64,000 bases of DNA from an uncultured Bacilli bacterium (GTDB lineage: Bacteria > Bacillota_I > Bacilli_A > RF39 > UBA660). The notes beneath the pieces are model-generated. The model saw nothing but the letters and a program-made list of their open reading frames with translations, searched no databases and was not told the origin of the DNA. The stretch lies in the NCBI GenBank assembly GCA_963929435.1, contig CAWVIV010000006.1, positions 2,535 through 66,534 of the forward strand. The letters are read 5' to 3'. Within the stretch, counting starts at the first letter, position 1, and each line of letters opens with the position of its first letter. Positions 1 through 64,000 of this stretch are shown one piece after another. The translations under genes were made by a program, and so were the position numbers.

Positions 1-1
1 C

Positions 2-832
2 TCTATTTTACAAGTTTTAAATAAGAAAGAAACAAATATAATTACAGTAGAAGATCCAATAGAAATGAATCTAGAGGGATTAAACCAAGTACAGGTTAAT
101 AGTGAAATAGGACTTGACTTTGCAACTGTTTTAAGATCTATTTTAAGACAAGACCCTAATGTTATCCTTATTGGTGAGATTCGTGATAGTGAAACAGCTA
201 AAATCGCTGTACGTGCTTCTATTACAGGTCACTTAGTATTATCTACAATCCATACTAATAACTCTTTAAGTACTATTGAAAGATTACTTGATATGAATGT
301 AGAAAGATATTTGTTATCAAGTGCCTTATCAGGTATTATTTCTCAAAAACTTGCTAAGATGGTATGTCCTCATTGTCGGATAAAAGAAAAAACTACTCCA
401 TATCAGAAAAAAGTATTTAAACTAGCTTTAGGTAAAGATGTTGATGAATTATACAATGCTAATCCTAAAGGATGTGATAAATGTAATAAAGGTTATCATG
501 GACGTATTGCAATTCAAGAAGTATTAATGATTAATGATGAGATAAGAAATGCCTTAAATGAAGAAAACTTAGAAAAGGATGATTTAAATAAAATGGTTTA
601 TACATCAGATGTTATTACAATGCTTCAAGACGGGCTTTTAAAAGTATTAGATGGTTCTACAACTTTTGATGAGATATATAAGATAATTGATGTTGATGAT
701 GACTTGGATGTTTATTGTAAAATTAGAGGTATTAATTATAATGAAAACAATAACATTGAAAAAAAGTATGAAGAAACAGAAAATAAAGTTATTGAAATTG
801 AAAATAAAGAAAAAGAGGATGAAATTTTATAA
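2..832 (+). CDS. GspE/PilB-family secretion/type IV pilus assembly ATPase, C-terminal part (5' end outside window)
   Basis: The frame is open from base 2 (SILQVLNKKETNIITVEDPIEM). It has ITVEDPIE, Walker B LRQDPNVILIGEIRD, His-box GHLVLSTIHTN, and Zn motifs CPHC...CDKC. Confidence 0.9.
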   Translation, partial: SILQVLNKKETNIITVEDPIEMNLEGLNQVQVNSEIGLDFATVLRSILRQDPNVILIGEIRDSETAKIAVRASITGHLVLSTIHTNNSLSTIERLLDMNVERYLLSSALSGIISQKLAKMVCPHCRIKEKTTPYQKKVFKLALGKDVDELYNANPKGCDKCNKGYHGRIAIQEVLMINDEIRNALNEENLEKDDLNKMVYTSDVITMLQDGLLKVLDGSTTFDEIYKIIDVDDDLDVYCKIRGINYNENNNIEKKYEETENKVIEIENKEKEDEIL

Positions 833-2593
833 TAACTTGATTTCTCCTCTTTTGTTTATTTCAATTAAATCTCCATTTTTTAAAACTTTAGTTGCCTTTT
901 TACATCCTACTACACAAGGAACTTTTAACTCTCTTGAAATTATAGCAGCATGAGACAAAACACCACCTTCATCAGTAATTATTGCCCTTGCCTTTTTTAT
1001 AATGTTCATATATTTAGGAGTTGTCATAGGAGTTACTAGTATATCTCCTTCTTTAAATTTTCTTAAATCAGTATCATTAAATACTTTAGATACTTTTCCT
1101 TTAATATTATCATTTATTGGATATGTTATCTGCCCTTTTAAATCATTAATATTTACTTCTTCTAAATAGATGTTATGTTCTTTAAAGAAAGCATCGTAAT
1201 TATCAGAAGTATATAAATTACCATTATAATAAATATAGCCCTTTTTTCTTTTTTCTATAATATCTTTATCTGGGATTTTATTAGACATAAGTTCATCTAA
1301 AGTTATAAAATCTATATCATGATACTCTTTATTTTTTAATAGTATATAATCAACAGCTTTATAAATAATATAATCATACTTTTCTCTAAATTCAATAAGT
1401 ATTTCTTTTATTCTTGGACTTACATTTTTAAATTTACCTGCTATTTGTCCTAAACTAGTAAATGGATATATATCAATTAATTTTGCGATATACTTTTTAT
1501 AATCAATATCTAAATTATTATCAATAACATTATTTAAATAATTAATATCTTCTAATACTAAATTATACATAGCTTCTGTTTTAGCATAGTCTTTATCTAA
1601 GTAATAATACATAGGACCTGGATGTTCTTCTAAATCAACATTATTATAATATACATCTACGACATTATCTTTTTTATTATAAACAAATAAAGGCTTAAAA
1701 TAGTATAAATTTCTAGTTAGTCTTTTAATTCCTTCATATTCTCCTTTATAATATATTTCTATATCTATAATAGATTTTTGTCTCGTAATAGATAAAGTAA
1801 ATGGTTTAGGTAAAGGAGTAACTGATGTTATAGGACGAGCTTGAAGAATATAACATTTATTATCCTTTATTGCATACTCTATATCCATTGGTTTACTATA
1901 TAACTTCTCTATTTTTAAAGCTTCATCCATTATATTATTAACTATATTATTTCTTAACTTAATAGGCCCTTCAGCAAAGTCTATTTTTTTTGTTTCTTTT
2001 CTAATTAAATACTTAGTTGGTGTAACTTTTCCTGAAACTAACTTTTCACACAATCCTTCTACTATTTCAACAATACTATAATTATTAGTATCACTAGTAG
2101 GATCTATTGTAAATATAACTCCTGAATAATCTGGTAATATCATAGTTTGAATTATTACATTCATACCATATAAATCAAAATTACTACCATAATCAATAAC
2201 ATTATTATTATAAAGAGAACACCAACATTTTTTTATATTATTAAATATATCTTCTTTATCTACATTTAAAAAAGATTCAAATTGTCCTGCATAAGACTTA
2301 GCTATTCCATCTTCCTCAAGAGAAGAAGACCTAACTGCAAATTTAGTATCATTTAGTAATGGCAATTCTCTATCTATTTTGACTTCTAATTCTTTATTTA
2401 TATCCTGCTTCATAATTAGTTCTTTAATGCTTTGATATTTCTTTTCTAAACTTAGATCTCTTATAGTTGTATAAATTTTATTAGCTTTCAAAAACATTAT
2501 ATAGTCATCTTTGGTTATTATAAAAAAGTTAGGGACTAAAATATTATTATCCTGCAAAAACACTAATGAACTTGCTTTACCACCATAAAACAT
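827..2593 (-). CDS. PEP-utilising dikinase-like enzyme (PPDK_N ATP-grasp + short central domain + C-terminal phospho-His swivel domain)
   Basis: Motifs GGKA, FAVRSSSLEEDG...SYAGQFESFLNV, EKLVSG, MDIEYAI...ILQARPIT, and C-terminal TDEGGVLSHAAIISRELKVPCVVG. Confidence 0.85.
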   Translation of the reverse strand: MFYGGKASSLVFLQDNNILVPNFFIITKDDYIMFLKANKIYTTIRDLSLEKKYQSIKELIMKQDINKELEVKIDRELPLLNDTKFAVRSSSLEEDGIAKSYAGQFESFLNVDKEDIFNNIKKCWCSLYNNNVIDYGSNFDLYGMNVIIQTMILPDYSGVIFTIDPTSDTNNYSIVEIVEGLCEKLVSGKVTPTKYLIRKETKKIDFAEGPIKLRNNIVNNIMDEALKIEKLYSKPMDIEYAIKDNKCYILQARPITSVTPLPKPFTLSITRQKSIIDIEIYYKGEYEGIKRLTRNLYYFKPLFVYNKKDNVVDVYYNNVDLEEHPGPMYYYLDKDYAKTEAMYNLVLEDINYLNNVIDNNLDIDYKKYIAKLIDIYPFTSLGQIAGKFKNVSPRIKEILIEFREKYDYIIYKAVDYILLKNKEYHDIDFITLDELMSNKIPDKDIIEKRKKGYIYYNGNLYTSDNYDAFFKEHNIYLEEVNINDLKGQITYPINDNIKGKVSKVFNDTDLRKFKEGDILVTPMTTPKYMNIIKKARAIITDEGGVLSHAAIISRELKVPCVVGCKKATKVLKNGDLIEINKRGEIKLL

Positions 2594-2622
2594 AATAATT
2601 ATTCCTTTCGTAGCAATACTTT

Positions 2623-2949
2623 TTACTTATTTTTTTTCAATTCTCTACTCATACCCATTACCTTGACATAACTAATGACACTAATTATTATCATGCCTAT
2701 ATTAAGAATAAGGACTAAGATTGCAAACAAGTTAAAGTCTGTAAGACCATTAATAAGGCTTTCTGATTCATTTTCTACCACTACATTACGGCTTCCAAAA
2801 TAACTTAAAGTAAGTATTAATGTAATAAGAAAATAAATGGTTGAAAATATACCTAACTTAATCTTTTTTAATCTAAAAAACTTATATGCACAAACTGCTT
2901 CTATAGCCATAAATAAAAATATAACTACTAAAAATAAATAATTACCCAT
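2623..2949 (-). CDS. Hypothetical membrane protein (about 3 TM segments)
   Basis: 108-aa hydrophobic ORF with GGAGG RBS, co-oriented between ldh and the dikinase. Confidence 0.7.
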   Translation of the reverse strand: MGNYLFLVVIFLFMAIEAVCAYKFFRLKKIKLGIFSTIYFLITLILTLSYFGSRNVVVENESESLINGLTDFNLFAILVLILNIGMIIISVISYVKVMGMSRELKKNK

Positions 2950-2961
2950 AATTAATACCTC

Positions 2962-3876
2962 CTAATACAATTCTTTTGGTAATATCTTATCAAGTGCTTC
3001 ACTAATTACTTCACTGCTTTCTTCTAATTTTTCTTCTTCCTCTTCTGTAAGCTTTATATTAATAACTTTCTCTATTCCATTTTTACCTATAATACATGGA
3101 GTTGAAAGGTATACATCATAAGTTGTATTATAATTTGATACTGGATATACTTTCTTTAAGTCATTTAGAATACATAAAGTAAGTTCTAAAAGACATGAAG
3201 CTACTCCATCACTAGTATAACCTTTATGTTTAACAATAACTCCACCCATATGCCGTGTTTCATACTCAAGTTCTTCTTTTTCATCAGTAGATAAAAATCT
3301 ATTTAAGTTTTCTAATCCTATATTAGCATTACTCCAAGCAACAAACTGACTATTACCATGTTCTCCTAAAACATAGACATTTATATCGTTAGGTTTAACT
3401 TTAATTTTTTTACTAATCAGCGACTTTAATCTTGCTGTATCTAACATTGTTCCAGTACCTATTACTTTATTATAAGGATAATCTGTATAATGAGCGATTA
3501 ACTCTGTTATAACATCTAAGGGGTTACAAGCGACTAAAACAATACCTTTAAAAGATGTATCTCTTAACTTATTAGTAATATCAACTACTATCTCATTCGC
3601 TTTATCTAAATCACTCATTCTATCCTTTGTAGACTGGGGAACACCTGCGGTTATAACAACTATATCAGCATCATCACAGTCACTATAATCACCAATTTTT
3701 AAACTGATATTGCTATTTCTATAGACTAAAGATTGTTCTAAATCAAGTATTTCACCTTCAAGCCTCTCTTCATCTTCATCAATTAAACTTATATCAACAT
3801 TTATATCAGTCATACATAGTTTTTTTAAGTACGCAAGTCCTACATTACCACAACCTATAATAACAATACTCTTCAT
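2962..3876 (-). CDS. ldh: L-lactate dehydrogenase family
   Basis: Rossmann GCGNVG, ITAGVPQ (Gln in the LDH specificity position), NPLD, GTMLDTAR, GEHG. Start moved to ATG 3876 from AGGA spacing. Confidence 0.85.
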   Translation of the reverse strand: MKSIVIIGCGNVGLAYLKKLCMTDINVDISLIDEDEERLEGEILDLEQSLVYRNSNISLKIGDYSDCDDADIVVITAGVPQSTKDRMSDLDKANEIVVDITNKLRDTSFKGIVLVACNPLDVITELIAHYTDYPYNKVIGTGTMLDTARLKSLISKKIKVKPNDINVYVLGEHGNSQFVAWSNANIGLENLNRFLSTDEKEELEYETRHMGGVIVKHKGYTSDGVASCLLELTLCILNDLKKVYPVSNYNTTYDVYLSTPCIIGKNGIEKVINIKLTEEEEEKLEESSEVISEALDKILPKELY

Positions 3877-3961
3877 CTTCATCAATCCTTCTATAATTAG
3901 TCTATCACAGTTTTTAATAATTATAAAGAAAAAAGACGAATGTAAATTCATCTTTTGGGAT

Positions 3962-5164
3962 TTATTTTTCTAATAGCCACTCTATTATATTCTTATGTAT
4001 AATTCCATTCCTTGACAAATCTTCTTCATCTAAAGAAAGAACATACTTAGGTACATCATCATTTAATTCTTCAAAAGCACAGAATTCTCTTTCAATTACT
4101 TTATCACTATCTAATAAGTAAGCTACTTGAATATACATTTTTTCATCAGTTTTAGTGGCAATAAAATCTATCTCTCCTTTTTTAGTTTTTCCTATATATA
4201 CATCATATCCTCTTTCTAATAATTCATTATATACAACATTCTCAATAGCAAAACTTTTATTTATCTCAAAGTTATTATTCTTTATCTGTGCTATTCCTAA
4301 ATCAGTCATATAATACTTATTTAAAGTTTTTAATATTGCCTTACCGTGAATATCATATCTATAAATTTTATTAATTATTAAAGCTTTACATAAAGCATCT
4401 AAATAATTATATAAAGTTTCAGTAGAAACACTTCTTCCTTCAGTTTTTAAAAACTTTATAACATTATCAGCAGAAAATTCTCTTCCTGTTGTATCAACAA
4501 CATATTGTAATAACAAATTAAATAAAACTATGTCTTTAAGTCCTAGTCGTTCTACTACATCCCTTAGAATAATAGAATCAAAAACACTATGAAGATAATC
4601 TTTTATATTAACTTCATCAGTAAACTGAACTCTATTTGGTAGTCCTCCCCACTTTACGAAATCCCAAAATGTTTCTTCACTTTTAGGATTTTTTGAAGAT
4701 AGTTCAGTAAATTCTTTATAACTCAAAGGATAAATATTAAATAGAACATACCTTCCGGATAAAACAGTAGAAAGTTCCTTTGATAAAAGCTTACTATTAG
4801 AACCAGTTATAAAAATACTTATATTAGAAAGAGATGCTCTTAGTGAGTTCACAACTGTCTCAAATTTTTCAACTCTTTGTATCTCATCTAAAAATACATA
4901 ATAAATTTTATCATCTTTAATATTATCTTTAATATATTTATTTAACTTTTTATAGTCTTGTAATTCTTCATATTCTACAAGTTCAAAATTAACATATATA
5001 ATATGGTCTTCATTAATACCTTTATCTTTTATTTCTTCTACTATCTGATTAAGAATAACAGATTTACCACACCTTCTTATTCCTACTAATATTTTCACTA
5101 AATTAGAATCATAAAATCCTCTAATTCTTGACAAATAAGCTTCTCTTTTTAACATTTTTATCAC
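3962..5164 (-). CDS. AAA_14/DUF4143 ATP-binding protein
   Basis: Walker A GIRRCGKS, Walker B FLDEIQ, ITGSNS, GGLP, YYMTDLG, ENVVYNEL, GEIDFI. Confidence 0.9.
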   Translation of the reverse strand: MIKMLKREAYLSRIRGFYDSNLVKILVGIRRCGKSVILNQIVEEIKDKGINEDHIIYVNFELVEYEELQDYKKLNKYIKDNIKDDKIYYVFLDEIQRVEKFETVVNSLRASLSNISIFITGSNSKLLSKELSTVLSGRYVLFNIYPLSYKEFTELSSKNPKSEETFWDFVKWGGLPNRVQFTDEVNIKDYLHSVFDSIILRDVVERLGLKDIVLFNLLLQYVVDTTGREFSADNVIKFLKTEGRSVSTETLYNYLDALCKALIINKIYRYDIHGKAILKTLNKYYMTDLGIAQIKNNNFEINKSFAIENVVYNELLERGYDVYIGKTKKGEIDFIATKTDEKMYIQVAYLLDSDKVIEREFCAFEELNDDVPKYVLSLDEEDLSRNGIIHKNIIEWLLEK

Positions 5165-5172
5165 CTATTTTT

Positions 5173-5201
5173 ATTTTATATTTATATAATACTTTTGTCA
5201 A
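5173..5201 (-). promoter_or_regulatory. Sigma-A-type promoter of the AAA_14/DUF4143 gene
   Basis: TTGACA (5201-5196), 17-nt spacer, TAAAAT (5178-5173) on the minus strand. Confidence 0.6.
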
Positions 5202-5237
5202 GTTGTTTCGTTAAAACGAAATAACTTTTTAAAACAG

Positions 5238-6563
5238 TTATACATCTTTACTCTTAAAAGCTTTAAAGAACTTACTCCATACTTTTTCATTAGAATAATT
5301 AAGTATCCCTACTTTATATACTCTAATACCAAAATGTAATATTAGATAGATAAAGATAATAAGTACTACAATAGAGATAACTATATCTATTAAACCTATC
5401 TCTCCCATCATATAAAGGCTAGGACTAACAAATGATGATAAGAATGGTACATATGAAAGTATTCTAATAAGAAGTGAACCATTAAACATGCCAGCCATAA
5501 GAGCTAGATAATAGCCTCCTAAAGAAAGAAATACTAATGGAGTTTGTAATTGACTAAAGTCTTCCATATTAACAGTCATAGAGGCAAGAATACCTGCGAC
5601 AATGGAATATGCTAGGAATGATAAAACTATTAAGATTAAAGTTAGTGGTATTACATAAATTAACTTTTCAATAAAACCAGATGCTACTAAACTATCTAAG
5701 ATAGATGTAACTTCACTAGGTAGTGACATTCCACTACTTAACATATTAGTACTTATTAATAGACCAAGCACAGCATAAACTACTAAAAGTAGCCCTTGAA
5801 CGATAACAAAGATATTACTAGCAAGTATCTTAGACATTAAGTGTTGTTTAGGAGAAACATTAGATATAATTATTTCCATACTCCGAGTAGTTTTCTCTTC
5901 ACATATTTCTCCCCCTACCATCTGTATCAAAATCATCGTCAACATAAAGAATGGTAAAATGATTGTAGGAAAGACACTACTCATAATAAGTCCCATATTT
6001 TCATCTACATTATCACTTTCATTAAGAACTACTCTATCTATTGTTACAGGACTAGAGATATTGTTTAATGTAGTAGCATCTATATTATTAATAGCCATAC
6101 CAATAGTAGTTTTAGTAGAATTTAAACTCTGAGATAATACTTGATAAGTTAAAGTATCTATTTTCTTATTAGAAGTAACTTTAGCTTTCAAGTATTCTGT
6201 ACTATCACTATTTAATTCTACTAATATCTCATCATCTTTTAGATTATCTTTCAATTCATCAACATCTTTTTCACTCTTTTTAACTGTTACTTTTACATCT
6301 TCTTCATCAGAATTTATTGTACTAGCATAACTTTCTATATTCTTTTCAAATAAACTATAACTATCAGTACCATTATCTATAACAATTATATTAGTTTTAC
6401 TATCAAAATCTCCTCCAAAGAAAGAGACAATAGAATTAATGTTTAAGAAAAGTACTATCGCTACGGCAAGAATTATATTAGTAATAACAAACCATTTAGT
6501 TTTAAACTTCTTTCTTAGACTAACTTTAGTTAAATAAAGAAATTTTCTATTCATGGATGCCAC
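5238..6563 (-). CDS. ABC-2 type transporter permease (NatB/YhaP-like)
   Basis: N-terminal TM, extracellular loop, EKTTRSMEIIISNVSP motif, multiple C-terminal TMs. Overlaps the ATPase gene. Confidence 0.85.
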   Translation of the reverse strand: MASMNRKFLYLTKVSLRKKFKTKWFVITNIILAVAIVLFLNINSIVSFFGGDFDSKTNIIVIDNGTDSYSLFEKNIESYASTINSDEEDVKVTVKKSEKDVDELKDNLKDDEILVELNSDSTEYLKAKVTSNKKIDTLTYQVLSQSLNSTKTTIGMAINNIDATTLNNISSPVTIDRVVLNESDNVDENMGLIMSSVFPTIILPFFMLTMILIQMVGGEICEEKTTRSMEIIISNVSPKQHLMSKILASNIFVIVQGLLLVVYAVLGLLISTNMLSSGMSLPSEVTSILDSLVASGFIEKLIYVIPLTLILIVLSFLAYSIVAGILASMTVNMEDFSQLQTPLVFLSLGGYYLALMAGMFNGSLLIRILSYVPFLSSFVSPSLYMMGEIGLIDIVISIVVLIIFIYLILHFGIRVYKVGILNYSNEKVWSKFFKAFKSKDV

Positions 6564-7443
6564 CTACTTTCGCAATAAATATTTCATTAAGTGTAGGTTC
6601 TACTACATCATACTTAGTAATATTAGAGTTTTTAACTAAAGCAAATATTTTAGGAGCGACCGTCTTATCTTCTACCTTAACTTCTATTTCTCCTCTTACT
6701 TTAGAAATGCTTATTACACCTTTAACTTTCTTTATTTTATCAAGAGGCAAATCATCCCCTCTTAACATAATATTTTTAATACCAAATTCTTCTTTAATAT
6801 CTTTTAACATTCCACTAACAACTGGATGCCCTTTTACAAGAATAACTAACTTCTCACAAAAGTCTTCAATATATTCCATTTGGTGTGATGAAAAGATAAT
6901 AGAACATCCTTCTTTTTGTAAATCATATATAGCATCTTTCATCAATTTAACATTGATAGGATCAAGTCCTGTAAAAGGTTCATCTAATATTAATAGTTTA
7001 GGATGATTAATGATTGCAGAGATAAACTGAATCTTTTGTTGATTACCCTTAGACAATTCTTTAATCTTTCTATTTTTATAACTAGAAATGGAAAACTTCT
7101 CTAACCATTTATCTATATCTTTTTCAATAGTTCTCTCATCTAGTCCTTTTAAAACTCCATAAAAGGTAAGTTGTTCTAAGACTGTAAGTTTCGTAAGTAA
7201 GCTTCTTTCTTCTGTAACAAAACCTATTTTATCTGTTAAGTTATAATCAATTTTCTTACCATCAAGTAAAACTTCACCACTACTTGCTTCAATTAAACCC
7301 ATAATAATTCTAAAAGTAGTTGTTTTACCAGCTCCATTCTCACCAAGTAAACCAAAGATTTCTCCATCCTTAACAGTAAAAGATAAATCATCTACTGCTT
7401 TATTACTTCCATAATATTTTGTAATATGTTTAACTTCAAGCAT
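6547..7443 (-). CDS. ABC transporter ATP-binding protein (NatA/YhaQ-like)
   Basis: GENGAGKTT, signature LSKGNQQK, LILDEPFTGLDP, H-loop SSH. Confidence 0.92.
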   Translation of the reverse strand: MLEVKHITKYYGSNKAVDDLSFTVKDGEIFGLLGENGAGKTTTFRIIMGLIEASSGEVLLDGKKIDYNLTDKIGFVTEERSLLTKLTVLEQLTFYGVLKGLDERTIEKDIDKWLEKFSISSYKNRKIKELSKGNQQKIQFISAIINHPKLLILDEPFTGLDPINVKLMKDAIYDLQKEGCSIIFSSHQMEYIEDFCEKLVILVKGHPVVSGMLKDIKEEFGIKNIMLRGDDLPLDKIKKVKGVISISKVRGEIEVKVEDKTVAPKIFALVKNSNITKYDVVEPTLNEIFIAKVGGIHE

Positions 7444-7473
7444 AAATTTTCCTCCTACAACATAATAACATTA

Positions 7474-8613
7474 TTACCATCTAATATGAAGCCCTAATTT
7501 TTCAAAATAATTTTGATACCATTTTCTATTGACTCTAGCAGGCTTACTATTATAAATTAATTTAAATATTTTTTGTCTAACTATTTCTATAATTAAAGAA
7601 ATTACAAAGATAGCAAGGGTAACTACAATTACAAATAATAAAGTTTGAATAGTTACATTATCTATATTATAAAATCCCAACCAATCATATAAATAAGTTC
7701 TAACATATATATTTTCATGAATTAAATAAATACCTAAAACATATTTAGCAATAAAATTAACTTTCTTACTCTTAAAAGTAAAAGTACTAAAAATAAGAAA
7801 GTAAAAAATACTCTGTAAAATAACAATTGGGCTAGCAAAACTAATATTCATATAGCCAAAAATAGCAGAAAGTTCTTTAGCCACGCTACCTAATTGTCCT
7901 AAATAATTGTAAGCCAACCAGCAAAATACGGAAAGTAATGCACAAAACAAAAATAAGATTATATAAATAAATCTTTTCGCTTCAAGAGAAAAAGGCTTCA
8001 TAAAATAAGAATTATTAATGGGATATAATCTAATGTAACTGCCAATAAAATAAAGTAATATAAAAGTTGATAAAGATCTACCCGTAACAGTATTAAAGAA
8101 AACATCTCTTGTTAATGTTGATAACAAACTAACAACAATAAATAAAACAATTATTATTTTTTGTAAATCTCTTTTCGTACTATTATTAATAACTTTATTT
8201 AAAATAGGACTAATTAAATAAAGAATCAAATAACTACTAATAAACCAATATATACCAAAATCAATTGGTAATAAAGTTTGAATTAAGGTAATAATATCTG
8301 GAACTGCTATAACACCAAAAGCAATAAATAATACCATAATTAAAACTTTATAAAACCAAGTCATATTATTTAAAGCTAAGACTTTTCCTAACCGCATTTT
8401 ACTTTTACATTGAAAATATCCTGTAATTAAAATAAACGAATTAACATGAACTAAAATTAAAGCCTCTAAAAATACAACAACTATTTTCATAGAACCACTA
8501 GCATAATCAAGTAAGGCTCCATGAACTAATACATGATATAAAATAATGAAAATCATTGAAATAATTCTCATAAGTTCAAAATTTGAATCTCTAGTTTTAT
8601 TAACAGCTTCCAT
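7474..8613 (-). CDS. Acyltransferase family 3 (membrane O-acyltransferase)
   Basis: N-terminal RDSNFELMRIISM...YH, FILITGYF, YWFISSY, YLIH; about 10 TMs. Confidence 0.85.
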   Translation of the reverse strand: MEAVNKTRDSNFELMRIISMIFIILYHVLVHGALLDYASGSMKIVVVFLEALILVHVNSFILITGYFQCKSKMRLGKVLALNNMTWFYKVLIMVLFIAFGVIAVPDIITLIQTLLPIDFGIYWFISSYLILYLISPILNKVINNSTKRDLQKIIIVLFIVVSLLSTLTRDVFFNTVTGRSLSTFILLYFIGSYIRLYPINNSYFMKPFSLEAKRFIYIILFLFCALLSVFCWLAYNYLGQLGSVAKELSAIFGYMNISFASPIVILQSIFYFLIFSTFTFKSKKVNFIAKYVLGIYLIHENIYVRTYLYDWLGFYNIDNVTIQTLLFVIVVTLAIFVISLIIEIVRQKIFKLIYNSKPARVNRKWYQNYFEKLGLHIRW

Positions 8614-8740
8614 TTACCTCGCCCCTATCTTATATTCATTATAATAGAAATTAATTTCCTTGTAAAGAATATTTATTTAAAAGGTATTAACAATTATTAG
8701 TATATCCAAAAGCTAAAAAAATATAAAAACAGTTCTAAAA

Positions 8741-10483
8741 CTATTTAAAACTGTTCTTTTTAATAAATGGAATTGCCAAAAGAAATGGTAATGTTGTAAA
8801 TAATGAGAAAATATATCTTGTTTCATTATATACTGGTGTTGCAGCCATAATAGTTAACCATACCGCAAATAAAGGAATATATGGATAAAGAGATTTAAAG
8901 CCATTTCTTTTATAATTAATATAAGCAAAAATAAAGAAAATCCAAACTAATAATCCTATACTCCAAGTTAAAGCTACAATTGGAATATCTTGATTAGTGA
9001 TATTAGCAACATAGTCTTGGATAACCTTTGGTGCTTTAGGCTCAATTTTAACACCTTTTGTATTTTCTACTATTGTATTTTCATATGATCTATCCCAAAT
9101 ATTAGGATACCAATAACCAAGTGTACTAATAGCATAAGACTCTACCGCTATTGTTGGATGCTTAACGACAAGAGTTAACCATAATTTAAAATATTCAAAT
9201 TTATTTTCATCAAAGACTTCTTTATTATAATCATCATTAAACTTTATATTATCAGAACTCATAGGATTATAAATATTCCTTAATAAATCTACATCAATTA
9301 GTTTGTTAAGCGTCTTTTTCTCACTCTTAGTTATAACTACATCTTTATATACCATTCTTCCTATCTGTTGCATTGGAATAGCGATATATTCTGATGAAGC
9401 ACTAGTTTGAACAGAAAAGTAGTTAAAAACAGGGCCTTTAATAATAAAATAAAAACTTAAAACAATTGCGAACATTATAATTAACTTCTTATAATTATTT
9501 CTAAGCATTATAAATGAGAAAATAATCAATACAAAATACATATAAATAGCATTATTTCTAAAGAATATTGTAAAAATAGAAACAATAATAAAAGAGATCA
9601 TATTGCTAATTTTAAGATTATTTCTATTTTCTATAAGTTTATAACATTCTATAGTTAGTAATAAAAGGAAAGCTGCAAAGTAAATATCTTTCCACATAAC
9701 GATACTAAAATAGCCAAATATTGGTGTTAAAGCATAAAAAGCTAATACCGCTATCAATATTTTAAAATTAACTTTATGCTTATATAAGAAAACTAATGAA
9801 TAAGCAAATATAGATGCTAAGACAAGTATCTGGATAATTGAATAAGTCGCAATCGCTGCCGTTAGATTTTTAAAAAGTCCATATCCTATTGTATAAGCTA
9901 ATCTTATTATGAAAAGATGCACTATTGTATGATTATCAAAGGCCAATTGATTTTTTGAAGCTCGCATTAATTCTCCCCAAGAATCAGTAGAAACTGTTCC
10001 TGGAAATAAAGATAAAAAATAAGGAAGCCAAGCTAGAATTACAATAATGAAAGAAATTAAAAATACATACTTACTTTTCTTTTTATCATAAACTATCTCT
10101 TTTAACTTAACTTCACAAAGTCTAGGAACAACATTCCCTAAAAAAAGCTGAAATAAAGCTGTATAACCAATAAAGGAAATTATACTACGAAAAGTAAAGA
10201 ATTCCATAATTATACTAACGTTCCTATCATACATATACTGTATACAAAGATTTCCTAAAACCAAAAGAAAAGCAAAGATTAAAGAAAAAAAGAATTGCCC
10301 TAAATACACCCTTGTTGGCTTTTTAAAATATTTAACAAAAAGAAAAATAAGTGTTATTAATAAACAGAAGGAAAAAAAATTATAAGCTGGAACTATATTA
10401 TTTAAACATAATGTAATATAACTAATTATTGCCAAAATAACATATGTTATCTTTTTATCAAACAAAAGTAATAATTCCCTCAT
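8741..10483 (-). CDS. DUF6020-like polytopic membrane protein (putative GT-C glycosyltransferase)
   Basis: FPGTVSTDS, NHTIVH, MWKDIYF, FRNNA, IPMQQIGR, RYIFSL; paralogous to 11453-13258. Confidence 0.75.
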   Translation of the reverse strand: MRELLLLFDKKITYVILAIISYITLCLNNIVPAYNFFSFCLLITLIFLFVKYFKKPTRVYLGQFFFSLIFAFLLVLGNLCIQYMYDRNVSIIMEFFTFRSIISFIGYTALFQLFLGNVVPRLCEVKLKEIVYDKKKSKYVFLISFIIVILAWLPYFLSLFPGTVSTDSWGELMRASKNQLAFDNHTIVHLFIIRLAYTIGYGLFKNLTAAIATYSIIQILVLASIFAYSLVFLYKHKVNFKILIAVLAFYALTPIFGYFSIVMWKDIYFAAFLLLLTIECYKLIENRNNLKISNMISFIIVSIFTIFFRNNAIYMYFVLIIFSFIMLRNNYKKLIIMFAIVLSFYFIIKGPVFNYFSVQTSASSEYIAIPMQQIGRMVYKDVVITKSEKKTLNKLIDVDLLRNIYNPMSSDNIKFNDDYNKEVFDENKFEYFKLWLTLVVKHPTIAVESYAISTLGYWYPNIWDRSYENTIVENTKGVKIEPKAPKVIQDYVANITNQDIPIVALTWSIGLLVWIFFIFAYINYKRNGFKSLYPYIPLFAVWLTIMAATPVYNETRYIFSLFTTLPFLLAIPFIKKNSFK

Positions 10484-10521
10484 AATATTTTACACCTCTA
10501 TTTTTAACACTTATTAATATA

Positions 10522-11460
10522 TTAATCTCTTTTTTTCATATTAAGTAAAACTAGCTCAAATAATTGACGGTGCTTTTTAACAACTACCTCTAAAATAAGG
10601 CCACACATAAACATCAAAATAGCAACAATCAACAAGAACCCTGCAAATATTAATGTAGGAATTCTTGGCACCAAACCAGTTTTAAAGAATTCAACAAAGA
10701 CAGGGATACCAAATACCAATGATAAAATAAAGAATATTATACTTATTATACTAAAAAATATAGTTGGTTTATATTCTTTAAACAATCTAGCTATAGTTTT
10801 TAATACTCTAAAACCGTCACTATAAGTATTAAGCTTAGAAACACTTCCCTCTGGTCTATCTCTATACTCAACAGGTATCTCTTTTAATAAGAAATTTTTA
10901 TCTAAAGCATGAATAGTCATTTCTGTTTCTATTTCAAAACCTTTTGATAAAACTGGAAAAGTCTTAACAAACTCATAACTAAAAGCTCTATAGCCTGTCA
11001 TAATATCACGAATATCACTTTTAAATAAAGTATTAATTAAGCCCCTAACTAATTTATTACCAAAGTTATGAAAAGGTCTTTTATTTTCTGTAAAATATGT
11101 TGAAGATAATCTATCACCAATTACCATATCAGCTTTACCTTCCAAAACCAAATCGCACATTTCTTTAGCATTTTCTTTAGGATAAGTATCATCACCATCA
11201 ATCATTAAATAACAATCAGAATCTATATCCCTAAACATACTTCTAATAACATTACCTTTACCTTGACGATATTCATATTTAACAATGGCACCTGCTTTTT
11301 TAGCAATTTTATCTGTACCATCAGTAGAATTATTATCATAAACATAAATATCTGCTTTAGGTAAAACTTTTTTATAATCCTTTACAACTTTCTCAATAGT
11401 CTTGCTCTCATTATAACAAGGAATTAATACAGCAATCTTTTTTTCTTTATCTTTACTCAC
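10522..11460 (-). CDS. GT2 polyprenol-phosphate glycosyltransferase-like protein with two C-terminal TMs
   Basis: LIPCYNE, YDNNSTD, MIDGDDTY, DIMTGYRAF, GFEIETE, YRDRPEGSVSKL. Confidence 0.9.
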   Translation of the reverse strand: MSKDKEKKIAVLIPCYNESKTIEKVVKDYKKVLPKADIYVYDNNSTDGTDKIAKKAGAIVKYEYRQGKGNVIRSMFRDIDSDCYLMIDGDDTYPKENAKEMCDLVLEGKADMVIGDRLSSTYFTENKRPFHNFGNKLVRGLINTLFKSDIRDIMTGYRAFSYEFVKTFPVLSKGFEIETEMTIHALDKNFLLKEIPVEYRDRPEGSVSKLNTYSDGFRVLKTIARLFKEYKPTIFFSIISIIFFILSLVFGIPVFVEFFKTGLVPRIPTLIFAGFLLIVAILMFMCGLILEVVVKKHRQLFELVLLNMKKRD

Positions 11461-13258
11461 TTAAACCACTCACTTTCTTATTTTTATTAAAAAAGCATAA
11501 ACAGAATAAAACCGGCACTGTAATAATTAAAGAATATACATATCTTCTCTCACAAAATACAGGCGATAACAAAGCTGTTAAAAATACTCCTAATAATACG
11601 GAAAAGCTACATAATAACATATATCTCTTCTTATATAGAGTATAGCATATAATAGTAATCAAAGTCCACAAATAAAAGCCACAACTTGTTAGCATACTTA
11701 ACAATGGTATATTATGACTATTTAAGAATACATTTAATTCTTTTATAATTGGTGAATACACAATTGGAGTCTGTTCAATATCCAAAACTTCAGTCTCATC
11801 ATCATTATAAATAGTACTAAATACCTCCCAGCCAACTAAATTAGGATAATAATATCCATAAGAACCTGCAATAAAAGCAATTATTGTATCTTTAGGATAT
11901 TTAAAAACAAACTCTAAGTATGTAGTCACTGCATCTATCTTATGATCTTGTAAATATTCTTCTGAAAACACTCTTTTAACGGGATCAGCAAAAGTAGGGT
12001 TATAAAGTTCCATATAAGAATCATCATCAAAGAAACTATCTAATTTTTTCTTTTCACTCTTACTTAAATCATCATCATGATATTTTCTTATTCTTGCAAA
12101 CTGTTGCATAATAACAGATAAGGCTTCTTTACTATTACCGTCTTTAATATCAAAGGCACTAAAAATTGGCCCCGTAATAATAAAACTACAAATAACAGGA
12201 ATAAGAAATGGTAATAAAATTTGTTTTTTACATTTTTTAGGTAAAAATATAAGTAATACAACACCGCCTAAAAGCACACAATATAGTCCATTTTTCCTAA
12301 ATAAAATATCAAGCATAAAGAAAACGCCAAGTAATATTAAATTAGATTTCTTTTTAAAGAATTTATCTTGATTAGTACAAGCTTCCACTAAAAGAATAGT
12401 AGTTATTAAAACACATAAAGCGAATGGAATATCTTTCCACATTGTTAAACTATAAGAACAAACTATAGGACAGAACATAAAAAATAGTAATAATAATTTT
12501 TGCAATAATGCTGGCACTTGCTTCTTATGAAGATATAAAACAGCAAAAGAAAATGTAAAAGCACAAGCAAGCATCTGGATAATAGAATAAATGGCAATAC
12601 CTGCATTGTTACTACCAAATAATAAATTACCTATATTTAAACATAGTCCAATTATCAAAGTATGAAAAATAGGATGATGATTAGTTAAAGCAGTATTACC
12701 CGTAACTTGTAACATTTGTACAGCTGAATCTGCAGAACATATGCCAGGAAAATAATGTAAAAGCCAAGGAATATATGCTAAAAATATAATCAAAGCTAAT
12801 ATCAAAAAGTTTCTTTTATTAGGAACAAATAAATTATTTAATTTACTCTTAGCTTTCTCTTTTATATTAACATTATCAATAAAATTAAATAATAAAGCTG
12901 ACAAGCTTCCAAAGATAACACTACAACTTAAAAACTTAATTATTAAATAAATTGTCATTTTTAAGTTTATATCAATATCACTTAAAATATAATAAGTAAA
13001 AGTAAAACCAATAACATTCAATACTGATAAAACCGTTCCATTTATAAATGAGAAAACTAATAATCTTTTATTTTTTATTTTTAAAAGATAATTAATCATT
13101 AATGCAAAAAAGGCACAGATTATAAGCCAAACAAAATCTGTAGAATTAGCTAAAGAATTTAAAGTTAACTCCATTGCTTGAACATTATAAGCTAGAGAAA
13201 CACCTAACGTTAATATTACTGATGCTAATAAAATTAAAATAATTCTCTTTGCTGTCAT
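11453..13258 (-). CDS. DUF6020-like polytopic membrane protein (putative GT-C glycosyltransferase)
   Basis: FPGICSADS, NHHPIFHT, MWKDIPF, FRKNG, MQQFAR, RYVYS. Confidence 0.75.
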   Translation of the reverse strand: MTAKRIILILLASVILTLGVSLAYNVQAMELTLNSLANSTDFVWLIICAFFALMINYLLKIKNKRLLVFSFINGTVLSVLNVIGFTFTYYILSDIDINLKMTIYLIIKFLSCSVIFGSLSALLFNFIDNVNIKEKAKSKLNNLFVPNKRNFLILALIIFLAYIPWLLHYFPGICSADSAVQMLQVTGNTALTNHHPIFHTLIIGLCLNIGNLLFGSNNAGIAIYSIIQMLACAFTFSFAVLYLHKKQVPALLQKLLLLFFMFCPIVCSYSLTMWKDIPFALCVLITTILLVEACTNQDKFFKKKSNLILLGVFFMLDILFRKNGLYCVLLGGVVLLIFLPKKCKKQILLPFLIPVICSFIITGPIFSAFDIKDGNSKEALSVIMQQFARIRKYHDDDLSKSEKKKLDSFFDDDSYMELYNPTFADPVKRVFSEEYLQDHKIDAVTTYLEFVFKYPKDTIIAFIAGSYGYYYPNLVGWEVFSTIYNDDETEVLDIEQTPIVYSPIIKELNVFLNSHNIPLLSMLTSCGFYLWTLITIICYTLYKKRYMLLCSFSVLLGVFLTALLSPVFCERRYVYSLIITVPVLFCLCFFNKNKKVSGLSE

Positions 13259-14340
13259 TAATTAACACGCTCCTTACTGAAATCAGGGTTTACAAGTTCT
13301 TCATCAACAATATCTACTGCTCTGTTTTCATGATGACTTAAAATTATTTCTGCTAACAATATTGAACAATCAACTTCTGTATACCAAGGTTCATTTTTTA
13401 TCTCTTCTGGTACATAAGTCAAATTAGTAGAATATACCTGATCATAATATTGATTTTTATAAGCTTCCCTAAATTTCTCTATTCCTGCTGTAAATAAAGC
13501 AAAAGTAGAAACCAATATAATTTTCTTAGCACCACGCTCTTTTAGTTCTTTTGCAACATCAAGCATAGAGCCACCAGAAGCAATCATATCATCAATAACT
13601 AATACTGTTAAATCTTTAGGATCTTTTCCTAAATAAACATGTTCAACAACAGGATTTTTACCATTTACTACTTTACTCAAATCTCTTCTCTTATAAAATA
13701 ATCCAACATCAGAACCAAGCTTTTCTGCATAATATCTAGCTCGCTCCATCGCTCCCATATCTGGACTAATAACTAAAAGATTTTTTAAATCTATCGATTC
13801 ATTAGAAATAATAGAATTTAAAATTAAATCTGAAGCAAAATAGTTTTCAAAAGGTAAGTTTGGAATTGCATTAGAAACATTAGGATCATGACAATCAAAT
13901 GTAATAATATTATTAACTCCTAAAGATTCTAACTCTTGTAATGCTAAAGCACAGTCCAAAGATTCTCTTTCTCTTCTTCTATGTTGACGTGATTGATATA
14001 AGAAAGGCATAATAACTGTAACTTTAGAAAATCTACCATTTGTAGCAGAAATTACCCTTTTAATATCTTGAAAATGTTCATCTGGAGACATCTGGTGTTT
14101 ATTTCCATAAAACTCATAAGATATACTATAATTACCAACATCAGAAAGAATATATAAATCTTTATCCATAATAGATTCACTTATATAAAGTTTACCTTCG
14201 CCATTATTGAAACGACTACATACCACATTAGTAATGTAAGAATTTTTATTATTAGTCATTTCTTTTAGATGATTATCAATCTCTTCTCCAAGTTCTTTAC
14301 AATTTTCAAAAGCAATGATTTTCAAATTAGAACTTTTCAT
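13258..14340 (-). CDS. prs: Ribose-phosphate pyrophosphokinase (PRPP synthetase)
   Basis: RFNNGE, FLYQSRQ, ITFDCHD, VISPDMGA, YKRR, PRPP-binding VIDDMIASGGS. Start at ATG 14340 after GAGGTG. Confidence 0.92.
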   Translation of the reverse strand: MKSSNLKIIAFENCKELGEEIDNHLKEMTNNKNSYITNVVCSRFNNGEGKLYISESIMDKDLYILSDVGNYSISYEFYGNKHQMSPDEHFQDIKRVISATNGRFSKVTVIMPFLYQSRQHRRRERESLDCALALQELESLGVNNIITFDCHDPNVSNAIPNLPFENYFASDLILNSIISNESIDLKNLLVISPDMGAMERARYYAEKLGSDVGLFYKRRDLSKVVNGKNPVVEHVYLGKDPKDLTVLVIDDMIASGGSMLDVAKELKERGAKKIILVSTFALFTAGIEKFREAYKNQYYDQVYSTNLTYVPEEIKNEPWYTEVDCSILLAEIILSHHENRAVDIVDEELVNPDFSKERVN

Positions 14341-15460
14341 TTTTATCACCTCTTATTTTATCCCTAAATTTAACAAGTAAACTCCTAGATGAATAATTAC
14401 GTAATTTTTCATATTTTTCTAACAATAAATTAAACTCTTTTTCCCAATATTCTTTTGCATATTTCATATTTATTAAATCATTATTTATTGCAAATTTTTC
14501 CTCATTGATATTATATCTATATATTGAGACTAGTTTATTTACATAATGACAATATTTTACCATATCATAAGTAAACTCTTTTTTTAACGAAGTTTCATCA
14601 TTAATAAAATGTTGAACTCTTTTTATTAATTCATCTCTTATCTTTAAATGATCCTTACGAGCTTTTTTATTTAAATAATTTGCTAAATCAGATTGTAAAA
14701 ATTCTTCTTCACTACAATAGTCTAATAAAGATATATAATCTTCAATTCTATTAACTACATCATAATTTTTACTATCATATATTAATAATACTGGTGTACC
14801 AACAGCTAAACATGGTAATGCACAATGAAGCCTAGTAGTAATAACTAATTCTGAACTTTGATATTCATATATCAATTTCTCTACATTATCCATTCTCTCT
14901 ATATAACTCAATTTCTCATTTTTGCTTTTGTCTAAATTATGAGTAACTTCTTTAATTAAATTTTTATATTCAGATGCAACTTTTTTCTTAATATTATCAG
15001 AAACATCAACTAGTGTAATTTTTTTCTCTTTTTTAACATTTTTTAATTTTGGAATAGTCAACGTTAAACAATATGATTTATAGGTATCAACATTATTTTC
15101 CTTTAATAACTCTTCTGTTACTTTATCTCTACATCCTATAGGTTCATAAAATTTCATATATTCCTGTACATAGCCTTGCATATACTCTTTGGTAATACCA
15201 ATACCATCATTCAATGGAGAAAAATGACAAGATATAAACAAAGGATCTATATATTTAGAAGGTGGAAAACAAAATCTATTATGCATATACCAACCATTCA
15301 TTATAGTTTTTACTTTTTCATTATCATTAGAAACAAATTCGTTTAGTGATTCTCTTTCAATAAAATAATCTACCCTTGGCAATTGTTTCATAGCAGCATA
15401 ACTCTGTATATCATCACCAATATTCGTTGTCTCCTTAAATACAATTATTCCATATTTCAT
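14327..15460 (-). CDS. Polysaccharide pyruvyl transferase family protein
   Basis: NIGDDIQ, IGCRD, ITTRLHCALPCLAVGTPV. Confidence 0.85.
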   Translation of the reverse strand: MKYGIIVFKETTNIGDDIQSYAAMKQLPRVDYFIERESLNEFVSNDNEKVKTIMNGWYMHNRFCFPPSKYIDPLFISCHFSPLNDGIGITKEYMQGYVQEYMKFYEPIGCRDKVTEELLKENNVDTYKSYCLTLTIPKLKNVKKEKKITLVDVSDNIKKKVASEYKNLIKEVTHNLDKSKNEKLSYIERMDNVEKLIYEYQSSELVITTRLHCALPCLAVGTPVLLIYDSKNYDVVNRIEDYISLLDYCSEEEFLQSDLANYLNKKARKDHLKIRDELIKRVQHFINDETSLKKEFTYDMVKYCHYVNKLVSIYRYNINEEKFAINNDLINMKYAKEYWEKEFNLLLEKYEKLRNYSSRSLLVKFRDKIRGDKNEKF

Positions 15461-15461
15461 A

Positions 15462-16469
15462 TCAATTCATACTCTCTTCTATAAATTTCTTAAAATCTTT
15501 TGCCTTGTAATCCCAAGACCATTTTTTTATTTGTTCTAAATTTTCTTTAGAAATCAAATCTACATCATCAATATTTTCAATAAACAACAATATTTTCCTT
15601 TTTAATTCTTCTTGACTACGCTCTTTCATTATATATTTTTTTTGATTTTTTCCAAATAAATCTCTTACTATACCTACATCAGTAGATATTACAGGAATTC
15701 CACAAGCAAACGATTCAAGTATTGGATTAGGAGTTCCTTCATTAACAGAGCAACAAAGATATAAATCAATTTCATTATAATATTCAACCATCTCTTCACG
15801 ATTTCTTAAACGTTCAGTGCTATCAGCCAAATGTAAATTTATATTATATCCTTCAGAAATCAACTCTTTAATTACAGGCTTAATTATAGTATTAAGTCCT
15901 TTATGATCATATTGACCATTCCATTTACTATTTCCAACCCAACCAATATTAATTGTCCTTTCTTTTATATTCTTAAATCTATCTTTTTTAGGTTTAAATA
16001 AATTTAAATCAACACCATCCGTAATTACACAATTAGGATATTTATTTAATTCTAAATGCCCATATAAATCTTTTAACAAACCAGAAGAAACATAATATCC
16101 TTTTATGTATTTACAAAATTCATTTATCTCTTCTGAACTAAGCAATTTATGATCGTATACTGCCGTTGTAATATTCTTATTTTTTATATATTTATCTATA
16201 AATTCAGTTTTTGATAGTCCCAAATTATAAATATAACTTTCTGTATAATTGTTGTTTAAATCTAATAAAAATCCTCGCCAAAAAAAGTGAATTAAATCAT
16301 ATTCTTGAGCAAACATAAATAAATCAGTAATATTTCCATTTAATCTTTCCATTGCAACTATATCAATATCAAAATCATTCTTTAAGTACTTTTGAAAATT
16401 ACTAGCAATATTATAAAAAGCCCACTTTTCATTATCAACTACTAACAAAATACGTTTTTTCTTACTCAT
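15462..16469 (-). CDS. GT4-type glycosyltransferase
   Basis: IGWVGNS...KG, EGTPNPILESFACGIPVISTDVG (EX7E motif). Confidence 0.88.
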   Translation of the reverse strand: MSKKKRILLVVDNEKWAFYNIASNFQKYLKNDFDIDIVAMERLNGNITDLFMFAQEYDLIHFFWRGFLLDLNNNYTESYIYNLGLSKTEFIDKYIKNKNITTAVYDHKLLSSEEINEFCKYIKGYYVSSGLLKDLYGHLELNKYPNCVITDGVDLNLFKPKKDRFKNIKERTINIGWVGNSKWNGQYDHKGLNTIIKPVIKELISEGYNINLHLADSTERLRNREEMVEYYNEIDLYLCCSVNEGTPNPILESFACGIPVISTDVGIVRDLFGKNQKKYIMKERSQEELKRKILLFIENIDDVDLISKENLEQIKKWSWDYKAKDFKKFIEESMN

Positions 16470-16710
16470 GATTCTTCCCTCTTAAATTAAATAAAAATCT
16501 TTTCTTTTTTGTAATATCAGCATCATTAGGTTTATTTAATAGATAAAATATTTCATCCCTAATATTAGGAAATTTAGGCCTTTCTTCTTCTCTACCATTC
16601 CAATAATTATTTAAAATAATCTGTAATTCGTGATTTTCCATCTCATATATTTTAACTTTTTCTTCATTAATAACTTTATTAAGTTCATCTTCTTTTATAA
16701 CTTTCCCCAT
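16462..16710 (-). CDS. Small hypothetical protein
   Basis: 82-aa ORF with GGTGA RBS, packed in the operon and overlapping the next gene. Confidence 0.6.
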   Translation of the reverse strand: MGKVIKEDELNKVINEEKVKIYEMENHELQIILNNYWNGREEERPKFPNIRDEIFYLLNKPNDADITKKKRFLFNLRGKNHE

Positions 16711-16719
16711 ATAATCACC

Positions 16720-17880
16720 TTATTTATTAATAATTTTTCTATACGCTTTATAAATTCTAGGATGATTATTTCTTAAACGTCTGCCTACAAACTTTTTAAT
16801 TGAACTATCTTTTGTTTCATATTTTACATAAACATCAAAGAAAAATTTAGATTTTGTTTCTAGAACCTCTTGTGTTACTGAAGGCATTTTATTTAATTTT
16901 GTTACAGTATCAAAGAATTTAGCAGATGATTCTTGCCAAGAGCACCACTCGCTAGCTGTCTTAACAGCACCTTTCTTAAGTTTATTTAAATATTTACTAT
17001 CATCTTTTAATTTATTAATACTATCTATAACATCTTGTTCATCATCAGTTTTAACGACTATACCATTTTTACCATTAACAATATACTCATCATGACCTGT
17101 AACATCATAAACAATAGCCGTACCACCGCAATGAAACATCTCTAAAGGTGGACCAAACATTCCTTCAACATAGCTTAATTTAACAATAGCATCACAAGAA
17201 CGATAAATCTTAGCACAATCTTTTGGTGGAATCTGTGAAAATACTCTATCAACACCTTCATACTCTTCAACCTTAGAAGATGTTAATAACCAAACTTCAT
17301 CTGCTTTACTTTGTTTAACAAGTTCTATAGTCCGAGGAACATTTTTAAAAGCAACATCTACTGGTCCTTCAACTAAAATTCTAAGGCCATCACACTTCTC
17401 ATAAGTATCACCAGTAGCTTTATAAATATCTTTTCTAATACCATTATGGACTAAATATGCATCTACACCATATTTAGCTAAATACTCTTTAATCCAAGTA
17501 GCTTCAGTAATAACTTTCATATCTAAAAAGTAAGTCATCTCAGCTAACATTTTAATGCCTTGTTCTTCCTCTGAATAAAACTTTGATTCTATAGACTGAA
17601 CAAAATAAACATAATGTTTAGCTTTAATTCTATATAACTCATAAACAGTTCTCCACCAAGTAGCAATAGCCATATCAAATTCCATATTAACTATATCATC
17701 ATAAGTAACCCATTTTAAGATATGAGCATAAGTATGCCAAGCATATTCTTCAGGATCTACTTTACGATCAGTAACAATATAAACCTCTGCTCCTTGTCTA
17801 GCCATATAAGTTGCATGTTCAAAAATTACAGTTGTCCCTCCACCTATAGCAGGTGAACCTAAAGTAAAAATACATTTCAT
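16720..17880 (-). CDS. GT-B/GT4-like glycosyltransferase
   Basis: GGGTTVIFEHA; KLSYVEGMFGPPLEMFHCGG (EX7E motif). Confidence 0.8.
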   Translation of the reverse strand: MKCIFTLGSPAIGGGTTVIFEHATYMARQGAEVYIVTDRKVDPEEYAWHTYAHILKWVTYDDIVNMEFDMAIATWWRTVYELYRIKAKHYVYFVQSIESKFYSEEEQGIKMLAEMTYFLDMKVITEATWIKEYLAKYGVDAYLVHNGIRKDIYKATGDTYEKCDGLRILVEGPVDVAFKNVPRTIELVKQSKADEVWLLTSSKVEEYEGVDRVFSQIPPKDCAKIYRSCDAIVKLSYVEGMFGPPLEMFHCGGTAIVYDVTGHDEYIVNGKNGIVVKTDDEQDVIDSINKLKDDSKYLNKLKKGAVKTASEWCSWQESSAKFFDTVTKLNKMPSVTQEVLETKSKFFFDVYVKYETKDSSIKKFVGRRLRNNHPRIYKAYRKIINK

Positions 17881-17881
17881 C

Positions 17882-19936
17882 CTAAATAACTCCTTTCCTC
17901 TTTAGATCTATCTTCTTACCTAATTTATAAGTAAATCTAGGAATAAATAATTTTTCATTATATAACTTCTGTAGTGGCCAATACCAACTATCAAAGAAGA
18001 AATCTTTATGTCTTAAATAGTATTTAGCATTTTCTTTAATATAATACTTCCAAGTCATCTTTTTATCTGATTTAAATTCTGTAAACTCAAAAACGCCAAA
18101 GTTTTCATAATGATATATTTTACTGAAAAAATTAAGCTGTTCCTTTGTAGGTTCAAATATCATCTTATAATGAATTTGATTAATCATTTTCTCTACTCTA
18201 TCTTCATCATAATAATTATCTGCTAATATATCTATTAATTGTTTAAACAAATTAAACATTGTATCTTGAATTTTAGAAACAACATCTACATATATTTTTT
18301 GCTCTTCTTTCTTTTCAAATAAAGCTACTTTAACAGTATTATCTTCTTCATAATATCTATTAGCACTACCATGAGAAGCACCTAATAAAACTTCATAAAG
18401 GCTTCTACTTTCATTAAATAAATTATAATTTAAGCTTTCCTTAGGAACATTAGAAAATAATACCCCTTTTTTAGCTTTACTAGCTTTGGGAATCCTGCTA
18501 ACTAGACCAACTAAATAACCAGAAACTTTATAATCCTCGCCTAAAATATTGGCAATATTATCTTGAATGGAACCATTCCAACCTACATCGACTAAACATA
18601 TATCTCTATCATCAGTAAATTGTTTTATATACTTTTTAAATAAAGTATTTTGTTCCACCCTATTTTTCTCGTATAATTCTTTAAAAGTTTTATTATCTTT
18701 TAATCTTCTTAAAATACAAGATTTATTTAACGAATAAACACGTTCTTTTAAATCTTTATTAATAATACTCTTTAACCCTTTCTCCTCATCTTTACTAAGT
18801 TTTAACTCATTAAGAAGCTTCTTAGTATCAGAAACAAAGCTATCTTCTATTTTCTTTAAGTCTTCCTTAGTAAAATTTAAACTCTTAAGTAACTCTTCAA
18901 CACTTGTATAAGAATATTGGTTTAATAAATAATCAAAATTTTCTTCTTTTAAACTTTTTAATGATGGTAAATAGGTAGCTTTTCTAGAAACTAATAGATA
19001 ATAACTCTTTATCTTATCACCATGAATATGTTTAACATATTCATCAAATAATTTTTTTAAAAACTCTCCTTCTCTTGATAAAAAGAATACTTCTTTTCTG
19101 CCTTCTCTAACTAAATTAAAATATAATTTTTCAATAAATAAATACAATGAAAAGATTAAATGCTCAAAATTATTAGTAGAAGTACTAGCTAGCTCTTCTA
19201 ATTTTTTATAAATATCTTTTTCATGTTCAAAAGCCTCATCTTGCATTTTTTGATAACCTCGATGATTTTTTTCACGATTCAAATGAATAGCAACTATTCC
19301 TTTAGCTTTAGGTGAGTCATAATCTGAATATTGATTATCCCCTACCATCACACACTCTGAAGCTTTAGCTTTAATATTCTTTAAAACTACCTCATATAAA
19401 GCACCGCTTTTCTTATTCTTTAAATATTCACAAGAAATAAAATAATCATCAAAAAAATCATCAATACCATGATTAGCAAAAATTTGCTTAATCATATCTT
19501 TAGATAAATACATATCTGAAACACAATAAATCTTTTTACCTTCACTTTTTAATTCTTTTATTTCTTTTATTACTTCTTCATCAACTATCTGAACAGCACT
19601 TTCAACACTAACTTCTATCCTTGTTGACAAATCTTGAAAAGCTTTTTGACTCATTTTAAAGTCAAACATCTTATACATTTCTTTTAATAAATCTTTATAA
19701 GTAAATTCAAAATCATGTCCCGAATTATTATTATTAAAGCCAAGATTATATTCTATTTTCTGTCTAGCTTCATAAATCTCATTCATTGTAATTTCATCAT
19801 CTAAAATTTTAGCCAAATGATTAGCCCAAATTCTTTTAGTATTTTCAGGAAATACATTTCTTTTTACAATAGTATCAAAAATATCAAAAAATACATATTT
19901 ATATTTCTTATCATGTAACTTTTCTAATTCCTTCAT
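17882..19936 (-). CDS. Putative ribofuranosyltransferase: N-terminal HAD phosphatase + C-terminal glycan phosphoribosyltransferase domain
   Basis: HAD motifs FFDIFDT, VSDMY, K, VGDNQYSD. The C-terminal half has FFLSREG, VSRKA and a PRPP-binding-loop-like VDVGWNGSIQ. Confidence 0.72.
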   Translation of the reverse strand: MKELEKLHDKKYKYVFFDIFDTIVKRNVFPENTKRIWANHLAKILDDEITMNEIYEARQKIEYNLGFNNNNSGHDFEFTYKDLLKEMYKMFDFKMSQKAFQDLSTRIEVSVESAVQIVDEEVIKEIKELKSEGKKIYCVSDMYLSKDMIKQIFANHGIDDFFDDYFISCEYLKNKKSGALYEVVLKNIKAKASECVMVGDNQYSDYDSPKAKGIVAIHLNREKNHRGYQKMQDEAFEHEKDIYKKLEELASTSTNNFEHLIFSLYLFIEKLYFNLVREGRKEVFFLSREGEFLKKLFDEYVKHIHGDKIKSYYLLVSRKATYLPSLKSLKEENFDYLLNQYSYTSVEELLKSLNFTKEDLKKIEDSFVSDTKKLLNELKLSKDEEKGLKSIINKDLKERVYSLNKSCILRRLKDNKTFKELYEKNRVEQNTLFKKYIKQFTDDRDICLVDVGWNGSIQDNIANILGEDYKVSGYLVGLVSRIPKASKAKKGVLFSNVPKESLNYNLFNESRSLYEVLLGASHGSANRYYEEDNTVKVALFEKKEEQKIYVDVVSKIQDTMFNLFKQLIDILADNYYDEDRVEKMINQIHYKMIFEPTKEQLNFFSKIYHYENFGVFEFTEFKSDKKMTWKYYIKENAKYYLRHKDFFFDSWYWPLQKLYNEKLFIPRFTYKLGKKIDLKRKGVI

Positions 19937-19941
19937 TTTAT

Positions 19942-20679
19942 CTACTCTCCCATTTGCTTATGATAATACTCATCACATATTTCTTTAACATCACCTATTT
20001 TAACAATTTGTCCATGCTCAAGCCAAACAACCCGATTACATAACTCGCGAATAGACTCTAATGAATGAGAAACATAAAGAACTGTTGTCCCACCTTTTAT
20101 CATTTCTAACATTTTATTTTTACTTTTCTCTTGAAATTTAATATCGCCAACTGATAAAATTTCATCTACAATTAAAATCTCTGGATTAACAATAGTTGCA
20201 ATAGAAAAAGCAAGTTTTGCAACCATACCTGAAGAAAAGTTTCTTATAGGTACATCTAAAAAATCTCTTAATTCTGAAAATTCCACAATCTCATCAAACT
20301 TTTCATCTAAAAAAGCTTTAGAATAGCCTAAAATTGAGCCATTTAAATATATATTTTCTCTTGCTGTAAGTTCAGGATCAAAACCTGCTCCAAGCTCTAT
20401 CATAGGAGAAATAACACCATTAACTGTAACTTTACCTTCTGTAGGCTTCATAACACCACTTACTACTTTTAATAAAGTACTTTTCCCAGCCCCATTACTT
20501 CCGATAAGACCAACTACTTCTCCTTTTTTAACTGAAAACGATACATCTTTTAAAGCCCAGAAATCACTCTTTTGAGGTCTTCTTTTTTTATCAAAAATTG
20601 AAATAAAAGCCTCTTTAATTGAAAAGTTTTTCTCTATTCCCAAATTAAATTTCATTGAAACGTGCTCTAATTTTATCAT
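19942..20679 (-). CDS. wzt: Polysaccharide ABC exporter ATPase without C-terminal carbohydrate-binding module
   Basis: GSNGAGKST, IELGAGFDPELTARENI, FSSGMVAKLAF, DEILSVGD; only 245 aa. Confidence 0.92.
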   Translation of the reverse strand: MIKLEHVSMKFNLGIEKNFSIKEAFISIFDKKRRPQKSDFWALKDVSFSVKKGEVVGLIGSNGAGKSTLLKVVSGVMKPTEGKVTVNGVISPMIELGAGFDPELTARENIYLNGSILGYSKAFLDEKFDEIVEFSELRDFLDVPIRNFSSGMVAKLAFSIATIVNPEILIVDEILSVGDIKFQEKSKNKMLEMIKGGTTVLYVSHSLESIRELCNRVVWLEHGQIVKIGDVKEICDEYYHKQMGE

Positions 20680-20690
20680 ATACAGACCTC

Positions 20691-21503
20691 CTAAATATAG
20701 TAAATAAACTTATCTTGTTTTTTCTTAAAGACAAAGGCTCCAATAAGTAAAGTACCAACTCCGATTAAACCTAAAATTACTAAAGTTGTTATTGAAGGTC
20801 TTGCCCCATACAAGACAATACTTCTAACAGAAGTAATGAATTGATATAAAGGATTAAACTTAAATAAAGTTTGAAGAGAAGCTGGTAATATATCAATACT
20901 ATAAAATACCGGAGTAAAATAATTCCAAATAGTCAAAATTATTCCATAAATATAGAACATATCTCTTAAAAATACAGAAATACAAGATAATAACAAACCT
21001 ATACCAACCGTAAATAAGAAAAAGCATAAGAAAATATAAGGAATTAATAAATAATACCAATTAATAGAAGCAGGATATGTACCTAATCCGAACTGAGTTA
21101 AAATAATCAAAATAAGCCATGGAATCAAAGTTAAGACAAAATTAATTCCTACAAAGATACACTTAGCAACTGGGAAAATATATTTTGGAATATAAACCTT
21201 ATTTATAAGCCCAAAGTTGCCAACAACAGATGTCATTGCATTATTAGTCGCTTCACTAAAATATTGAAACATTACAATACCTGTCATTAAATAAACAAGG
21301 TAATTAATTCCCTCAACACTAAATCTAAACATTTGTGAGAAAACCATTGCCATAACAGTCATCATAAGTACAGGATAAAGTAAACTCCAAACAACACCTA
21401 AAACAGATCTTTTATATTTTACTTTAAAGTCTCTTGTAATTAATTGACTCATAAGAAATTGATACCTTTTAAAATTGCTTAAAATATTTTTTACATTTGT
21501 CAT
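20691..21503 (-). CDS. wzm: Polysaccharide ABC exporter permease
   Basis: RDFKVKYKRSVLGVVWSLLYP, FLRDM, FTPVFY, NPL. Start at ATG 21503 after GAGGTG. Confidence 0.92.
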   Translation of the reverse strand: MTNVKNILSNFKRYQFLMSQLITRDFKVKYKRSVLGVVWSLLYPVLMMTVMAMVFSQMFRFSVEGINYLVYLMTGIVMFQYFSEATNNAMTSVVGNFGLINKVYIPKYIFPVAKCIFVGINFVLTLIPWLILIILTQFGLGTYPASINWYYLLIPYIFLCFFLFTVGIGLLLSCISVFLRDMFYIYGIILTIWNYFTPVFYSIDILPASLQTLFKFNPLYQFITSVRSIVLYGARPSITTLVILGLIGVGTLLIGAFVFKKKQDKFIYYI

Positions 21504-21641
21504 CAAATTACACCTCATAATCATAATAACATATATCATTATTTATTTCAAAACAAAACTGGAAATTCAGTAAAAAAGAGTAAATTTTTTTCGCAATAAA
21601 TTTGATATAATTACTACATAATAAAAAGGTGGTATGTAGTA

Positions 21642-22927
21642 ATGAACAGAAAGCAAAGAAGAGAATTAAGAAAAAATAAAGATTTGATAAAGGAATTATA
21701 TTCTATTATTAATAAATATCTTCCTGATTTATTAAATATGTTTAGTAATTTAACTGATGGTAGAAATGAAAGTTATATAACATATGAAATGAAAACAATA
21801 TGTGTTACTCGTCTTTTTAGTCTTCTTTGTGATCTTACTACGATGACTGACATTTCTTCTGATACTTTTAATACTGATAATTGTATTAAAAATTTATCTA
21901 AAATCTGTGGGCAAGATTTAGAAGAACTTCCTTACTGAGAAACTATTCAAGATGTATTTATTAATATAGATACTAATGAGTTAAGAAATATTCAAAAATA
22001 TATTGTCAAAGCTTTAATACGTTCTAAAATGTTTGATAAATTTCGATATAACGGTGCATTTCAACTAGTATTTGATGGTACTGGTCTATCTAGTCATGAT
22101 TATAATCTTAATAACAACTGCCTGATTAGAAAACATAAAGACGGGAAAATCTCTTATTACAAGTATGTTTTAGAATATAAATTAGTTGTTGGTAATATTA
22201 TTATCAGTTTAGATTCAGAATTTATTGAAAATGAAAAAATGATTACAGAAAAACAAAAGTAAGATTGTGAAATTAAAGCTTTTAAAAGAATGATTAAACG
22301 TGTTAAAAAGAATTATCCAAAATATAAATTCATTATTACCGGAAATGCCTTATATGCTGTAGAAACAATTATAGAAATTTGTGAAAAAAATAAGTGGAAT
22401 TATATTTTTAATTTAAAACCTGATAGATTGAAAGAAATTAATAGTACTTTTGAAGAAATATACAATTCAACAATGAAGTTAAGCATAAATACTATTATCT
22501 TTCTACTAATATCAATTATAGAAATCACATACTTAGTGCGTTTAAATATATAGAATCTAAAAATAAAAAAACAACTATTTTTCGTTATATTAGTAATATG
22601 GATATTAATGATAATAGTATTAAAGAAATAGTATCTCTTGGAAGAAAAAGATGGAAAATAGAAAATGAAGGTTTCTATAACCAAAAGCATAGAACTTTCA
22701 ACATTTCTCATTTAAACAGTAGAAATGACAATGCTATGAAAGTTCATTATTTCTTTATCCAATTTGCCCATACTATAAGACAATTATTAGAACAAGGAAA
22801 TCTATTGACTAAATCATTAAAACTTAAAATAAAAGAAGTAAGTCGTTTCCTTCTATACGCACTTACTTCCACAATCTCAGATCTTAATAATTTAGAAACT
22901 AACTTTCAATTAAGATTTGATGATTAA
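21642..22927 (+). pseudogene. Decayed DDE transposase (IS family not assignable)
   Basis: One frame runs through in-frame TGA (21936) and TAA (22260), followed by a frameshift near 22460. Motifs FDGTG, KQDCEIKAFKR, ITG[N]ALYA (Asp replaced by Asn), RWKIENEGFYNQK. Confidence 0.8.
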
Positions 22928-23029
22928 ATTATACACTATTTGTTCTTTGAAATCACTACTTTTTATATATTTTTTTACACTTTACATGGTGTCTTTTTGT
23001 CGTGATTTAAAATATAATATGCTAGGCAC

Positions 23030-23615
23030 TGGCGGATAATATCCATTGACTTTCAGTCACATAAATCCTTTGAGGACTAGCCTTTGTAAATAAAAAGTAA
23101 TAAGATAAAACAGAGGTGAGAAAGATGCAAAAAGGGGCCCACACACAGTATGATGTGCAAATACATGTAGTATGGATAACAAAATATAGAAAGAAAATAT
23201 TAACATACAAAATTGCGTATAGATTAAAAGAGCTACTAATGCAAGGTTGTTCGGCAAAAGGAATAACAATAATAAGGGGTAATATACAACCAGAACATGT
23301 GCATTTGTTGTTAAGTATTCCACCAACCTTGTCAATAGCACAGGTAATGCAATATCTAAAAGGAAGAAGCTCTAAAAAGTTACAAGAGGAATTTTCAAAA
23401 TTAAGGAAGCAATTTGGGGGACAACATATGTAGGCGCCAGGATATTTTTGTAAAAGTGTAGAGCAAGTAACTAGACAAACTATAGAAGAATATATTGAAA
23501 ATCAAAAGGATGGAATAGAAGACATATTTGTAAATGATGACAATAGCATGCTTTAGCATAGAAAGAGTTCCAGTCCTTACATCAACCACTGTACTTTCAG
23601 TGCAGGGTGGTTGAT
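23030..23615 (+). mobile_element. tnpA: Decayed IS200/IS605-family element, tnpA only
   Basis: Y1 transposase 23125-23556 (HVVWITKYRK, HUH motif EHVHLL, KGRSS) with premature TAG at 23431. 3' subterminal hairpin TCAACCAC-TGTACT-TTC-AGTGCA-GG-GTGGTTGA at 23582-23614. Confidence 0.85.
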
Positions 23616-23750
23616 ATGTTTGGAAAGAAAAAAATAGATAAAATCAATTCTTATTAATTTTTCTATCTATTTTTTATTAATTATTTTTACTCTTTTTTTA
23701 CTGTGGAAATTAGTCATTTTATTTAATGTCCAGTAAATTATCTTTTTTTA

Positions 23751-26294
23751 CTAAAACCAAACGCTTACATCAACATTACCTTCAATACCTGGAATCCTCT
23801 CTGTTGATGAATATTGCCACCCAACATAATTACCACCATAATAACAATAATGATTATATTGTGCAATCCAAGCAATTAAACTTTTTAAATAATCAGAATT
23901 TAATACAGTTTCAGCATAGCTTGTATAGGTATAAATTTTAGCAAGCGAACCATAACCACTACTATTCATAACTTCCATAAATCCTCTTGTAACCTCTTCA
24001 TACTCATAAGTACCCATATAACTTGTAATATTATTGCTCTCTAAATCAAGATAAATGCCTAAAGTAGGATTCATATTATATTTTCTTATCATCTCTAATG
24101 TAAAATTAGCATATAGCCTACCTTCATCTTTATTTTCAGCATAACTATATATATAAATACCATAAGGTATACCAAGGCGTTGTAATTCTGCTATATTTCT
24201 AGCGAGCATAGCATCTTCTTCTTCACAACCAGCTGCTATTCTTAAAATTACGCCATCTACTCCACCTTGACTTATAACAGTATTCCAATCAATAAACCCC
24301 TGGTAAGCAGAAACATCGATTACTTTCTTTACATTTTCTCCAATCATAACCCCAAGAGAATTAAAGAAATACTTCTTACCAGTAATAGTCACCCAATCAT
24401 TAGCATAAGTACCATCAGGATAATAATATCTAACATTACCATCAGTATCGGTAACAAAGCCATCACGTAACTTACCATCTGTATTAAAGACATAATTAAC
24501 ATCATCTATTGTCTTTTCGCCAACTGTCATCTCACCAGTACTAGGATCAAAATAATACATATAACCATCAATTAAAACCCAACTAGTACGCATTGCACCA
24601 TTTACACGACTAAAGAATCTAGTTATACCTTCAACTACTTGAAAACCTGTTTGCATTACCCCTTCATCATTAAAATAATAATAAACTCCGTCTATAGGAA
24701 AAAAACCAGTTCGCATTTCATGATTATTAATACGGCTAAAGAAATAAGTATTACCATCAATTACTTGAAAGCCAAAATCCTGTAATCCTAACTCATCAAA
24801 ATAATACTTAAGGCCTTCTATTTCAACGATACCAAGTTGCATTTTACCAGTTTCATCAAAATATCTAATACCTCCAATCATTTCTTGCCAACCAGTTTGC
24901 ATTATTCCTTCGTCATTAAAATAATAATAAATACCATCTATAGCAAAAAGACCTGTTCTTAATTTGCCATCTAATCTACCAAAGAAATAAGTATTTCCAT
25001 CAATTACTTGAAAGCCTATTTGCATTGCTCCTTCGTCATTAAAATAATAAGTATCATCATCTATAACAAGCACTCCTGTCTGAGCCACACCAGTTTTCTC
25101 ATCAAGATAATAGGTATTCATACCATCTGTTTGAAAGCCTGTTTGCATTATTCCATCTTCGTTAAAAAAGTAATAACTACCATCTATATTAATATAGCCA
25201 ACTGCCATACCACCGTTATCATCAAAATACATAGTGTTACCATCTAACTTTTTCCATCCTGTTTGCATTATTCCTTCATCATTAAAATAATAATAAATGC
25301 CATCAATTGCAAATATTCCTATTCTCATTTCATTATTATTAGTACGTCCAAAAAAATAAGTATTTCCATCTATTTCTCTAAAACCACTTGCTCTTTTACC
25401 ATCTGCATCAAAATAATAAGTATAACCATCTTCTTCATACCATCCTGTCTGCATAACCCCAGTTTCATCAAAATAATACTCTGAACCATCAATTGCAAAT
25501 ATTCCTGTTCTCATTTCATTATTATTAGTACGTCCAAAGAAATAAGTCTTTCCATCTATTTCCCTAAAGCCACTCGCTCTTTTACCATCTGCATCAAAAT
25601 AATAAGTATAGCCATCTTCTTCATACCATCCTGGTTGCGCAGCACCATCAGAACCAAATCTATACATAACATCATCAATCTTAAACATGCCTGTACGCAT
25701 TTCATTATTATTTATACGACTAAAGAAATAAGTATTACCACCTATCTCCCTAAAGCCACTTGCTCTTTTACCATCTGCATCAAAATAATAAGTATAACCA
25801 CCTTCTTTATACCATCCTGTTTGCATAACCCCAGTTTCATCAAAATAATACACTGAACCATCAATTGTAAATATTCCTGTTCTCATTTCATTATTATTAG
25901 TACGTCCAAAGAAATAAGTATTTCCATCTATCTCTCTAAAACCACTCGCTCTTTTACCATCTGCATCAAAATAATAAGTATAACCATCGTCTTCATACCA
26001 TCCTGTTTGCATAACCCCATTAGAATCAAAATAATATACTGAACCATCAATTGCAAATATTCCTGTTCTCATTTCATTATTATTAGTACGCCCAAAAAAA
26101 TAGGTATTACCATCTATTACTTGAAAACCTGTCTGTTTAACACCATTAACATAATAGTATGTATAGCCGCCTTCAGTAACTAAACCATTTAATGCATTAT
26201 ATGTACTTTCTTCATTATTTATTTCATCTGCATTAACTGTTAATGGACATATAATAAGCAATGCAACTATAAATACAAATATTTTTCTATTCAT
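23751..26294 (-). CDS. Secreted cell-wall-binding-repeat protein with C-terminal GH25 muramidase domain
   Basis: Signal peptide, about 30 YYF..G.MQTG repeats, and a C-terminal domain with IDVSAYQG, GVILR, YLDLES, WIAQY, WQYSS, VDVS. Confidence 0.9.
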   Translation of the reverse strand: MNRKIFVFIVALLIICPLTVNADEINNEESTYNALNGLVTEGGYTYYYVNGVKQTGFQVIDGNTYFFGRTNNNEMRTGIFAIDGSVYYFDSNGVMQTGWYEDDGYTYYFDADGKRASGFREIDGNTYFFGRTNNNEMRTGIFTIDGSVYYFDETGVMQTGWYKEGGYTYYFDADGKRASGFREIGGNTYFFSRINNNEMRTGMFKIDDVMYRFGSDGAAQPGWYEEDGYTYYFDADGKRASGFREIDGKTYFFGRTNNNEMRTGIFAIDGSEYYFDETGVMQTGWYEEDGYTYYFDADGKRASGFREIDGNTYFFGRTNNNEMRIGIFAIDGIYYYFNDEGIMQTGWKKLDGNTMYFDDNGGMAVGYINIDGSYYFFNEDGIMQTGFQTDGMNTYYLDEKTGVAQTGVLVIDDDTYYFNDEGAMQIGFQVIDGNTYFFGRLDGKLRTGLFAIDGIYYYFNDEGIMQTGWQEMIGGIRYFDETGKMQLGIVEIEGLKYYFDELGLQDFGFQVIDGNTYFFSRINNHEMRTGFFPIDGVYYYFNDEGVMQTGFQVVEGITRFFSRVNGAMRTSWVLIDGYMYYFDPSTGEMTVGEKTIDDVNYVFNTDGKLRDGFVTDTDGNVRYYYPDGTYANDWVTITGKKYFFNSLGVMIGENVKKVIDVSAYQGFIDWNTVISQGGVDGVILRIAAGCEEEDAMLARNIAELQRLGIPYGIYIYSYAENKDEGRLYANFTLEMIRKYNMNPTLGIYLDLESNNITSYMGTYEYEEVTRGFMEVMNSSGYGSLAKIYTYTSYAETVLNSDYLKSLIAWIAQYNHYCYYGGNYVGWQYSSTERIPGIEGNVDVSVWF
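25263..26130 (-). repeat. Intragenic tandem repeat, 186-bp (62-aa) period, about 4.5 near-identical copies
   Basis: The marker AAATATTCCT recurs at 25311, 25497, 25869 and 26055 (multiples of 186), with a diverged copy in between. Confidence 0.85.
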
Positions 26295-26296
26295 CT

Positions 26297-27242
26297 CTAC
26301 TTCCTCCTATATAAATCACAGTATAATTTACTTAATGTCTTACTCTTTTCTATAAATGATTTTAACACACTTCTTTCTTTAAAGTAAATATTACTCTTAT
26401 AATTAGAAATATTTTTTTCAAAATAAGAAAATGTCTTATCTATAAATTCATTTCTAATATTTTTATCTTTTATATATCTTTGTTGTATATTATAATTAAC
26501 TAATATTTTAATAGTTAAAGTATCAACAACTTCCCTACTCCAATCATCATCTTTAAAAAAGTTTCTAATAATATCAACTATCTTTATGATATCAAAAACT
26601 TTTTTATCTCTAAGAGTAGTCTCACTACTCTCATGAATAGTATAATTAATTAAAGGTTTATCTACTTTACCTATTTTTTTAGACTTTAAAAGTGCTAATG
26701 CTACAAAAGGAGCATCCTCATACTTTAAATCTTCTATAAATTTAATATTATTATTTTTAAGTAAATCACTTCTATAAATCTTATTCCAAGGAGCAAGATT
26801 TATATTTAATAATAAATTAGGATTATCTTTTAATTTAGTATTTTTAAAACTAATAATTTTTTCTACTTCTTTAGAATTACTATATACTCTATAAAAATCA
26901 CATACAACAACATCCAACTTTTCTTTTTCTATCTTTTTTATATAATACTTCACAAGCATTCTCTTCTAAATAATCATCACTATCTAAAAACATAATATAT
27001 TTACCGCTAGCATTATTAATACCAAAGTTCCTTGTCTTACCAATACCATGATTACTTCTTTTATAGTATTTAATTCTATCATCACTATAACTCTTAATAA
27101 TAGATTCACTATCATCAGTAGAACCATCATTAATAAGAATAAATTCTAACTCTTTTTTAGTTTGATTAACTAAAGAATCTAAACACTTCTTTAAATATTT
27201 ACTAGCATTATAAATTGGTACTATTATACTTATATCAACCAT
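26297..27242 (-). pseudogene. GT2 glycosyltransferase split by a +1 frameshift in an A6 run
   Basis: N-terminal IIVPIYN, INDGSTD, FLDSDD, continued in another frame (APWNKIYR, YED). Removing one T of 26934-26939 gives a 315-codon ORF. Confidence 0.85.
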
Positions 27243-27255
27243 AACTACCTCCAAA

Positions 27256-27744
27256 TCATTTCTTCTCATAAACATATTTATTACCATACTGATAATAATC
27301 TATCGCATCCATAATTCTCTCATTATCAGGGTTTTCTTTTAAAATAGTTTCTATCTCATCACTCATAAGCTTATACCCCATAATAAACCGTTCTACCCTA
27401 AGAGGATTAGCATTTTTTATATAATTAATTATCTCCTCTCTTGTCAAGACATGTTCAATATAAATATGGTCTGTTACATACAAATCATAATAACCATAAT
27501 AATCATCATATGATTCTAATACATCACCTAAAGCCATTACTTTAGCTATTTCAATTTCTTCTTCAAAACCATTATAATATCTTAAACAGTCCTCTAACCT
27601 TTCTGCAAAGTGAAAACCATAACCATAAATACCATATTTCAACTCTTGTTCTCTAGTATCAACTTTATAATCTTTATGTTCTTCAAATTTCATTCCATAA
27701 GCATTAACAAGTCCTTTACTAAAACCTTTATACCCTTCTATCAT
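27256..27744 (-). CDS. Hypothetical protein with a YKGF...GFHF domain typical of phage proteins (DUF7666-like)
   Basis: GYKGFS, GFHFAERLEDCLRYY, EIAKVMALGDV, IYIEHVLTREEI. Family recognised from memory only. Confidence 0.5.
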   Translation of the reverse strand: MIEGYKGFSKGLVNAYGMKFEEHKDYKVDTREQELKYGIYGYGFHFAERLEDCLRYYNGFEEEIEIAKVMALGDVLESYDDYYGYYDLYVTDHIYIEHVLTREEIINYIKNANPLRVERFIMGYKLMSDEIETILKENPDNERIMDAIDYYQYGNKYVYEKK

Positions 27745-28664
27745 TAGAATCTCCTATAATATAGTCTAGGACTAATTTTAACTAAAGTATTTTTTATTTT
27801 TCTAACTATACTATCACTTAGCAAATTATCAAAGACTTTATCTTTCTTTAATTTAGTTAAAGCCTCTTTATAATCTTTTCCCTTTAACTCCGTTATCTTT
27901 AAAATCAAACTATTACTAATAAAGCTCATAAAATAAGTTTTATCTAATTTAGTTTTATTTATCTCTTTAGTTAAATATAAATAATGATTATAAAAGTCCT
28001 TAACTTTCTTTTTAGTCTTATCATAATCACTATCATTCATAATACTACCACTTCTCTGATAATAACAATATCCTACATAACTAATACTATTAACTACTCT
28101 AGATTTAATAATAACTAAAGGCATTAATCCAAAGTCTTCATGATATGTCCCTTTCTTAAAAGAAAACTTTTCTTTTAAATAAAACTCTCTTTTAATCGCA
28201 TAAGACCAAGCATTTTCTACAAAGTGATATTTAGTAATTAATTTAAAGGCTTCTACACCATCTTTATTCTCAAAAGGAATCTCTTCATAGTTAACATCAT
28301 CTTTATCATCAAATACTTCTTTTATCTGATATCTTACTAAATCAGGATTATTAGATAATGATTTATCTATTTCTTTTAATAAATCCTTTTCTATATAATC
28401 ATCGCTATCTAGAAATATTAGATAATCTCCACTAGATGCCTTAACCCCATTATTACGAGCTACACTTAGTCCCTGATTTTCTTGATTTATAACTTTAAAA
28501 GGGTATTTACTAATAATAGAACTACTCTTATCAGTAGAACCATCATTAACAATAATAACTTCATAATCTTTAAAACTCTGACTCTTTATACTATCTAAAC
28601 ATCTTTTAAGATATTTTTCTGTATTATAAACAGGAACAATAATACTAAACTTAGGCTTTTTCAT
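27744..28664 (-). CDS. GT2 glycosyltransferase
   Basis: IIVPVYN, VNDGSTD, NQGLSVARNNG, FLDSDD, HEDF, YYQRSGS. Confidence 0.92.
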   Translation of the reverse strand: MKKPKFSIIVPVYNTEKYLKRCLDSIKSQSFKDYEVIIVNDGSTDKSSSIISKYPFKVINQENQGLSVARNNGVKASSGDYLIFLDSDDYIEKDLLKEIDKSLSNNPDLVRYQIKEVFDDKDDVNYEEIPFENKDGVEAFKLITKYHFVENAWSYAIKREFYLKEKFSFKKGTYHEDFGLMPLVIIKSRVVNSISYVGYCYYQRSGSIMNDSDYDKTKKKVKDFYNHYLYLTKEINKTKLDKTYFMSFISNSLILKITELKGKDYKEALTKLKKDKVFDNLLSDSIVRKIKNTLVKISPRLYYRRF

Positions 28665-28666
28665 AA

Positions 28667-30991
28667 TTAAAACTCACCCCCATCAAAGATATTCTCTAAC
28701 TTTTTCATCCGTTTATCCTGTATTTCTTCTATATCTAAAGATACTTCTCTCTTTTCTTTACTTTTTAATATTTCCTTAACTTTTTCTATCATTTTCTTTT
28801 CATTAAAAGTAATAACTTCTCCATAATTTTTACCTATCTTTATCATATCATCACTAACTTTAATTGTTGTAATAAGTTTTTTCTTTAAAGCAAGTCCTTC
28901 TAAATAAACTACAGGAAATCCTTCATAATTAGAGGTTAATATTAAATAATCTGCTCTTTTCATATAAGGATAAGGATTTATTTTAGAACCTACAAAAACA
29001 ACCCTATCTTCTATTTTAAGTCTCTTAACTTCTTTAACATAATCATCTTTACTAGGACCATCTCCTACTACCCAAAGTACAACATCATCAATACTTTCCA
29101 CTAATTTAAAAGCTCTACCTAACTTCTTAGAAACATCATCAAGCCTTCCTACAAAGACAAATAAAGTCTTACCTCTTGGTTTAGTTAGAGAAATCTTCTC
29201 TTTACTTAAAGATTCTATTTTCTCTACATCAATAAAATTATTAAAGACTAGACATCTATCTTTTAATCCAGGATATATCTTAGTAAACTTACGACAAGCT
29301 TCATTAGAAACAAAGAATATTGTTTTAAAATCATAGATATCTCTTGTATCAAAGAACCTTCTAAAGTCTTCTAAATCAGGATAAATATAACTATAATCAC
29401 TATGAATATAAATAGAATTATTTAAAGATGCTATTCTTGCTATTTTATTACCACTATAACTATAAGTAGCATAACAACAACTAAAGTCATAAGTATGATA
29501 ATTAAAGATTGAATATGTACATCTTCTTAATAGATTAACAGCTTTTCTAAAAATTTTATTTCTATTATTAGAAACCTTAAACTCTTTTACTACTATAGAT
29601 TTATCTAGCTTTTCTAAAAGTTCGCCACAGTTTTCTTCTAATATTATTGTTACTCTATATTTATCTTTATCTATTTTATTAACTAAATTAACTAAAGACT
29701 TTTCAATTCCTCCAATATTTAAATTAACCCCTGTAAATAATAGTTTTTTTCTTTCTTTCTTAACAACAGATAAAAGAAGAAAACAAACGATAAGACTAAC
29801 AGAAGGTGCGGTTATAATATGACCTGTAAATAAGGATAATATTATTACTAAGAAAAGACTTAAATACAACATTAACTGTCTAAAAGAGAACATTTTTCTT
29901 TCTCCTATAACTGATATTAATACATAAATATATGGAGCGAAAAAGATAATAAATCCAACTATGCCTTGATTATAATAGACATCGAAATAATCCATCTCTA
30001 TACTTTTTAACTCTTTACCATTATCTTTATAATAGCCAATTCCAAATAACTTTTGATAAGGATTAGCATTATCATAAAGCCTATCTTTATTATGTAAGAA
30101 AGTTAATCTTTGACTAAAGATAAAATGATCTACTAATCTCTCCTCTTTAAAGATATCAAAAATATTATCAACCTTTAAATAATCAAGATGAACTTCTATA
30201 TTCTTATAGAAACTAGTTCTAGGAGCGATTACAATAACTACAATAGCAAGTGCTACTACTATAGCCGTAAAAGTTGTAACAACATGATATTTTTTATCTT
30301 TAAAGGCTTTATATAGTATATAAATAAAGACTACACAAAGACTTATTATTAAAGCAAGTAAAGGTGTCTTTGTCCCTACACTTAATATTACAACAAAATA
30401 AATAAAGGTAATAAATAGTCTAAAAATTACATTTTTACTCTCATAGAAAATAATAAATAAAACTGGTGTTAAAATAGCGATAATTGCACTAATCTCATTA
30501 GCAGAATTATAAAAACCAAGTGTCCCTTCTTTAGTAATAGCATAGCTTTCAAATCCTACTCCTAATGCTAAAGGAATAAATATAAGTATTAAATATAAAC
30601 AAAGAGTTATAACTAGACTTAAAGAAGTTATCTTTAACTCTTTTCTTATACTAAATAAAGATAATAGTAATAAAGGAAAATAAAACATTCTAACTGTATT
30701 TTGAATCTCTCTAAAGTAATTAGGATTATCTTTAAAAAGAGCCAAGCCTAAGATAAAGAGCAACAGATAAATAACAAATATTCCATAGTATAATAAATTA
30801 TTTTTCTTATTATAAATAAAAGTTGTAACATAGAAAATAAACAATAAGAAAAGCATTCTTAAAACTAGTCCTAAAGTTAAACTAACATCAAAAATATGTA
30901 ACATAACCCCTGTTACAAAATCAATTATAGGACTACTTAAAAGAAATAACATACATATTATACTTATATTTTTCTTAACAAAAGAAGACAT
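28667..30991 (-). CDS. Fusion of O-antigen-ligase/Wzy-like membrane domain and GT4 glycosyltransferase domain
   Basis: First ~410 aa polytopic (GFYNSANE, GTK, SQRL, LFGIG, IEMDYFD, GH), then GGIEKSL, FVGRL and TSNYEGFPVVYLE, all in one frame. Confidence 0.8.
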   Translation of the reverse strand: MSSFVKKNISIICMLFLLSSPIIDFVTGVMLHIFDVSLTLGLVLRMLFLLFIFYVTTFIYNKKNNLLYYGIFVIYLLLFILGLALFKDNPNYFREIQNTVRMFYFPLLLLSLFSIRKELKITSLSLVITLCLYLILIFIPLALGVGFESYAITKEGTLGFYNSANEISAIIAILTPVLFIIFYESKNVIFRLFITFIYFVVILSVGTKTPLLALIISLCVVFIYILYKAFKDKKYHVVTTFTAIVVALAIVVIVIAPRTSFYKNIEVHLDYLKVDNIFDIFKEERLVDHFIFSQRLTFLHNKDRLYDNANPYQKLFGIGYYKDNGKELKSIEMDYFDVYYNQGIVGFIIFFAPYIYVLISVIGERKMFSFRQLMLYLSLFLVIILSLFTGHIITAPSVSLIVCFLLLSVVKKERKKLLFTGVNLNIGGIEKSLVNLVNKIDKDKYRVTIILEENCGELLEKLDKSIVVKEFKVSNNRNKIFRKAVNLLRRCTYSIFNYHTYDFSCCYATYSYSGNKIARIASLNNSIYIHSDYSYIYPDLEDFRRFFDTRDIYDFKTIFFVSNEACRKFTKIYPGLKDRCLVFNNFIDVEKIESLSKEKISLTKPRGKTLFVFVGRLDDVSKKLGRAFKLVESIDDVVLWVVGDGPSKDDYVKEVKRLKIEDRVVFVGSKINPYPYMKRADYLILTSNYEGFPVVYLEGLALKKKLITTIKVSDDMIKIGKNYGEVITFNEKKMIEKVKEILKSKEKREVSLDIEEIQDKRMKKLENIFDGGEF

Positions 30992-31014
30992 GCTATCACT
31001 TCCCACTTAATTTT

Positions 31015-31956
31015 TTACTTATTTTTTGTATTTTCTGTTTCTCTAATAATATAAATTGGTCTACTCTTAACTTCTGTATATGTCTTAGAAATATAAGCTC
31101 CACTAATTCCAGTACAAAATAATTGAATACCACTTAAGAAAAACATAATACATACTAAAGATGGCCATCCAGCTACTGGATCTCCAAATATTAAAGTCCT
31201 AACAACTATAAAAATAATCGCTATTAAAGAAATTAAACAAAATAATACTCCCACAAATACAGCAATTGTTAAAGGCACAGTAGAATAACCTATAATAGCA
31301 TCAATAGCATAAGTAAATAATTTAGGAAAACTCCATTTACTAGTTCCTGCTACTCTTTTAGGAACACTATAAGTTAACCACTCTGTTCTAAAGCCAACAA
31401 AACTAAATATTCCTTTACTATAGCGATTATATTCTTTTAATTCTAATACAGCATTAACCACTTGCCTTTTCATTAATCTAAAATCCCTTGCCCCTGGTAC
31501 CATTTCTACTTTAGATAATTTAGATATTAATTTATAATAACAATTAGTAAGAAATCTTCTAACTACTCCGTATTCTTTATGAGCATCTGTCTTAAGAGCA
31601 ACAATATCAACATCTTTAGTAGTAATAATTTTATACATTTTCTCTATAAGTTTAGGAGGCTCTTGTAAATCTGCATCAAGAAGTGTTACATAGTCACCCG
31701 TACTATATTCAAGTCCTGCATAAATAGCCGCTTCTTTGCCAAAATTTCTTGAAAAAGAAATATATCTAACATTACTATCATCTTTTGAAAATTCTTTAAT
31801 AATATTAAGAGTTCTATCACTGCTACCATCATCTACAAAGATAAGTTCAAAAGAAACATTGCTCATCCTTTTAATTACTTTATCAATTTCTTTATAAAAT
31901 AAAGGTAGAGACTCTTCTTCATTATAACAAGGTACAATAACTGATATCTTATCCAT
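31015..31956 (-). CDS. GtrB/YkoT-like GT2 polyprenol-phosphate glycosyltransferase
   Basis: IVPCYNEEE, VDDGSSD, FSRNFGKEAA, LDADLQEPP, RDFRLM, R.AGTSKW, two TMs, YTEVKSRPIY. Confidence 0.92.
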   Translation of the reverse strand: MDKISVIVPCYNEEESLPLFYKEIDKVIKRMSNVSFELIFVDDGSSDRTLNIIKEFSKDDSNVRYISFSRNFGKEAAIYAGLEYSTGDYVTLLDADLQEPPKLIEKMYKIITTKDVDIVALKTDAHKEYGVVRRFLTNCYYKLISKLSKVEMVPGARDFRLMKRQVVNAVLELKEYNRYSKGIFSFVGFRTEWLTYSVPKRVAGTSKWSFPKLFTYAIDAIIGYSTVPLTIAVFVGVLFCLISLIAIIFIVVRTLIFGDPVAGWPSLVCIMFFLSGIQLFCTGISGAYISKTYTEVKSRPIYIIRETENTKNK

Positions 31957-31965
31957 AATATTCCT

Positions 31966-32418
31966 CTATTCTAAAAATATTTTTCTAGTCACAAAGTTAA
32001 ATATCATTACAATAATAGTTGCAATTATCTTAGCAAGTAAATAATAAATACTTAAGAAATCTACTGTTATCCACATAATTACATTATTGAGTATAAGACC
32101 TATGACACTAAATACAATAAAAATAACAAATTGTTTTTTAGCATCTTTTTCTTTATTAACATCAAATACCCACTTAACACTTGCAATATAGTTATATATA
32201 ACAGAAATACAAAATGATAATGTATTAGAAACAAGCACAGGAAAATGACAAAATTCTCTAAATACATAAAGAAAAACAAAGTCAATTACAAAAGCAGTAC
32301 CACCAACAATACCAAACTTAAATATTTGAATCAATAATTTTCTTGTTTTAGGCTTAAACTTTAAATGAAAAAGTTTACATATACCATCAAATAAACACGC
32401 AATCTTATCTTCTTTCAT
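31966..32418 (-). CDS. GtrA-family flippase
   Basis: QIFKFGIVGG, NY...KWVF, four TMs, FNFVTRKIF. Adjacent to the GtrB-like gene. Confidence 0.9.
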   Translation of the reverse strand: MKEDKIACLFDGICKLFHLKFKPKTRKLLIQIFKFGIVGGTAFVIDFVFLYVFREFCHFPVLVSNTLSFCISVIYNYIASVKWVFDVNKEKDAKKQFVIFIVFSVIGLILNNVIMWITVDFLSIYYLLAKIIATIIVMIFNFVTRKIFLE

Positions 32419-32460
32419 ACTTCTCTCCTTAACACCTATAGTATAACATGAATTATATAA

Positions 32461-33291
32461 CTAGTCTAAATATTTCTTTAACTCTTCAGTAATAACTTCA
32501 TATCCCTTACCATTAGGATGCAATCCATCATCTGTATATTCTTCATTAAAATTACCATCATCATCAAGTAATTTATCATACATATTAATATAAGTATAAT
32601 CATTGTCATCACAATATCTTTTTATTTTATCATTTATATCCATAATATCATCATTATTTCTAACATCAACCATATCCTCATTTAAATTATCATTAACAGG
32701 ATAAACACTCTCTACATAAATTTCTGTTTGTGGTTCATTACTATTAATTTCACTAACTATTTTTTCAATATTAGAAACAATATCATCAACACTACTATCA
32801 TGAATTAAATCATTAGTACCAATTAATAAAAATACTTTAGATGGATTATAATCATACACTCTAGCTTTCATATCATCTAAAATATCCTCTGTTGTATTAC
32901 CAGAAATACCACTATTTACAACAGGTAGTCCTTCATAATATTTATCTAAGTCATAAAAATCAGTAATTGAATCGCCTAAAAATAAGTAATTAGTATATTC
33001 ATCTTTTAATGTTTTTATTGTTTTTTCATAATCTTTTTTATTCTCTTCAATAGTTGTATTTAAAATATCAACTGATGAATCTAAATTATTAACTCTCAAC
33101 AAAAAGAAGGCATTAACAAATAGACTAATTACTAAAACAATTAAAACAAGTTTATTATTATTTTTTTTATGACTATTTATAACTGAATTGTTTTTATAAT
33201 AAATACTTTTATTTTTTTCTAATCTTGTACTATATTTATTCTTTTTCTGTTTTTTACTTGTAGTTTTACTCATAACACTTCCCCTTTTCAT
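32461..33291 (-). CDS. Membrane-anchored SGNH/GDSL hydrolase
   Basis: Blocks FLGDSIT, NSGISG, LIGTND, DGLHPN; one N-terminal TM. Confidence 0.88.
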   Translation of the reverse strand: MKRGSVMSKTTSKKQKKNKYSTRLEKNKSIYYKNNSVINSHKKNNNKLVLIVLVISLFVNAFFLLRVNNLDSSVDILNTTIEENKKDYEKTIKTLKDEYTNYLFLGDSITDFYDLDKYYEGLPVVNSGISGNTTEDILDDMKARVYDYNPSKVFLLIGTNDLIHDSSVDDIVSNIEKIVSEINSNEPQTEIYVESVYPVNDNLNEDMVDVRNNDDIMDINDKIKRYCDDNDYTYINMYDKLLDDDGNFNEEYTDDGLHPNGKGYEVITEELKKYLD

Positions 33292-33350
33292 ACCAATATG
33301 AGTATACCATAAATATTTGTACTTTTACATTGAAAGAAAATAACTTGACA

Positions 33351-33821
33351 TTATTTGCCAAGTTCTTCAAGCATCATTTCTTTAATTTTATCAATATCAG
33401 GAAAAAACAAATTAATTCCTTGTTTCTTTAAAGATAATAAGTAATTAAAATTGCTAGTTATTTCATCTTTTAATGTATCTATTACTTTAAGTGGTTTCCC
33501 ATTTATTATATGTGGATGATCTATATATTTTTCTAATGTAGGAAATGCATTTTGTAATAATATAACTGATTTTTTATTAGCAATTTCTCTTATCATTATA
33601 GAACGACAATCTCCATATTTTTTAACCTTTTTATCTATTATAGGTTGATATTTAGAAACTTTACTACTTAACGGAATAAACCATAATATATCCTTGTCTT
33701 TAATTGTAAAGTAAGTAGGTCTAGCCCTTCCATTTTCATGATTTATCATTAAACCTTTGTCATTAATCTTATCAAAGAATTCATCTTTTATATGATAAAT
33801 ATATCCTGTTTGAACCTTCAT
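33351..33821 (-). CDS. cptN: Type III toxin-antitoxin endoribonuclease, CptN-like
   Basis: YHIKDEFF, LMINHE...RPTY, LWFIPLSSK, ILLQNAFP. Lies downstream of a repeat array and terminator. Start at ATG 33821 after GGGGGGTG. Confidence 0.8.
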   Translation of the reverse strand: MKVQTGYIYHIKDEFFDKINDKGLMINHENGRARPTYFTIKDKDILWFIPLSSKVSKYQPIIDKKVKKYGDCRSIMIREIANKKSVILLQNAFPTLEKYIDHPHIINGKPLKVIDTLKDEITSNFNYLLSLKKQGINLFFPDIDKIKEMMLEELGK

Positions 33822-33920
33822 TTTATAAACACCCCCCAATAACAAATATAACTTGTAACTAAAATATATCAAATTATAACTATGTTTGCAAGTACAAAAG
33901 TTTGATTTTCAGAAGAAAAA

Positions 33921-33950
33921 GAAAACTTTATTCAAAAGAACAAAGTTTTC
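33921..33950 (-). terminator. Intrinsic terminator between antitoxin repeats and toxin gene
   Basis: Minus strand GAAAACTTTGTTC-TTTT-GAATAAAGTTTTC followed by TTTTTCTT. Confidence 0.8.
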
Positions 33951-34065
33951 AACCATTTTCGATCGGAATAATTTGTATCCCGCACCATCCGAGAGCGGTT
34001 AACATTTCACGATTGGAATAATTTATAACCCGCACCATCCAAGAGCGGCTAACATTTACGTATTA
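33951..34065 (-). ncRNA. cptI: CptI-like RNA antitoxin, about 2.2 tandem repeats of 50 nt
   Basis: Repeats 33961-34010 and 34011-34060. Predicted H-type pseudoknot CCGC/GCGG plus TCGGA/TCCGA in one copy and TTGGA/TCCAA in the other. Confidence 0.8.
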
Positions 34066-34085
34066 CATTCCTTAAATGCAATAAT

Positions 34086-34114
34086 AATATACTATATTTC
34101 GACATATATGTCAA
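34086..34114 (-). promoter_or_regulatory. Promoter of the type III TA locus
   Basis: TTGACA (34114-34109), 17 nt, TATATT (34091-34086). The palindrome GACATATATGTC (34101-34112) overlaps the -35. Confidence 0.7.
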
Positions 34115-34244
34115 TAAGTATACATTTATATTATATTCATATTTTTAAGAAATATAACTACTTTTATAATTAAAAAAGTAACTAAAAAACCTAATATTAT
34201 TTTCAAAGTTATTCACACATTAATACAATTAAAATTCTAAAACA

Positions 34245-35003
34245 TCATCTTTTTACAAGTTGCTTTATTGGTGTCCCTGGAAAGGGTTCAATTAATTTAT
34301 ATTGTTCTGCAAGCTTATAAATATCATCACCTAAAAACTCATTTGGTATAGATGGTTGATATAACTTCCACACTTTTTGTTTTATATCCACATCTTTAAG
34401 ATTAATTATGGAAAATGCATCATCTAAAGTTACTATTTTCCCAGTATACAAATCTATTCTATTTACACCAGCTAGATTTATTCCGAATACATCTACAAAA
34501 TACAAAAATATAGCACTCTTTATATCTATTTCTTTAGTAAATAAGCCTGTTTCAAAATCAAAATATTTACTATTTAATACTTCTTCTGGTGTTCCTAAAA
34601 AGTCTGGAAAACCAACTGCCGGCATTTCTTTAATTTGTAAACCATCATAATCAATAAAAACTACTTTCCCTTCATCAGTTATTCTAATATTTTCTGTTGT
34701 ACATAAATCAGGGAATACTATACCTAATTTATTTCCTTCTTTTATATTATTTTCAATTTGCGAATGTATCTTTGCATAACTCTTTAAATCAAATATATTT
34801 TCATAATAATCAGTAAAATCAACACCTGAAATATATGGCATAGTATAGGCATTAACAATACCATTACTTTCAAGTTGTCTTGTCGGAAGAGCAAAATTAA
34901 AGTTAGATAAGTTTTGTACTTCATTTAACCTTTCTTCTAAACCAAACCCCGTATTAGATAACATTTCTAATAATTCATCTAAGTTTAACTTAGGTATTTC
35001 CAT
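34245..35003 (-). CDS. Hypothetical protein with protein-kinase-like catalytic motifs
   Basis: IVFPDLCTTENI (catalytic-loop-like D...N) followed by VVFIDYD (DFG-like). Confidence 0.5.
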   Translation of the reverse strand: MEIPKLNLDELLEMLSNTGFGLEERLNEVQNLSNFNFALPTRQLESNGIVNAYTMPYISGVDFTDYYENIFDLKSYAKIHSQIENNIKEGNKLGIVFPDLCTTENIRITDEGKVVFIDYDGLQIKEMPAVGFPDFLGTPEEVLNSKYFDFETGLFTKEIDIKSAIFLYFVDVFGINLAGVNRIDLYTGKIVTLDDAFSIINLKDVDIKQKVWKLYQPSIPNEFLGDDIYKLAEQYKLIEPFPGTPIKQLVKR

Positions 35004-35127
35004 ATTAATTCATTCCCTTCTTTGTGGATATATTATTCTTTTTTATTATGATTGTCAATTTCTTATTAGAAATAAAATTATATATAAAAAGCTAAGATTT
35101 TTATTATCTCAGCCATTTATAAATTAT

Positions 35128-36699
35128 TTAAGCAATAAATTGATTAATCATATAAAACCATGTTACCAAGTTTATTACAAGACTACTATTATATAAGATT
35201 TTATTACTTAACTTAATATTTTTAAATTGAAAAACAAATGGAACAAGCATAATTATAGGTATAAAATATCTTCCTTGTATTCCTTCTATTATAGAATTAC
35301 CAACAGAATGATATTGAGCTGTACACTGTATGTATATCGCTGTACTAATTAAGCCTACTATAATTACTCCAACAAAGCCTATAGCCACTCTTTTTGGAAT
35401 ATTAAATTTATTTTTGATATTATCTTTTAATAAAGCTAACGCTACCAATATTACATAGAAAAATGATATAAATGCTGGCATCTCTAATTGAGAATGATAC
35501 ATAGTAGTTCCAACAAATAAACATTCTATATACTTTGCTATGTAATTAGCAAATGTTTGAACAAAAACAACTAAATAATTTAATATATTATTAAATATGA
35601 AATCTTTTTGAAGTGCTGTTTTATCATATGCAATTTCAAAAACACCATCTGTATAACTCATCCATAAAAGTCCCACAATAACTGATAACAATATCGTTAA
35701 TACACTAAAAATAATTTTTTCTTTCTTTCCATTTTTAAATTTATCAGAATTAATTAACAATACAAGAAATACCACAGGTAAATAAACTATTTTACATAAA
35801 GATATTATTATACAAAAAATTAATAATAATAACTCTTTTCTTCTATCAAGCTTATCTTTGGAATAACATATCTTAAACAACAAAGCAATAAGAAGAAGGA
35901 AAATTACATTAGTAAAAGCATCAGCTGATAAAGTTGTCGCACATTGCAACATATTTGGAGATAACAATACTAACAAATAAAACATCTTTGCTTTAGGAAT
36001 TAATTTTAAGCCAAAATAACCTAGAATAACATAAAAAATTAAATTAAATATTCTACCAAACATGCCAATTAAATACGGTCCTAAATCAAATATTTTAGCA
36101 AGAGAAAAGCCAAGAACCTGTGGAAAATACTGTACTGGTGAATAAAGAGCTGTATTACTATAAGAATCAGTCCATAAATTACCATATTGAATAGTATTTG
36201 TCCTATTTAGTTTAATATTTAACATTTCATTTATATTTTCATATTTAATTGTAGTATTATTTCCTGATCCTGCTCCAAATGTTTTACTTAAAGACTCAGG
36301 CAACTCACTTCCCACAACTTCATCAGTAGGAGTTACTAAAACTCCTTCTGTAATTTCATATATTCTATAATAATGATTATGTTCATCACTGCCTGTAAAA
36401 AGTGGAGATAAAAATAAATATATAATACCTAAAACAAGCACTGTAAAAACAAATATTTTAGGAATTTTTTCATCATTTATTTTTTTTAATTTTATACAAG
36501 CTACAAAAATACCAAGGGATAGAACTATTGAAAGTATAATAAATATTATATAATATTTATCTAAACTTTGATCCAAGCTTACTTTATACCTCAAACTATA
36601 AAAGTTTATTAAGAAAAAGAACACCACTATCAATAGCAAAAAAATATGATATATATTTTTAAGAAAAAAATCACTTATTTTTTTCAGCAACGCAAACAC
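35128..36699 (-). CDS. DUF2142-like polytopic membrane protein (putative GT-C glycosyltransferase)
   Basis: DEHNHYYR, YSPVQYFPQ, SAD, CKIVY, IQGRYFIP. Confidence 0.75.
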   Translation of the reverse strand: MFALLKKISDFFLKNIYHIFLLLIVVFFFLINFYSLRYKVSLDQSLDKYYIIFIILSIVLSLGIFVACIKLKKINDEKIPKIFVFTVLVLGIIYLFLSPLFTGSDEHNHYYRIYEITEGVLVTPTDEVVGSELPESLSKTFGAGSGNNTTIKYENINEMLNIKLNRTNTIQYGNLWTDSYSNTALYSPVQYFPQVLGFSLAKIFDLGPYLIGMFGRIFNLIFYVILGYFGLKLIPKAKMFYLLVLLSPNMLQCATTLSADAFTNVIFLLLIALLFKICYSKDKLDRRKELLLLIFCIIISLCKIVYLPVVFLVLLINSDKFKNGKKEKIIFSVLTILLSVIVGLLWMSYTDGVFEIAYDKTALQKDFIFNNILNYLVVFVQTFANYIAKYIECLFVGTTMYHSQLEMPAFISFFYVILVALALLKDNIKNKFNIPKRVAIGFVGVIIVGLISTAIYIQCTAQYHSVGNSIIEGIQGRYFIPIIMLVPFVFQFKNIKLSNKILYNSSLVINLVTWFYMINQFIA

Positions 36700-36758
36700 C
36701 TCAATTCTCTGTCACGATAATAACATATTAAGAACGAAAACGTCAAGATATTAAAATT

Positions 36759-38692
36759 GGTTCTTCCAAAAGTTTCCGGAAAATGGTAAAAATATGAACG
36801 AGGTTAGATACCTTGATTTTTATACTTAATAAATGAATCTATTGTTAATTTTAAAATACTCAAATCATCTAAATTAGAGGAAAAGTTTAACCAACTTCTT
36901 TTAAAAAGATTGCATAATTTCTGTTTTCCGCATACAATACATTTGATAAGTTTAAATTGCTGTTGTTACCCTCAACAAATCCAGAATTTATCGTATGGGA
37001 TATTGCATGTTTGACGGCTGTGATATCCTTTTTTTTACGTTACAAAAAGATTTAATTTTATCTTTATATGTTTCAATAAATATATCTAGCATTTCAGTAT
37101 CATTACTAAAAATAGTATCATGGAAATCCAAAAATATTGTTCTAATTTCTTTTATAATAGGATATTCATTTTGAAGTAGTCCAATATTTTCTTCTATTAT
37201 TTTATTTTTAACTTTTTTCATCTACAGTTAATAGATACTTCAATATCTCATACCTACTTATAATAGTTACATCTTTAGGATATTCATATCTATTATATCT
37301 TTTATGGTAATTAAATTCGTTTATATTATTATTTAATGCTAGTGTCATTATAAAATTTTTTAAGTGAATATCTGTACCTTTATATTCTTGATTTTTAACA
37401 TAGGCGAAAATATATTTAAACTCTACATTATCAATCAGCATCTTATAAATCATATTAGAATAAGATTTCATTTCATTTTCTTTTGTATTATAACTTCTTT
37501 TTTCTTTTATATTTTCAATTTCTTCATTAAGAATAAATATTTTCTTATGGTAAGAATACTTAATTTATAAATATTAGATAATTCACTTAAATTAATATTA
37601 TTACCATTATAATATTAATTCCTTAATTTTTTGATATTTTCCTAATCTATTTTGTTCTTGTTGTTTTGATAGTTTTGATGTTAGGCTATGTTCTATTATT
37701 TTCATCTGTTGGAGACGTATTATCATATGACATACTTGATAATATTTTTTCATCTATATCACTTAATTCTTGAATTACCTTAGACACTTTTTCTTTTGTT
37801 ATTTGACAATCTTTAATCATTATTTTGTCAGGTAGTTTTTTATATAAAATATCTTTTAAATATACTACTAAATTCTGAAATAAATGAAATCTATCTGCTA
37901 TTTGAATTGCATTTGGTAATACTTCATTAATTGCTTCTGCATATGCACTGGCTCTATCTCTTGCCACTATTTTTATTTTAGGATGCTCTTTTAGCCAAGG
38001 AATTATATCATCTTTTCCCTACCTTTTAACAATGCTATTAATTGATGATTTTCTAAATCATAAATGGCAGTTGCATAACTTATTCCTTTTCTTAAAGAAA
38101 CATCATCTATTCCTATTTTTTTCAACATCTTTATTATCTTTTATTTCTATATTCTTTAATATGTTATCTACAGTATCTGCCCTTGCTCTAACACCTAGTA
38201 AAGATAATATTAATGAAGTTGTACTCGAACTCATATATATTTGCCAATGTTACTATATAATATTGAAGATAATATGTCATTACTTGCCTTTTACCGGCAA
38301 AGGGAACTTCTTCAGTAAAAGTTTTTACTTTACACATTTTATTATGACACTCAAACTTTTTTAATGTTAAATTAATCCAAGTTTCTTTATTATGTATTGG
38401 AGTATCTTGAATATGTCTAGTATTAATGTCGTGAGTGCTTTTGCATATACTCCCACAGGCAGAGCATTTATATTTTTCAACTTTAGATTCTACATATAAT
38501 TCTATTTTGTCTTCTGTTATTTTTGCATCTACAATTGGATAATTATCTCCATAAATTAAATTGTTTAAATTAATCATTTTACTTCTTATTCTCCTTATTG
38601 TAATAATGGTAACATATAATCGTTAATATAAAAGGCAAGGTATCTAACCTCGCTCATATTTTTAACATTTTCCGGAAACTTTCGGAAGAGCC
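36759..38692 (-). mobile_element. Decayed ISL3-family insertion sequence with intact ends
   Basis: Ends GGTTCT/GGCTCT, 66-bp imperfect terminal inverted repeats, 8-bp target duplication TTAAAATT (36751-36758 and 38693-38700). Fragmented transposase with CSACG...C..C zinc finger, ARDRASAY and IADRFHL. Confidence 0.9.
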
Positions 38693-38838
38693 TTAAAATT
38701 TCACATATTTTTTATCTTTATATATTTCTATTCAGCATAATTTAATTTGCTCATGTAAAAACCCGTTTCTACTTTACAATAAAAACGGGACTATATCATA
38801 TTTTATAATATTAGAAACAAATAACCATTTAAAATATT

Positions 38839-41463
38839 TTAAGACTTATAATTAATTACGGCTTGGGCAGCAGCAAGTCTTGCAACAGGTACTCTAAATG
38901 GACTACAAGAAACATAATTAAGTCCAACTTTTTGACAGAAAGCTATACTCTTAGGATCTCCTCCATGCTCTCCACAAATACCTAATTTAATATCACTTCT
39001 TGTACTTCTACCAAGTTCTGCAGCCATTTTTACTAACTTACCAACACCAACAGTATCTAAGCTTGCGAAAGGATCATTTGTAAAGATTTTTTTATCATAG
39101 TAATCTTTTAAGAATTTAGAAGCATCATCTCTTGAAAATCCATAAGTCATTTGTGTTAAGTCATTAGTACCAAAACTAAAGAACTCTGCTTCTGTTGCAA
39201 TTTGGTCTGCTAAAAGAGCAGCACGAGGTATTTCTATCATTGTACCTACTTTATATGTTAGACTGCTATCACTATCTGCAAGAATATTATCAGCAGTAGT
39301 AGTTACTATATTCTTAACATATTTTAATTCATTAACATCACCTACTAAAGGTATCATAATCTCAGGTGTTACTTTAATACCCTCTTTTTCTACTTCTAAA
39401 GCAGCAGTTATAACGGCTTTTGTTTGCATGACAGCAATTTCAGGATAAGTAACAGCAAGACGGCATCCACGATGACCCATCATTGGATTAAATTCTTTTA
39501 GTGACTCTACTTTATTCTTTAAAGCAACAAAATCCATATCTAAGTCTTTGGCAAGAGCTTTAATCTCATCATCAGTATGAGGTAAGAACTCATGTAGTGG
39601 TGGATCTAAAAATCTAATAGTAACTTCATAACCATCCATTACTTTAAATAATGCTTTAAAATCATCTTTTTGATAAGGTAATATAGCATCAAGTGCTTCT
39701 TCACGTTTTTCTTTAGTTGGTGCAACTATCATCTTTCTAAAGTTAAATATTCTTTCACTATCAAAGAACATATGCTCTGTACGACAAAGTCCAATACCTT
39801 TAGCCCCGAAGTCTCTTGCAACTTTAGCATCCCTTGGATTATCAGCATTAGTTCTAACCTCTAGGTCTGCTACTTCATCAGCCCAGTTCATGAATGTTTC
39901 AAAGTTACCACTAATAGATGCAGGAACTGTCTTTATCTCTTCTCCATAAACATTACCAGTTGAACCATCTAAACTAAGGTAATCACCTTCTTTAAAGACT
40001 TTACCATCTTTAGTAGTTAAAGTTTTCTTATTAACATCAACTACGACATCAGAACAACCTGATACACAACAAGTACCCATACCACGAGCGACAACGGCAG
40101 CATGTGATGTCATTCCACCTCTAACAGTTAAAATACCACGAGCGATATTCATACCTTCAATATCTTCTGGAGATGTTTCTTCTCTTGCTAATATTATATC
40201 TTCTACACCATTTTCATGAGCTTTCATAACATCATCAGCACTAAAGTATAAATGTCCAGTTGCTGCTCCAGGAGAAGCTGCTAAACCTTTACCAATAACT
40301 TTTGCCTTACTTAAGGCATCTTTATCAAAAGCAGGATGAAGTAATTGTTCTAATTGTTTAGGTTCAACTCTCATTAATGCCTCTTCTTTAGTAATTTTAC
40401 CTTCATTAACAAGTTCTACCGCAATTCTAAGGGCAGCTTCTGCCGTTCTTTTTCCACTTCTAGTCTGAAGCATAAATAACTTACCATTTTCTATCGTAAA
40501 CTCCATATCTTGCATATCTTTATAATGGTCTTCTAGAGTTTTACATATCTTAACAAATTCCTCGTAACATTCAGGCATAACTTCTTTTAATGTCTCAATA
40601 GACTGTGGTGTTCTAATACCTGCAACTACATCTTCTCCTTGAGCATTTATTAAATACTCTCCATATAACTTAGCTTCCCCAGTAGCAGGATTTCTAGTGA
40701 AGGCAACACCTGTTCCACTATTTTCACCCATATTACCATAAACCATCTCTTGAACATTAACAGCAGTACCCCAGTCTCCTGGAATATCATTAAGACGTCT
40801 ATAAGTAATCGCCCTATCATTATTCCAACTTCTAAATACAGCTTTAACCGCTTCAATTAATTGTACTTTAGCATCTTGTGGGAACTCCTCCCCTGCATGT
40901 TTTTTATATTCATTCTTATATCTATCTACAACTTCAACTAAGTCCTCTGCCGTTAAATCAGTATCAAGTTCTACTTTCTTTTCTTTCTTAATATCTTCAA
41001 ATAAATATTCAAAAGAACTCTTTGGAAAGCCCATAACTACATCCGCAAACATTTGAATAAAACGACGATAACAGTCATAAGCAAATCTCTTGTTATCAGT
41101 AAGTTTTGCAAGTGTTTCTACAACTTCATCATTCATACCAAGATTAAGAATTGTATCCATCATTCCTGGCATAGAACTTCTCGCTCCACTTCTAACTGAT
41201 ACTAGTAATGGATTTTTATCATCCCCCATTTTCTTACCAGTTACCTTTTCAAGATTAGCTAGTTCTTTAAAGATTTCTTCTTTAATATCATCACTAATCT
41301 CTTCATTATCTTTATAGTATTTTAAGCAAGCTTCAGTTGTTACTGTAAATCCACGAGGTACAGGTAAACCAATTCTTGTCATCTCAGCAAGATTAGCACC
41401 TTTTCCTCCTAACAACTCCTTCATATCCTTATTGCCTTCACTAAAGGCATAAACATATTTCAT
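38839..41463 (-). CDS. ppdK: Pyruvate, phosphate dikinase
   Basis: GGKGANLAEM, LVSVRSGA, SMPGMMDTILNLG, RGGMTSHAAVVARG, GIGLCRTEHM, GTNDLTQ, GICGEHGG. Confidence 0.98.
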   Translation of the reverse strand: MKYVYAFSEGNKDMKELLGGKGANLAEMTRIGLPVPRGFTVTTEACLKYYKDNEEISDDIKEEIFKELANLEKVTGKKMGDDKNPLLVSVRSGARSSMPGMMDTILNLGMNDEVVETLAKLTDNKRFAYDCYRRFIQMFADVVMGFPKSSFEYLFEDIKKEKKVELDTDLTAEDLVEVVDRYKNEYKKHAGEEFPQDAKVQLIEAVKAVFRSWNNDRAITYRRLNDIPGDWGTAVNVQEMVYGNMGENSGTGVAFTRNPATGEAKLYGEYLINAQGEDVVAGIRTPQSIETLKEVMPECYEEFVKICKTLEDHYKDMQDMEFTIENGKLFMLQTRSGKRTAEAALRIAVELVNEGKITKEEALMRVEPKQLEQLLHPAFDKDALSKAKVIGKGLAASPGAATGHLYFSADDVMKAHENGVEDIILAREETSPEDIEGMNIARGILTVRGGMTSHAAVVARGMGTCCVSGCSDVVVDVNKKTLTTKDGKVFKEGDYLSLDGSTGNVYGEEIKTVPASISGNFETFMNWADEVADLEVRTNADNPRDAKVARDFGAKGIGLCRTEHMFFDSERIFNFRKMIVAPTKEKREEALDAILPYQKDDFKALFKVMDGYEVTIRFLDPPLHEFLPHTDDEIKALAKDLDMDFVALKNKVESLKEFNPMMGHRGCRLAVTYPEIAVMQTKAVITAALEVEKEGIKVTPEIMIPLVGDVNELKYVKNIVTTTADNILADSDSSLTYKVGTMIEIPRAALLADQIATEAEFFSFGTNDLTQMTYGFSRDDASKFLKDYYDKKIFTNDPFASLDTVGVGKLVKMAAELGRSTRSDIKLGICGEHGGDPKSIAFCQKVGLNYVSCSPFRVPVARLAAAQAVINYKS

Positions 41464-41587
41464 TAAATCACTATCCTTTCGCTATACTTAAAGTATATCA
41501 AAGTTAATTTGTTTTTAAAAGAAATTTATTTATTAATTGTTATCAAAAAAACGACATGTTATACTAATAGCAAAGGAAGTGTTTTAA

Positions 41588-42286
41588 GTGAAGAAGAAAA
41601 GAATTTTATTAAAACTTAGTGGAGAGGCTTTAAGTGGTTCTAAAGATAATGGTATTGACTTTGAAAGAGTAATAGAAATTGCTAAAGAAGTTAAAGAGTG
41701 TCTTGATATGGGCTTTTCTATTGCCATAGTTGTAGGCGGAGGAAACTTTTGGCGAGGTAAAGCGAATGATTTTATGGAACGTCAAACCTCTGATTATATA
41801 GGTATGCTTGCAACTACTATGAATGCTCTAGCCTTACAAGATGCTTTTAGACAAATAGATATTCCAGTTAGAGTTGAAACTGCTATTGAAATGCGTAAGG
41901 TTGCCGAGTTCTACATTCGTGAGAAGTGCGAGAAACATCTAGAAAAAGGAAGAGTTGTAATATTTGGTTGTGGTACAGGTAACCCTTTCTTTTCAACAGA
42001 TACTGCAGCAGCTTTAAGCGCAGCAGAAATTAATGCCGATATCTTGGTGAAAGCAACTAATGTAGATGGTATTTATGATAAAGACCCTAAAAAATATAAA
42101 GATGCTAAATTAATTAAGGAAACAACTTATAATGAAGTGTTAAATAAAAAGTTAAAAGTAATGGACTTAACAGCAATTACTCTATGTATGGAAGAGTCTA
42201 TTCCTATAATTGTCTTTAATATAAATAAACCTGGCATGTTAAAACAAGCTCTTATTACTGATGATATAGGTTCTATTGTAAAGTAG
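41588..42286 (+). CDS. pyrH: UMP kinase
   Basis: KRILLKLSGEAL, VVGGGNFWRG, DYIGMLAT, GTGNPFFSTD, KVMDLTA. Confidence 0.97.
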   Translation: MKKKRILLKLSGEALSGSKDNGIDFERVIEIAKEVKECLDMGFSIAIVVGGGNFWRGKANDFMERQTSDYIGMLATTMNALALQDAFRQIDIPVRVETAIEMRKVAEFYIREKCEKHLEKGRVVIFGCGTGNPFFSTDTAAALSAAEINADILVKATNVDGIYDKDPKKYKDAKLIKETTYNEVLNKKLKVMDLTAITLCMEESIPIIVFNINKPGMLKQALITDDIGSIVK

Positions 42287-42293
42287 GTGTATT

Positions 42294-43901
42294 ATGTATC
42301 CATTTAAAATACTTAATAAGAAGAAATATTCTTTATACTTTCTTAATGCTTTCGTAGAAAACATTTGTATCTATATCATGCCAGTCATAATATCTATATG
42401 TTTAACTACTCCGTTTACTTTAAATAAATTTAAAATATTAATTATATTAACCATTACTCTTAAAACTTTGGAAATAATATTCAATTCTATTTGGAATATA
42501 AAAGCAGTATACTTTTTAGAAGAAACAAAAAAAGATTTACAACTTGCCTATTTTAGAAGAATATGTAATATGAACATTACAAAACTTAATAATATTCATA
42601 CTGGTTTTTTAAAGAAACAAATAGACATAGTCAGCGATGAAACACATTAACTCTATTAGATGAATTTAATGACGACAATCAATGGGTTTGTCATTGCAAT
42701 CTACTATATTTTCTAATACAAGTCTTTACACAAAGTAAACTTGTATTTTGATTATCTGTATTAGTATTTATAATCTTAATAGTAATATATAACATAGTCA
42801 TTACTAAATCAAATGTCCTAGCATTCAAGGGGATTATAACGATAAAAATGCCAAATACAATGCTATTAGTGTTGACTTCCTAGAAAATGTCAAAGTAGTA
42901 AAAAACTATGATGCCCTTAATCATGTTTGCAACTAAGCGAATTAATAAAGCAGTTTCGACCTTAGTAAGGAAGCCATTAAAGAAAGTTAATATCTGTTGG
43001 TAGATCCTTGAGAGTTTGATGGGAACAAGTGCCTTAATATTCATACTATGTATGCAATACTTATTAATCAGTTTATTTATTCAAGTATGCAAAATGGTGA
43101 TGAATGTATTCAGTTATGTAGTTGTTTTCTAACTCTACAATGTTTACTGGTCTAAATACAGAATTAAGAGGAGTCGGTAATCTATTCGCTCATCTTAATA
43201 AATTTAAATCTGCTAATAATCAGATAGAAAAAGTTTTAACCAAGGAAGAAAAACAATCTAAGTTTAGAAACTTTAATAGTATTACTTTAAAAGATATAGA
43301 GTTTAAATATAATAAGAAAAGCAAAAACGTTATAAAGATTCCTTATTTCTCAATAAATAAAAAAGATAAAGTAAGTATTATGGGAGAATCTGGTCAAGGT
43401 AAATCTACTTTCCTTAATCTATTCTGTAGGTTTTATAAGATAGATGATAATAAATATTTAGTTAATGGTAAAGAAAGTAATAAAGCTCCAGATGTCGCTT
43501 ATATTTCTCAAGAAACAGACCTCTTTGATTTATCTATTAGAGATAATCTCTTACTAGGTAAAAATATAAGTGATAAGAAATTAAATGAATATCTAAACCA
43601 AGCAGGACTTCTTGATTGGATTAATAGTCTAGAACATGGTCTTGATACTATAGTTGGTGAAAAAGGTATAAGACTATCTACTGGTCAAAAACAAAGATTA
43701 AATATTATTAGAGGAATTCTTTTAGATAAAGAAATATACATTTTAGATGAACCAACTTCTAATTTAGATATTTTATCTGAAGAAAAGATTTATGATATGA
43801 TAAATAAGTATTTAAATGATAAAACTCTAATTATCGTAACTCATAGACCTAAATTAAAAATATCTGTAATAAACATTATTATTTTAAAGATAAAGAAATG
43901 A
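42294..43901 (+). pseudogene. ABC exporter (TM + ATPase fusion) broken by several frameshifts at ~42640-43120
   Basis: Fragments 42294-42650 (TM helices) and 43122-43901 (GESGQGKST, LSTGQKQR, ILDEPTSNLD). The region between has scrambled frames. Confidence 0.75.
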
Positions 43902-43928
43902 TTTTAGAAGATTAAAGACCCTAATATA

Positions 43929-44312
43929 TCAATTATTAAGGTCTTCTTTACTTTTTAATTTATCTATTTTCTTTTTCGATAACGGATAAAAAGTAGAAAC
44001 AAAATATTCTTTTTTATCTAGTCTAACTACTACACATACGTATTGATCTACTTTTCCATAATACTTAAGACTATTTCGCTTTTCATCATATTCTACATAA
44101 TAAGGACTAGAAATAATTTTATCTATATTCATTAAAGTATTATGATAACTATCTAATGTGATGAAATCGTTAGCATGTTTATTAGTATGAATGTCCAATT
44201 TATTTGATTGTACTATTTCTTTTGAAACTACTTTTTCTATATTAAAACATTTTATAATATTTTCATCTAAATATCCAATTATTTTTGAAGTAAAATTTTT
44301 ATTTCTAGCCAT
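43929..44312 (-). CDS. PBECR/BECR-fold ribonuclease-like protein
   Basis: 127 aa from ATG 44312 after AGGAGG. IIGYL, H..KH, I..IISSPYYV, NSL.YY, VCVVVRLD, YFVSTFY resemble PBECR-type nucleases (from memory). Confidence 0.55.
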   Translation of the reverse strand: MARNKNFTSKIIGYLDENIIKCFNIEKVVSKEIVQSNKLDIHTNKHANDFITLDSYHNTLMNIDKIISSPYYVEYDEKRNSLKYYGKVDQYVCVVVRLDKKEYFVSTFYPLSKKKIDKLKSKEDLNN

Positions 44313-44337
44313 TAACAAACCCTCCTGTAAATTAATA

Positions 44338-44487
44338 GAGCCCACATTCAAAGAATGTAGGCTCAAGAGTAACATGGTAGGTCTCCCAGTCCCTACTTGT
44401 ATTCTTTCAGGATACAACCTTACTCAAACTTACTAGTAAATAGTAAGCGTCAGTGCAAGAAGATAATTTACACCCTCAATGTTACTC
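44338..44487 (-). ncRNA. Unidentified structured RNA leader: closed multibranch domain plus terminator-like hairpin
   Basis: P1 GAGTAACAT/ATGTTACTC (44487-44479 with 44375-44367) encloses four hairpins. A 12-bp hairpin at 44338-44364 follows. Confidence 0.55.
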
Positions 44488-44578
44488 AAATATAATATAC
44501 AATGCTCATATAAATAATAATGTCAAAATATGCATTGTAATTATCTCTTTTGAGGACTAACCTCGAGATGTATGAATT

Positions 44579-44607
44579 ATTATAAATCATACTTTATAAG
44601 AAGTCAA
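44579..44607 (-). promoter_or_regulatory. Sigma-A-type promoter facing the RNA leader and RNase gene
   Basis: TTGACT (44607-44602), 17 nt, TATAAT (44584-44579). Confidence 0.65.
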
Positions 44608-44709
44608 TACAAAATTAACTTTCTTATACTTAATATTTTAACATATAAAACTCATCACTATAATATTTTTTTTATATTTTACACTAAAATTGTAAAATTT
44701 TAAGTAAAA

Positions 44710-45594
44710 TTATATCTTATAAACTTTATTTTTACCCTGTCTTATTCTCTGAAACTGTTCTTTTAAAGTACTCTTAGTATAAAATACCGCCCCTTTTAAA
44801 TCAACTTCATCGTCTAAAAACTCATAGTGTCTCTTATTACTTTCCCATACACTTTCATGCTTTTCTATAAAATCATTATTAAGATAATCAGTATTTAGAC
44901 TATAAATATTTCTAACTTTTCCTCTATCTTGAAGCATCTTTTCAAAATAATAAGAAAATTTATCTAAGTCATAATCTCCACCATGCAAGTGATAAATATC
45001 ATAGAAGTCTTTTGTTCTTGTATTTAAAACATCTGTCTTAGTAGACTCAGCGATAATACATAATTTTTCTGCTAAAGTCTCCTCCATAGAAGGTACTACT
45101 ACTTCATATTCTTCATCTTTTGAAAATATTTTAGGTACTAATTTTAATTGTTTCTCATAAATACAAGGATGATTTTCTCTATAATCAATACCTATTGGAT
45201 GATTAATCTTTCCATATTTAGCAGCGATTGGAAACTTAATGATACCTGTATTAGTTCTTCTAGGAATACCTCTTAAAATATAATCAAAATCATTATCCCC
45301 CTCTTTATCGCACATAGCATTTACTAAAAGTATTAAAGGGTCATGGTGGTCTATTGTACTAGTTAAATCTATATCGGTAATTGGTCTAACTATTTTACCT
45401 AAATGTACCGCTTGAGCAAAACTTCCTTTAACTATTATATCCATACTTTTATCTATTTTACTTAAACGATAGAGTAAATCTCTTGAAAAGAAAGTGTTAT
45501 AAACATTAGTTATACTAATATTAAGCCTTTTAGATTCTTTATTTAAATATGACTTTAAGCTATCACAATTCTTGAATTTCTTCATTAGAACCAT
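44710..45594 (-). CDS. AbiEii/AbiGii-family nucleotidyltransferase toxin-like protein
   Basis: LLYRLS, IIVKGS...RPITDIDL (G[GS]...DxD), EETLAEKL, TRTKDFYDIY. Confidence 0.8.
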   Translation of the reverse strand: MVLMKKFKNCDSLKSYLNKESKRLNISITNVYNTFFSRDLLYRLSKIDKSMDIIVKGSFAQAVHLGKIVRPITDIDLTSTIDHHDPLILLVNAMCDKEGDNDFDYILRGIPRRTNTGIIKFPIAAKYGKINHPIGIDYRENHPCIYEKQLKLVPKIFSKDEEYEVVVPSMEETLAEKLCIIAESTKTDVLNTRTKDFYDIYHLHGGDYDLDKFSYYFEKMLQDRGKVRNIYSLNTDYLNNDFIEKHESVWESNKRHYEFLDDEVDLKGAVFYTKSTLKEQFQRIRQGKNKVYKI

Positions 45595-45706
45595 CCCCCT
45601 TTAGATGGCTAAATTATACCATAATGTATACCAAAAGTCAAAATTACTAATTGTATTTTCCCTGTTTTTCCATTATAATATAAGATATTTAGAAAGAAGT
45701 GGTAAT

Positions 45707-46102
45707 ATGTTTTTTATATGTATGTTAATGCCTGCTAGTATTTCTATTCTTATAGAAAAAAGAATAGACAAAACTAACAAGAGTACAAGTGATTTAATAT
45801 TAAAGTATTTACTTTATACTTTTCTAATTACAACGGTTATGAATACTTTTGTATATATCTTTAGTAGTGAAAAGATGTTTCATTACGCTGAATATACATT
45901 TAGTTATGACTTTTGTTTAAAATATATGTGGCTTAGCTTAGTAGTTGCTGTTATCTTACCATATATATTAAAAGTAATAAGTACTAATGTTGATATTAAA
46001 TTAGAGTCAAAAGAGAAAAAAGATACCAAGAAAGATAAAGCAGTAAAAAGTGTTAAAAAGAATAAAGAAGTTAAAAAAAGAAAAAATAATAAGAGCAATT
46101 AA
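45707..46102 (+). CDS. Small membrane protein with Lys-rich tail
   Basis: Three hydrophobic segments; ATG 45707 after GAAAGAAG; overlaps the next gene. Confidence 0.65.
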   Translation: MFFICMLMPASISILIEKRIDKTNKSTSDLILKYLLYTFLITTVMNTFVYIFSSEKMFHYAEYTFSYDFCLKYMWLSLVVAVILPYILKVISTNVDIKLESKEKKDTKKDKAVKSVKKNKEVKKRKNNKSN

Positions 46103-47618
46103 ATGGATATTAGCTTTTCTCTTAATCTTTTTAGCTCTCATTATTATCTTTAGTACGCACTGGTCTTTAATTAATTTTCAGTTTAATAATTTTGACCAAA
46201 TATTATTTACATTAACTAGTTCAGTAGCATCTGCTAGTAATGATTTAATAGAAGAATTTATTAAAGAAAATGTTTTAATACCTCTTATTATTACTATTGT
46301 AATCATAGTGATTGTTATAGTCTTTAAACATTTATTTAAACATCTAGAGGCATACATTACTATTAAAATTAGAAGTAAGTCTTTTAAACTAAATTTTTAT
46401 AATGTTATTAAATATATGCTTTTACTCAGCTTAGTAAGCTATTCCATTTATTATGCTTTAAGTAACCTATATATAATTGACTATATTAAGTATAGTTATA
46501 TAGAATCTAACTTCTTAGAAGTAAATTATGTAGAACCAGAAGAAGTTAAATTAGAATGGCCTGACGAAAAAAGAAACTTAATTTATATTTTTCTAGAATC
46601 AATGGAATCTACTTATGCTGATAAAGAAAACGGTGGGGCTTATGATATTAATTACATACCCGAATTAACAGAACTTGCTAAAGATAATATTAATTTTTCT
46701 TCTAATAATTTAGTTGGTGGTGCTCATATGGGATATAATGCCTCATGGACAATGGCTGCTATGGTAGCACATACTGCAGGTATTCCTTTAAAAACTATTT
46801 TTAATCAAGATGATGTAAGTACTTATGAAGCAGGTACTACTCTTCCAGGGGCATATTCTATAGGAGACATACTAAAAGATGCAGGATATAGGCAGTATAT
46901 TATGGTAGGATCTGATTTAACCTTTGGCGGAAGAAGAAATTATTTTAAAAATCACGGTGACTATACTATGTATGATTATTATACGGCAATAGATGATGGA
47001 ATAATTGATGAAGATTACTATGTATTTTGGGGTTATGAAGATGCCAAGTTATTTGACTATGCTAAAGAAGAATTAACAAAAATATCTAAAAGCGATGAAC
47101 CATTTAATTTCACAATGCTAACTGTTGATACTCATTTTGAAGATGGATATTTAGATGATTCTTGCAAAGATATATATGATAATCATTATTTAACATCTAT
47201 TGATTGTTCTAGTGAAAAATTAGATGATTTTGTTAATTGGATTAAAGAACAAGACTTTTATGAAAATACTACTGTTATACTAGTAGGAGACCACCTTAGT
47301 ATGAATACCTATTCTTTTGATAACATAGATCCAAGTTATCAAAGAGGCGTTTATAATGTTTTTATAAATTCAGCAGTTGATACTGATTGTAATAAGAATA
47401 GAAACTTTACAACCTTTGATTATTACCCTACTACCCTAGCAGCTTTAGGAGTTAAAATTGATGGTGAAAGACTAGGGTTAGGAACTAATTTATTTAGTTG
47501 TAAAGAAACATTATCAGAAGAATATGGTAATGATTATATTGATGAAAGACTTATGGAAAAATCTCTTTATTATGATGCCTGTATTGGAAAAAAATGTGAT
47601 ATTAAAAAGGATAAGTAA
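46050..47618 (+). CDS. LTA synthase/MdoB-like phosphoglycerol transferase (sulfatase superfamily)
   Basis: N-terminal TMs, IFLESME, catalytic Thr in SWTMAA, TVDTH, VGDH. Confidence 0.82.
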   Translation: MLKRIKKLKKEKIIRAIKWILAFLLIFLALIIIFSTHWSLINFQFNNFDQILFTLTSSVASASNDLIEEFIKENVLIPLIITIVIIVIVIVFKHLFKHLEAYITIKIRSKSFKLNFYNVIKYMLLLSLVSYSIYYALSNLYIIDYIKYSYIESNFLEVNYVEPEEVKLEWPDEKRNLIYIFLESMESTYADKENGGAYDINYIPELTELAKDNINFSSNNLVGGAHMGYNASWTMAAMVAHTAGIPLKTIFNQDDVSTYEAGTTLPGAYSIGDILKDAGYRQYIMVGSDLTFGGRRNYFKNHGDYTMYDYYTAIDDGIIDEDYYVFWGYEDAKLFDYAKEELTKISKSDEPFNFTMLTVDTHFEDGYLDDSCKDIYDNHYLTSIDCSSEKLDDFVNWIKEQDFYENTTVILVGDHLSMNTYSFDNIDPSYQRGVYNVFINSAVDTDCNKNRNFTTFDYYPTTLAALGVKIDGERLGLGTNLFSCKETLSEEYGNDYIDERLMEKSLYYDACIGKKCDIKKDK

Positions 47619-47643
47619 TGTTAATAATTACCTATCCTTTATT

Positions 47644-49530
47644 TTATTTAGCAAGTAATTCACTAATTAAATTACTTATCTCAGTTGGATTATCTAAAGT
47701 CATTCCTTCAATAAGTCTAGCTTCTGCATAAAGTATTTTACTATATTTCTCTAATGTCTCATAATCTTTCTTTTCATATAAAGATTTTAATTTAGTAGCA
47801 ATAGGATGATCTTCATTAATCTCCATCACAGTACTTGCTTTTACACCAGTATCAGTTGGCATAGCATCCATTACTTTTTGCATTTCTACTGATACAGCAC
47901 CTTTACTAGTTAAGCATACAGGATGATTTTTAAGTCTATGAGTAAATGCTACTTCATTAACACCATTATTTAGAGCATCATGCATTTTAGTAAACATATC
48001 TTTATACTCTTCATTAGTTTTCTTTAACTCTTCTTTCTCTTCATCACTTTCAAAGTCTGCATCACTACTTGCTACATTGACAAAGTTCTTCTCTTTATAA
48101 TTCATCATTACTTTAAAGACAAATTCATCTAAGTAATCAGTTAAATATAAGATATCTATACCCTTCTCTTTAGCAGCTTCAACCTGTGGTAATAAATCAA
48201 TCTTATCAATAGTCTCACCACAAGCATAGTAAATTGTCTTATCATCATCTTTCATACCAGAAACATATTCATCAAGAGTAACCATTTTCTTTTCTTTAGA
48301 TGAATAGAAAAGTAATAAATCTTGTAATGTTTCCTTAGCCATTCCATAAGACTCATAAATACCTACTTTAAGTTGCATTCCAAAGTCTTTAAAGAATTTC
48401 TCATAGTTTTCTCTATCATTTTTAAGCATTTTTTCTAGTTCTTTTTTTATCTTAGATTCAAGACTCTTAGCGATAGATTTAATTTGATAGTTCTCTTGTA
48501 AAGTCTCTCTTGAAATATTTAAAGATATATCTTCACTATCAACAATACCTTTAACAAAGCTAAAGTAATCAGGTAAAAGGTCAGCACATTTATCCATGAT
48601 TAGAACACCTTTAGAATAAAGCTCAAGTCCTTTCTCATAGTCTTTAGAATAATAATTATATGGAGCATGACTTGGTATAAATAATAAAGCTGTATAAGAA
48701 CATCTTCCTTCTACTTCACTACGAATTACTTTTAAAGGAGCTTCATAATCATAGAATTTATCTGTATAAAAAGAATTATAATCTTCATCTTTTACACTAC
48801 TCTTTTGTTTCTTCCAAATAGGAACCATACTGTTTAGAGTTTTATCTTCAATCTTTTTCTCTTCCTTATCATCTTTCTTAGTAGTTGTTTCTACTTTCAT
48901 CTTAATAGGATATGCTATATAGTCAGAATACTTCTTAACTAATCTTTCAAGAGCATAGTCTTCTAGATATTCATCATAGTTATTATCTTCATTATTCTCT
49001 TTTAGATGAAGGATAACTTTAGTACCACATTTATCATAGTCACACTCTTCTATAGAATATCCATCAGCACCTCTTGATACCCAGCGATATGCTTTATCAC
49101 TATCATAGGCTTTACTAATTACTTCTACTTCATCACTTACCATAAAGCTAGAGTAAAAACCTACACCAAACTGACCAATAATAGCCATATTTTTATCATC
49201 AGACATCTTCTCTTTAAATAATTCAGAACCACTCTTAGCGATAGTACCTAAGTTATTTTCAAGTTCTTCTTCTGTCATACCAATACCATTATCAACGATA
49301 GTTAAGGTACGATTATCTTTATCAGGAATAAGTCTAATCTCTAAGTCTTTTTTCTTAACTTTAATACTTTTATTAGTAAGTGATTCATAATAAAGTTTAT
49401 CAATAGCATCACTTGCATTAGAGATTAACTCTCTTAAAAATATCTCCCTATTAGTATAAATAGAATTAATCATTAAATCTAATAGCTTTTTAGATTCAGC
49501 TTTAAATTGTTTCTTCTTCAAAATAATCAC
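47644..49530 (-). CDS. htpG: Chaperone HtpG (Hsp90)
   Basis: FLRELISNASDAIDK, DNGIGM, GQFGVGFYS, NISRE, LYAEARLIEG. Confidence 0.97.
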   Translation of the reverse strand: MIILKKKQFKAESKKLLDLMINSIYTNREIFLRELISNASDAIDKLYYESLTNKSIKVKKKDLEIRLIPDKDNRTLTIVDNGIGMTEEELENNLGTIAKSGSELFKEKMSDDKNMAIIGQFGVGFYSSFMVSDEVEVISKAYDSDKAYRWVSRGADGYSIEECDYDKCGTKVILHLKENNEDNNYDEYLEDYALERLVKKYSDYIAYPIKMKVETTTKKDDKEEKKIEDKTLNSMVPIWKKQKSSVKDEDYNSFYTDKFYDYEAPLKVIRSEVEGRCSYTALLFIPSHAPYNYYSKDYEKGLELYSKGVLIMDKCADLLPDYFSFVKGIVDSEDISLNISRETLQENYQIKSIAKSLESKIKKELEKMLKNDRENYEKFFKDFGMQLKVGIYESYGMAKETLQDLLLFYSSKEKKMVTLDEYVSGMKDDDKTIYYACGETIDKIDLLPQVEAAKEKGIDILYLTDYLDEFVFKVMMNYKEKNFVNVASSDADFESDEEKEELKKTNEEYKDMFTKMHDALNNGVNEVAFTHRLKNHPVCLTSKGAVSVEMQKVMDAMPTDTGVKASTVMEINEDHPIATKLKSLYEKKDYETLEKYSKILYAEARLIEGMTLDNPTEISNLISELLAK

Positions 49531-49554
49531 TCTTCTTTCTTATTTACATAATGT

Positions 49555-49596
49555 AGAATAACACTAGAGTTAGCAATTGTCAATAGTGAGTGCTAA
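49555..49596 (-). promoter_or_regulatory. htpG promoter with overlapping CIRCE (HrcA) operator
   Basis: TTAGCAATT-N9-GAGTGCTAA at 49570-49596. Minus-strand TTGACA (49583-49578), 17 nt, extended TGn-TATTCT (49560-49555). Confidence 0.8.
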
Positions 49597-49604
49597 AAAA
49601 ACTA

Positions 49605-50486
49605 TTACTTTTTTGGTAATAGTTCTATATAATTAATAACTTCATTTATTGTTTTATTAAAGTCTTCATAATTAGTATTAAACCACCTAAGTTTAAATTG
49701 ATGATTAAAGAAAGTATATTGTCTTTTAGCATAATGTCTTGAGTTTTTCTTGATATCATCCTTTACTTCATCTAAAGTTTTTTCATGATTAAAGTATGGA
49801 ATAAACTCTTTATAACCTATCGCCGTATTTAAAGCTTTAGAAGTATTAAACTCATCTTTTAAAGATTCTACTTCTTCTAATAGACCATTATTAAACATGA
49901 TATCTACTCTTTTATTAATCTTATCATATAGAGTATTTCTATCAGTAGTTAATCCTATAAAGATAGTATCTTTATATAAAAGGTTATTCCCATTATTAGT
50001 AATAGTCTCATTGTTTTCTAGTTTATTTAAGAGCCTTACTAATCTTTTTCTATTGTTTACATGAGGTAGTTCTTCTACATTATAAGATTTTATTTTATTA
50101 AGTATCTCTTCATTAGTTAAATCATTATATTCTTTATAAGTTGTACCCTCTGTAAAATTATAATCAAAAAGTACTGCTTTTAAATATAGACCTGTCCCTC
50201 CTACTAAGATAATATTTTTATTTTCTTTTAGAAGTTTATCTATTAAGTGTCTTGCATCTTTTTGATAATCATAAACAGAATAGTTTTTATCAAGTGATAC
50301 ATTACTAAGTAAATGATGAGGTACTCCTTCCATTTCTTCTTTAGTTACTTTAGCAGTACCTATATCCAACTTAACATACACTTGCATAGCATCAAAATTA
50401 ATAACTTCGGCTTTGTATTTTTTAGCTAAAGCTATACTTAAAGCAGTTTTACCAACAGCAGTTGGTCCTAATATGGCAATTATCAT
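49605..50486 (-). CDS. miaA: tRNA dimethylallyltransferase
   Basis: GPTAVGKT, DAMQVY, DIGTAK, PHHL, VGGTGLY, AIGYKE, YAKRQYT. Confidence 0.96.
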   Translation of the reverse strand: MIIAILGPTAVGKTALSIALAKKYKAEVINFDAMQVYVKLDIGTAKVTKEEMEGVPHHLLSNVSLDKNYSVYDYQKDARHLIDKLLKENKNIILVGGTGLYLKAVLFDYNFTEGTTYKEYNDLTNEEILNKIKSYNVEELPHVNNRKRLVRLLNKLENNETITNNGNNLLYKDTIFIGLTTDRNTLYDKINKRVDIMFNNGLLEEVESLKDEFNTSKALNTAIGYKEFIPYFNHEKTLDEVKDDIKKNSRHYAKRQYTFFNHQFKLRWFNTNYEDFNKTINEVINYIELLPKK

Positions 50487-50495
50487 AAATCTCTC

Positions 50496-51359
50496 CTATA
50501 AATTAAAATTTTTATTTATCCAATTAAAAATTAAATTTGCAATTTCTTTTTCTTTATTTTTATAAGTATGACCTGTATTCTCAATTATTTTGTATTCAAA
50601 ATTATTACAGTTTAATGCTTTATCTTTTAATAAATCTAAATGTTGATAATAATCTTCTTCATTAGAGCCAGAGAAAGTGAGAATTGGGACATCTATTGTT
50701 TCAAATTGTTTCCAATGTTCTTTATTAGAAATAACTGGTAAATTATCAAGATTAGAATTTTCATTATACCAATTATAATAAGTAAGAGAACTCATATACA
50801 TATAATCTTCTATCATTTTATGAAGTAATTTTGTTGGTTCGTTATTATCTATATTTTTCTTTGCTTCCGATAATAATCCTTTATAATCAGGCTCCAATAA
50901 CAAATGGGAACCAATCATATCTGGGGCACTTGCAAGGATTATTCCTAAAATATTAGGATGTTTTTTATAATAATAGTAGATAACTTTATTACATCCATAA
51001 CTGTGTCCTAACAAAATGATTCTTTTATATCCTTTATCTTTTGCAGTTTGTATCGCTAAATCTATATCATAAATACAGTCTTCAAATATTTCATACATGC
51101 ACCCACATCTTTTAAATGAACCATCTTTCATGACTATATCATTTTCTATAGAGTGACCTCTGTTATGCTCATAAATAAAACCAATATTTTTTTCTGATAA
51201 TACTTTGCCCCATACGGTAGCAAAGTAGTTGTCTACAATTGTTCCACACATACCATGTATACAAATAACGCATATATCTTTTTCTTTACTTTCAAAATGT
51301 ACCATAGGTAACATTAATCCATCTACAGTATAAGCATTATTAATAAATTCAATATTCAT
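50496..51359 (-). CDS. Alpha/beta hydrolase (DUF1749-like)
   Basis: IHGMCG, nucleophile GHSYG, C-terminal TGH. Confidence 0.8.
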   Translation of the reverse strand: MNIEFINNAYTVDGLMLPMVHFESKEKDICVICIHGMCGTIVDNYFATVWGKVLSEKNIGFIYEHNRGHSIENDIVMKDGSFKRCGCMYEIFEDCIYDIDLAIQTAKDKGYKRIILLGHSYGCNKVIYYYYKKHPNILGIILASAPDMIGSHLLLEPDYKGLLSEAKKNIDNNEPTKLLHKMIEDYMYMSSLTYYNWYNENSNLDNLPVISNKEHWKQFETIDVPILTFSGSNEEDYYQHLDLLKDKALNCNNFEYKIIENTGHTYKNKEKEIANLIFNWINKNFNL

Positions 51360-51420
51360 AGTAGTCCCTCCTCATAGAAATAAAGCTAGATATTTATGTT
51401 TTTTTAGTAGTTTTTATAAC

Positions 51421-51465
51421 ATAACTCCAAAAAAATACTAAAATAATTGATTTTTTTGGAGTTAT
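51421..51465 (-). terminator. Perfect 16-bp inverted repeat just after the mutL stop
   Basis: ATAACTCCAAAAAAAT (51421-51436) / ATTTTTTTGGAGTTAT (51450-51465). Confidence 0.55.
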
Positions 51466-51467
51466 AG

Positions 51468-53262
51468 TTAATTCATCGCTCTTTTAAAGAGTCTTTCTAA
51501 GTCATAATTACTATATGTAATAATAGTTGGTCTACCATGAGGACAAGTAAAAGGATTGTCAGTTCGTCTTAAGTTATCTAAAAGGATTTTAGCAGTATCT
51601 AAGTCTAAATAATCATTGGCTTTTATACTCATTTTACAAGCCATAGTAGATGCTGTCTTATAGATGAATTTTTCTTTATCAAATTCACCTTTTTCTAGGG
51701 TGATAGCAATTATCTTTTCAATGGCTTCCCTCTCATATCCTTCAAAAAACCAAGTAGGATGACTTCTAACAATAAAAGTATTATCACCAAACTCTTCTAA
51801 AGCAATACCAATACTCTTTAGAATATCCATATGTTCTTTAATTCTAATAAACTCATCTTTAGGATATTCTAATCTAATAGGTACTAGTAAATCTATAATT
51901 TTATAATCATCTTTTAATAGAGCATTTAAGACTTTTTCATAGTTAATACGTTCTGCCGCTGCATGTTGGTCTATTATATACATACCACTTGAGTTTTCTG
52001 CGATTATATAAGTCTTATGAACAATACCTACAGGTATCATTTCTTTGATACGATAGTCATCTTTTTTCTCTTTTTCATCTTCAACTACTTCTTCAGTCTT
52101 AGTACCCGTTATCTTATTATCATTATCAAAGTCAAAAGATAATTCTTCTAGATTAGGAGATGTTTCTTTAATAGGTTCTTCTTCATCATCTAGTTCATAG
52201 TTAATAGTATTAACAGGAAGAGAGTCTTCTACTTCATAAATAGTATTTAAATCCCTAATATTAGCATGAGGTACTAGTAATACTCTCTTTTAGTTTAGAA
52301 CTAATTACTTTCGTAATTAACTCTTTTAGACTATCTAATTTAGAGAACTTTATATCCATCTTTTGCGGATGTATATTAATATCTATAAGGATGGGGTCGA
52401 CATCTATATTTAAAACTATCATAGGAAACTTATCTTTAGGTATATAAGTATGATAACAGTCTATTAGACATCTATTTAAATCTAAATTCTTAATAACTCT
52501 ACCATTTACTAAAGTAGTAATAACATTACGAGAAGTCTTGGCAATTTCTGGATAACCAATATAACCAGATATTACATAATCATCGTTTTCGCCACTTATC
52601 TCTATCATTTTTTTAGCAACATCTATGCCATAGACAGCATAGATTACTTTTAATAAATTACCATCACCACTTGTATTTAATAACTCTTTTTCATTATTAG
52701 TTAAAACAAATCTAATAGATGGATATGATAGAGCCATTTTATTAACATATTCGATTATTAAAGCAAGTTCTGTATAAAGATTCTTTAAATACTTTAATCT
52801 TACTGGAGTATTATAGAATAAATCTCTAACTTCAATAGTTGTACCCACACTTAAATCACTATTTTCTACACTCTCTATTACCCCGCCATTTAAAGAGATA
52901 CTTGTTCCTACGCCATCTTTACTAGTCTGCAGATAAACATGAGAAACTGAAGCGATAGATGGTAGGGCTTCTCCTCTAAAGCCTAATGTTTCGATATTAA
53001 ATAAATCATCTAAGTTTTTTAATTTACTAGTGGCATGACGTGAGAATGCAAGCATCGCATCTTCTTTATTCATGCCAATACCATTATCACTTACTACTAT
53101 TTTTTTAGTACCAGAATCTATTAAGTTAATCTTAATTTCCGTAGACTCAGCATCTATAGAGTTTTCTACTAATTCTTTAACAACATTTAAACATCTTTCT
53201 ACTACTTCTCCTGCAGCTATCTTATTAGCAAGTATTTCATCCATTACTTTAATAGTTGCCAT
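51468..53262 (-). pseudogene. mutL: DNA mismatch repair protein MutL, split by a +1 frameshift near 52285
   Basis: IAAGEVVER, ELVENSIDA, DNGIGM, RHATSK, GFRGEAL; C-terminal DQHAAAER, CK, CPHGRP. Removing one base gives 598 codons. Confidence 0.9.
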
Positions 53263-53720
53263 CATTCTACCTCACAACTTGCATCTTTTGTTAATCTTTC
53301 TATCCCTGCGATTGAATTAGAACATGCTTGGCTTTCATATCCTGAACATTTTAAACAAGCAGAATATTCTATATCCATATTAAAGCCTGTATTATTATTT
53401 CTTTTTACAATAGCATAACTTTCTAAATTACAAGTTCTATTAGAAACATTAGGATCTTCAAGATTATTTACATATCCTTCACAGATTAACTTAGATACAT
53501 CAACTACTAAAGATTCACCTTCTAAAGGAATATATCCTGTATGATCTATTAAATAGTTAGTAACTCCATCAGTAATATTTTTTTCATAATCCTCATAAAC
53601 TGCAGATTTTGTTCTATCTAAATACTGTGACACTCCCATATAAGCAAGAGTTACTAAAATACCAAGTATAATTATGACGGCAAGTAATTCTAGCATTGTA
53701 AATCCCTTTTTATTTATCAT
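53262..53720 (-). CDS. Type IV prepilin-like protein
   Basis: Class III signal peptide KKG|FTMLELLAVIIILGIL; C-terminal Cys pairs; GAGGAG RBS. Confidence 0.88.
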   Translation of the reverse strand: MINKKGFTMLELLAVIIILGILVTLAYMGVSQYLDRTKSAVYEDYEKNITDGVTNYLIDHTGYIPLEGESLVVDVSKLICEGYVNNLEDPNVSNRTCNLESYAIVKRNNNTGFNMDIEYSACLKCSGYESQACSNSIAGIERLTKDASCEVE

Positions 53721-55488
53721 TATTTTCATCCTCCTCATGCAAGACATTATAGAGATTTAATGCTACAGTATCTCCTACTATTTTACTTAAATCCTCTATA
53801 CTTGCTTCCCTCATTTTTTTCATAGAACCAAATTTCTTTAATAGTTCTTTACGTCTAACTTCTCCTATTCCTGGCACTAAATCTAGATAACTTGATAGTA
53901 GTCCTTTACTTTTAATATTACGATGATAAGTTATAGCAAAGCGATGAACTTCTTCTTGAATTTTTGATAGATAAAGGAATAGGTTACTATCACTTTTAAT
54001 ATCTAAGACTTTATAATTACTATCTATAACAGTATTAGTTCTATGATGAGAATCTTTCTTAAGACCTATTATTGGTATTGATAAATTTAAACTAGAAAGT
54101 ATCTCTTTACAGACATTTACTTGAGTTTCTCCTCCATCCATAACGATTAAATCTGGTAAGACTTCATTATCCATAATCGCTTTATAATATCTTCGATATA
54201 ATACTTCTCTCATCGCTCCTAAATCATCTTTAACATCAGTACTTATTTTATATTTACGATAATCATTCTTTAAAGGTTCAAAGTCACGAAAAACAACCAT
54301 AGCCCCTACATAGTATGTTCCAAATAAATGAGAGTTATCAAAGCTTTCCATACGAGATACACTATCTACATTAAGAAGAGTTTTTAACTCATTTAAAGCT
54401 TCCATCTTTTTATTATCATCTTTCTTAAGTGTTTCTAACTCTTCATTTAAGACTACTTTAGAGTTTTCTTCGGCAAGGTCAACTAGTTTCTTTAACTCTC
54501 CTCTTTTAGGAACATGGACTTTAACTTTTAAATATTCACTAAGTAATTCAGCATTTAAAGTATCTGGTATTAATATCTCATGGGCAAGAATATTTTTATC
54601 ATAGAATTTAATGATATACTCTTCCATATCATCAACGACATTATCTAGTGTCTGTAATGTTTCATGATGTCTACCAAAAAGTATTCCTTCTCTTATAAAG
54701 AAAACTGTTATGGATAAATAGTTATCTACTACTGTATAATTAAAGATATCAAAGTTATAATTTTTCTTTAAATCTATCTTTTGCTTAGTAAGTGTTATAT
54801 CTATATCGGTTAACATTTCTCTTAATTCTAAAGCTTTCTCATAATTTAAAGCATTACTTGCTTTTTCCATTTCTTTTGTAATTTTCTCTTTAATAAAACT
54901 ACTATTACCTTTAAGAAAGCTTGTTATCTCATCAGTCATAGATTTAATAGTATCTTTATCTATTTCTTTAATACAGTAACCTAAGCATTCATTTATATGA
55001 TAATATAAGCATTCTTTTTTAGGTAGTTTTTCACACTTTCTTAAGGGATATAAACGATTAATCATATTAACTGTCTTTCGGGCTGAGCCTACATTAGGAT
55101 AAGGTCCAAATAATTTATGGTCTTTTTTCTTTCTTTTAACATTTCTAACTACTCTAAGTCGAGGATACTTTTCATTAGTTAGTTCAATATAAGGATAACT
55201 CTTATCATCTTTAAGTAAGATATTATATTTAGGGTCATATTTTTTAATTAGGTTTATTTCAAGTATTAAACTCTCTAACTCACTATCAGTTACAATGTAT
55301 TCAAAGTCATCTATATCTTGAACTAACATTGCTGTCTTTCCTGTTACATTACCTCTAAAGTAACTACTAACCCTTTTCTTCAAATTCTTAGCTTTACCAA
55401 CATAGATAATATAACCATTCTTATCTTTCATCTGATAACTTCCAGGTAGTTCTGGAACTAATTTTAATTTTTCCTTAAAGTCTTTCAT
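53710..55488 (-). CDS. uvrC: Excinuclease ABC subunit C
   Basis: GIY-YIG (IIYVGKAKNLKKRV), YNILLKDDKSYP, ESFDNSH, DGG, EVHRFAI, HhH GIGEVR. Confidence 0.97.
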   Translation of the reverse strand: MKDFKEKLKLVPELPGSYQMKDKNGYIIYVGKAKNLKKRVSSYFRGNVTGKTAMLVQDIDDFEYIVTDSELESLILEINLIKKYDPKYNILLKDDKSYPYIELTNEKYPRLRVVRNVKRKKKDHKLFGPYPNVGSARKTVNMINRLYPLRKCEKLPKKECLYYHINECLGYCIKEIDKDTIKSMTDEITSFLKGNSSFIKEKITKEMEKASNALNYEKALELREMLTDIDITLTKQKIDLKKNYNFDIFNYTVVDNYLSITVFFIREGILFGRHHETLQTLDNVVDDMEEYIIKFYDKNILAHEILIPDTLNAELLSEYLKVKVHVPKRGELKKLVDLAEENSKVVLNEELETLKKDDNKKMEALNELKTLLNVDSVSRMESFDNSHLFGTYYVGAMVVFRDFEPLKNDYRKYKISTDVKDDLGAMREVLYRRYYKAIMDNEVLPDLIVMDGGETQVNVCKEILSSLNLSIPIIGLKKDSHHRTNTVIDSNYKVLDIKSDSNLFLYLSKIQEEVHRFAITYHRNIKSKGLLSSYLDLVPGIGEVRRKELLKKFGSMKKMREASIEDLSKIVGDTVALNLYNVLHEEDENNDK

Positions 55489-55507
55489 GACACATCACCT
55501 AACTAAA

Positions 55508-55536
55508 AAAATAAGTTATTTTACATAACTTATTTT
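55508..55536. terminator. AT-rich hairpin upstream of uvrC
   Basis: AAAATAAGTTAT-TTTAC-ATAACTTATTTT. Confidence 0.45.
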
Positions 55537-55562
55537 AGACTACATTCATTATTTTTACAAGT

Positions 55563-56000
55563 TTAAATCATATAATTATGAAATATTAAAGCACCATTTA
55601 AAGGATTCTTAAAGTAATCTTTTTTAAACCCATTTAATAGACAAACTTATGAATAATCAATTCCACAAAATGCACAAAATATTTTAAATCCTTTAATTCT
55701 AAAACTATAATCCTTCCAATACTTACAATCTCTACTAAGTAAATAAGCAAGATTTTCAGGATCATAATAATTATGTTTCTCTCGTATTATTTTATCAGGT
55801 TCTTCCATATTAACAATGTTTTCATCCTTTTCGTCAAAATAAACTTTCCATTTTTCTTAAAGATTTAAATCAACAATTTTACCTAAAGAATCTATAATAT
55901 TTTTAATATCTCCATCACTAAAATAACCATCTTCAAAAAGACCTAAAGGTCTAGTAACTCTTAAAGAAAGAGCGACACTGCAATATAATGCTCCACCCAT
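55563..56000 (-). pseudogene. Hypothetical gene interrupted by two in-frame TAA codons
   Basis: A 146-codon frame (MGGALYCSVAL...HNYMI) starts 7 nt after the preceding stop and contains two internal stops. Confidence 0.5.
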
Positions 56001-56007
56001 AATTAAC

Positions 56008-56274
56008 CTACATTAATCTTGCAATTTGAGCTTCATTTAAGCCAGTAGCTTGCATTATACTTTCTTTAGGTATACCTATTTCAAGAAGATTCTTAGCAAT
56101 AGATTTTTCTCTTTCTTTAGCACCTTGTTTAATGCCCTTTTTAATGCCCCTTTTCTCTCCTAACATTTCTTCTTCTTTAAGACTATTCATCATTTTTTCC
56201 ATCTCTTCCGCTTCATCATAAAACCCTACTGTATTAATATCAAGACTTAATCTCTTTGAAGCACAACCTTCCAT
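56008..56274 (-). CDS. Stand-alone Rpn C-terminal module (RpnS-like small protein)
   Basis: Own AGGAG RBS. Aligns with the last ~95 aa of 56291-57232 (GFYDEAEE, GIKKGIKQG, KSIAKNLL, IM.ATGL). Confidence 0.75.
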   Translation of the reverse strand: MEGCASKRLSLDINTVGFYDEAEEMEKMMNSLKEEEMLGEKRGIKKGIKQGAKEREKSIAKNLLEIGIPKESIMQATGLNEAQIARLM

Positions 56275-56290
56275 TAACTCAACATCTCCT

Positions 56291-57232
56291 TTACATCAAC
56301 ATTGTTATTTGATTCTTATTTAACCCTGTCGCTTTCATAATATCTTTTATTGGCATACCCATACTAAGAAGATTTTTAGCAATAGAATTTTTTTCATTAC
56401 TAACACCTTGTTTAATTCCTTGTTTAATTCCTTGTTTAAGACCTTGTTTAAGGCCTTGTTCTTTAGCAGTAATTTTTATACTATTTTCTATTCTTCTTCT
56501 TTCCTCTTCTTCATCATATAGTCCAATAGTATATGCATCATTAGTTAATCTTTTTAATTCTTTAGCAACTTCCATAAGTTCTTCGTCTCCTTCCGCTAAT
56601 TTGTCAATCTCATCAACTTTTGTTAAAGTTAATATCACTAGTTCTTTTTCTAATTTACTTAAATTTAATCCTCTATCATACTTTTCTCTTATTAATTTTA
56701 AATTAACATATATTTTACCCCATTTATCACTTTCTATTATTCCATATTTATCTCTTGATTTAAATTCTAATAGATTCTCCTTATTTAAGAAACAATAAAA
56801 GTTATTAATATTTATCTGTATTACTTTAGGCATACTAGCATAACTTTTCGCTTTTCTTATTAAATCATTTTTTATTTTACCTAAATAAGCATCATTTCTC
56901 TCAATTAAGCCATTCCATTTTCTATTATTAAACTCAAAGTTAAAAACATAGCCTTTTGTTTTAAATAAAACATCTGATACTTTACCTTTTTCTAAAACAT
57001 TATCTATTACATACTCAGTATTCATTTCTTTATAAGTATTTAATATTAACTCTTTAGATACACTTGTTAATTTAGATGTAGTATCTGCTCTATATTTAGG
57101 ACAGTTTCTCATAATAGCTTTATATATACAGTCATAAGTAGCAGGAACAACTTCTCCTTTTCTTCTTAACTCATTTACTATTTCTTCAAATCTTTTCTTT
57201 GTAATAGACAAGGAAATTCCTCCTTTCTGCAA
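56291..57232 (-). CDS. Rpn-family / PD-(D/E)XK nuclease-like 'transposase' protein
   Basis: YDCIYK near the N-terminus, SDVL...FNFEFNN nuclease core, VIQININNF, C-terminal KQG repeats and IAKNLL...ATGL. Confidence 0.8.
   Translation of the reverse strand: MQKGGISLSITKKRFEEIVNELRRKGEVVPATYDCIYKAIMRNCPKYRADTTSKLTSVSKELILNTYKEMNTEYVIDNVLEKGKVSDVLFKTKGYVFNFEFNNRKWNGLIERNDAYLGKIKNDLIRKAKSYASMPKVIQININNFYCFLNKENLLEFKSRDKYGIIESDKWGKIYVNLKLIREKYDRGLNLSKLEKELVILTLTKVDEIDKLAEGDEELMEVAKELKRLTNDAYTIGLYDEEEERRRIENSIKITAKEQGLKQGLKQGIKQGIKQGVSNEKNSIAKNLLSMGMPIKDIMKATGLNKNQITMLM
56405..56461 (-). repeat. 12-bp tandem repeat (~4.8 copies) encoding (L/I)KQG
   Basis: GAACAAGGC CTTAAACAAGGT CTTAAACAAGGA ATTAAACAAGGA ATTAAACAAGGT on the minus strand. 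Confidence 0.9.
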
Positions 57233-57519
57233 TACTTATAGCATAGCTTTAAAATGATTGCAAAAAGGTAATTTTTAAAATTCAAAGAAAATAGGCTCTC
57301 AATTTAATATTTTCTCTAGGAGAATTTTAAATATTCATTTCAAAAAAACTCTCAATTTTAAAAATCTATACTTTTTTAAAAAAATTAAATTTACCTCCTT
57401 TCCCCATCTTTTATGTATCGCCTCTTATATCTATAATGTATCATGATAGATAGATTGTGTCAATATATTTTTGATATATGTTTGAAACAATTAAAAGAAG
57501 AGAAAGTATTCCTTACGTT

Positions 57520-58361
57520 TCTTCTTTATTTGATTCTTCTTATAAACTAATATTTCTTGCTGATAGATGGTTTAATTCTACTACTATTTTGCAACATATT
57601 GACTCTTTAGGTCATACTTATTGTATTAGATTAAAAAGAAGGACATAAAGTTTGGAAATTTTTAGATGAAATAGAGCCTTACAAATATCACTCTAAATCT
57701 TTTAATGATATCCTACTTACTGATAACTCTTATAAAACTAATATTGTTATAAGTAAAACGGATGGTGTTAGTGAACCCTGGATTATTGTTACTAATGGTT
57801 CTACTAGAAGAGCCATTAAAGATTATGGTTATCGTTTTGGTTCTATTGAATCAGTATTTAAAAATCAAAAATCTAATGGCTTTTATATTGAATCTGTTGT
57901 TAAAGCAGACTTAGATTATTTTACTTCTATGTATACTCTTGTTTGTTTTTCTACTCTTTATTTAACTATATTAGGGGCAGACTATTCTAAAAATAATAGT
58001 TGTTATAAAACTGTTAAAATTACTACTCATAAATATTTTATAGAAAATGGTATAAGAGTAAAGAAAAGAGTAATGTCTTTATTTAATACAGGACTTACTC
58101 TATTTCATCTAGCTTTTAATTCCTCGAAATACATTAGGCTCCCCTTTTCCTTTACTCTCTATGATATTTAAAAAACTTAAATAACCAAAGTTCTTTTTGT
58201 CGTGGTTTAATTTATACTAAAAAGTGTAACTTATGATACCAAAAGTTACACTTTTTCTATTTTTATCATCATTGTTACCAACTCATACACTATTGGTCGT
58301 ACTTTTATATCTATTTTCCCTTTATTTTTCAACACTTTTACTAAAACTGTCCGTTACTCAG
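57520..58361 (+). mobile_element. 5'-truncated IS4-like DDE transposase remnant
   Basis: LADRWF, YCIRLK, EPWIIVTN, YGYRFGSIESVFKNQKSNGFYIE; stop at 58171. The right end near 58361 is a guess. Confidence 0.65.
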
Positions 58362-58377
58362 ATACATATAATCCCAC

Positions 58378-58403
58378 GAGGCAAATGAGGAGTCATTTGC
58401 CTC
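58378..58403. other. Perfect 11-bp stem, 4-nt loop hairpin/cruciform without U-tract
   Basis: GAGGCAAATGA-GGAG-TCATTTGCCTC, immediately 3' of the surface-protein gene. Confidence 0.85.
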
Positions 58404-60037
58404 ATTCTACTAGAAATACATAAATTTTCTACAGTCCCATCTCCAGACGTAAACCCGTTATCAGTGGTCACATTGATAACTGGACGGACGGCGCTGTTGT
58501 CATCTCACATTGTAGTTACGCAGAGACTCATACTCAGCCCATACATAAGCATACCATCACTCGAAAGAGGCCGGCGTCATACTCCAATAATACATTTCAG
58601 AATCCCCAGGATTTAAATAACTATCTGTTGTTACTCCAAGATTTTCTCCTCCTAAAACTAATTCATCTGCTGTTATTAATCCTGCTTTTAATCTATAACT
58701 TCCTCCATAACTTTCACTTGTACTGGACACTTCAAAGTTGGACTATTTTCTTTTGCATATCCTGTTACTAATTGGCTAATCTATCATAACTTGCAAAAAC
58801 ATTATAATTCATAGAAGGAAAACCATAGTCAGTGTCTTTTTTATATCCACTACTATCACTACAGAACCTTCCTCCTAATACCTTACTATCATAACTACTA
58901 CTTCCTAAGGTATTTTTATACCATGTATCTACTTCTTTCTTTATAAAACTATCTGTTCCATTATCATATGTATATCCTGTGTATTTTGAATCATTATACT
59001 CTAAATTATATGGACTTATTCCTACTACATAAGAATGTGCTAAATCACTATTATCTGGATTTGCACTTGTTCCATTATATATTAATCTTAAACTTCCATC
59101 TCCATTAACTCTTACTATCTTCCAGTACATCTTATCTCCTGCACTAGCTAAGCTTTACTCTAGTACGTTCACTACATCTACTATTACCTGCTTCAGGACA
59201 ACTAGATGCTCAACTTTGAGAAATATCTAGTCGTTATTACCTTGATAAACATAATAATCACTTGTCATACTCTCCAAACTGAACATTGTTATTATCTGAC
59301 ATTTCCTCTATAAGTAATAACTTGTTCCATCTTCATCTTCCATACTATATAACCCATTTGTTACATATTCTGGATTATTTTGTGGACCAGAACTCATATC
59401 TAAATAGTTTCCATTACTTGCATAATTAAACATATCTTCAGGTCCCTTCTTGTAGTTCATTATCTTCAAGTATTTGTTTTAATGCTAAAGACTTTTGTTC
59501 TCTATCATAACTTGTTACTACTATCTTACTCTTATATTCTTTTCCTTGAGCAGAGTTGTCTGCATCATTATCTAACCACATCCATAAAGTATATGTTACT
59601 TTATCACCCGGCTCTAATACTTCTTCACTCTTTATGTTAAATGTACCTGTTCCATACATATTTACATTTGATATTCCACTATCATACCCTTTATTATTCG
59701 TTAATTTCATTCTTATATAACTATTATCTAAAGTATTAGTATCCTCTTCTTCTAAAGATACATGATAATAAGCATTTATATTACCAGTATTAGTTATAGT
59801 AAAAGTATATGGTGTTAACTTTTGACCTTGTGCATCAGAGATAGGAGCTGCATTATCTAAATTTATATAATTACCATCAGTAAAATCTACTTTTAATATA
59901 CCTGCTGTTAAAGTAATAGCCTTATCTCCTTCTATAGTCATAGTAAGTAACGCATAACTCGCTCCTAATAATGCTACTACACTTACTACTATTGTTACTA
60001 TTACTAATACAATATATTTTTTTCTTGTTTTATTCAT
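58400..60037 (-). pseudogene. Secreted/surface protein (SipW-type-like N-terminus, C-terminal lectin-like YW..TP...VRPVIN domain), multiply frameshifted
   Basis: ORF pieces 59438-60037 and 58768-59130 plus further frames: GASYA|, YTFTITNTG, YWKIVRVNGDGSLRLIY, YWSMTP, AVRPVIN, GDGT. Confidence 0.7.
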
Positions 60038-60040
60038 AAC

Positions 60041-60409
60041 TTACTCCCCATCCTTAGTTTCATAATTATCACAGACCAAATGAGCTTTATATAAATATTC
60101 ATCTTCTTTAGTCTTTTCTACTTCTACATAACTTTTCGTAATATCACAACTATTACCATCAATGTCTTTCACATCATCTAAGTATTTTTCAAGTACTAAG
60201 GCACTTAATAAAACCCTAGTATCATCATTAACCTTCTTAGGTAAATAATTGCTATAAAAAGAAAAATACTTTTCACTAGCTTTAATCATTAATTTTTCTT
60301 TTTCATTATAATATTCTAAATCATTAGCATTATCCAATTTTATAATACCATTTATAATTAATAACACTAATATCAATGCAATAATAATAACAACTATTTT
60401 TTTAATCAT
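60041..60409 (-). CDS. Membrane-anchored hypothetical protein resembling the globular part of the pilin at 53262
   Basis: N-terminal TM; V.LS.LV...YL...D..G..C....SY.V......Y.A.L.C pattern; no G|F..E cleavage motif. Confidence 0.55.
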   Translation of the reverse strand: MIKKIVVIIIALILVLLIINGIIKLDNANDLEYYNEKEKLMIKASEKYFSFYSNYLPKKVNDDTRVLLSALVLEKYLDDVKDIDGNSCDITKSYVEVEKTKEDEYLYKAHLVCDNYETKDGE

Positions 60410-61014
60410 TTTCTCTTTCTTGATTTTCTTTTAGAAGGTACTATTAATTCTTTAGTATCATAATTTATTAAAATAATAGATATCATTGCCTCTATCATTA
60501 TAGTAACAAAATATGTTCTCCAAAAAGCATCTACCATAGTCATTCTACTAATAAATAACATGCTAATTAAATTATCTACTAACATGGCGAATATATAGGT
60601 TGCAAGTATTGCTAACTTATTACCATCTGTATTCATATACAAATAATAATAAATAGTCAAGTTAATCATTTGACTTGCAAGATAACCAAATATTTCTCCA
60701 GTTACAGGAACATAATCAACATTATGTTCACCTAAAAGACTTGCTGCTATCATAAATAGCAACATTAAACAAGCAGAATAACTAATACCATTCATTGTCT
60801 CCTTATATCCATATTTTTTAGTTATAATATTTGCAATAAAATATCTAAATGGGTATGCAAATATGGCCACAGTTAATGTTGCTTTCCCTATATTAAACTC
60901 AAATTTACCTAGAACCCAACCTAAAATAGCAACTGCTGTAAGTAAAAGAATATATATCCAACTAGGTACTTCTTCTTTTTTTATTATTGCTTTTCTAGCA
61001 CTCCCTTTTGTCAT
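60406..61014 (-). CDS. VUT/YhhQ-like (queuosine precursor) transporter family
   Basis: AIFAYPFRYFIANIITKKYG, GYLASQMIN, LVDNLI; about 6 TMs. Confidence 0.65.
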   Translation of the reverse strand: MTKGSARKAIIKKEEVPSWIYILLLTAVAILGWVLGKFEFNIGKATLTVAIFAYPFRYFIANIITKKYGYKETMNGISYSACLMLLFMIAASLLGEHNVDYVPVTGEIFGYLASQMINLTIYYYLYMNTDGNKLAILATYIFAMLVDNLISMLFISRMTMVDAFWRTYFVTIMIEAMISIILINYDTKELIVPSKRKSRKRK

Positions 61015-61084
61015 TTAAACTCCTCCTATTCTTATAAAATAACTATAGCACAAAAAAAAGAAAAGTAAAAGACCTTTTCTCTTC

Positions 61085-61544
61085 TTATTTACAAGTAAAT
61101 CCAGAATCTTCAGCTTCTTTTTTAGTATCTTCATAAGTTGCATTTTCATCTGTTATTCCATCTAAGTTATACTCTGCTAGAGCATCATCACTTGCTTTTT
61201 TCTAAATCAATTTCTAATGATACATTATAGATATGATTATCTGTATCATTATCAGTAGATAATTTAACTCCATCTTCATTAGATTCTTTAAATTGCGAAT
61301 CCAAAATAGACACAAACATATCCCAATTATCAATAATAGTATCATCTGTCGCTTCATTATCAATACTCATTTTAACATAACTAATCTTGTCATCTTTAAA
61401 AGTCATAGTTACTTCTTGACTCATTTTAAGGCCACTATCTTCTTCACTATTTGTACAAGTTAGAGTTTTTTCATTATTACCACAGCCTGTTATAAGTAGT
61501 ACTGACACTGCTAGAATACCAAATAATTTTACTCCTCTCACCAT
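61085..61544 (-). pseudogene. Lipoprotein split by a +1 frameshift in an A6 run
   Basis: Lipobox LLITGC, KTLTCT. Removing one T of 61196-61201 gives a 153-codon ORF ending EDSGFTCK. Confidence 0.75.
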
Positions 61545-61626
61545 TTTCACCTCCATCTACTTCTAGTATGAATTATATAAGAGAAAAAGGCAAGAAATAT
61601 TTTTAATAGTTATATTATTTTACATA

Positions 61627-62910
61627 TTAAGGCTTTAAAGCAGTTATTGGAATAATATAAATACCTGTTTCTTCATCTTTAATAATTGCACTATAATTAC
61701 CAACTATTATACACATAAATTTTGGTTTCTTACTTACATTATTATAAAATTTTAATAAACTTTCTTTAGCGGAATCTATACTTCTATAATTTAATTTTAT
61801 TTCAATCGCTGCATATTCTCCATCTTTGAATTCTAAAATAGCATCTACTTCATCACCACTTGCATTATCTCTAAAATGATATAAATGTCCATCTAAATAA
61901 TCCATATAAATTCTTAAATCTCTTTCAACTAATGCTTCAAACATTAAACCAAAGGTATTAAAATCATGCATTAGTTTATCTACTGATAAATCTAGTAGTG
62001 CACAACTTAATGATGGATCAACTAAATGCCTTTTGGCAGATTTTCCAATTCTTTTAGAAGATCTATAATTTATACTATAAGCTTCTTGATTAGCAGTTAG
62101 ATATAGAGCATCTAAAGCACTAATATAATCGGCTACTGTTTTTCTGCTTTCAATTAAATCATTACTATTTTCATTTTCTGCTATATCTTTTACAATAGTA
62201 TCATTACCAATAGGTGATGACTCATTTCTTGCAAGTGACTTTAAAATCATTCTCATTTTATTAGAATCTCTTTTATGATCTTTTCTTTCATGAATATCTT
62301 TATTTATAATAGTTTCAATATAATTACTTGGTATAATATCAATATCGCTAGAATCAATGTTAATGTTTTCTGGCCAACCTCCTCTTATTATTAGACTTGC
62401 TAGTTCATCAAGTTCATATTTTTTAACAGCTTTACCTACTTTTTTATTATTAAGCATATCTGTTAAACTAATATCTCCACTTGAATCACCTGATTCATAA
62501 AGACTCATAGGATACATTTTTAAAGTAGCAATTCTTCCGGCTCCAGAATGAAATACTTCTTCCTCCTTCTCTTCTTTAGTAAGAGTAGTAGAACCAGTTA
62601 GAATAAATTTTCCTTTATTGTGATCGCTATCACATTCATGTCTAACTGAATCCCATATACTAGGTACTAATTGCCATTCATCAATTAACTCTGGTCTAAG
62701 GTCTTCAAATATATATTTTGGATTAGCTTTTGCTAAGTCTCTCTTATCTTTTTCTGTCATATAAACAACACTATTAGCATGATTTAGTGAAGTCCAAGTC
62801 TTCCCAGACCCTCTTGGTCCTTCTATCGAAACTGCTCCAAAAATTTTTAAATACTTTGATAATTTGTCATCAATCAATCTTTTACTATAGTTTTCTTTTG
62901 TTAAGCTCAT
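61627..62910 (-). CDS. AAA_14/DUF4143 ATP-binding protein (second subfamily)
   Basis: GPRGSGKT, IDEWQ, FILTGS, HSGAGRI, RGGWP, KRHLVDPS, FEALV, EVDAI, IEIK. Confidence 0.9.
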   Translation of the reverse strand: MSLTKENYSKRLIDDKLSKYLKIFGAVSIEGPRGSGKTWTSLNHANSVVYMTEKDKRDLAKANPKYIFEDLRPELIDEWQLVPSIWDSVRHECDSDHNKGKFILTGSTTLTKEEKEEEVFHSGAGRIATLKMYPMSLYESGDSSGDISLTDMLNNKKVGKAVKKYELDELASLIIRGGWPENINIDSSDIDIIPSNYIETIINKDIHERKDHKRDSNKMRMILKSLARNESSPIGNDTIVKDIAENENSNDLIESRKTVADYISALDALYLTANQEAYSINYRSSKRIGKSAKRHLVDPSLSCALLDLSVDKLMHDFNTFGLMFEALVERDLRIYMDYLDGHLYHFRDNASGDEVDAILEFKDGEYAAIEIKLNYRSIDSAKESLLKFYNNVSKKPKFMCIIVGNYSAIIKDEETGIYIIPITALKP

Positions 62911-62934
62911 GTTTATCACCTTTCTTATATTGAT

Positions 62935-63082
62935 ATTATATAACACCATTGTCCACTTTTCAAGTATTTCATTACCCACTTTTCAGTTTTTTATTACCCA
63001 CTTTTCAAAAACCACTGTTATTATTGTGCAGTTTTCTACAATTTTGTTGTGCAGTTTTCTTGAACTAGACAGTGCAACTTTC
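62935..63082 (-). promoter_or_regulatory. Promoter (TTGAAA-17-TATAAT) with upstream phased direct repeats
   Basis: -10 at 62940-62935, -35 at 62963-62958. CCACTTTTCA at 62953, 62976 and 62998; TGCA(G/A)(T/C)TTTC at 63027, 63050 and 63073. Confidence 0.65.
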
Positions 63083-63159
63083 ACCATTAATATTATTAAA
63101 CTAATAAAGAAAGTTATACTTTTATTTTTTTATGAATAAGTTTTATTAGGTGAAGTTTC

Positions 63160-64000
63160 ATGAAGAAAGTATTAGTTATATTATTACTCTTTTTAGTACC
63201 CTTAAATGTTATTAGTAAAGAAGATACTTTTGACACGGCTAGAAGTAGTATTATAGTCGACTTAAACAGTGGTCGTGTTTTATATGAAAATAATGCTGAT
63301 GAAGAGAGATTAATCGCATCAATTACTAAGATAATGACTTGTATTATCGCTATAGAAGAAGGAGATTTAGATAAAGAGATTAAAGCGGGAGAAGAAATAC
63401 TTAAGATGTATGGGACTAGTATTTATTTAGAGTTAAATGAAAAGATGAAGTTAATTGATTTACTCTATGGCCTTATGCTTAGAAGTGGAAATGATGCATC
63501 AGTTGTAATTGCAAAAACCGTAGCAGGAAGTGAAGAAGACTTTGTTAAAATGATGAATAAAAAAGCTAAAGAGATTGGTATGACTAATACTACTTTTAGT
63601 AATCCTCATGGTCTTGATGAAGAGACTAAGAACTACTCTACGGCAAAGAGATATGGCAAAATTATCAAGATATGCTTATAAAAATAAGACTTATAGAAAA
63701 ATAATTGGTACTGAAGAATACCATGTAAAGACTCTTAATAAGAGTTATCTTTGGTATAATAGAATGAAACTATTAGGAGATTATAAATACTGTACTGGTG
63801 GTAAAAATGGTTATACTCCTAGTGCTGGTAAGACTCTTGTTACTATTAATAAAAAGAATGATTTAAACATAACTATTGTTACTTTAGATGATAATGATGA
63901 GTATAATAATCATGAAAGATTAGCAGAATATGCTTTTGATAATTATAGTAACTATAATATTGTTGATAAAAATGATTTTGACCTAGTTATAGATGATAAT
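63160..64000 (+). pseudogene. D-alanyl-D-alanine carboxypeptidase (peptidase S11), +1 frameshift near 63645, runs off window
   Basis: SxxK (ASITK), SGN, NPHGL. Removing one A in GCAAAGAGAT restores STARDMAKL...GGKNGYT. Confidence 0.85.

Follow-up and report, generated by a model that had tools for sequence, protein, structure and literature searches.

What provides the sugar donor at a bacterial glycan locus? Such loci often carry donor-supply genes of their own, for example rmlABCD for dTDP-rhamnose, glf for UDP-Galf, and ugd for UDP-GlcA. The PRP-gPRT ribofuranosyltransferases (Kelly et al. 2022, Nat Chem Biol 18:530, as cited in PMC11231755) use PRPP as donor; examples are PDB entry 7SHG, which is the solved prototype, the Bcs3 module, and Salmonella T1 STM0726 (PMC11294581). 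PRPP is also the substrate of the polyprenyl phosphoribose synthase systems, exemplified by M. tuberculosis DPPRS (Rv3806c, PDB 8j8j) and the three-component ORF15 system of C. youngae (PMC11127046); in mycobacteria and Citrobacter this PRPP comes from the housekeeping prs. The gene prs is never mentioned in four papers on ribofuranose loci, PMC11231755, PMC11294581, PMC12096443, and PMC11127046, the last being the C. youngae study, and the literature that we searched holds no description of prs as part of a ribofuranose glycan or polysaccharide locus. Within that literature, the remark in the initial annotation of the DNA studied here that a coupling of prs to such a locus was not known as a described feature stands.

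We analyzed a stretch of 64,000 nucleotides, hereafter the window, from an uncultured gut bacterium of the Bacilli that has a small genome. The genome carrying it is designated G000, other G and L numbers denote compared genomes and loci, and the window prs is referred to as the glycan copy. We consider it likely that this gene encodes a functional PRPP synthase, a paralog of an NAD-salvage-linked prs, that was absorbed into a surface-glycan cassette as its PRPP supply. The observations behind this proposal are the anatomy of the gene, the presence of a second paralog, the monophyly of the glycan-linked copies, their adjacency to two unrelated PRPP-consuming families, and purifying selection.

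The prs gene and its operon

The glycan copy (13258-14340, minus strand) is an intact open reading frame of 360 aa. It contains the Pribosyltran_N and Pribosyltran domains (Pfam PF13793, 65 bits; PF00156, 56 bits; PF14572, 38.5 bits) and belongs to the PRK06827 subfamily, scoring 450.4 bits with NCBIfam profile NF005299 against a cut-off of 327. It also passes TIGR01251 (187 bits, cut-off 113) and falls below the class I equivalog cut-offs (NF002320, 132.7 bits versus 297; NF002618, 98 versus 460). The two-domain fold and the catalytic motifs are those of class I PRPP synthases such as B. subtilis 1DKR, E. coli 4S2U, and human PRPS1/2, which the window protein matches with phmmer E-values of 1e-22 to 1e-24. 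We looked for the Arg-Gln of the ATP site, the His of DxH, the KRR of the catalytic flexible loop, and the DD...(S/T)GG(S/T) ribose-5-phosphate loop; the window Prs has R118-Q119, FDCHD, YKRRD, and VIDDMIASGGS, all of them common to its paralog and to every aligned relative. An active enzyme is predicted, and glycan-clade prs genes, with dN/dS values of 0.05-0.25, are under strong purifying selection. In the literature searched we found no biochemical characterization of any PRK06827-type Prs.

Throughout the PRK06827 subfamily, the differences from class I enzymes are an insertion of 14 residues, RQHRR where class I has RQDRK, an extended catalytic loop, and DDMIASGGS where class I has DDMIDTAGT. 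The insertion, Y71-M84 in the window Prs (14089-14130, minus strand), had been singled out in the initial annotation as absent from the usual housekeeping enzyme. It is indeed absent from class I Prs, but it is not peculiar to the glycan copy: the paralog on contig C1 of G000 bears it (SDVGNYDITYNMHGFTHHMGPDEHFQDIK), as do 116 of 116 aligned PRK06827-type sequences, and we reject it as a mark of specialization.

As had been claimed, prs overlaps both of its neighbors. Its ATG start at 14340 lies inside the upstream polysaccharide pyruvyltransferase gene (14327-15460, minus strand; Pfam PF04230, PS_pyruv_trans, 83.5 bits), with which it shares 14 nt, and a Shine-Dalgarno sequence, AAGAGGTGA (14347-14355, minus strand), is placed 6 nt before this ATG in the 3' end of the pyruvyltransferase gene. 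At the other end, the prs TAA and the ATG of a DUF6020 gene overlap by 1 nt as TAATG. From 21539 to 8741, neighboring genes on the strand of prs overlap or are at most 38 nt apart, and no terminator-like site was found on the minus strand between 6500 and 23800. A promoter scan was uninformative, with 111 sites against 125 expected by chance. The gene therefore has the arrangement by which we define a donor-supply gene, being on the same strand as glycosyltransferase genes and packed against or overlapping them without an internal terminator.

The head of the operon, all of which is on the minus strand, is a glycan exporter pair, an ABC-2 permease (20691-21539; Pfam ABC2_membrane) and an ABC ATPase (19942-20679; Pfam ABC_tran), whose position upstream of the gPRT is conserved in relatives. 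The next gene (17882-19936) encodes a 684-aa protein with an N-terminal HAD phosphoribose phosphatase domain (Pfam HAD) and a C-terminal gPRT domain. It matches PDB 7SHG with E 6.5e-126 (phmmer), both domains being aligned (residues 9-389 and 406-626 to 7SHG chain residues 32-425 and 417-641), and it matches Bcs3 with E 1.2e-11. By sequence it is a clear member of the PRP-gPRT ribofuranosyltransferases, with PRPP as its predicted donor. The prs gene lies 3.5 kb downstream of it with no terminator-like site between, and the earlier observation of a predicted ribofuranosyltransferase in the same operon holds.

Directly after the gPRT gene is a GT4 glycosyltransferase, GT4a (16720-17880; Pfam), which is found there in every locus compared; it is syntenic and 61-81% identical in L003-L020, and 53-56% identical in Paenibacillus and Eubacterium loci. 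It is the probable partner that adds the alternating sugar. A small ORF of 82 aa (16462-16710; ORF call) and a second GT4 (15462-16469; Pfam) follow, a pair also present in L006. The order pyruvyltransferase-prs is kept in L003-L008, L138, L139, and L143. Downstream of prs are the DUF6020 gene (11453-13258), an AglJ-like GT2 (10522-11460), a second DUF6020 gene (8741-10483), and Acyl_transf_3 (7474-8613); the genes from 7474 to 13258 probably serve lipid-linked side-chain glycosylation and O-acylation.

We propose the following sequence of events. The prs gene would be co-transcribed and translationally coupled with the genes of an ABC-transporter-dependent glycan pathway, and through this coupling PRPP output would rise with polymer synthesis. 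The Prs would convert ATP and ribose 5-phosphate to PRPP and AMP. The PRP-gPRT would then use one PRPP per ribofuranose, placing ribose 5-phosphate on the growing chain and afterwards removing the 5-phosphate. GT4a would put on the next sugar, the pyruvyltransferase would decorate the chain, and the ABC pair would export it.

Relatives of prs and their neighborhoods

The initial annotation had made its proposal, a pathway-specific PRPP supply for a cell-surface polymer, depend on whether the genome has another, housekeeping prs and on whether the gene has ribosyltransferases near it in relatives. A second prs (L002) does exist on another contig, G000:C1, where it overlaps nadD. Among 24 genomes of the genus, G000 is the only one with two prs genes. 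The NAD-salvage-linked paralog is like the window copy in sequence (61% identity), in subfamily (PRK06827), and in its 14-residue insertion; their contexts differ, one being nadD and the other the glycan operon.

With the exception of L158, all glycan-locus Prs copies in a tree of 128 sequences, metagenome loci included, fall in a single clade of 22 rows (SH-aLRT 100) that represents 17 distinct loci; the sister clade has 84 rows. An earlier, smaller tree likewise united seven linked copies with support of 100/100 and a stem of 0.44. At 11 of the 17 distinct glycan-clade loci a canonical PRP-gPRT lies 2.3-5 kb upstream of prs. Divergent or fused gPRTs adjoin prs at three more: in G115 the gap to prs is 44 bp, and in L141 and L144 the protein is a GT2-HAD-gPRT-like polypeptide of roughly 1000 aa. 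Two loci (L137, G229) have a DPPRS-like UbiA enzyme and a GT-C, and at the remaining one, on a contig of only 6.5 kb, no PRPP consumer was seen. Thus 16 of 17 distinct members have a gPRT or a DPPRS-like enzyme no more than 10 kb away, the linkage is conserved, and the neighborhoods in relatives are not unrelated to ribosyltransferases. Taken together with the second prs of G000, this linkage leads us to conclude that the glycan-operon prs very probably supplies PRPP as the ribose donor of a cell-surface polymer.

The UbiA-type loci deserve separate description. The best PDB match of the enzyme is M. tuberculosis DPPRS, the decaprenyl-phosphate phosphoribosyltransferase 8j8j (E 9.7e-37, full length), and its scores are just under the profile cut-offs (NF008978, 204.7 versus 207; NF008977, 218.6 versus 234). 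The NDxxDxxxD motif is present as NDINDVDKD and NDMADVEKD. In L137 a PMT-type GT-C adjoins the UbiA gene. In G229 its neighbors are a HAD phosphatase gene and a 585-aa ORF without a Pfam or NCBIfam match, and a PMT-type GT-C is found about 14 kb off in the same gene array. Searches for a gPRT in G229/L132 and L137 by tblastn, an HMM of alignment A1, and hhalign found none, the DPPRS-like enzyme being there instead. We also note that an NrtR-like regulator is encoded 1.6 kb from the glycan-clade prs of G229. The presence of a DPPRS-like UbiA enzyme and a GT-C resembles the polyprenyl phosphoribose synthase systems; unlike in those systems, no MATE flippase was identified at L137 or G229. We predict from these two loci that the same Prs clade serves a second PRPP-dependent route.

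Could this be an ordinary housekeeping prs that came to lie among glycan genes by accident and is functionally unconnected with them? The contexts of prs are many, and most gPRT loci do without it, so that an extra prs is optional: prs adjoins the gPRT in only 4 of 17 gPRT-bearing genomes of a 401-genome sample of the order, and of the 80 best gPRT loci found among bacteria just six, all in small-genome gut Bacilli, have it within 10 kb. We nonetheless regard a chance location as highly improbable and already strongly disfavored, since G000 has the second paralog, the glycan-locus copies are monophyletic, and adjacency to two unrelated PRPP-using families has been kept while synonymous divergence among glycan-clade prs genes neared saturation (dS 0.9-2.3). 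Moreover, L158, a sister-clade prs that adjoins an ABC exporter pair and a divergent gPRT, is on its tree position and gene context an independent recruitment to a glycan locus.

Alternatively, the operon prs could feed NAD or nucleotide salvage and merely be co-expressed with envelope genes. PRK06827-type Prs is otherwise NAD-linked, with nadD beside 37 of the 84 sister-clade loci, and the NrtR-like regulator of G229 would fit such a role. This explanation is very unlikely, since nadD is beside no glycan-clade member, G000 already has the NAD-linked paralog, and the gPRT is the sole PRPP consumer found in G000 among the families searched. Specifically, a search of this genome, which is 87.6% complete, found no PF00156 or PF14681 phosphoribosyltransferase besides prs and no match to PF04095 or PF01040; other PRPP consumers could sit in the missing part. 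In our proposal the flow of PRPP would be toward the polymer.

The regulatory site and the demand for PRPP

Is the glycan copy regulated in the manner of class I enzymes? Class I allosteric site 1 is formed by Ser47, Arg49, Lys100, Arg104, Gln135, Ser308, Ser310, and Phe313 (PMC10227994). The window Prs departs from this set of residues: equivalents of Arg49, Ser308, Ser310, and Phe313 are missing, and M58, A341, D343, and D346 take their positions, with the C-terminal alignment uncertain by one register, as MAFFT runs of this divergent region lie one register apart. The segment A341-V-D343-I-V-D346 (13303-13320, minus strand) replaces the class I Ser308-x-Ser310-x-x-Phe313 motif (alignments; residue roles from PMC10227994). 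The Gln135 position is Ser throughout the subfamily. In the regulatory flexible loop, Glu124 (13969-13971, minus strand) is the signature residue of the glycan clade; all 22 glycan-clade rows have Glu at this position, and all but one of the 84 sister-clade rows have Gly. Fixed differences between the glycan copy and the NAD-salvage-linked Prs are G124E, K121R, Y168F, and P169A, and the Ser308 equivalent is lost in the glycan copy. Two other candidates fared less well. Loss of Arg49 is rejected as a clade marker, since 13 of 22 clade rows retain Arg and part of the sister clade has lost it as well, and the case for Ser310 loss as clade-specific is weakened, since just 14 of 84 sister-clade rows have Ser or Thr there.

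These substitutions lead us to suggest, tentatively, that ADP/Pi allosteric site 1 is altered or lost in the glycan clade, so that the polymer may draw PRPP whatever the adenylate status. That the glycan-clade Prs is feedback-insensitive, site 1 being disabled by the invariant Glu and the C-terminal serine loss while the polymer is the main PRPP sink, seems to us possible but doubtful, and a joint contribution from the lost Arg49 and Phe313 equivalents of the window copy is to be treated with the same doubt. We checked 15 genomes of small-genome gut Bacilli for purine or pyrimidine phosphoribosyltransferases (Pfam PF00156 or PF14681) and found none, and in such PRPP-poor bacteria a ribofuranose surface polymer would be the main PRPP sink and would need an unregulated source of its own. 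If the enzyme were indeed feedback-insensitive, eight prs-less gPRT genomes would draw PRPP from some unrecognized source. These eight, in which no prs at all was found, are G451, G190, G135, G125, G413, G266, G053, and G056; similarly, a PRPP-making gene was looked for at the prs-less gPRT locus L016 and none was seen.

In G040, G042, and G115 the only prs found belongs to the glycan clade, and the glycan-clade Prs is consequently not strictly pathway-dedicated. Of the original proposal, a PRPP supply attached to the pathway is supported by the second paralog and the 16 of 17 linked loci; the word dedicated is too strict. Since G040 and G042 also encode NAPRTase and gPRT, we infer that the glycan-clade Prs must make PRPP there. 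The same three genomes bear on whether the glycan copy could be a non-catalytic subunit that modulates the NAD-linked enzyme, like the PRPP-synthetase-associated proteins or yeast Prs1/Prs5. As might be expected of such a subunit, the glycan copy has diverged from its paralog, with a long stem branch (0.39-0.44) and a changed regulatory loop and C-terminus. However, its ATP and ribose-5-phosphate motifs are as in the paralog (R118-Q119, the His of FDCHD, KRR, DDMIASGGS), the strong purifying selection described above acts on it, and it is the only Prs in these three hosts, where PRPP users occur; we consider a non-catalytic role exceedingly improbable.

Finally, a prs in the cassette might serve portability, letting the polymer form after transfer to prs-less hosts, rather than boosting or insulating flux in hosts with a PRPP synthase of their own. 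PRK06827-type Prs is present in only 167 of 401 genomes of the order, Prs is absent from 10 of 40 relatives by Pfam, and three hosts have the cassette copy alone. Movement of the cassette between diverged hosts is also clear: G044 and G045 have closely related glycan-clade Prs and second Prs proteins very distant from each other, from which we conclude that the cassette moves horizontally with prs included. Against portability, the NAD-linked paralog is also present in six of nine glycan-clade hosts, above the 42% background, and prs-less genomes have gPRT loci without prs, so that a cassette prs is evidently not required there. Portability is in our judgment an unlikely explanation, and we continue to prefer a PRPP supply for the glycan pathway.

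Comparison with donor-supply genes of other glycan loci

The proposed role has several implications. PRK06827-type Prs proteins would act as pathway-attached enzymes, one clade serving NAD salvage and the other glycan synthesis, and the two paralogs of G000 would form a natural pair for studying how PRPP synthase regulation is tuned. The glycan-clade Prs could serve as a genomic marker for PRPP-dependent glycan pathways, even where the transferase is too divergent to recognize. The enzyme may also help in making ribofuranose glycans chemo-enzymatically, with ribose 5-phosphate and ATP as inputs and no need to add PRPP.

The principle that glycan loci contain their own donor genes is known; its PRPP version, with prs, was not found in the literature searched. 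Our proposal would extend the rule of own donor synthesis to PRPP, which the recently discovered ribofuranosyltransferases use as donor. Like rml, glf, and ugd, prs encodes a precursor enzyme that would be co-transcribed with the consuming transferases. As is often the case for those genes, it has a paralog in core metabolism or adds to it, and it moves together with the locus. The difference lies in the donor, which is a nucleotide sugar at the rml, glf, and ugd loci, whereas at the prs locus it is PRPP, a central metabolite.

Operon anatomy and the PRPP-using neighbour

How is prs built into the glycan operon? The window, from contig C6 of a 1.50-Mb, 87.6%-complete assembly, is AT-rich (G+C about 26%). 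Every gene from 21539 to 7474 is on the minus strand; down to 8741 neighbours overlap or lie within 38 nt of each other, and 127 nt separate the last gene from the one before it. The array comprises an ABC-2 permease (20691-21539) and an ABC ATPase (19942-20679), both assigned by Pfam, a 684-aa "HAD" protein (17882-19936), a GT4 glycosyltransferase (16720-17880), an 82-aa ORF (16462-16710), a second GT4 (15462-16469), a polysaccharide pyruvyltransferase (14327-15460), prs (13258-14340), a DUF6020 protein (11453-13258), an AglJ-like GT2 (10522-11460; TIGR04182 241 bits, under the cut-off of 325), a second DUF6020 protein (8741-10483) and an Acyl_transf_3 protein (7474-8613). The initial annotation had prs overlapping both neighbours, and it does: its ATG at 14340, preceded by AAGAGGTGA, lies 14 nt within the pyruvyltransferase gene, and its TAA shares one base with the DUF6020 ATG (TAATG). 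No terminator-like site was found on the minus strand from 6500 to 23800, and shuffled sequence gave at least as many promoter-like matches. Given the overlaps, common strand, tight spacing and lack of a terminator-like site, the operon anatomy first described is correct.

Over both of its domains the 684-aa protein aligns with the Thermobacillus composti ribofuranosyltransferase of known structure (PDB 7SHG; E 6.5e-126), and it matches the Haemophilus Bcs3 polymerase at E 1.2e-11, results that bear out the prediction of a PRPP-consuming ribofuranosyltransferase in the prs operon. In this family the gPRT domain moves ribose 5-phosphate from PRPP and the HAD phosphatase strips the 5-phosphate (PMC11231755; PMC11294581). 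Downstream of prs (8741-13258, minus strand), the two DUF6020 membrane proteins on either side of the AglJ-like GT2 have the layout of a predicted polyprenyl-phosphate-sugar synthase with GT-C-type side-chain glycosyltransferases. Upstream of the operon (23751-26294, minus strand) is the gene for an 847-aa protein whose GH25 muramidase domain is joined to about ten choline-binding/cell-wall-binding repeats, with homologs at the same place in loci L003, L005, L008, L013 and L143; the operon's polymer could be its wall ligand.

Two copies of one Prs subfamily

The prs product has both Prs domains; at 450 bits against a cut-off of 327 it belongs to NCBIfam subfamily PRK06827, and it falls in none of the class I equivalogs. 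The 87.6%-complete genome, G000, holds exactly two Prs. The second copy sought at the outset is on contig C1: a 357-aa protein, 61% identical to the window copy and likewise PRK06827 (464 bits), whose gene overlaps nadD by 4 nt at its stop (L002:1492-3152). Across the sister clade, which holds this paralog, nadD adjoins prs at 37 of 84 loci, and in genome G338 a NAPRTase gene lies 6 kb from the C1-type prs; on this evidence the "housekeeping" copy seems to be a Prs attached to NAD salvage. No member of the clade holding the window copy (the glycan clade) has nadD beside prs.

The insertion first read as unusual is real and corresponds to a 14-column gap in class I enzymes, but it marks the subfamily rather than the operon copy. 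The paralog carries it too (SDVGNYDITYNMHGFTHHMGPDEHFQDIK), as do 116 of 116 aligned PRK06827-type sequences, which rules it out as a hallmark of the glycan copy.

Linkage of prs to ribofuranose loci

Seen from the transferase, linkage is uncommon. With an alignment of 18 gPRT homologs we collected the best 80 gPRT loci, one genome per species; prs lies within 10 kb of gPRT in six (L003-L008), all from uncultured gut Bacilli, some recorded as Mollicutes or Tenericutes, in the invariant order ABC exporter, gPRT, GT4a, (small ORF, GT4b), pyruvyltransferase, prs. Eleven sister loci among the 80 keep the exporter-gPRT-GT4a core and lack prs, four of them with the pyruvyltransferase, and in the remaining 63, Paenibacillus, Desulfobulbales and Eubacterium loci among them, prs is never near gPRT. 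Of 401 genomes sampled from the window's order, 17 contain gPRT, four of them with prs beside it. That the majority of gPRT loci lack prs does not fit a supply role.

Starting from Prs, the linkage of this clade to HAD-gPRT genes, which the initial annotation suggested testing, is borne out. In a 47-Prs tree the seven operon-linked copies form one clade (100/100, stem 0.44), sister to that of the C1 paralog and its genus. For a metagenome survey, 80 loci were fetched with the window Prs as query and scored for context; in the resulting 128-Prs tree all glycan-locus Prs except that of L158 fall in one 22-row clade (SH-aLRT 100, stem 0.39). With near-identical rows collapsed, the clade represents 17 distinct loci. 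A canonical gPRT lies upstream of prs in eleven (window, G040-G045, L133, L139, L142, L143), and three have divergent forms: G115 encodes a 666-aa gPRT, 27% identical to the window's, ending 44 bp ahead of prs, and L141 (4425-7511) and L144 (15664-18615) encode proteins of about 1000 aa joining a GT2 domain, a PRP-like HAD domain and a weak gPRT-like region, possibly polymerases that build a ribofuranose-containing repeat with one polypeptide. Two loci, L137 and G229, have instead of gPRT a UbiA-family enzyme; among solved structures it comes closest to 8j8j, the M. tuberculosis decaprenyl-phosphate phosphoribosyltransferase (E 9.7e-37), and it scores slightly below the NCBIfam cut-offs for that enzyme. 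It adjoins a GT-C membrane glycosyltransferase in L137, and a HAD phosphatase and an unassigned 585-aa ORF in G229, with a PMT-type GT-C in the same array; by predicted function these arrays would correspond to the lipid-linked, PRPP-dependent route to pentofuranose set out in PMC11127046. The last locus, L135, lies on a 6.5-kb contig with no PRPP consumer visible on it. A defined Prs clade tracks two unrelated PRPP-dependent glycan enzymes.

The G229 locus also encodes an NrtR-like Nudix/winged-helix regulator (L132:7047-7730), 1.6 kb downstream of prs and before the PMT-type GT-C, and, in the glycan operon, a pyruvyltransferase paired with an FrhB/FdhB-like 4Fe-4S protein (L132:13248-15679). 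L158 is the only one of 84 sister-clade loci with a glycan setting: its NAD-type prs is followed directly by an ABC exporter pair and a divergent 617-aa gPRT (1983-11524), apparently a separate occasion on which prs was recruited to a ribofuranose locus. Because the second Prs proteins of G044 and G045 are very distant in the 47-Prs tree and their glycan-clade Prs closely related, we infer that the cassette, prs included, was transferred between diverged hosts.

PRPP supply and demand

Is the operon copy a working, dedicated synthase? Its ATP and ribose-5-phosphate motifs align as the same as the paralog's, and pairwise dN/dS among glycan-clade genes is 0.05-0.25, a range like that of the sister clade, the values being rough because dS is near saturation. 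Three genomes, G040, G042 and G115, yielded no Prs besides the glycan-clade copy; since G040 and G042 also carry a NAPRTase gene, gene content implies that this copy must make PRPP there. Clade linkage supports the pathway-specific supply first proposed, but in genomes with no other Prs the copy cannot be called strictly dedicated.

Class I allosteric site 1 comprises Ser47, Arg49, Lys100, Arg104, Gln135, Asp143, Ser308, Ser310 and Phe313 (PMC10227994; PMC3380012). Regulatory-loop position 124 is Glu in 22/22 glycan-clade rows versus Gly in 83/84 sister-clade rows. Within the one register by which the C-terminal alignment shifts from run to run, Ser occupies the Ser308 position in 0/22 glycan-clade rows, 61/84 sister-clade rows and 10/10 deeper relatives, and the window copy has Asp for both Ser310 and Phe313; it also has Met for Arg49. 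Altered or lost ADP/Pi control is weakly suggested, the case being weakened by this shift, by the poor conservation of Ser310 in the sister clade as well, and by a literature search that found no biochemistry of any PRK06827-type Prs.

PRK06827-type Prs occurs in 167 of the 401 sampled genomes (gut Bacilli of 0.6-1.9 Mb, more than half without it), and by Pfam Prs is absent from 10 of 40 relatives. Across G000 and 14 of its relatives, PF00156 (type I phosphoribosyltransferase domain) and PF14681 (UPRTase) matched only prs genes. The order uses little PRPP, and these absences suggest nucleotide metabolism without it. Neither NAPRTase nor a UbiA-family gene was found in G000, and because gPRT is the only PRPP-using family found in this 87.6%-complete genome among those searched, a polymer costing one PRPP per ribose would dominate PRPP demand. 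A prs co-expressed with the transferase would supply that PRPP; such co-expression is the simplest reading of why the extra copy exists.

The supply reading also does not fit eight gPRT genomes (G451, G190, G135, G125, G413, G266, G053, G056) with no detectable Prs (TIGR01251 or PF13793), six of them at 91-94% completeness; their gPRT is full-length, and no type I phosphoribosyltransferases were found in them. No substitute PRPP-making gene is visible in the one such locus L016 (G053; L020 is G056). A DncV-like cyclic-nucleotide synthase (CD-NTase) gene a few kb from its gPRT glycan locus (20413-21579) is probably an unrelated defence gene.

Donor-synthesis genes embedded in glycan loci are a textbook pattern. 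According to the initial annotation, prs is not known to have been described in this role, and we likewise found no such account in the accessible Ribf-locus papers, the C. difficile ribose-glycan paper or full-text searches of an incomplete collection. The first reading, in which the operon prs supplies PRPP for a surface polymer, is supported, and the clade's following of both enzyme types extends it. The principle is shared with known glycan loci; the probable donor-supply role of prs would be the new part.

Follow-up and report, generated by a model that had tools for sequence, protein, structure and literature searches.

The window, which means the whole stretch of 64,000 nucleotides analysed here, belongs to a 1.5-Mb MAG of an uncultured Bacilli bacterium (23 contigs, 87.6% complete), and its G+C content is about 26%. 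It carries a run of minus-strand genes for glycan assembly (Table 1), in the order wzm, wzt, RibfT, GT4a, an 82-aa ORF, GT4b, pyruvyl transferase and prs, followed by three genes encoding a DUF6020 membrane protein, a GtrB-like GT2 and a second DUF6020 protein. The RibfT gene, which is the subject of this study, has a ribosome-binding site (GGGAGAG) 8-9 nt 5' of its ATG.

Table 1. Features of the glycan assembly locus (positions in the window)
Feature	Position	Strand	Remarks
wzm, ABC-2 type permease of glycan exporter	20691..21539	-	PF01061, E 6.8e-17
wzt, ABC ATPase	19942..20679	-	245 aa; PF00005, E 1.5e-23
RibfT, predicted dual-domain ribofuranosyltransferase	17882..19936	-	684 aa, single ORF, ATG start
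PRP (HAD-type phosphoribose phosphatase) domain, coding part	19174..19936	-	residues ~10-250
gPRT (glycan phosphoribosyltransferase) domain, coding part	17885..19173	-	residues ~255-626
GT4a, GT4-family (GT-B, retaining) glycosyltransferase	16720..17880	-	PF00534/PF13439
82-aa ORF	16462..16710	-	no Pfam/NCBIfam match
GT4b, second GT1/GT4-type glycosyltransferase, accessory	15462..16469	-	Pfam
Polysaccharide pyruvyl transferase family protein	14327..15460	-	PF04230, E 3.2e-23
prs, PRPP synthetase paralogue, PRK06827 type	13258..14349	-	363 aa; NF005299

From position 21539 down to at least 8741 the neighbouring genes were separated by gaps or overlaps of a few bases; along wzm-wzt-RibfT-GT4a the gaps were 11, 5 and 1 bp. 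The initial annotation had placed the RibfT gene directly after wzm-wzt, and this is matched with the gene order, since the permease and ATPase genes lie just 5' of it on the same strand. Judged from its length and Pfam matches, Wzt leaves no space for an extra C-terminal carbohydrate-binding domain. A scan found no minus-strand terminator-like site inside the operon, which is a weak test in AT-rich DNA, and promoter-like sites were fewer than in shuffles of this AT-rich DNA. Transposase remnants were observed upstream of wzm.

Domain architecture and fold of RibfT

Pfam recognised a HAD domain (PF00702) at residues 12-208 of RibfT with E 1.2e-12. All HAD-type matches in Pfam and NCBIfam were located within residues 12-228, and residues ~250-684 had zero matches in these two collections. 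RibfT carries the public label "HAD hydrolase" because Pfam sees the HAD part alone. The C-terminal domain has no Pfam match because Pfam lacks a model for it, not because the domain is absent, and we did not count this as a sign of novelty.

The HAD motifs pointed out by the initial annotation were all present in the translation: DIFDT (18-22), SD (140-141), K175 and GDNQYSD (199-205, with G199-D200-N201..S204-D205). D18, D21, S140, D141 and K175 were invariant in an alignment of 18 homologues, and D18 fell on the DIFDT motif in both Bcs3 of Haemophilus influenzae type b and the Thermobacillus composti protein of known structure (7SHG). HAD motif I is DxxDT instead of the canonical DxDxT, which is the same in Bcs3, 7SHG and the whole family. 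In Salmonella STM0726 the invariant HAD aspartate D14 is catalytic, and the D14A exchange traps the Ribf-5-P product (PMC11294581). The two motifs quoted from the C-terminal part, FLSREG (285-290) and VDVGWNGSIQ (449-458), were also found, and they lie at or next to the loops of the presumed PRPP site. Invariance in the family alignments indicates that the quoted motifs are not due to chance.

A phmmer search against all PDB chains gave 7SHG as the best match with E 6.5e-126, covering both domains (query 9-626) in two aligned stretches, 9-389 and 406-626, and the identity was 38-39% over about 620 residues. Bcs3 (8A0C) was the second, with E 1.2e-11 over query residues 16-368. The structure 7SHG, from Kelly et al. 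2022 (cited after PMC11294581 and PMC11194591), is the PRP-gPRT prototype. The AlphaFold2 model of RibfT, calculated with 18 homologues, had a mean pLDDT of 89.4 and pTM of 0.90. In the Foldseek comparison of the whole model with the PDB, which the initial annotation had suggested as a check, 7SHG (E 4e-41) and Bcs3 (E 2.7e-19) were the top matches, and ordinary single-domain HAD phosphatases ranked below them. The proposal that the "HAD hydrolase" is a dual-domain ribofuranosyltransferase agrees well with these results; by sequence and model, RibfT appears to be a clear, straightforward orthologue within the PRP-gPRT ribofuranosyltransferase family.

RibfT and 7SHG have the same layout, an N-terminal HAD PRP domain and a C-terminal gPRT domain, and both contain the motifs SREG, SRK and DVGW(N/K)GS. 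There are three differences. RibfT has an insertion of ~25 residues within the helical region at ~370-400, which is common to the gut Bacilli clade; it has a basic helical C-terminal tail of 58 residues (627-684) that is absent from the crystallised chain; and its two domains are oriented differently, with a whole-chain rmsd of 6.1 A compared with 2.2 A for the C-terminal domain alone.

The C-terminal domain was also modelled alone (residues 255-684, 30 diverse relatives, pLDDT 87.8). Foldseek matched this model with 7SHG at E 1e-24 and TM 0.72, the rmsd of 2.2 A being calculated over 361 columns, and with the CriT domain of Bcs3 at E 1e-8, so the predicted structure has the gPRT/CriT fold. 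The initial annotation had likened this domain to type I phosphoribosyltransferases (PRTases), and this claim stands in part. The relation to the gPRT/CriT fold held; a direct type I PRTase fold match is not claimed, because Foldseek retrieved no classical PRTase: after Bcs3 the best match had E 0.48 and was not a PRTase. Pfam also gave no match to PF00156 in RibfT. The label "PRTase-like" rests on the published superposition of CriT with type I PRTases (PMC10299916), not on a direct match, and the resemblance is remote. By analogy, type I PRTases (PF00156) and RibfT would share the use of PRPP, together with a parallel beta-sheet core and a glycine-rich 5-phosphate loop after a strand with an acidic end. 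However, the two acidic ribose ligands of RibfT would come from two loops and not from a DD pair, and its acceptor would be a sugar hydroxyl and not a nitrogen base.

We considered and rejected a three-component PPPRS route of the UbiA type, which leads to alpha-Ribf. In PPPRS systems the PRP domain is fused to an integral-membrane prenyl phosphoribosyltransferase of the UbiA family (PMC11127046), whereas the C-terminal domain of RibfT is a soluble alpha/beta gPRT homologous to 7SHG, and it had no UbiA match.

Residues of the predicted PRPP site were compared with Bcs3. In the phmmer alignment S287-R288-E289 of RibfT (loop 1) falls on S678-R679-D680 of Bcs3, and S317-R318 (loop 2, within the motif SRK) falls on S707-R708. 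According to a docked CriT model, these Bcs3 residues bind PRPP at its pyrophosphate, ribose and 5-phosphate, and the exchanges D680A and E818A reduced the activity of Bcs3 (PMC10299916). D680 is replaced by E289 in RibfT, and R712 is replaced by Y or F in the RibfT clade (Y322 in RibfT). The third loop, D450-VGWNGS, comes after a beta strand, as the 5-phosphate loop of CriT comes after E818; D450 is probably the counterpart of E818, matched by position and not by alignment.

Conservation of the gPRT domain was compared in 30 relatives, which came from Bacillota, Pseudomonadota, Desulfobacterota, Bdellovibrionota, Bacteroidota, Cyanobacteria-related lineages and Peribacteria. E289, S317, R318, T321, D450, G452, W453, G455 and Q458 were invariant, and so were K489, E515, H522-G523-S524, E545, H609 and E611. 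RibfT seems to carry the conserved PRPP-binding and catalytic residues of the 7SHG family, with their roles taken from the work on CriT (PMC10299916).

Bcs3 has the domain order CroT-CrpP-CriT-SH3b, in which CrpP (HAD) and CriT, a PRPP-dependent Ribf-5-P transferase, are homologous to the two domains of RibfT. The identity is only 18-20%. The parts of Bcs3 that aligned with RibfT were residues ~385-760 and, weakly, 885-970; RibfT has no extra domains, and it lacks both the CroT ribitol-phosphate transferase and SH3b. A teichoic-type polymer like that of Bcs3 was rejected for lack of a CroT/TagF-like domain. Genes for CDP-ribitol were likewise not seen in the window.

The wzm-wzt-RibfT-GT4a cassette and its predicted glycan

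A scan for relatives, taking one genome per species, found 389 of them, and the best 80 loci were examined. Enough flank was available in 76 loci, and in 57 of them a GT4a homologue followed RibfT directly in the same orientation; a wzt homologue was within 3.5 kb 5' of RibfT in 51 of 63; wzm is likewise conserved 5' of the RibfT homologues. RibfT is encoded in a glycan assembly locus and has the same neighbours in most of these best 80 loci, and wzm-wzt-RibfT-GT4a is a minimal cassette common to many phyla. The Paenibacillaceae loci related to 7SHG also carry wzm, wzt and a GT4a homologue. Other genes of the operon are less constant. Among the best 80 of 389 relatives the 82-aa ORF was kept only in locus L006 and GT4b was present in few related loci. 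The pyruvyl transferase gene kept its place behind GT4a in the loci of the related Bacilli MAGs.

GT4a was the better conserved partner. Its median identity in the best 80 of 389 relatives was 52.7%, compared with 35% for RibfT, and it was ~50% identical from Paenibacillus to Desulfobulbales, Bdellovibrionota, Peribacteria and Bacteroidota. This suggests a constrained catalytic role of GT4a. A sequence search of GT4a against the PDB gave remote GT4 matches only, and a large homologue search gave 1954 matches.

Two known systems are close to this arrangement. In Klebsiella pneumoniae O4, ORF5 (RibfT) and ORF6 (a GT4 galactosyltransferase) are sufficient in vitro to polymerise the disaccharide repeat [4)-alpha-Galp-(1-2)-beta-Ribf-(1] of the [Galp-Ribf]n O antigen, which is exported by Wzm/Wzt (PMC11231755). 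Both loci combine a dual-domain RibfT with a neighbouring GT4 and an ABC transporter, a likeness in gene content that was set by description and not by sequence. Unlike Klebsiella, the present host looks like a gut bacterium of Gram-positive type with a small genome and not like an LPS producer, and its operon is extended by genes for a pyruvyl transferase, another GT4 and the prs paralogue. In Campylobacter jejuni HS:2, Cj1432 unites a retaining GT4, which glycosylates O-2 of ribose, with PRP and gPRT in one chain (PMC12096443). RibfT and GT4a would have the same three predicted activities, likened by description, but in two adjacent genes instead of a fusion, and the capsule export system of C. 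jejuni is different.

We propose that RibfT acts in the cytoplasm as a PRP-gPRT family enzyme which transfers ribofuranose in two steps. The gPRT domain would bind PRPP-Mg by the three loops S287-R288-E289, S317-R318 and D450-VGWNGS, and would attach ribofuranose-5-phosphate, beta-linked, to a hydroxyl on the lipid-linked chain under synthesis, presumably on a hexose, with release of PPi. The HAD domain, with D18 as the predicted nucleophile, would then strip the 5-phosphate, so that the chain could be extended. GT4a, whose gene follows that of RibfT after 1 bp, most likely attaches a hexose to this Ribf residue, probably at O-2. Alternation of RibfT and GT4a would build an [hexose-beta-Ribf]n backbone, and Wzm-Wzt would export this polymer. 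An alternating hexose-Ribf polymer is the most likely product by analogy with K. pneumoniae O4 and C. jejuni Cj1432. We give this whole reading, from beta-Ribf-5-P transfer and dephosphorylation to the ABC-exported hexose-ribofuranose polymer, a probability of about 0.85.

Priming of the polymer would fall to a WecA/TagO-type enzyme whose gene is outside the window. No priming enzyme was found within the window; the genome had a single match to PF00953, WecA/TagO-like, on contig C10, and no match to PF02397. No GT137-type Kdo terminator was found.

It is also conceivable that RibfT is a ribofuranose homopolymerase like STM0726 of Salmonella, placing several Ribf one after another, and that GT4a serves as an adaptor, as a transition transferase or as a partner without catalysis of its own. 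STM0726, which polymerises Ribf, shares the two-domain fold, and catalysis by its neighbour glycosyltransferase STM0725 is not required (PMC11294581). However, STM0726 is only ~16% identical to 7SHG (PMC11294581), while RibfT reaches 38-39%. The higher conservation of GT4a than of RibfT suggests a constraint on its catalysis, and in the precedents of K. pneumoniae O4 and C. jejuni the GT4 that accompanies RibfT is catalytic (PMC11231755, PMC12096443). We consider a homopolymer improbable.

A little less probable again is that RibfT decorates a backbone, synthesised by GT4a, GT4b and the GT2s further upstream, with one Ribf only, either as a side branch or as a terminal cap. Several more glycosyltransferase genes are indeed nearby, and members of this family work in varied glycan contexts (PMC11127046), but GT4b and the others are not conserved with the cassette, and the minimal set of wzm, wzt, RibfT and GT4a is better suited to a two-enzyme repeat unit. 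That RibfT is a generic HAD phosphatase with an uncharacterised domain and no glycosyltransferase function, as the recognition of the HAD part alone by Pfam and NCBIfam might suggest, has almost no chance against the full-length homology to a solved and named ribofuranosyltransferase and the conserved PRPP-site residues.

The enzyme family, the two-step mechanism and the use in ABC-transporter-dependent glycans are already in the literature of 2022-2024, and RibfT adds nothing to the understanding of the family itself. With the alternating hexose-Ribf polymer as the preferred reading, an uninformative label is replaced by a specific predicted function, and a ribofuranose-containing, ABC-exported cell-envelope polymer is predicted in an uncultured lineage of small-genome gut Bacilli. 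The RibfT-GT4 pair is a conserved cassette that travels through many phyla and has its own prs in one clade.

A PRPP synthetase paralogue linked to the cassette

The operon-linked prs is the sole modestly novel feature of the locus. It is located four genes 3' of the wzm-wzt-RibfT-GT4a cassette and scored 450 bits against the PRK06827 model NF005299, for which the cut-off is 327. It probably raises the PRPP supply for the polymer. The genome has a second prs, of housekeeping type, on contig C1; the two copies share 60-62% identity.

Seventeen species of this genus were compared: 10 had the housekeeping-type prs only (57-62% identity) and 7 had no match, and none of the 17 had a close RibfT orthologue. 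Among the best 80 loci from the 389 relatives the operon-type prs (69-78% identity) occurred only in L003-L008, beside RibfT-GT4a-PyrT. Linkage of prs with the cassette was thus limited to 6 of 80, which are the nearest gut Bacilli MAGs, and 4 of these 6 genomes had a second, more distant prs. Two genomes with the cassette but without a linked prs had the housekeeping type only.

Because the linkage occurs in just 6 of 80 loci, prs is not needed for the pathway in general. In view of where it occurs, the operon prs counts as a separate paralogue that moves together with this form of the cassette. Such a distribution, as read from the sequences, fits both a role in donor supply and an origin by horizontal transfer.

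A wider proposal has two parts: that the operon prs is a dedicated donor supply for glycan ribosylation, which gut Bacilli with small genomes gained along with the cassette, and that the cassette stands for a single hexosyl-ribofuranose polymer in all the many phyla that carry it. Taken together we regard them as tentative and on balance rather doubtful. If it is true, the operon prs would do for PRPP what NDP-sugar synthesis genes do for their donors in other polysaccharide loci. The prs in the cassette hints that glycan synthesis drawing on PRPP, a central nucleotide precursor, can need an extra supply.

The housekeeping prs on contig C1 adjoins an ORF of 196 aa, which is putatively nadD-like.

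Distribution of the cassette and the PRPP synthetase paralogue

The cassette wzm-wzt-RibfT-GT4, in which RibfT is the PRP-gPRT dual-domain ribofuranosyltransferase, was conserved in many phyla, as seen in the window and in L003-L082, the best 80 of the 389 loci with RibfT relatives. The carriers included Paenibacillus, Lachnospiraceae, Desulfobulbales (with cable bacteria), Bdellovibrionota, Peribacteria, Pontibacter, Neisseria and Vibrio. The cassette GT4 was about 50% identical across loci and was more conserved than RibfT.

The operon-type PRPP synthetase belonged to an orthologue group with 69-78% identity, which was found only beside RibfT-GT4a-PyrT (PyrT, pyruvyl transferase) in six related MAG loci. 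A second, housekeeping-type PRPP synthetase, showing 60-62% identity to the operon copy, was encoded elsewhere in the same genome.

Features of the glycan region, its surroundings and related genomes
Feature	Position	Strand	Remark
wzm-wzt-RibfT-GT4 cassette	16720-21539	-	counterparts in L003-L082
PRPP synthetase paralogue	13258-14349	-	PRK06827-type; within glycan operon
Two DUF6020 polytopic membrane proteins + GtrB-like GT2	8741-13258	-	
GtrB-like GT2	10522-11460	-	DUF6020 gene on each side
GtrA-family gene	31966-32418	-	farther upstream
Transposase remnants	21642-23433	+	directly upstream of wzm
Secreted 847-aa protein	23751-26294	-	GH25 muramidase C-terminal; just upstream of glycan operon
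Apparently split mutL	51468-53265	-	two ORFs
mutL N-terminal ATPase + DNA_mis_repair part	52261-53265	-	334 aa
MutL_C ORF	51468-52040	-	190 aa
WecA/TagO-like gene	G000:C10:31207-32331 (L083 4207-5331)	-	PF00953
Distant PRP-gPRT-like segment	G017:C12:26886-27941		same-genus genome
Distant PRP-gPRT-like segment	G015:C2:8675-9739		same-genus genome

Putative membrane glycosylation genes

Together, the GtrB-like GT2, the DUF6020 proteins and GtrA resemble a three-component extracytoplasmic glycosylation system, in which DUF6020 would be a candidate GT-C-like transferase. The sole PF00953 match in the genome was WecA/TagO-like (145 bits with the wecA model vs 71 with mraY) and had an M23/SpoIIQ-like gene and mreB as neighbours. 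This MAG, which is 87.6% complete, showed no MraY apart from it.

Possible acquisition and neighbouring genes

Because none of 17 same-genus species had a close RibfT orthologue, the region with the glycan genes appears to be variable and acquired. The transposase remnants comprised DDE_Tnp_1 fragments in short ORFs and a 105-aa piece of IS200-like Y1 transposase. The distant segments of G017 and G015 showed 29-30% identity and were embedded in far longer open frames (1305 and 837 aa), which may be multi-enzyme fusions like Bcs3 or Cj1432 in sister species.

Besides its muramidase domain, the secreted protein carried about ten choline-binding-type cell-wall repeats, and one of the neighbouring clusters might make the wall polymer that it binds. 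The two apparent mutL ORFs lay about 220 bp apart; a frameshift, pseudogenization or misassembly could explain the split.

Follow-up and report, generated by a model that had tools for sequence, protein, structure and literature searches.

A probable Rpn gene-within-gene module followed by a heterologous small gene in an uncultured Bacilli genome

What is the role of a free-standing RpnS-type gene when it lies directly behind a full-length Rpn gene that appears to encode a module of the same kind itself? This question is raised by a locus on the minus strand of a 64,000-nt stretch of DNA from an uncultured Bacilli bacterium (the whole stretch analysed is hereafter called the window). A first-pass annotation had described here a long gene, an ATG at 56575 with GGAG 11 nt ahead of it, and a predicted 94-aa product with KQG repeats; the sequence elements are all present where it placed them. 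We consider it likely, from sequence comparison and structural models, that the locus is an Rpn gene-within-gene toxin-antitoxin or defence module with a spare, heterologous small gene of the rpnSs class behind it. The long gene and its associated sites are as follows.

56291 to 57211, minus strand: rpnL, an Rpn-family PD-(D/E)XK nuclease gene (306 aa from TTG 57211)
57219 to 57223, minus strand: rpnL ribosome-binding site GGAGG, read directly, with a 7-nt spacer to TTG 57211
57435 to 57463, minus strand: best promoter-like site 5' of rpnL (TTGACA-17-TACATT, TG-extended), weakly indicated
56573 to 56592, minus strand: internal translation start predicted from comparative evidence (AAGGAG 56592-56587, 11-nt spacer, ATG 56575-56573)
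56291 to 56575, minus strand: nested rpnS, predicted 94-aa product with an HTH_Rpn_C domain (one long repeat-bearing helix and two short ones)
56405 to 56458, minus strand: four-residue repeats of rpnL (QGLK QGLK QGIK QGIK QG) in the long helix, with a copy number that is hypervariable among strains

The longest rpnL frame (56291 to 57232, minus strand) would encode 313 aa from a TTG codon, yet the true start is probably TTG 57211 rather than 57232, because 120 database homologues share the N-terminus M[AP]ITKKRF. A consensus scan of the region returned 15 promoter-like sites where shuffled sequence would be expected to give 13.5, which is not above chance, and consequently the scan is uninformative with regard to an internal promoter or one belonging to the small gene.

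Profile matches and the modelled fold identify the rpnL product as a PD-(D/E)XK nuclease fused to an HTH_Rpn_C tail, in agreement with the initial assignment to the Rpn family with an RpnS-type tail. RpnL scores 29 bits against Pfam PF12784 (PDDEXK_2), above the cut-off of 27.4, and 49 bits (E 7e-13) against the Rpn-family profile TIGR01784, just under its cut-off of 52.1, with a match spanning profile positions 33-270 of 273, while its database homologues carry PF12784 plus PF27070. The catalytic D/D/E(x)N residues are intact: across 67 diverse homologues (25-90% identity) no substitution occurs at D80 or E93, and conservation reaches at least 90% at D27 and N95. The third motif is E-x-N, not the E-x-Q of RpnA, with Asn standing for Gln throughout the clade. 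Going by the order of the motifs and their surroundings (TxDxxFK, then D, then ExN, with strands 81-85 and 88-95 adjacent), D27/D80/E93/N95 correspond to RpnA residues D11/D63/E82/Q84, which were tested by Kingston 2017 (PMC5350276). The AF2 model of RpnL has a mean pLDDT of 90.6, and its best fold matches in the PDB are PD-(D/E)XK nucleases, namely McrC (E 2.3e-4), Nt.BspD6I, AF1548 and bunyavirus endonucleases, although the TM-scores of all these matches are low (0.2-0.4). In the model, the tail consists of a low-confidence linker (221-240) and helices at 234-283, 288-295 and 299-305 (306-aa numbering). A phmmer search of the PDB with the RpnS tail returned RpnA-S (7TH0) as its sole match (E 0.009); sequence similarity to RpnA is confined to these approximately 35 tail residues, and the 49-aa RpnA-S aligns only with the last ~40 residues of the window's RpnS.

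Ribosomes very probably also initiate at ATG 56575 inside rpnL, an in-frame codon with GGAG (56590-56587) 11 nt ahead of it; the resulting 94-aa product would contain (K-Q-G-L/I)x4. Strong comparative support for this internal start, which had been proposed from the sequence of the window alone, comes from conservation at the nucleotide level across paralogues and relatives. Thus A[AG]GGAG, 11 nt and ATG are invariant in all 18 long genes of subfamily 1, and the Gly codon at the internal SD is GGA in 18 of 18, against 40% usage in the genome as a whole; all seven genes of subfamily 2 possess GGAGG, 11 nt and GTG, while genome-wide GTG accounts for 4.8% of Val codons and GAG for 21.6% of Glu codons. 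GGAG at a spacing of 11 precedes only 0.6% of internal in-frame ATGs in the genome (1.9% for spacings of 5-12). Moreover, free-standing copies in several lineages begin exactly at the internal start codon, with homology beginning at the SD and an upstream stop codon abutting it. Two features count against this reading: a spacing of 11 nt lies in the tail of the range of SD spacings in this genome, whose peak is at 7-9, and the repeats start ~38 residues after the internal Met here, as opposed to 8-20 residues in the characterised RpnS proteins (PMC10400941). The Met and the E-G-D motif could also be conserved partly for protein reasons. A nearer start, giving an E. coli-sized product of ~50 aa, was rejected, as no in-frame start codon (ATG, GTG or TTG) occurs from M220 to the repeats.

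Downstream of rpnL, the following features can be recognised.

56275 to 56290, minus strand: 16-nt junction, AGGAGATGTTGAGTTA, in which AGGAG (56290-56286) stands 11 nt before the small-gene ATG at 56274
56008 to 56274, minus strand: rpnSs, a free-standing RpnS-type gene (88 aa) with an intact ORF and SD
56122 to 56160, minus strand: small-gene repeats (GEKR GIKK GIKQ G)
55647 to 56000, minus strand: two fragments, 47 aa and 53 aa long, left from a gene of ~195 aa that is intact in locus L050 and is at most a candidate member of the system

The AGGAG of the junction abuts the rpnL stop codon (TAA 56293-56291), and no terminator-like site was found between the two genes. The presence of a diverged 88-aa copy directly after the stop, with a homologous Met and AGGAG at 11 nt, is confirmed: the small protein can be aligned with residues 227-313 of the long protein (313-aa frame) at 53% identity (E 1e-23, far beyond chance), and the internal and small-gene Met codons are homologous, with a one-codon indel shortly after them. 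In DNA alignments with the internal sites of an Rpn gene in genome G004 and of the window's own rpnL, the small-gene leader AGGAGATGTTGAGTTA-ATGGAAG is directly homologous to the Rpn internal site GAAGGAGATGAAGAGTTA-ATGGAAG, which indicates that the ribosome-binding site and start of the small gene were inherited from an Rpn internal start site. Because of this inheritance, the equal spacing at the two starts does not constitute the independent support for internal initiation that the first-pass annotation took it to be.

More than 120 intact small homologues exist, most of them with PF27070 (HTH_Rpn_C, as assigned in precomputed annotations of these homologues), and indels among them occur only in codon or repeat units (4 or 8 residues; alignment A2). 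The dN/dS of the small gene is 0.34-0.75, and so below 1, and the gene is conserved at the syntenic uvrC locus in two related genomes (G006 and G008). A search for DUF4351 (PF14261) gave no match at E up to 1, the domain being covered instead by PF27070. In Foldseek, the top match to the AF2 model of the small protein is RpnA-S (7TH0), with a probability of 1.0, a target-normalised TM-score of 0.78 and an rmsd of 0.5 A over 37 columns at 40% identity; the E-value is only 0.12 because the match is short. The only PADLOC matches were weak ones between the repeat helix and 'C3a178 putative invertase', and these were judged uninformative.

The small gene appears to derive from the tail of another Rpn lineage, given that its product shares 81% identity with the tail of another full-length Rpn, one encoded in G004, yet only 53% with that of its neighbour. 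We therefore rejected a recent tandem copy of the window's own rpnL tail as its origin, since identity between the two at the DNA level is also uniform at 50-80%. The two proteins differ in addition in the length of the long helix, with a GLYD-to-IAK distance of 43 in rpnL and 38 in the small gene, compared with 31, 35, 39 or 43 in all other small homologues. A one-residue deletion (KEE-EML, at approximately residue 36-37, near 56164-56168) lies just upstream of the small-gene repeats and is found in no other small homologue. Among long homologues, total lengths of 294, 298, 302, 306 and 310 aa and GLYD-to-IAK distances of 31, 35, 39, 43, 47 and 55 are observed, and in G008 an otherwise identical long gene has one extra repeat. 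Long and small helices are equal in length in only six of 16 comparisons, and three of those six come from copies of a single locus (L047/L048/L049). In three genomes with essentially identical rpnL the long/small lengths are 43/38, 43/35 and 47/35, and therefore the two do not co-vary. These observations agree with the original proposal of a second or orphan module, and the free-standing module probably has a different specificity.

Separate downstream rpnSs genes are already known from E. coli, in the form of ypaA after rpnE and a further copy after rpnC (Zhong et al. 2023, PNAS, PMC10400941), and Koonin's commentary likewise notes such genes, suggesting decoupling for regulatory flexibility. 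Both rpnE-ypaA and rpnC-rpnC_Ss of E. coli K-12 resemble the window, with its predicted internal start, in having a small-module gene on the same strand behind a long gene that contains an internal start. The rpnE-ypaA junction is built on the same plan: it reads TAA|AAGGAGAGATTA|ATG, taking up the very 12 nt that stand before the internal M244 of rpnE, where the window has TAA|AGGAGATGTTGAGTTA|ATG. Small proteins vary by four-residue repeats in both systems, YpaA and RpnE_S differing by a single such repeat. In E. coli, however, each downstream copy groups with the gene directly ahead of it, which indicates local duplication, whereas the window's small gene does not (53% to its neighbour, against 81% to another lineage); clustering with the upstream gene does hold at other loci of the genus (L047 and L020). 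Furthermore, the E. coli long genes belong to Transposase_31/PF04754, with small genes assigned to DUF4351 in some species, as opposed to PDDEXK_2/PF12784 and PF27070 here, and the small module has ~90 aa here, with ~40 extra N-terminal residues, compared to 49-61 aa in E. coli. The experimentally characterised anti-phage systems RpnA_L/RpnA_S of E. coli and plasmid-borne RpnP2, in which a toxin is paired with an intragenic antitoxin, share with the window the PD-(D/E)XK residues, a three-helix domain at the C-terminus (7TH0), an SD and start codon inside the gene, and four-residue repeats of hypervariable number in the first helix. The Rpn of Clostridioides difficile, also a member of the Bacillota, has an internal start shown in E. 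coli and varies by four-residue repeats (PMC10400941), and is likened here by description.

In E. coli RpnA, RpnB and RpnP2, RpnS has been shown to hold RpnL inactive until phage infection (PMC10400941). By analogy, initiation at ATG 56575 as well as at the rpnL start would yield a 94-aa RpnS; by forming a dimer with the identical RpnL tail, this product would keep the nuclease inactive, and phage infection would release RpnL from it. The 88-aa gene, 16 nt downstream, would be co-transcribed with rpnL and translated from the ribosome-binding site and start that it inherited. As this site abuts the stop codon that RpnL and RpnS share, the small gene may be translationally coupled to both. Since its long helix is five residues shorter and its terminal helix-pair cassette is different, the 88-aa protein most likely does not neutralise the neighbouring RpnL, and would more likely act as an orphan module of different specificity.

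It could be argued instead that the 88-aa gene encodes a cognate second antitoxin that binds the neighbouring RpnL, raising or buffering the dose and possibly regulated separately. Its position immediately downstream on the same strand with no intervening terminator, the shared fold and conserved SIAKNLL box, and the idea of decoupling in Koonin's commentary would all suit such a role, and about a third of the long/small comparisons in relatives do show equal helix lengths (L045, L047, G000:C1). We nevertheless think it unlikely, in view of the low identity to the neighbour's tail, the differing terminal cassette, a helix that is out of four-residue register and the lack of co-variation in the three genomes described above, all the more so as a single added repeat abolished neutralisation for RpnC (PMC10400941). 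The small protein, and perhaps RpnS too, might alternatively serve mainly to regulate the locus as a DNA-binding HTH protein, rather than to act as an antitoxin at the protein level. The Pfam name HTH_Rpn_C and the fold matches that rank after RpnA-S (TrpR-like, DeoR and other HTH domains) point in this direction, and many antitoxins also autoregulate, but these fold matches have E >1 and RpnA-S inhibits directly at the protein level in vitro (PMC10400941), making regulation as the main function very unlikely.

Another consideration is whether an rpn gene lost its 5' part and left the 88-aa ORF as a non-functional remnant, open only by chance or recency. Longer truncated intermediates are known (97, 115, 131 and 139 aa), the deletion in the small gene is unique among its homologues, dN/dS is only moderately low, and ypaA of E. 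coli is marked as a pseudogene in RefSeq. Moreover, a sister copy in the same genome (contig C19) is frameshifted and no longer has an SD, and the gene that follows in the window survives only as the fragments listed above, for which no Pfam or PADLOC match was found and whose homologue lies intact between rpnSs and uvrC in the related metagenome locus L050; decay of the window's small gene is therefore conceivable. On the other hand, its ORF and SD are intact, and indels among the many small homologues are confined to whole codons or repeats. In several independent lineages the SD is precisely where the truncation stops, some relatives have arrays of two intact copies, and the YpaA protein has been detected in E. 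coli (PMC10400941). On balance, a remnant seems quite unlikely, and an orphan module of different specificity remains our preferred reading.

A further feature of the locus is its mosaic structure, seen in comparison with the orthologous loci of G006 and G008.

56030 to 56200, minus strand: recombination tract, besides repeat number the only part of rpnL-rpnSs that differs from these orthologous loci

Within a block of ~1.7 kb that is otherwise ~100% identical to these genomes, sliding identity falls to 50-77% across this tract, while uvrC, which flanks the block, is ~90% identical. No donor for the tract was found in the window's own genome (87.6% complete), where the best paralogue is 53-55% identical. 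More widely, DNA segments of 100% identity adjoin segments of 40-60% identity, both between long and small genes and among small genes, and long and small genes draw on one common pool of terminal cassettes. From these mosaics we infer that long and small genes swap segments by recombination at the conserved boxes YDEAEE, the repeats and EKKSIAKNLL. It is possible, if doubtful, that rpnSs genes form a linked pool of specificity cassettes, with gene conversion at these boxes re-keying RpnL and RpnS, and that mismatched copies perhaps provide immunity. Were this so, three segments (the leader, the repeat-bearing helix and the terminal helix pair) would move in and out of the toxin gene, and between exchanges mismatched small proteins could protect against horizontally arriving, non-self RpnL. 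Such re-keying would resemble silent-cassette or orphan-module systems. Silent pilin cassettes, and the orphan toxin-tip/immunity cassettes that lie behind cdiA or rhs genes, are partial copies that recombine with a full-length polymorphic gene, and they too are promoter-less or tightly linked copies situated downstream. The likeness is one of analogy only: those proteins are unrelated to Rpn, the spare unit here is the antitoxin-like module alone, and a donor role for the small genes is deduced from DNA mosaics only.

As the layout was described in E. coli in 2023, the locus represents a well-supported new example rather than a new mechanism. It extends the Rpn toxin/internal-antitoxin design, together with its downstream-small-gene variant, to uncultured small-genome Bacilli of the chicken gut (Candidatus Onthousia-like), and the comparisons speak strongly for the internal start site. 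Beyond the 2023 paper, downstream small genes are often heterologous to their neighbour or of another helix length, and long and short genes share and apparently exchange segments, so that the question of what rpnSs genes are for becomes one of simple pairwise neutralisation tests. The suggestion of an antitoxin-array arrangement holds in so far as relatives possess arrays with two intact small genes in a row, but it is not new, given the published rpnE-ypaA pair (PMC10400941). A long gene with a same-strand downstream small gene also occurs in G006, G008, G016, L045, L047 and L050, and the survey of tandem RpnS-only genes among related loci, which had been proposed as a follow-up, yielded 17 long-small, two long-small-small and 58 solo long architectures.

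The locus comprises a long Rpn nuclease gene (rpnL) and, downstream on the same strand, a free-standing small gene, arranged as follows in window coordinates.

56291-57232, minus strand: long frame, 313 aa counted from TTG
57219-57223, minus strand: GGAGG, ribosome-binding site of rpnL, 7 nt ahead of a second TTG at 57211
56590-56587, minus strand: GGAG of the predicted internal start, then an 11-nt spacer and the in-frame ATG 56575, which opens a predicted 94-aa product (RpnS)
56293-56291, minus strand: TAA stop of rpnL, with AGGAG directly after it, an 11-nt spacer and then ATG 56274
56274-56008, minus strand: 88-aa ORF (the small gene), from its ATG to its end

The first-pass annotation extended the long gene to 57232, but the second TTG is the likelier start: it lies behind GGAGG and coincides with the N-terminus M[AP]ITKKRF of 120 database homologues, as given by their gene calls, and rpnL is therefore best read as 56291-57211 (306 aa). 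The other observations of that annotation stand, in that the coordinates, spacer and frame of the internal start are correct, its product carries the repeats QGLK QGLK QGIK QGIK, and the 88-aa ORF behind its AGGAG is a diverged copy, aligning to residues 227-313 of the long protein with 53% identity (E 1e-23). Its interpretation also largely holds, whereas its claim to novelty does not.

Assignment to the Rpn nucleases is borne out by family models, catalytic residues and fold. The long protein scores 29 bits against PDDEXK_2, above the Pfam cut-off of 27.4, and 49 bits, just under the cut-off of 52.1, in a nearly full-length match to TIGR01784 of NCBIfam (‘Rpn family recombination-promoting nuclease/putative transposase’). 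An exhaustive homologue search returned 2016 cluster representatives at E values up to 1e-3, and in an alignment of 67 of these (25-90% identity) D80 and E93 are invariant, while D27 and N95 are nearly so. By motif context, these residues (TxDxxFK ... D ... ExN) can be equated with D11, D63, E82 and Q84 of RpnA, mutation of which abolishes activity (PMC5350276), with the Gln of RpnA replaced by Asn across the whole rpnL clade. The AlphaFold2 model of RpnL is confident (mean pLDDT 90.6), and its top PDB matches are PD-(D/E)XK nucleases, among them McrC, Nt.BspD6I and AF1548, albeit with low TM-scores. Its C-terminal part forms a 50-residue helix (234-283, 306-aa numbering) and two short helices. 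Immediately ahead of a low-confidence linker (221-240) is another short helix, which contains the internal Met (M213, or M220 by the numbering of the 313-aa frame). The sole PDB sequence match of the 94-aa product is the E. coli RpnA-S crystal structure 7TH0 (E 0.009). Close homologues of the long protein measure 294, 298, 302, 306 or 310 aa, and GLYD-to-IAK distances among homologues are 31/35/39/43/47/55, steps that are the signature of the hypervariable four-residue repeat of Rpn proteins.

Comparative evidence for an internal start at ATG 56575 is strong. The arrangement A[AG]GGAG, 11 nt and ATG is present in 18/18 long genes of subfamily 1, drawn from the same genome and its congeners at about 30-100% identity, with variable third positions in the neighbouring codons. 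The Gly codon at this site is always GGA in these genes, a codon that accounts for 40% of Gly codons in the genome. In subfamily 2 the encoded peptide differs (N-E-E-A-L-K-V-V), yet GAGGAGG or AAGGAGG, 11 nt and GTG occur in 7/7 genes, although only 4.8% of Val codons in the genome are GTG and 21.6% of Glu codons are GAG; a third Rpn type has GGAGG, 11 nt and ATG. GGAG at this spacing precedes only 0.6% of internal in-frame ATGs in the genome, and 11 nt lies at the long end of the Shine-Dalgarno (SD) spacings of its ordinary gene starts, which peak at 7-9. The internal site GAAGGAGATGA nevertheless agrees, beyond the core, with the extended anti-SD consensus AAAGGAGGTGA.

The matching 11-nt spacing of the small gene had been offered as independent support for this internal start. 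However, it reflects homology, as the leader of the small gene derives from an Rpn internal site. That leader, TAAAGGAGATGTTGAGTTA-ATGGAAGGTTGTGCT---TCAAAGAGATTAAGT, aligns to the internal site of a full-length Rpn gene from congener G004, GAAGGAGATGAAGAGTTA-ATGGAAGCAGCTAATGAATTAAAGAGATTAAGT, with the homology beginning at the ribosome-binding site, directly behind the upstream stop codon. Homology likewise starts at the ribosome-binding site, with an abutting stop, in long/small pairs from G016 (TATAGGAGATGAAAATTTA-ATG), G017 (TGTAGGAGATAAAGAGTTA-ATG) and contig C11 of the window's own genome (GTAAGGAGGCTACAATATT-ATG), as well as in subfamily-2 pairs from G008, G010 and G015. E. coli K-12 follows suit, in that the 12-nt gap separating the rpnE stop from ypaA (AAGGAGAGATTA) equals the 12 nt before internal M244 of rpnE. 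Longer 5'-truncated forms of 97, 115, 131 and 139 aa were also found. That trimming has repeatedly stopped exactly at the SD, without ever going beyond it, nonetheless counts as evidence that the SD/start pair is the functional unit. The duplication junction is flush between stop codon and SD in every case examined, across two phyla. In the E. coli case (NC_000913: 2356904-2358001) the ypaA leader reproduces the internal SD and spacer of rpnE exactly, although RefSeq calls ypaA a pseudogene and labels RpnE ‘inactive’.

A separate downstream copy is not new. Small Rpn forms are known to bind the toxic long form and inhibit it, their specificity being set by the number of four-residue repeats, RpnP2 protects against T-even phages, and second small copies lie downstream of rpnE (ypaA, whose protein was detected) and of rpnC, such separate copies being liable to loss through deletion or fusion to the N-terminal domain (Zhong et al. 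2023, PMC10400941); the arrangement is restated in Koonin's commentary on that paper. The present locus is thus a well-supported further example of the published RpnL/RpnS/RpnSs kind, to which heterologous, length-mismatched and recombining small genes add a useful but incremental detail. YpaA has one more repeat (EGKL) than RpnE_S, and a long/small length mismatch is also found here. In E. coli, however, each downstream copy groups with the gene just upstream of it, whereas here the small gene is closer to another Rpn lineage: identity is 53% to the tail of its neighbour and 81% to that of the G004 protein, and so it is heterologous to rpnL.

By analogy with E. coli, RpnL would be a toxic endonuclease checked by the nested RpnS through pairing of repeat-bearing helices, and infection would free it; what the locus itself displays of this mechanism is the sequence, the fold, the conserved catalytic residues, the conserved internal SD/start, and the homology of the small gene and of its leader to Rpn genes. 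The 88-aa gene is probably co-transcribed with rpnL, given a gap of 16 nt in which we looked for a terminator and saw none. It would be translated from its inherited SD/start site, possibly coupled to translation of RpnL and RpnS, as its SD lies flush against the stop codon common to both. We infer that the gene is a non-cognate module. Its role might be to neutralise an RpnL with a different key, to re-key the pair by recombining with it, or to do both. Less probably, the gene could be a booster of cognate antitoxin dose. For rpnL the GLYD-to-IAK distance is 43; the small gene has 38, a value that results from a one-residue deletion (KEE-EML) and is absent from all other small homologues (31/35/39/43). 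Two related genomes with essentially identical rpnL (G006 and G008) have long/small distances of 43/35 and 47/35, and hence the two lengths do not co-vary. Of 16 long/small comparisons in related loci, 6 give equal lengths (L047/L048/L049, copies of a single locus, account for three of them), 5 differ by +/-4, 2 by +/-8 and 2 by +/-12, and the window differs by 5. Since one extra repeat abolishes neutralisation of RpnC (Zhong et al. 2023, PMC10400941), such mismatches predict that most of these small proteins would not neutralise the neighbouring long form.

Two further alternatives to a non-cognate module are likewise less probable. The small protein might be an HTH regulator, and precomputed Pfam annotation does label the C-terminal domain PF27070 HTH_Rpn_C; the top structural match of the 88-aa model is 7TH0 (probability 1.0, target-normalised TM 0.78, rmsd 0.5 A, 40% identity across 37 columns). 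It might also be a decaying remnant; intact small homologues in public data number >120, and dN/dS ranges from 0.34 to 0.75 among six small genes.

Genes of this sort abound in the lineage. The 1.5-Mb genome from which the window comes (27.6% GC) has about ten Rpn paralogues, four with a downstream small module. A survey of 130 loci from Onthousia-like MAGs recovered 58 solo long genes, 17 long-small pairs, 2 long-small-small arrangements and 1 long gene with a mid-length module. The antitoxin arrays envisaged in the first-pass annotation do exist: in two ENA chicken-gut metagenome contigs (L050:1586-3043 and L051), a 299-aa Rpn gene precedes two small genes of 87 aa each, with 15-nt gaps. Over the first 195 nt the small genes are identical, but their terminal cassettes differ. 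At L050 these two then fall to ~55% identity, and the long gene and first small gene are 100% identical over the 3' 120 nt but 40% identical in the adjoining 5' part, a pattern that is reversed at L047. At least 8 terminal helix cassettes occur among close rpnL homologues and also circulate in small genes, and both module types are mosaics. Elsewhere in the window's genome, a 284-aa Rpn is followed by a 131-aa partial duplicate of equal helix length (C1:34432-35758), and an 86-aa small gene with two repeats fewer follows a 213-aa Rpn that is truncated at its N-terminus (C11:42677-43611). One of the four downstream modules (C19:114672-114903; L004:1150-1560, minus strand), which also starts MEGCA..., is decayed, with AGGAG changed to TGAGA, the repeat block deleted and a frameshifting 1-nt insertion.

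The rpnL-rpnSs block (window 55970-57740) shows ~100% DNA identity across three species-level genomes (compared with L016 in G008 and L017 in G006), differing only in rpnL repeat number and in the small-gene tract 56030-56200, while flanking uvrC is only ~90% identical. This disparity points to a cassette that very recently underwent horizontal exchange or a sweep at one fixed position next to uvrC. Between rpnSs and uvrC (55647-56000, minus strand), a gene for a ~195-aa protein is split into 47- and 53-aa fragments; it is intact at L050:3051-3638, is represented by 55- and 108-aa pieces in G006 and G008, and had zero matches in Pfam and PADLOC searches. Just upstream of rpnL (57478-57648, plus strand), a 56-aa fragment with weak likeness to a DDE transposase (PF01609, E 0.038) is a degraded insertion-sequence remnant. 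Finally, tandem small ORFs of 142 and 73 aa with HTH_Rpn_C-like C-termini (IAK...TGL...) adjoin a spoIVA-like gene on contig C7 (52144-52806, minus strand), with no nuclease domain nearby; they possibly encode RpnS-type orphans that belong to no rpn locus.

Follow-up and report, generated by a model that had tools for sequence, protein, structure and literature searches.

The window, i.e. the whole 64-kb stretch of DNA analysed here (C6:2535-66534), belongs to a genome of 1.5 Mb in 23 contigs, with 27% GC and a marker-gene completeness of 87.6%, the relatives of which are Candidatus Onthousia-like gut Bacilli MAGs. The locus under study carries a gene of a target family of diversity-generating retroelements (DGRs), with a variable repeat (VR) homologous to the template repeats (TRs) of the genus close to its 3' end and a hairpin behind it. 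Its features are as follows, with the supporting comparison in brackets.

58410..60037, minus strand: pseudogene of the DGR target family with a DUF6273-like C-terminal domain (tblastn with an intact paralog and orthologs)
59438-60037, minus strand: N-terminal ORF of 199 aa, still open, the remainder of the gene lying in at least five frames
58494..58568, minus strand: part of the VR in which TR adenines are replaced, 15 AAY codons (codon-by-codon comparison with the TRs)
58480..58576, minus strand: VR (fit to the G004-type TR)
58557..58559, minus strand: in-frame TGA within the VR (translation, alignment)
58506..58506, minus strand: +1 insertion within the VR, by which the conserved AVRPVINV tail is thrown out of frame (ortholog alignment)
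58480..58492, minus strand: GC box GCCGTCCGTCCAG, the 3' end of the VR and an IMH-like anchor, at which TR/VR homology stops (comparison of TR ends)
58411..58479, minus strand: conserved non-variable 3' coding tail (PVINVTTDNGFTSGDGT...) from the VR to the hairpin, with a 5-nt deletion at ~58415
58378..58403, no strand assigned: hairpin/cruciform GAGGCAAATGA-CTCC-TCATTTGCCTC, conserved target-site element of the DGR family

The product of this gene is predicted from its sequence to be a secreted or surface protein. A reading made earlier from the sequence only had pointed to a GC jump at 58441-58580, and our count reproduces it exactly: G+C is 69/140 (49.3%) here, against 30.0% in the remainder of the gene (58600-60037) and 26.8% in the 64 kb overall. 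A scan of all 64 kb shows that 140-nt segments with at least 45% GC form one single cluster, at 58373-58622, and the VR itself (58480-58576) has a GC content of 52.6%. The peak can be traced to the non-adenine positions of the TR, which are GC-rich, together with the exchange of many TR adenines for random bases, in a genome of 27% GC. The sequence-only reading had also described a C-terminal motif typical of C-type-lectin-fold variable domains. Both halves of the motif are found on the minus strand, YYWSMTPASFE* in the frame of 58557-58742 and AVRPVINVTTDNGFTSGDGT in the frame of 58358-58504, but they do not stand in one continuous frame, with the TGA at 58557-58559 and the +1 insertion at ~58506 lying between them.

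The gene as a whole (58410-60037) is split over at least six frames, and tblastn with the intact paralog and the orthologs returns matching pieces in three of them. Alignment with the intact ortholog on G008:C7 reveals 11 frame-breaking indels over 58366-59444 (~1.1 kb), the majority of them outside homopolymers, while among the flanking genes uvrC has none and mutL has one; in the coding regions outside uvrC and the target gene the indels are multiples of three or a single event. Judged by the assembly and the ortholog comparison, the target gene of the window is a heavily frameshifted pseudogene. Within it, the stretch 59150-59450 shows eight indels in 300 nt while being otherwise ~4-7% diverged from the G008 ortholog, a ratio of indels to substitutions unusually high for neutral decay. 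Just past the hairpin, at 57480-58170, lies a fragmented transposase-like gene with an 8-bp deletion at ~57558, which is ~99% identical to G008 where the neighbouring genes are 85-90% identical. Frames are also broken elsewhere in the window. The mutL gene (51468-53265, minus strand) is divided by the insertion of one base at ~52285, outside any homopolymer, and now consists of two ORFs, and its G008 ortholog is one frame of 600 aa; a D-Ala-D-Ala carboxypeptidase-like (dacA-like) gene at 63160-64000 on the plus strand changes frame near 63640 (ORFs 63160-63681 and 63608-64000). If the mutL insertion is real, mismatch repair would be absent in the organism, which could explain the many frameshifted genes.

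As the sequence-only reading had stated, neither a reverse transcriptase (RT) nor a TR is present in the 64 kb; both exist elsewhere in the same genome. On contig C8 they form a cassette in the order target, hairpin, TR, ORF of 111 aa, Avd-like gene and RT:

C8, 39086-40786: target, intact, 567 aa
C8, 40793-40823: hairpin, the same element as in the window
C8, ~40912-41015: template repeat TR1, a run of AAY codons
C8, 41243-41575: ORF of 111 aa with a Cys-rich C-terminus, between TR/spacer and avd
C8:41902-43005: RT of 367 aa (RVT_1, E=7e-22; motif IGNVTSQ), directly 3' of the TR and the Avd-like gene

The Avd-like protein has 119 aa and matches PF22296 bAvd (3.3e-7) and NF033474 DivGenRetAVD (3.5e-6), both below the curated cut-offs. 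The 111-aa ORF has no match in Pfam or NCBIfam, is present in every cassette of the genus (orthologs L025, L026 and L028-L030, with 72-94% identity), and is a candidate for a new accessory gene of DGRs. The VR of the C8 target differs from TR1 at 22 of 38 adenines and at none of 58 other positions. A second template, TR2, lies on C16 together with the conserved ~250-nt spacer RNA region (C16:25247-25580) behind a heavily frameshifted copy of the target (locus C16:23463-25580); avd and RT are absent there, with obg directly next. Both ends of TR2 resemble TR1 and its middle resembles the G004 type. The TR/spacer region belongs to no Rfam family.

These templates were recovered by gapped alignment. 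A genome-wide TR scan that tolerated adenine changes but no gaps returned nothing, owing to a 3-nt indel in the TR/VR pair of C8 and to the indels in the window VR, and a blastn-short self-comparison of the C8 region did not detect the TR. Other RTs are present as well. C13 carries a second DGR (45741-47418 and 51356-52702) with an RT of 355 aa (motif IGNYTSQ) and an Avd-like ORF of 140 aa; a TR-like repeat occupies 47300-47418, and near the contig end related repeats form an array with a period of ~330 nt, a 1.9-kb IS lying in between. It is ruled out as the template source for the window, because its TR is unrelated, it has its own repeat array and shows no similarity to the window VR. On C19 there is an RT of 436 aa that appears to be of the group II intron type.

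The genome has seven paralogous C-termini of this kind, and six paralogs match the 3' end of the window gene; the flanks of these C-termini are nearly identical (TATTGGAGTATG... and ...GTCCAGTTATCAATGTG), and the ~100 nt in the middle are hypervariable. The sequence-only reading had suggested looking for a template next to an RT. An RT with an Avd-like gene and a TR is indeed found on C8, but no resident TR fits the window VR by adenine changes only, the non-adenine mismatches being 18/57 for TR1 and 9/59 for TR2. A fitting template is instead found in a sister species: against the TR on G004:C120 (L034) the window VR has 1/61 non-adenine and 14/34 adenine mismatches with three gap columns (Fisher p=8e-7 for the adenine bias), and against the TR of Ca. 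Onthousia excrementipullorum 2/61 non-adenine mismatches, both of these TRs adjoining acc-avd-RT. The GC box tells the same, as GCCGTCCGTCCAG is identical in 13/13 positions to the TR ends of G004, G006 and G008 and differs in 5/13 from the end of TR1 (GGGTTGCGGCCAG) and in 4/13 from that of TR2 (GGTGTGCGGCCAG). A G004-type TR ends in GCCGTCCGTCCAGATTCC, its end being marked by the junction GCCGTCCGTCCAGATTCCTAC. The assembly contains only two TR ends, and a G004-type junction is not found in it. Over the whole assembly, only the C8 VR matches TR1 and none matches TR2, while the C16 and C20 VRs fit the G004-type TR with 2/60 and 3/61 non-adenine mismatches, respectively. The breaks in the window VR are a +1 at ~58506 and a +1/-1 pair which produces the TGA, the 5-nt deletion lying before the stop. 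The TGA is not obtainable by adenine mutagenesis of AAY codons and requires either the indel pair or non-adenine changes.

The sister species provide a view of the same locus in an intact state. At least 15 genomes in the genus have kept the cassette of target, hairpin, TR/spacer, ORF, avd and RT. Most of the VRs adjoining the TR differ from it by 0-1 non-adenine and 16-23 adenine mismatches, and the C8 cassette shares synteny with its counterparts in G006 and G008. The synteny of the window with G008:C7 covers 51400-62984 (88.7% over 11.7 kb), and 56847-60222 aligns to G006:C15 at 87%. Both orthologs of the pseudogene are single open frames of 537 aa followed by the hairpin. Divergence between window and G008 peaks within the VR, the adjoining sequence being 95-100% identical. 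The VR of the G008 ortholog has 0/63 non-adenine and 24/33 adenine mismatches to the G008 TR, which lies on a different contig, and the VR of the G006 ortholog has 2/61 and 16/35, respectively, to the G006 TR. This fit to resident TRs shows that in the sister species the locus truly serves a DGR as remote target; adenine-specific TR-to-VR transfer and the use of remote targets are shown for this DGR family. The sequence-only reading had let its proposal depend on a template or RT in the genome or its relatives and on adenine-biased variation among paralogs. An RT, an Avd-like gene and a TR are on C8, templates differing by adenines only are in the relatives, and the variation among paralogs and orthologs is adenine-specific, as it is for the window VR.

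The hairpin agrees with the earlier description of an 11-bp stem with a 4-nt loop and no U-tract. Its arms, 58378-58388 and 58393-58403, are complementary in 11/11 positions, and the DNA fold has -12.2 kcal/mol (z = -6.4), with 0/200 shuffles as stable. At 58378-58403 no T-tract is found and no terminator is called. An intrinsic terminator is rejected on this ground and by the position of the cassette TR, which lies past the hairpin and must be transcribed. In the genus, the element is found 84-88 nt past CCAG behind every cassette VR, at a fixed distance past the stop codon, with compensatory changes at the stem base (TGAGG/CCTCG, TGGGG/CCCCA, CGGGG/CCCCG, TCTTG/CAAGG). In four sister genomes, VRs with at most two non-adenine mismatches to a resident TR make up 6/7 of the hairpin-bearing and 1/11 of the hairpin-less ones (p=0.0025). 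The exceptions are one hairpin-less paralog that fits the TR at 1/61 and one hairpin-bearing VR without the GC box that does not fit, so that on present evidence the hairpin is neither strictly necessary nor sufficient. From these comparisons we infer that targeting would need a GC box identical to the TR end and a hairpin ~85 nt downstream, which agrees with the role found experimentally for the hairpin/cruciform and IMH of BPP-1 (PMC3240598).

A large protein set contains 2051 relatives of the target family, and Pfam has no domain for it. The C-terminal 115 aa constitute a domain that recurs in 543 clusters (at 50% identity), and in other proteins this domain comes after N-termini of the camelysin/TasA type or the N-methyl pilin type. 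DUF6273, a domain described as C-lectin-like that bears the VR in phage DGR targets (PMC10743442, PMC11792537), gives weak matches in 29 of 65 family members, the best at 3.5e-6, which are below Pfam's threshold for DUF6273. AF2 models have a pLDDT of 38.6 for the last 269 aa and 69.5 for the 115-aa domain. Foldseek of the 115-aa model against PDB and BFVD gives no significant match; the best, non-significant one in PDB is 9qa6 (E=1.1, TMq 0.52), the Thomasclavelia ramosa IgA peptidase with a DUF6273 N-terminal domain (PMC12402451). The family profile against PDB sequences gives insignificant N-terminal matches only, to archaeal pilin-like proteins (E ~0.2). For the earlier assignment to the C-type lectins there are thus a distant kinship to DUF6273, a model of moderate confidence and no significant fold match, and we regard a C-lectin fold of the VR-bearing domain as no more than plausible.

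Most probably, the segment comprises the VR and the target-site hairpin of a gene that a chromosomal DGR formerly used as a remote target, now a frozen fossil. Retrohoming would overwrite the three indels of the VR, yet they persist, which indicates that the VR is frozen; neither resident TR fits the VR and the fitting type is found only in a sister species, which makes it a former rather than a current target. The earlier proposal of a remote target therefore stands as far as the VR, the hairpin and the remoteness from the RT are concerned, but not as a current target, the gene being a pseudogene without a fitting resident TR. The anatomy of the locus, its adenine specificity and synteny, its decay to a pseudogene and its misfit with both resident TRs come directly from the comparisons above; that the GC box and the hairpin act as described and that retrohoming has ended, we infer from the sequences. 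In the course proposed here, the cassette RNA, with the TR and the ~250-nt spacer, would give rise to adenine-mutagenised cDNA. In genes for secreted proteins whose C-terminal domain is DUF6273-like, this cDNA would take the place of the ~95-nt VR at the 3' end. The last template to write the window VR would have been a TR of the kind that the sister species G004 carries today. The resident TRs would then have changed, TR1 in the intact C8 cassette and TR2 as an orphan on C16, so losing the GC box match to the window VR, and the window gene would have decayed by many indels, three of them within the VR.

Several other explanations are to be weighed against this one. In our estimate it is unlikely that the window VR continues to be targeted from afar, by way of a third TR, of the G004 type, or of a whole cassette in an unassembled part of the genome. 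At the completeness given above a further cassette with such a TR could be unassembled, and DGR cassettes in the sister MAGs are often on short contigs (e.g. the 3-kb G004:C120); moreover, the window VR has kept its GC box and hairpin, both intact, and the VRs of C16 and C20 likewise fit the G004 type. Against this, the stop and the three indels remain in a VR that retrohoming would overwrite, a dead gene leaves no selection to keep diversification, the main cassette of the genus, in syntenic position, also occurs in this genome, where it bears TR1 rather than the G004 type, and the C16 VR beside TR2 shows that TR2 drifted after the last homing. An improbable explanation is that the frameshifts are artefacts of assembly or polishing in a multi-copy family, the gene being intact and an ordinary paralogous DGR target. 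The single-base indels which also split mutL and the dacA-like gene of the window may speak for some assembly indel error, or else for a mutator background. Neither accounts for an indel density 50-100 times higher in the target gene (11 per 1.1 kb) than in flanking coding sequence (~1 per 10 kb), with most indels outside homopolymers. The frame is intact in four paralogs of the family in the same assembly, which argues against an artefact specific to the family, and even with an intact gene the VR would mismatch both resident TRs.

It is highly improbable that the variable block owes its origin to ordinary diversifying selection or to recombination between paralogs, with the hairpin as a transcription terminator. 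In favour of such an origin, the gene does belong to a large paralogous family of surface proteins. The idea is however already refuted by the adenine specificity, both in the window VR (p=8e-7) and in the orthologous VR of G008 with no mismatch at its 63 non-adenine positions, and the hairpin has neither a T-tract nor a terminator call and stands before a cassette TR that must be transcribed.

A more general reading, which we put forward only tentatively and consider unlikely at present, is that template turnover strands DGR targets and that orphan copies may still matter. The genome would then contain a layered record, in which the VRs of the window (C6), C16 and C20 come from an older G004-type TR and one VR comes from TR1. 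If the single RT of C8 and its Avd-like protein can use the orphan TR2 in trans, one enzyme would serve two templates. Remote targets could in that case be retired in whole sets whenever a template is switched or lost, and the fossil VRs left over would date past states of the TR. Taken alone, the feature in the window is a dead copy, ordinary for a DGR-bearing genome. Its setting nevertheless reveals, in little-studied, uncultured gut Bacilli of reduced genome, a chromosomal DGR that has remote targets and a target family of more than 2000 metagenomic members for which there is no Pfam model. The comparison within the genus serves as natural evidence that a matching GC box and a downstream hairpin accompany current targeting. 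The case also shows how the turnover of TR sequences leaves fossil VRs which still record the earlier template. For annotation it is a warning that a VR-like GC peak with a hairpin does not prove present diversification.

Remote targets, multiple targets and hairpins at target sites are already known features of DGRs (PMC5758913, PMC3240598). One close likeness is to the TvpA DGR of Treponema denticola (summarised by Wu et al. 2018, PMC5758913), which is also chromosomal and non-phage, also uses one RT and TR for adjacent and remote targets, and also has paralogous secreted proteins with a C-terminal VR as targets. The target domain, however, is DUF6273-like here and of the FGE-sulfatase/TvpA type there; an extra ORF of 111 aa lies between TR and avd here, and the window copy is a pseudogene without a match to a resident TR. 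With the DGR of Bordetella phage BPP-1 (mtd; Guo et al. 2011, PMC3240598) our system shares the adenine-specific transfer from TR to VR, the GC-rich element at the 3' limit of VR/TR homology, and the downstream inverted repeat with a 4-nt loop, conserved in structure and variable in stem sequence. That study reports hairpins at a distance of 4-34 bp from the VR, with GC-rich stems of 7-10 bp and a loop that reads GRNA on the sense strand, whereas those described here have stems of 10-13 bp with ~45% GC and a CTCC loop (variants CTCT and CACC), and lie ~76-88 nt beyond TR/VR homology, after the conserved coding tail and the stop codon. The DUF6273 targets of Faecalibacterium prophages and the 'tentaclins' likewise carry the VR in the C-terminal part of a DUF6273-type domain, which is reported as resembling the C-type lectin fold (PMC11792537, PMC10743442); those proteins are phage receptor-binding proteins, while the targets here are chromosomal and have N-termini of the camelysin/TasA or pilin type. 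What distinguishes the present system is its target domain not modelled in Pfam, the 111-aa ORF, the orphan TR and the fossil VRs of an earlier TR.
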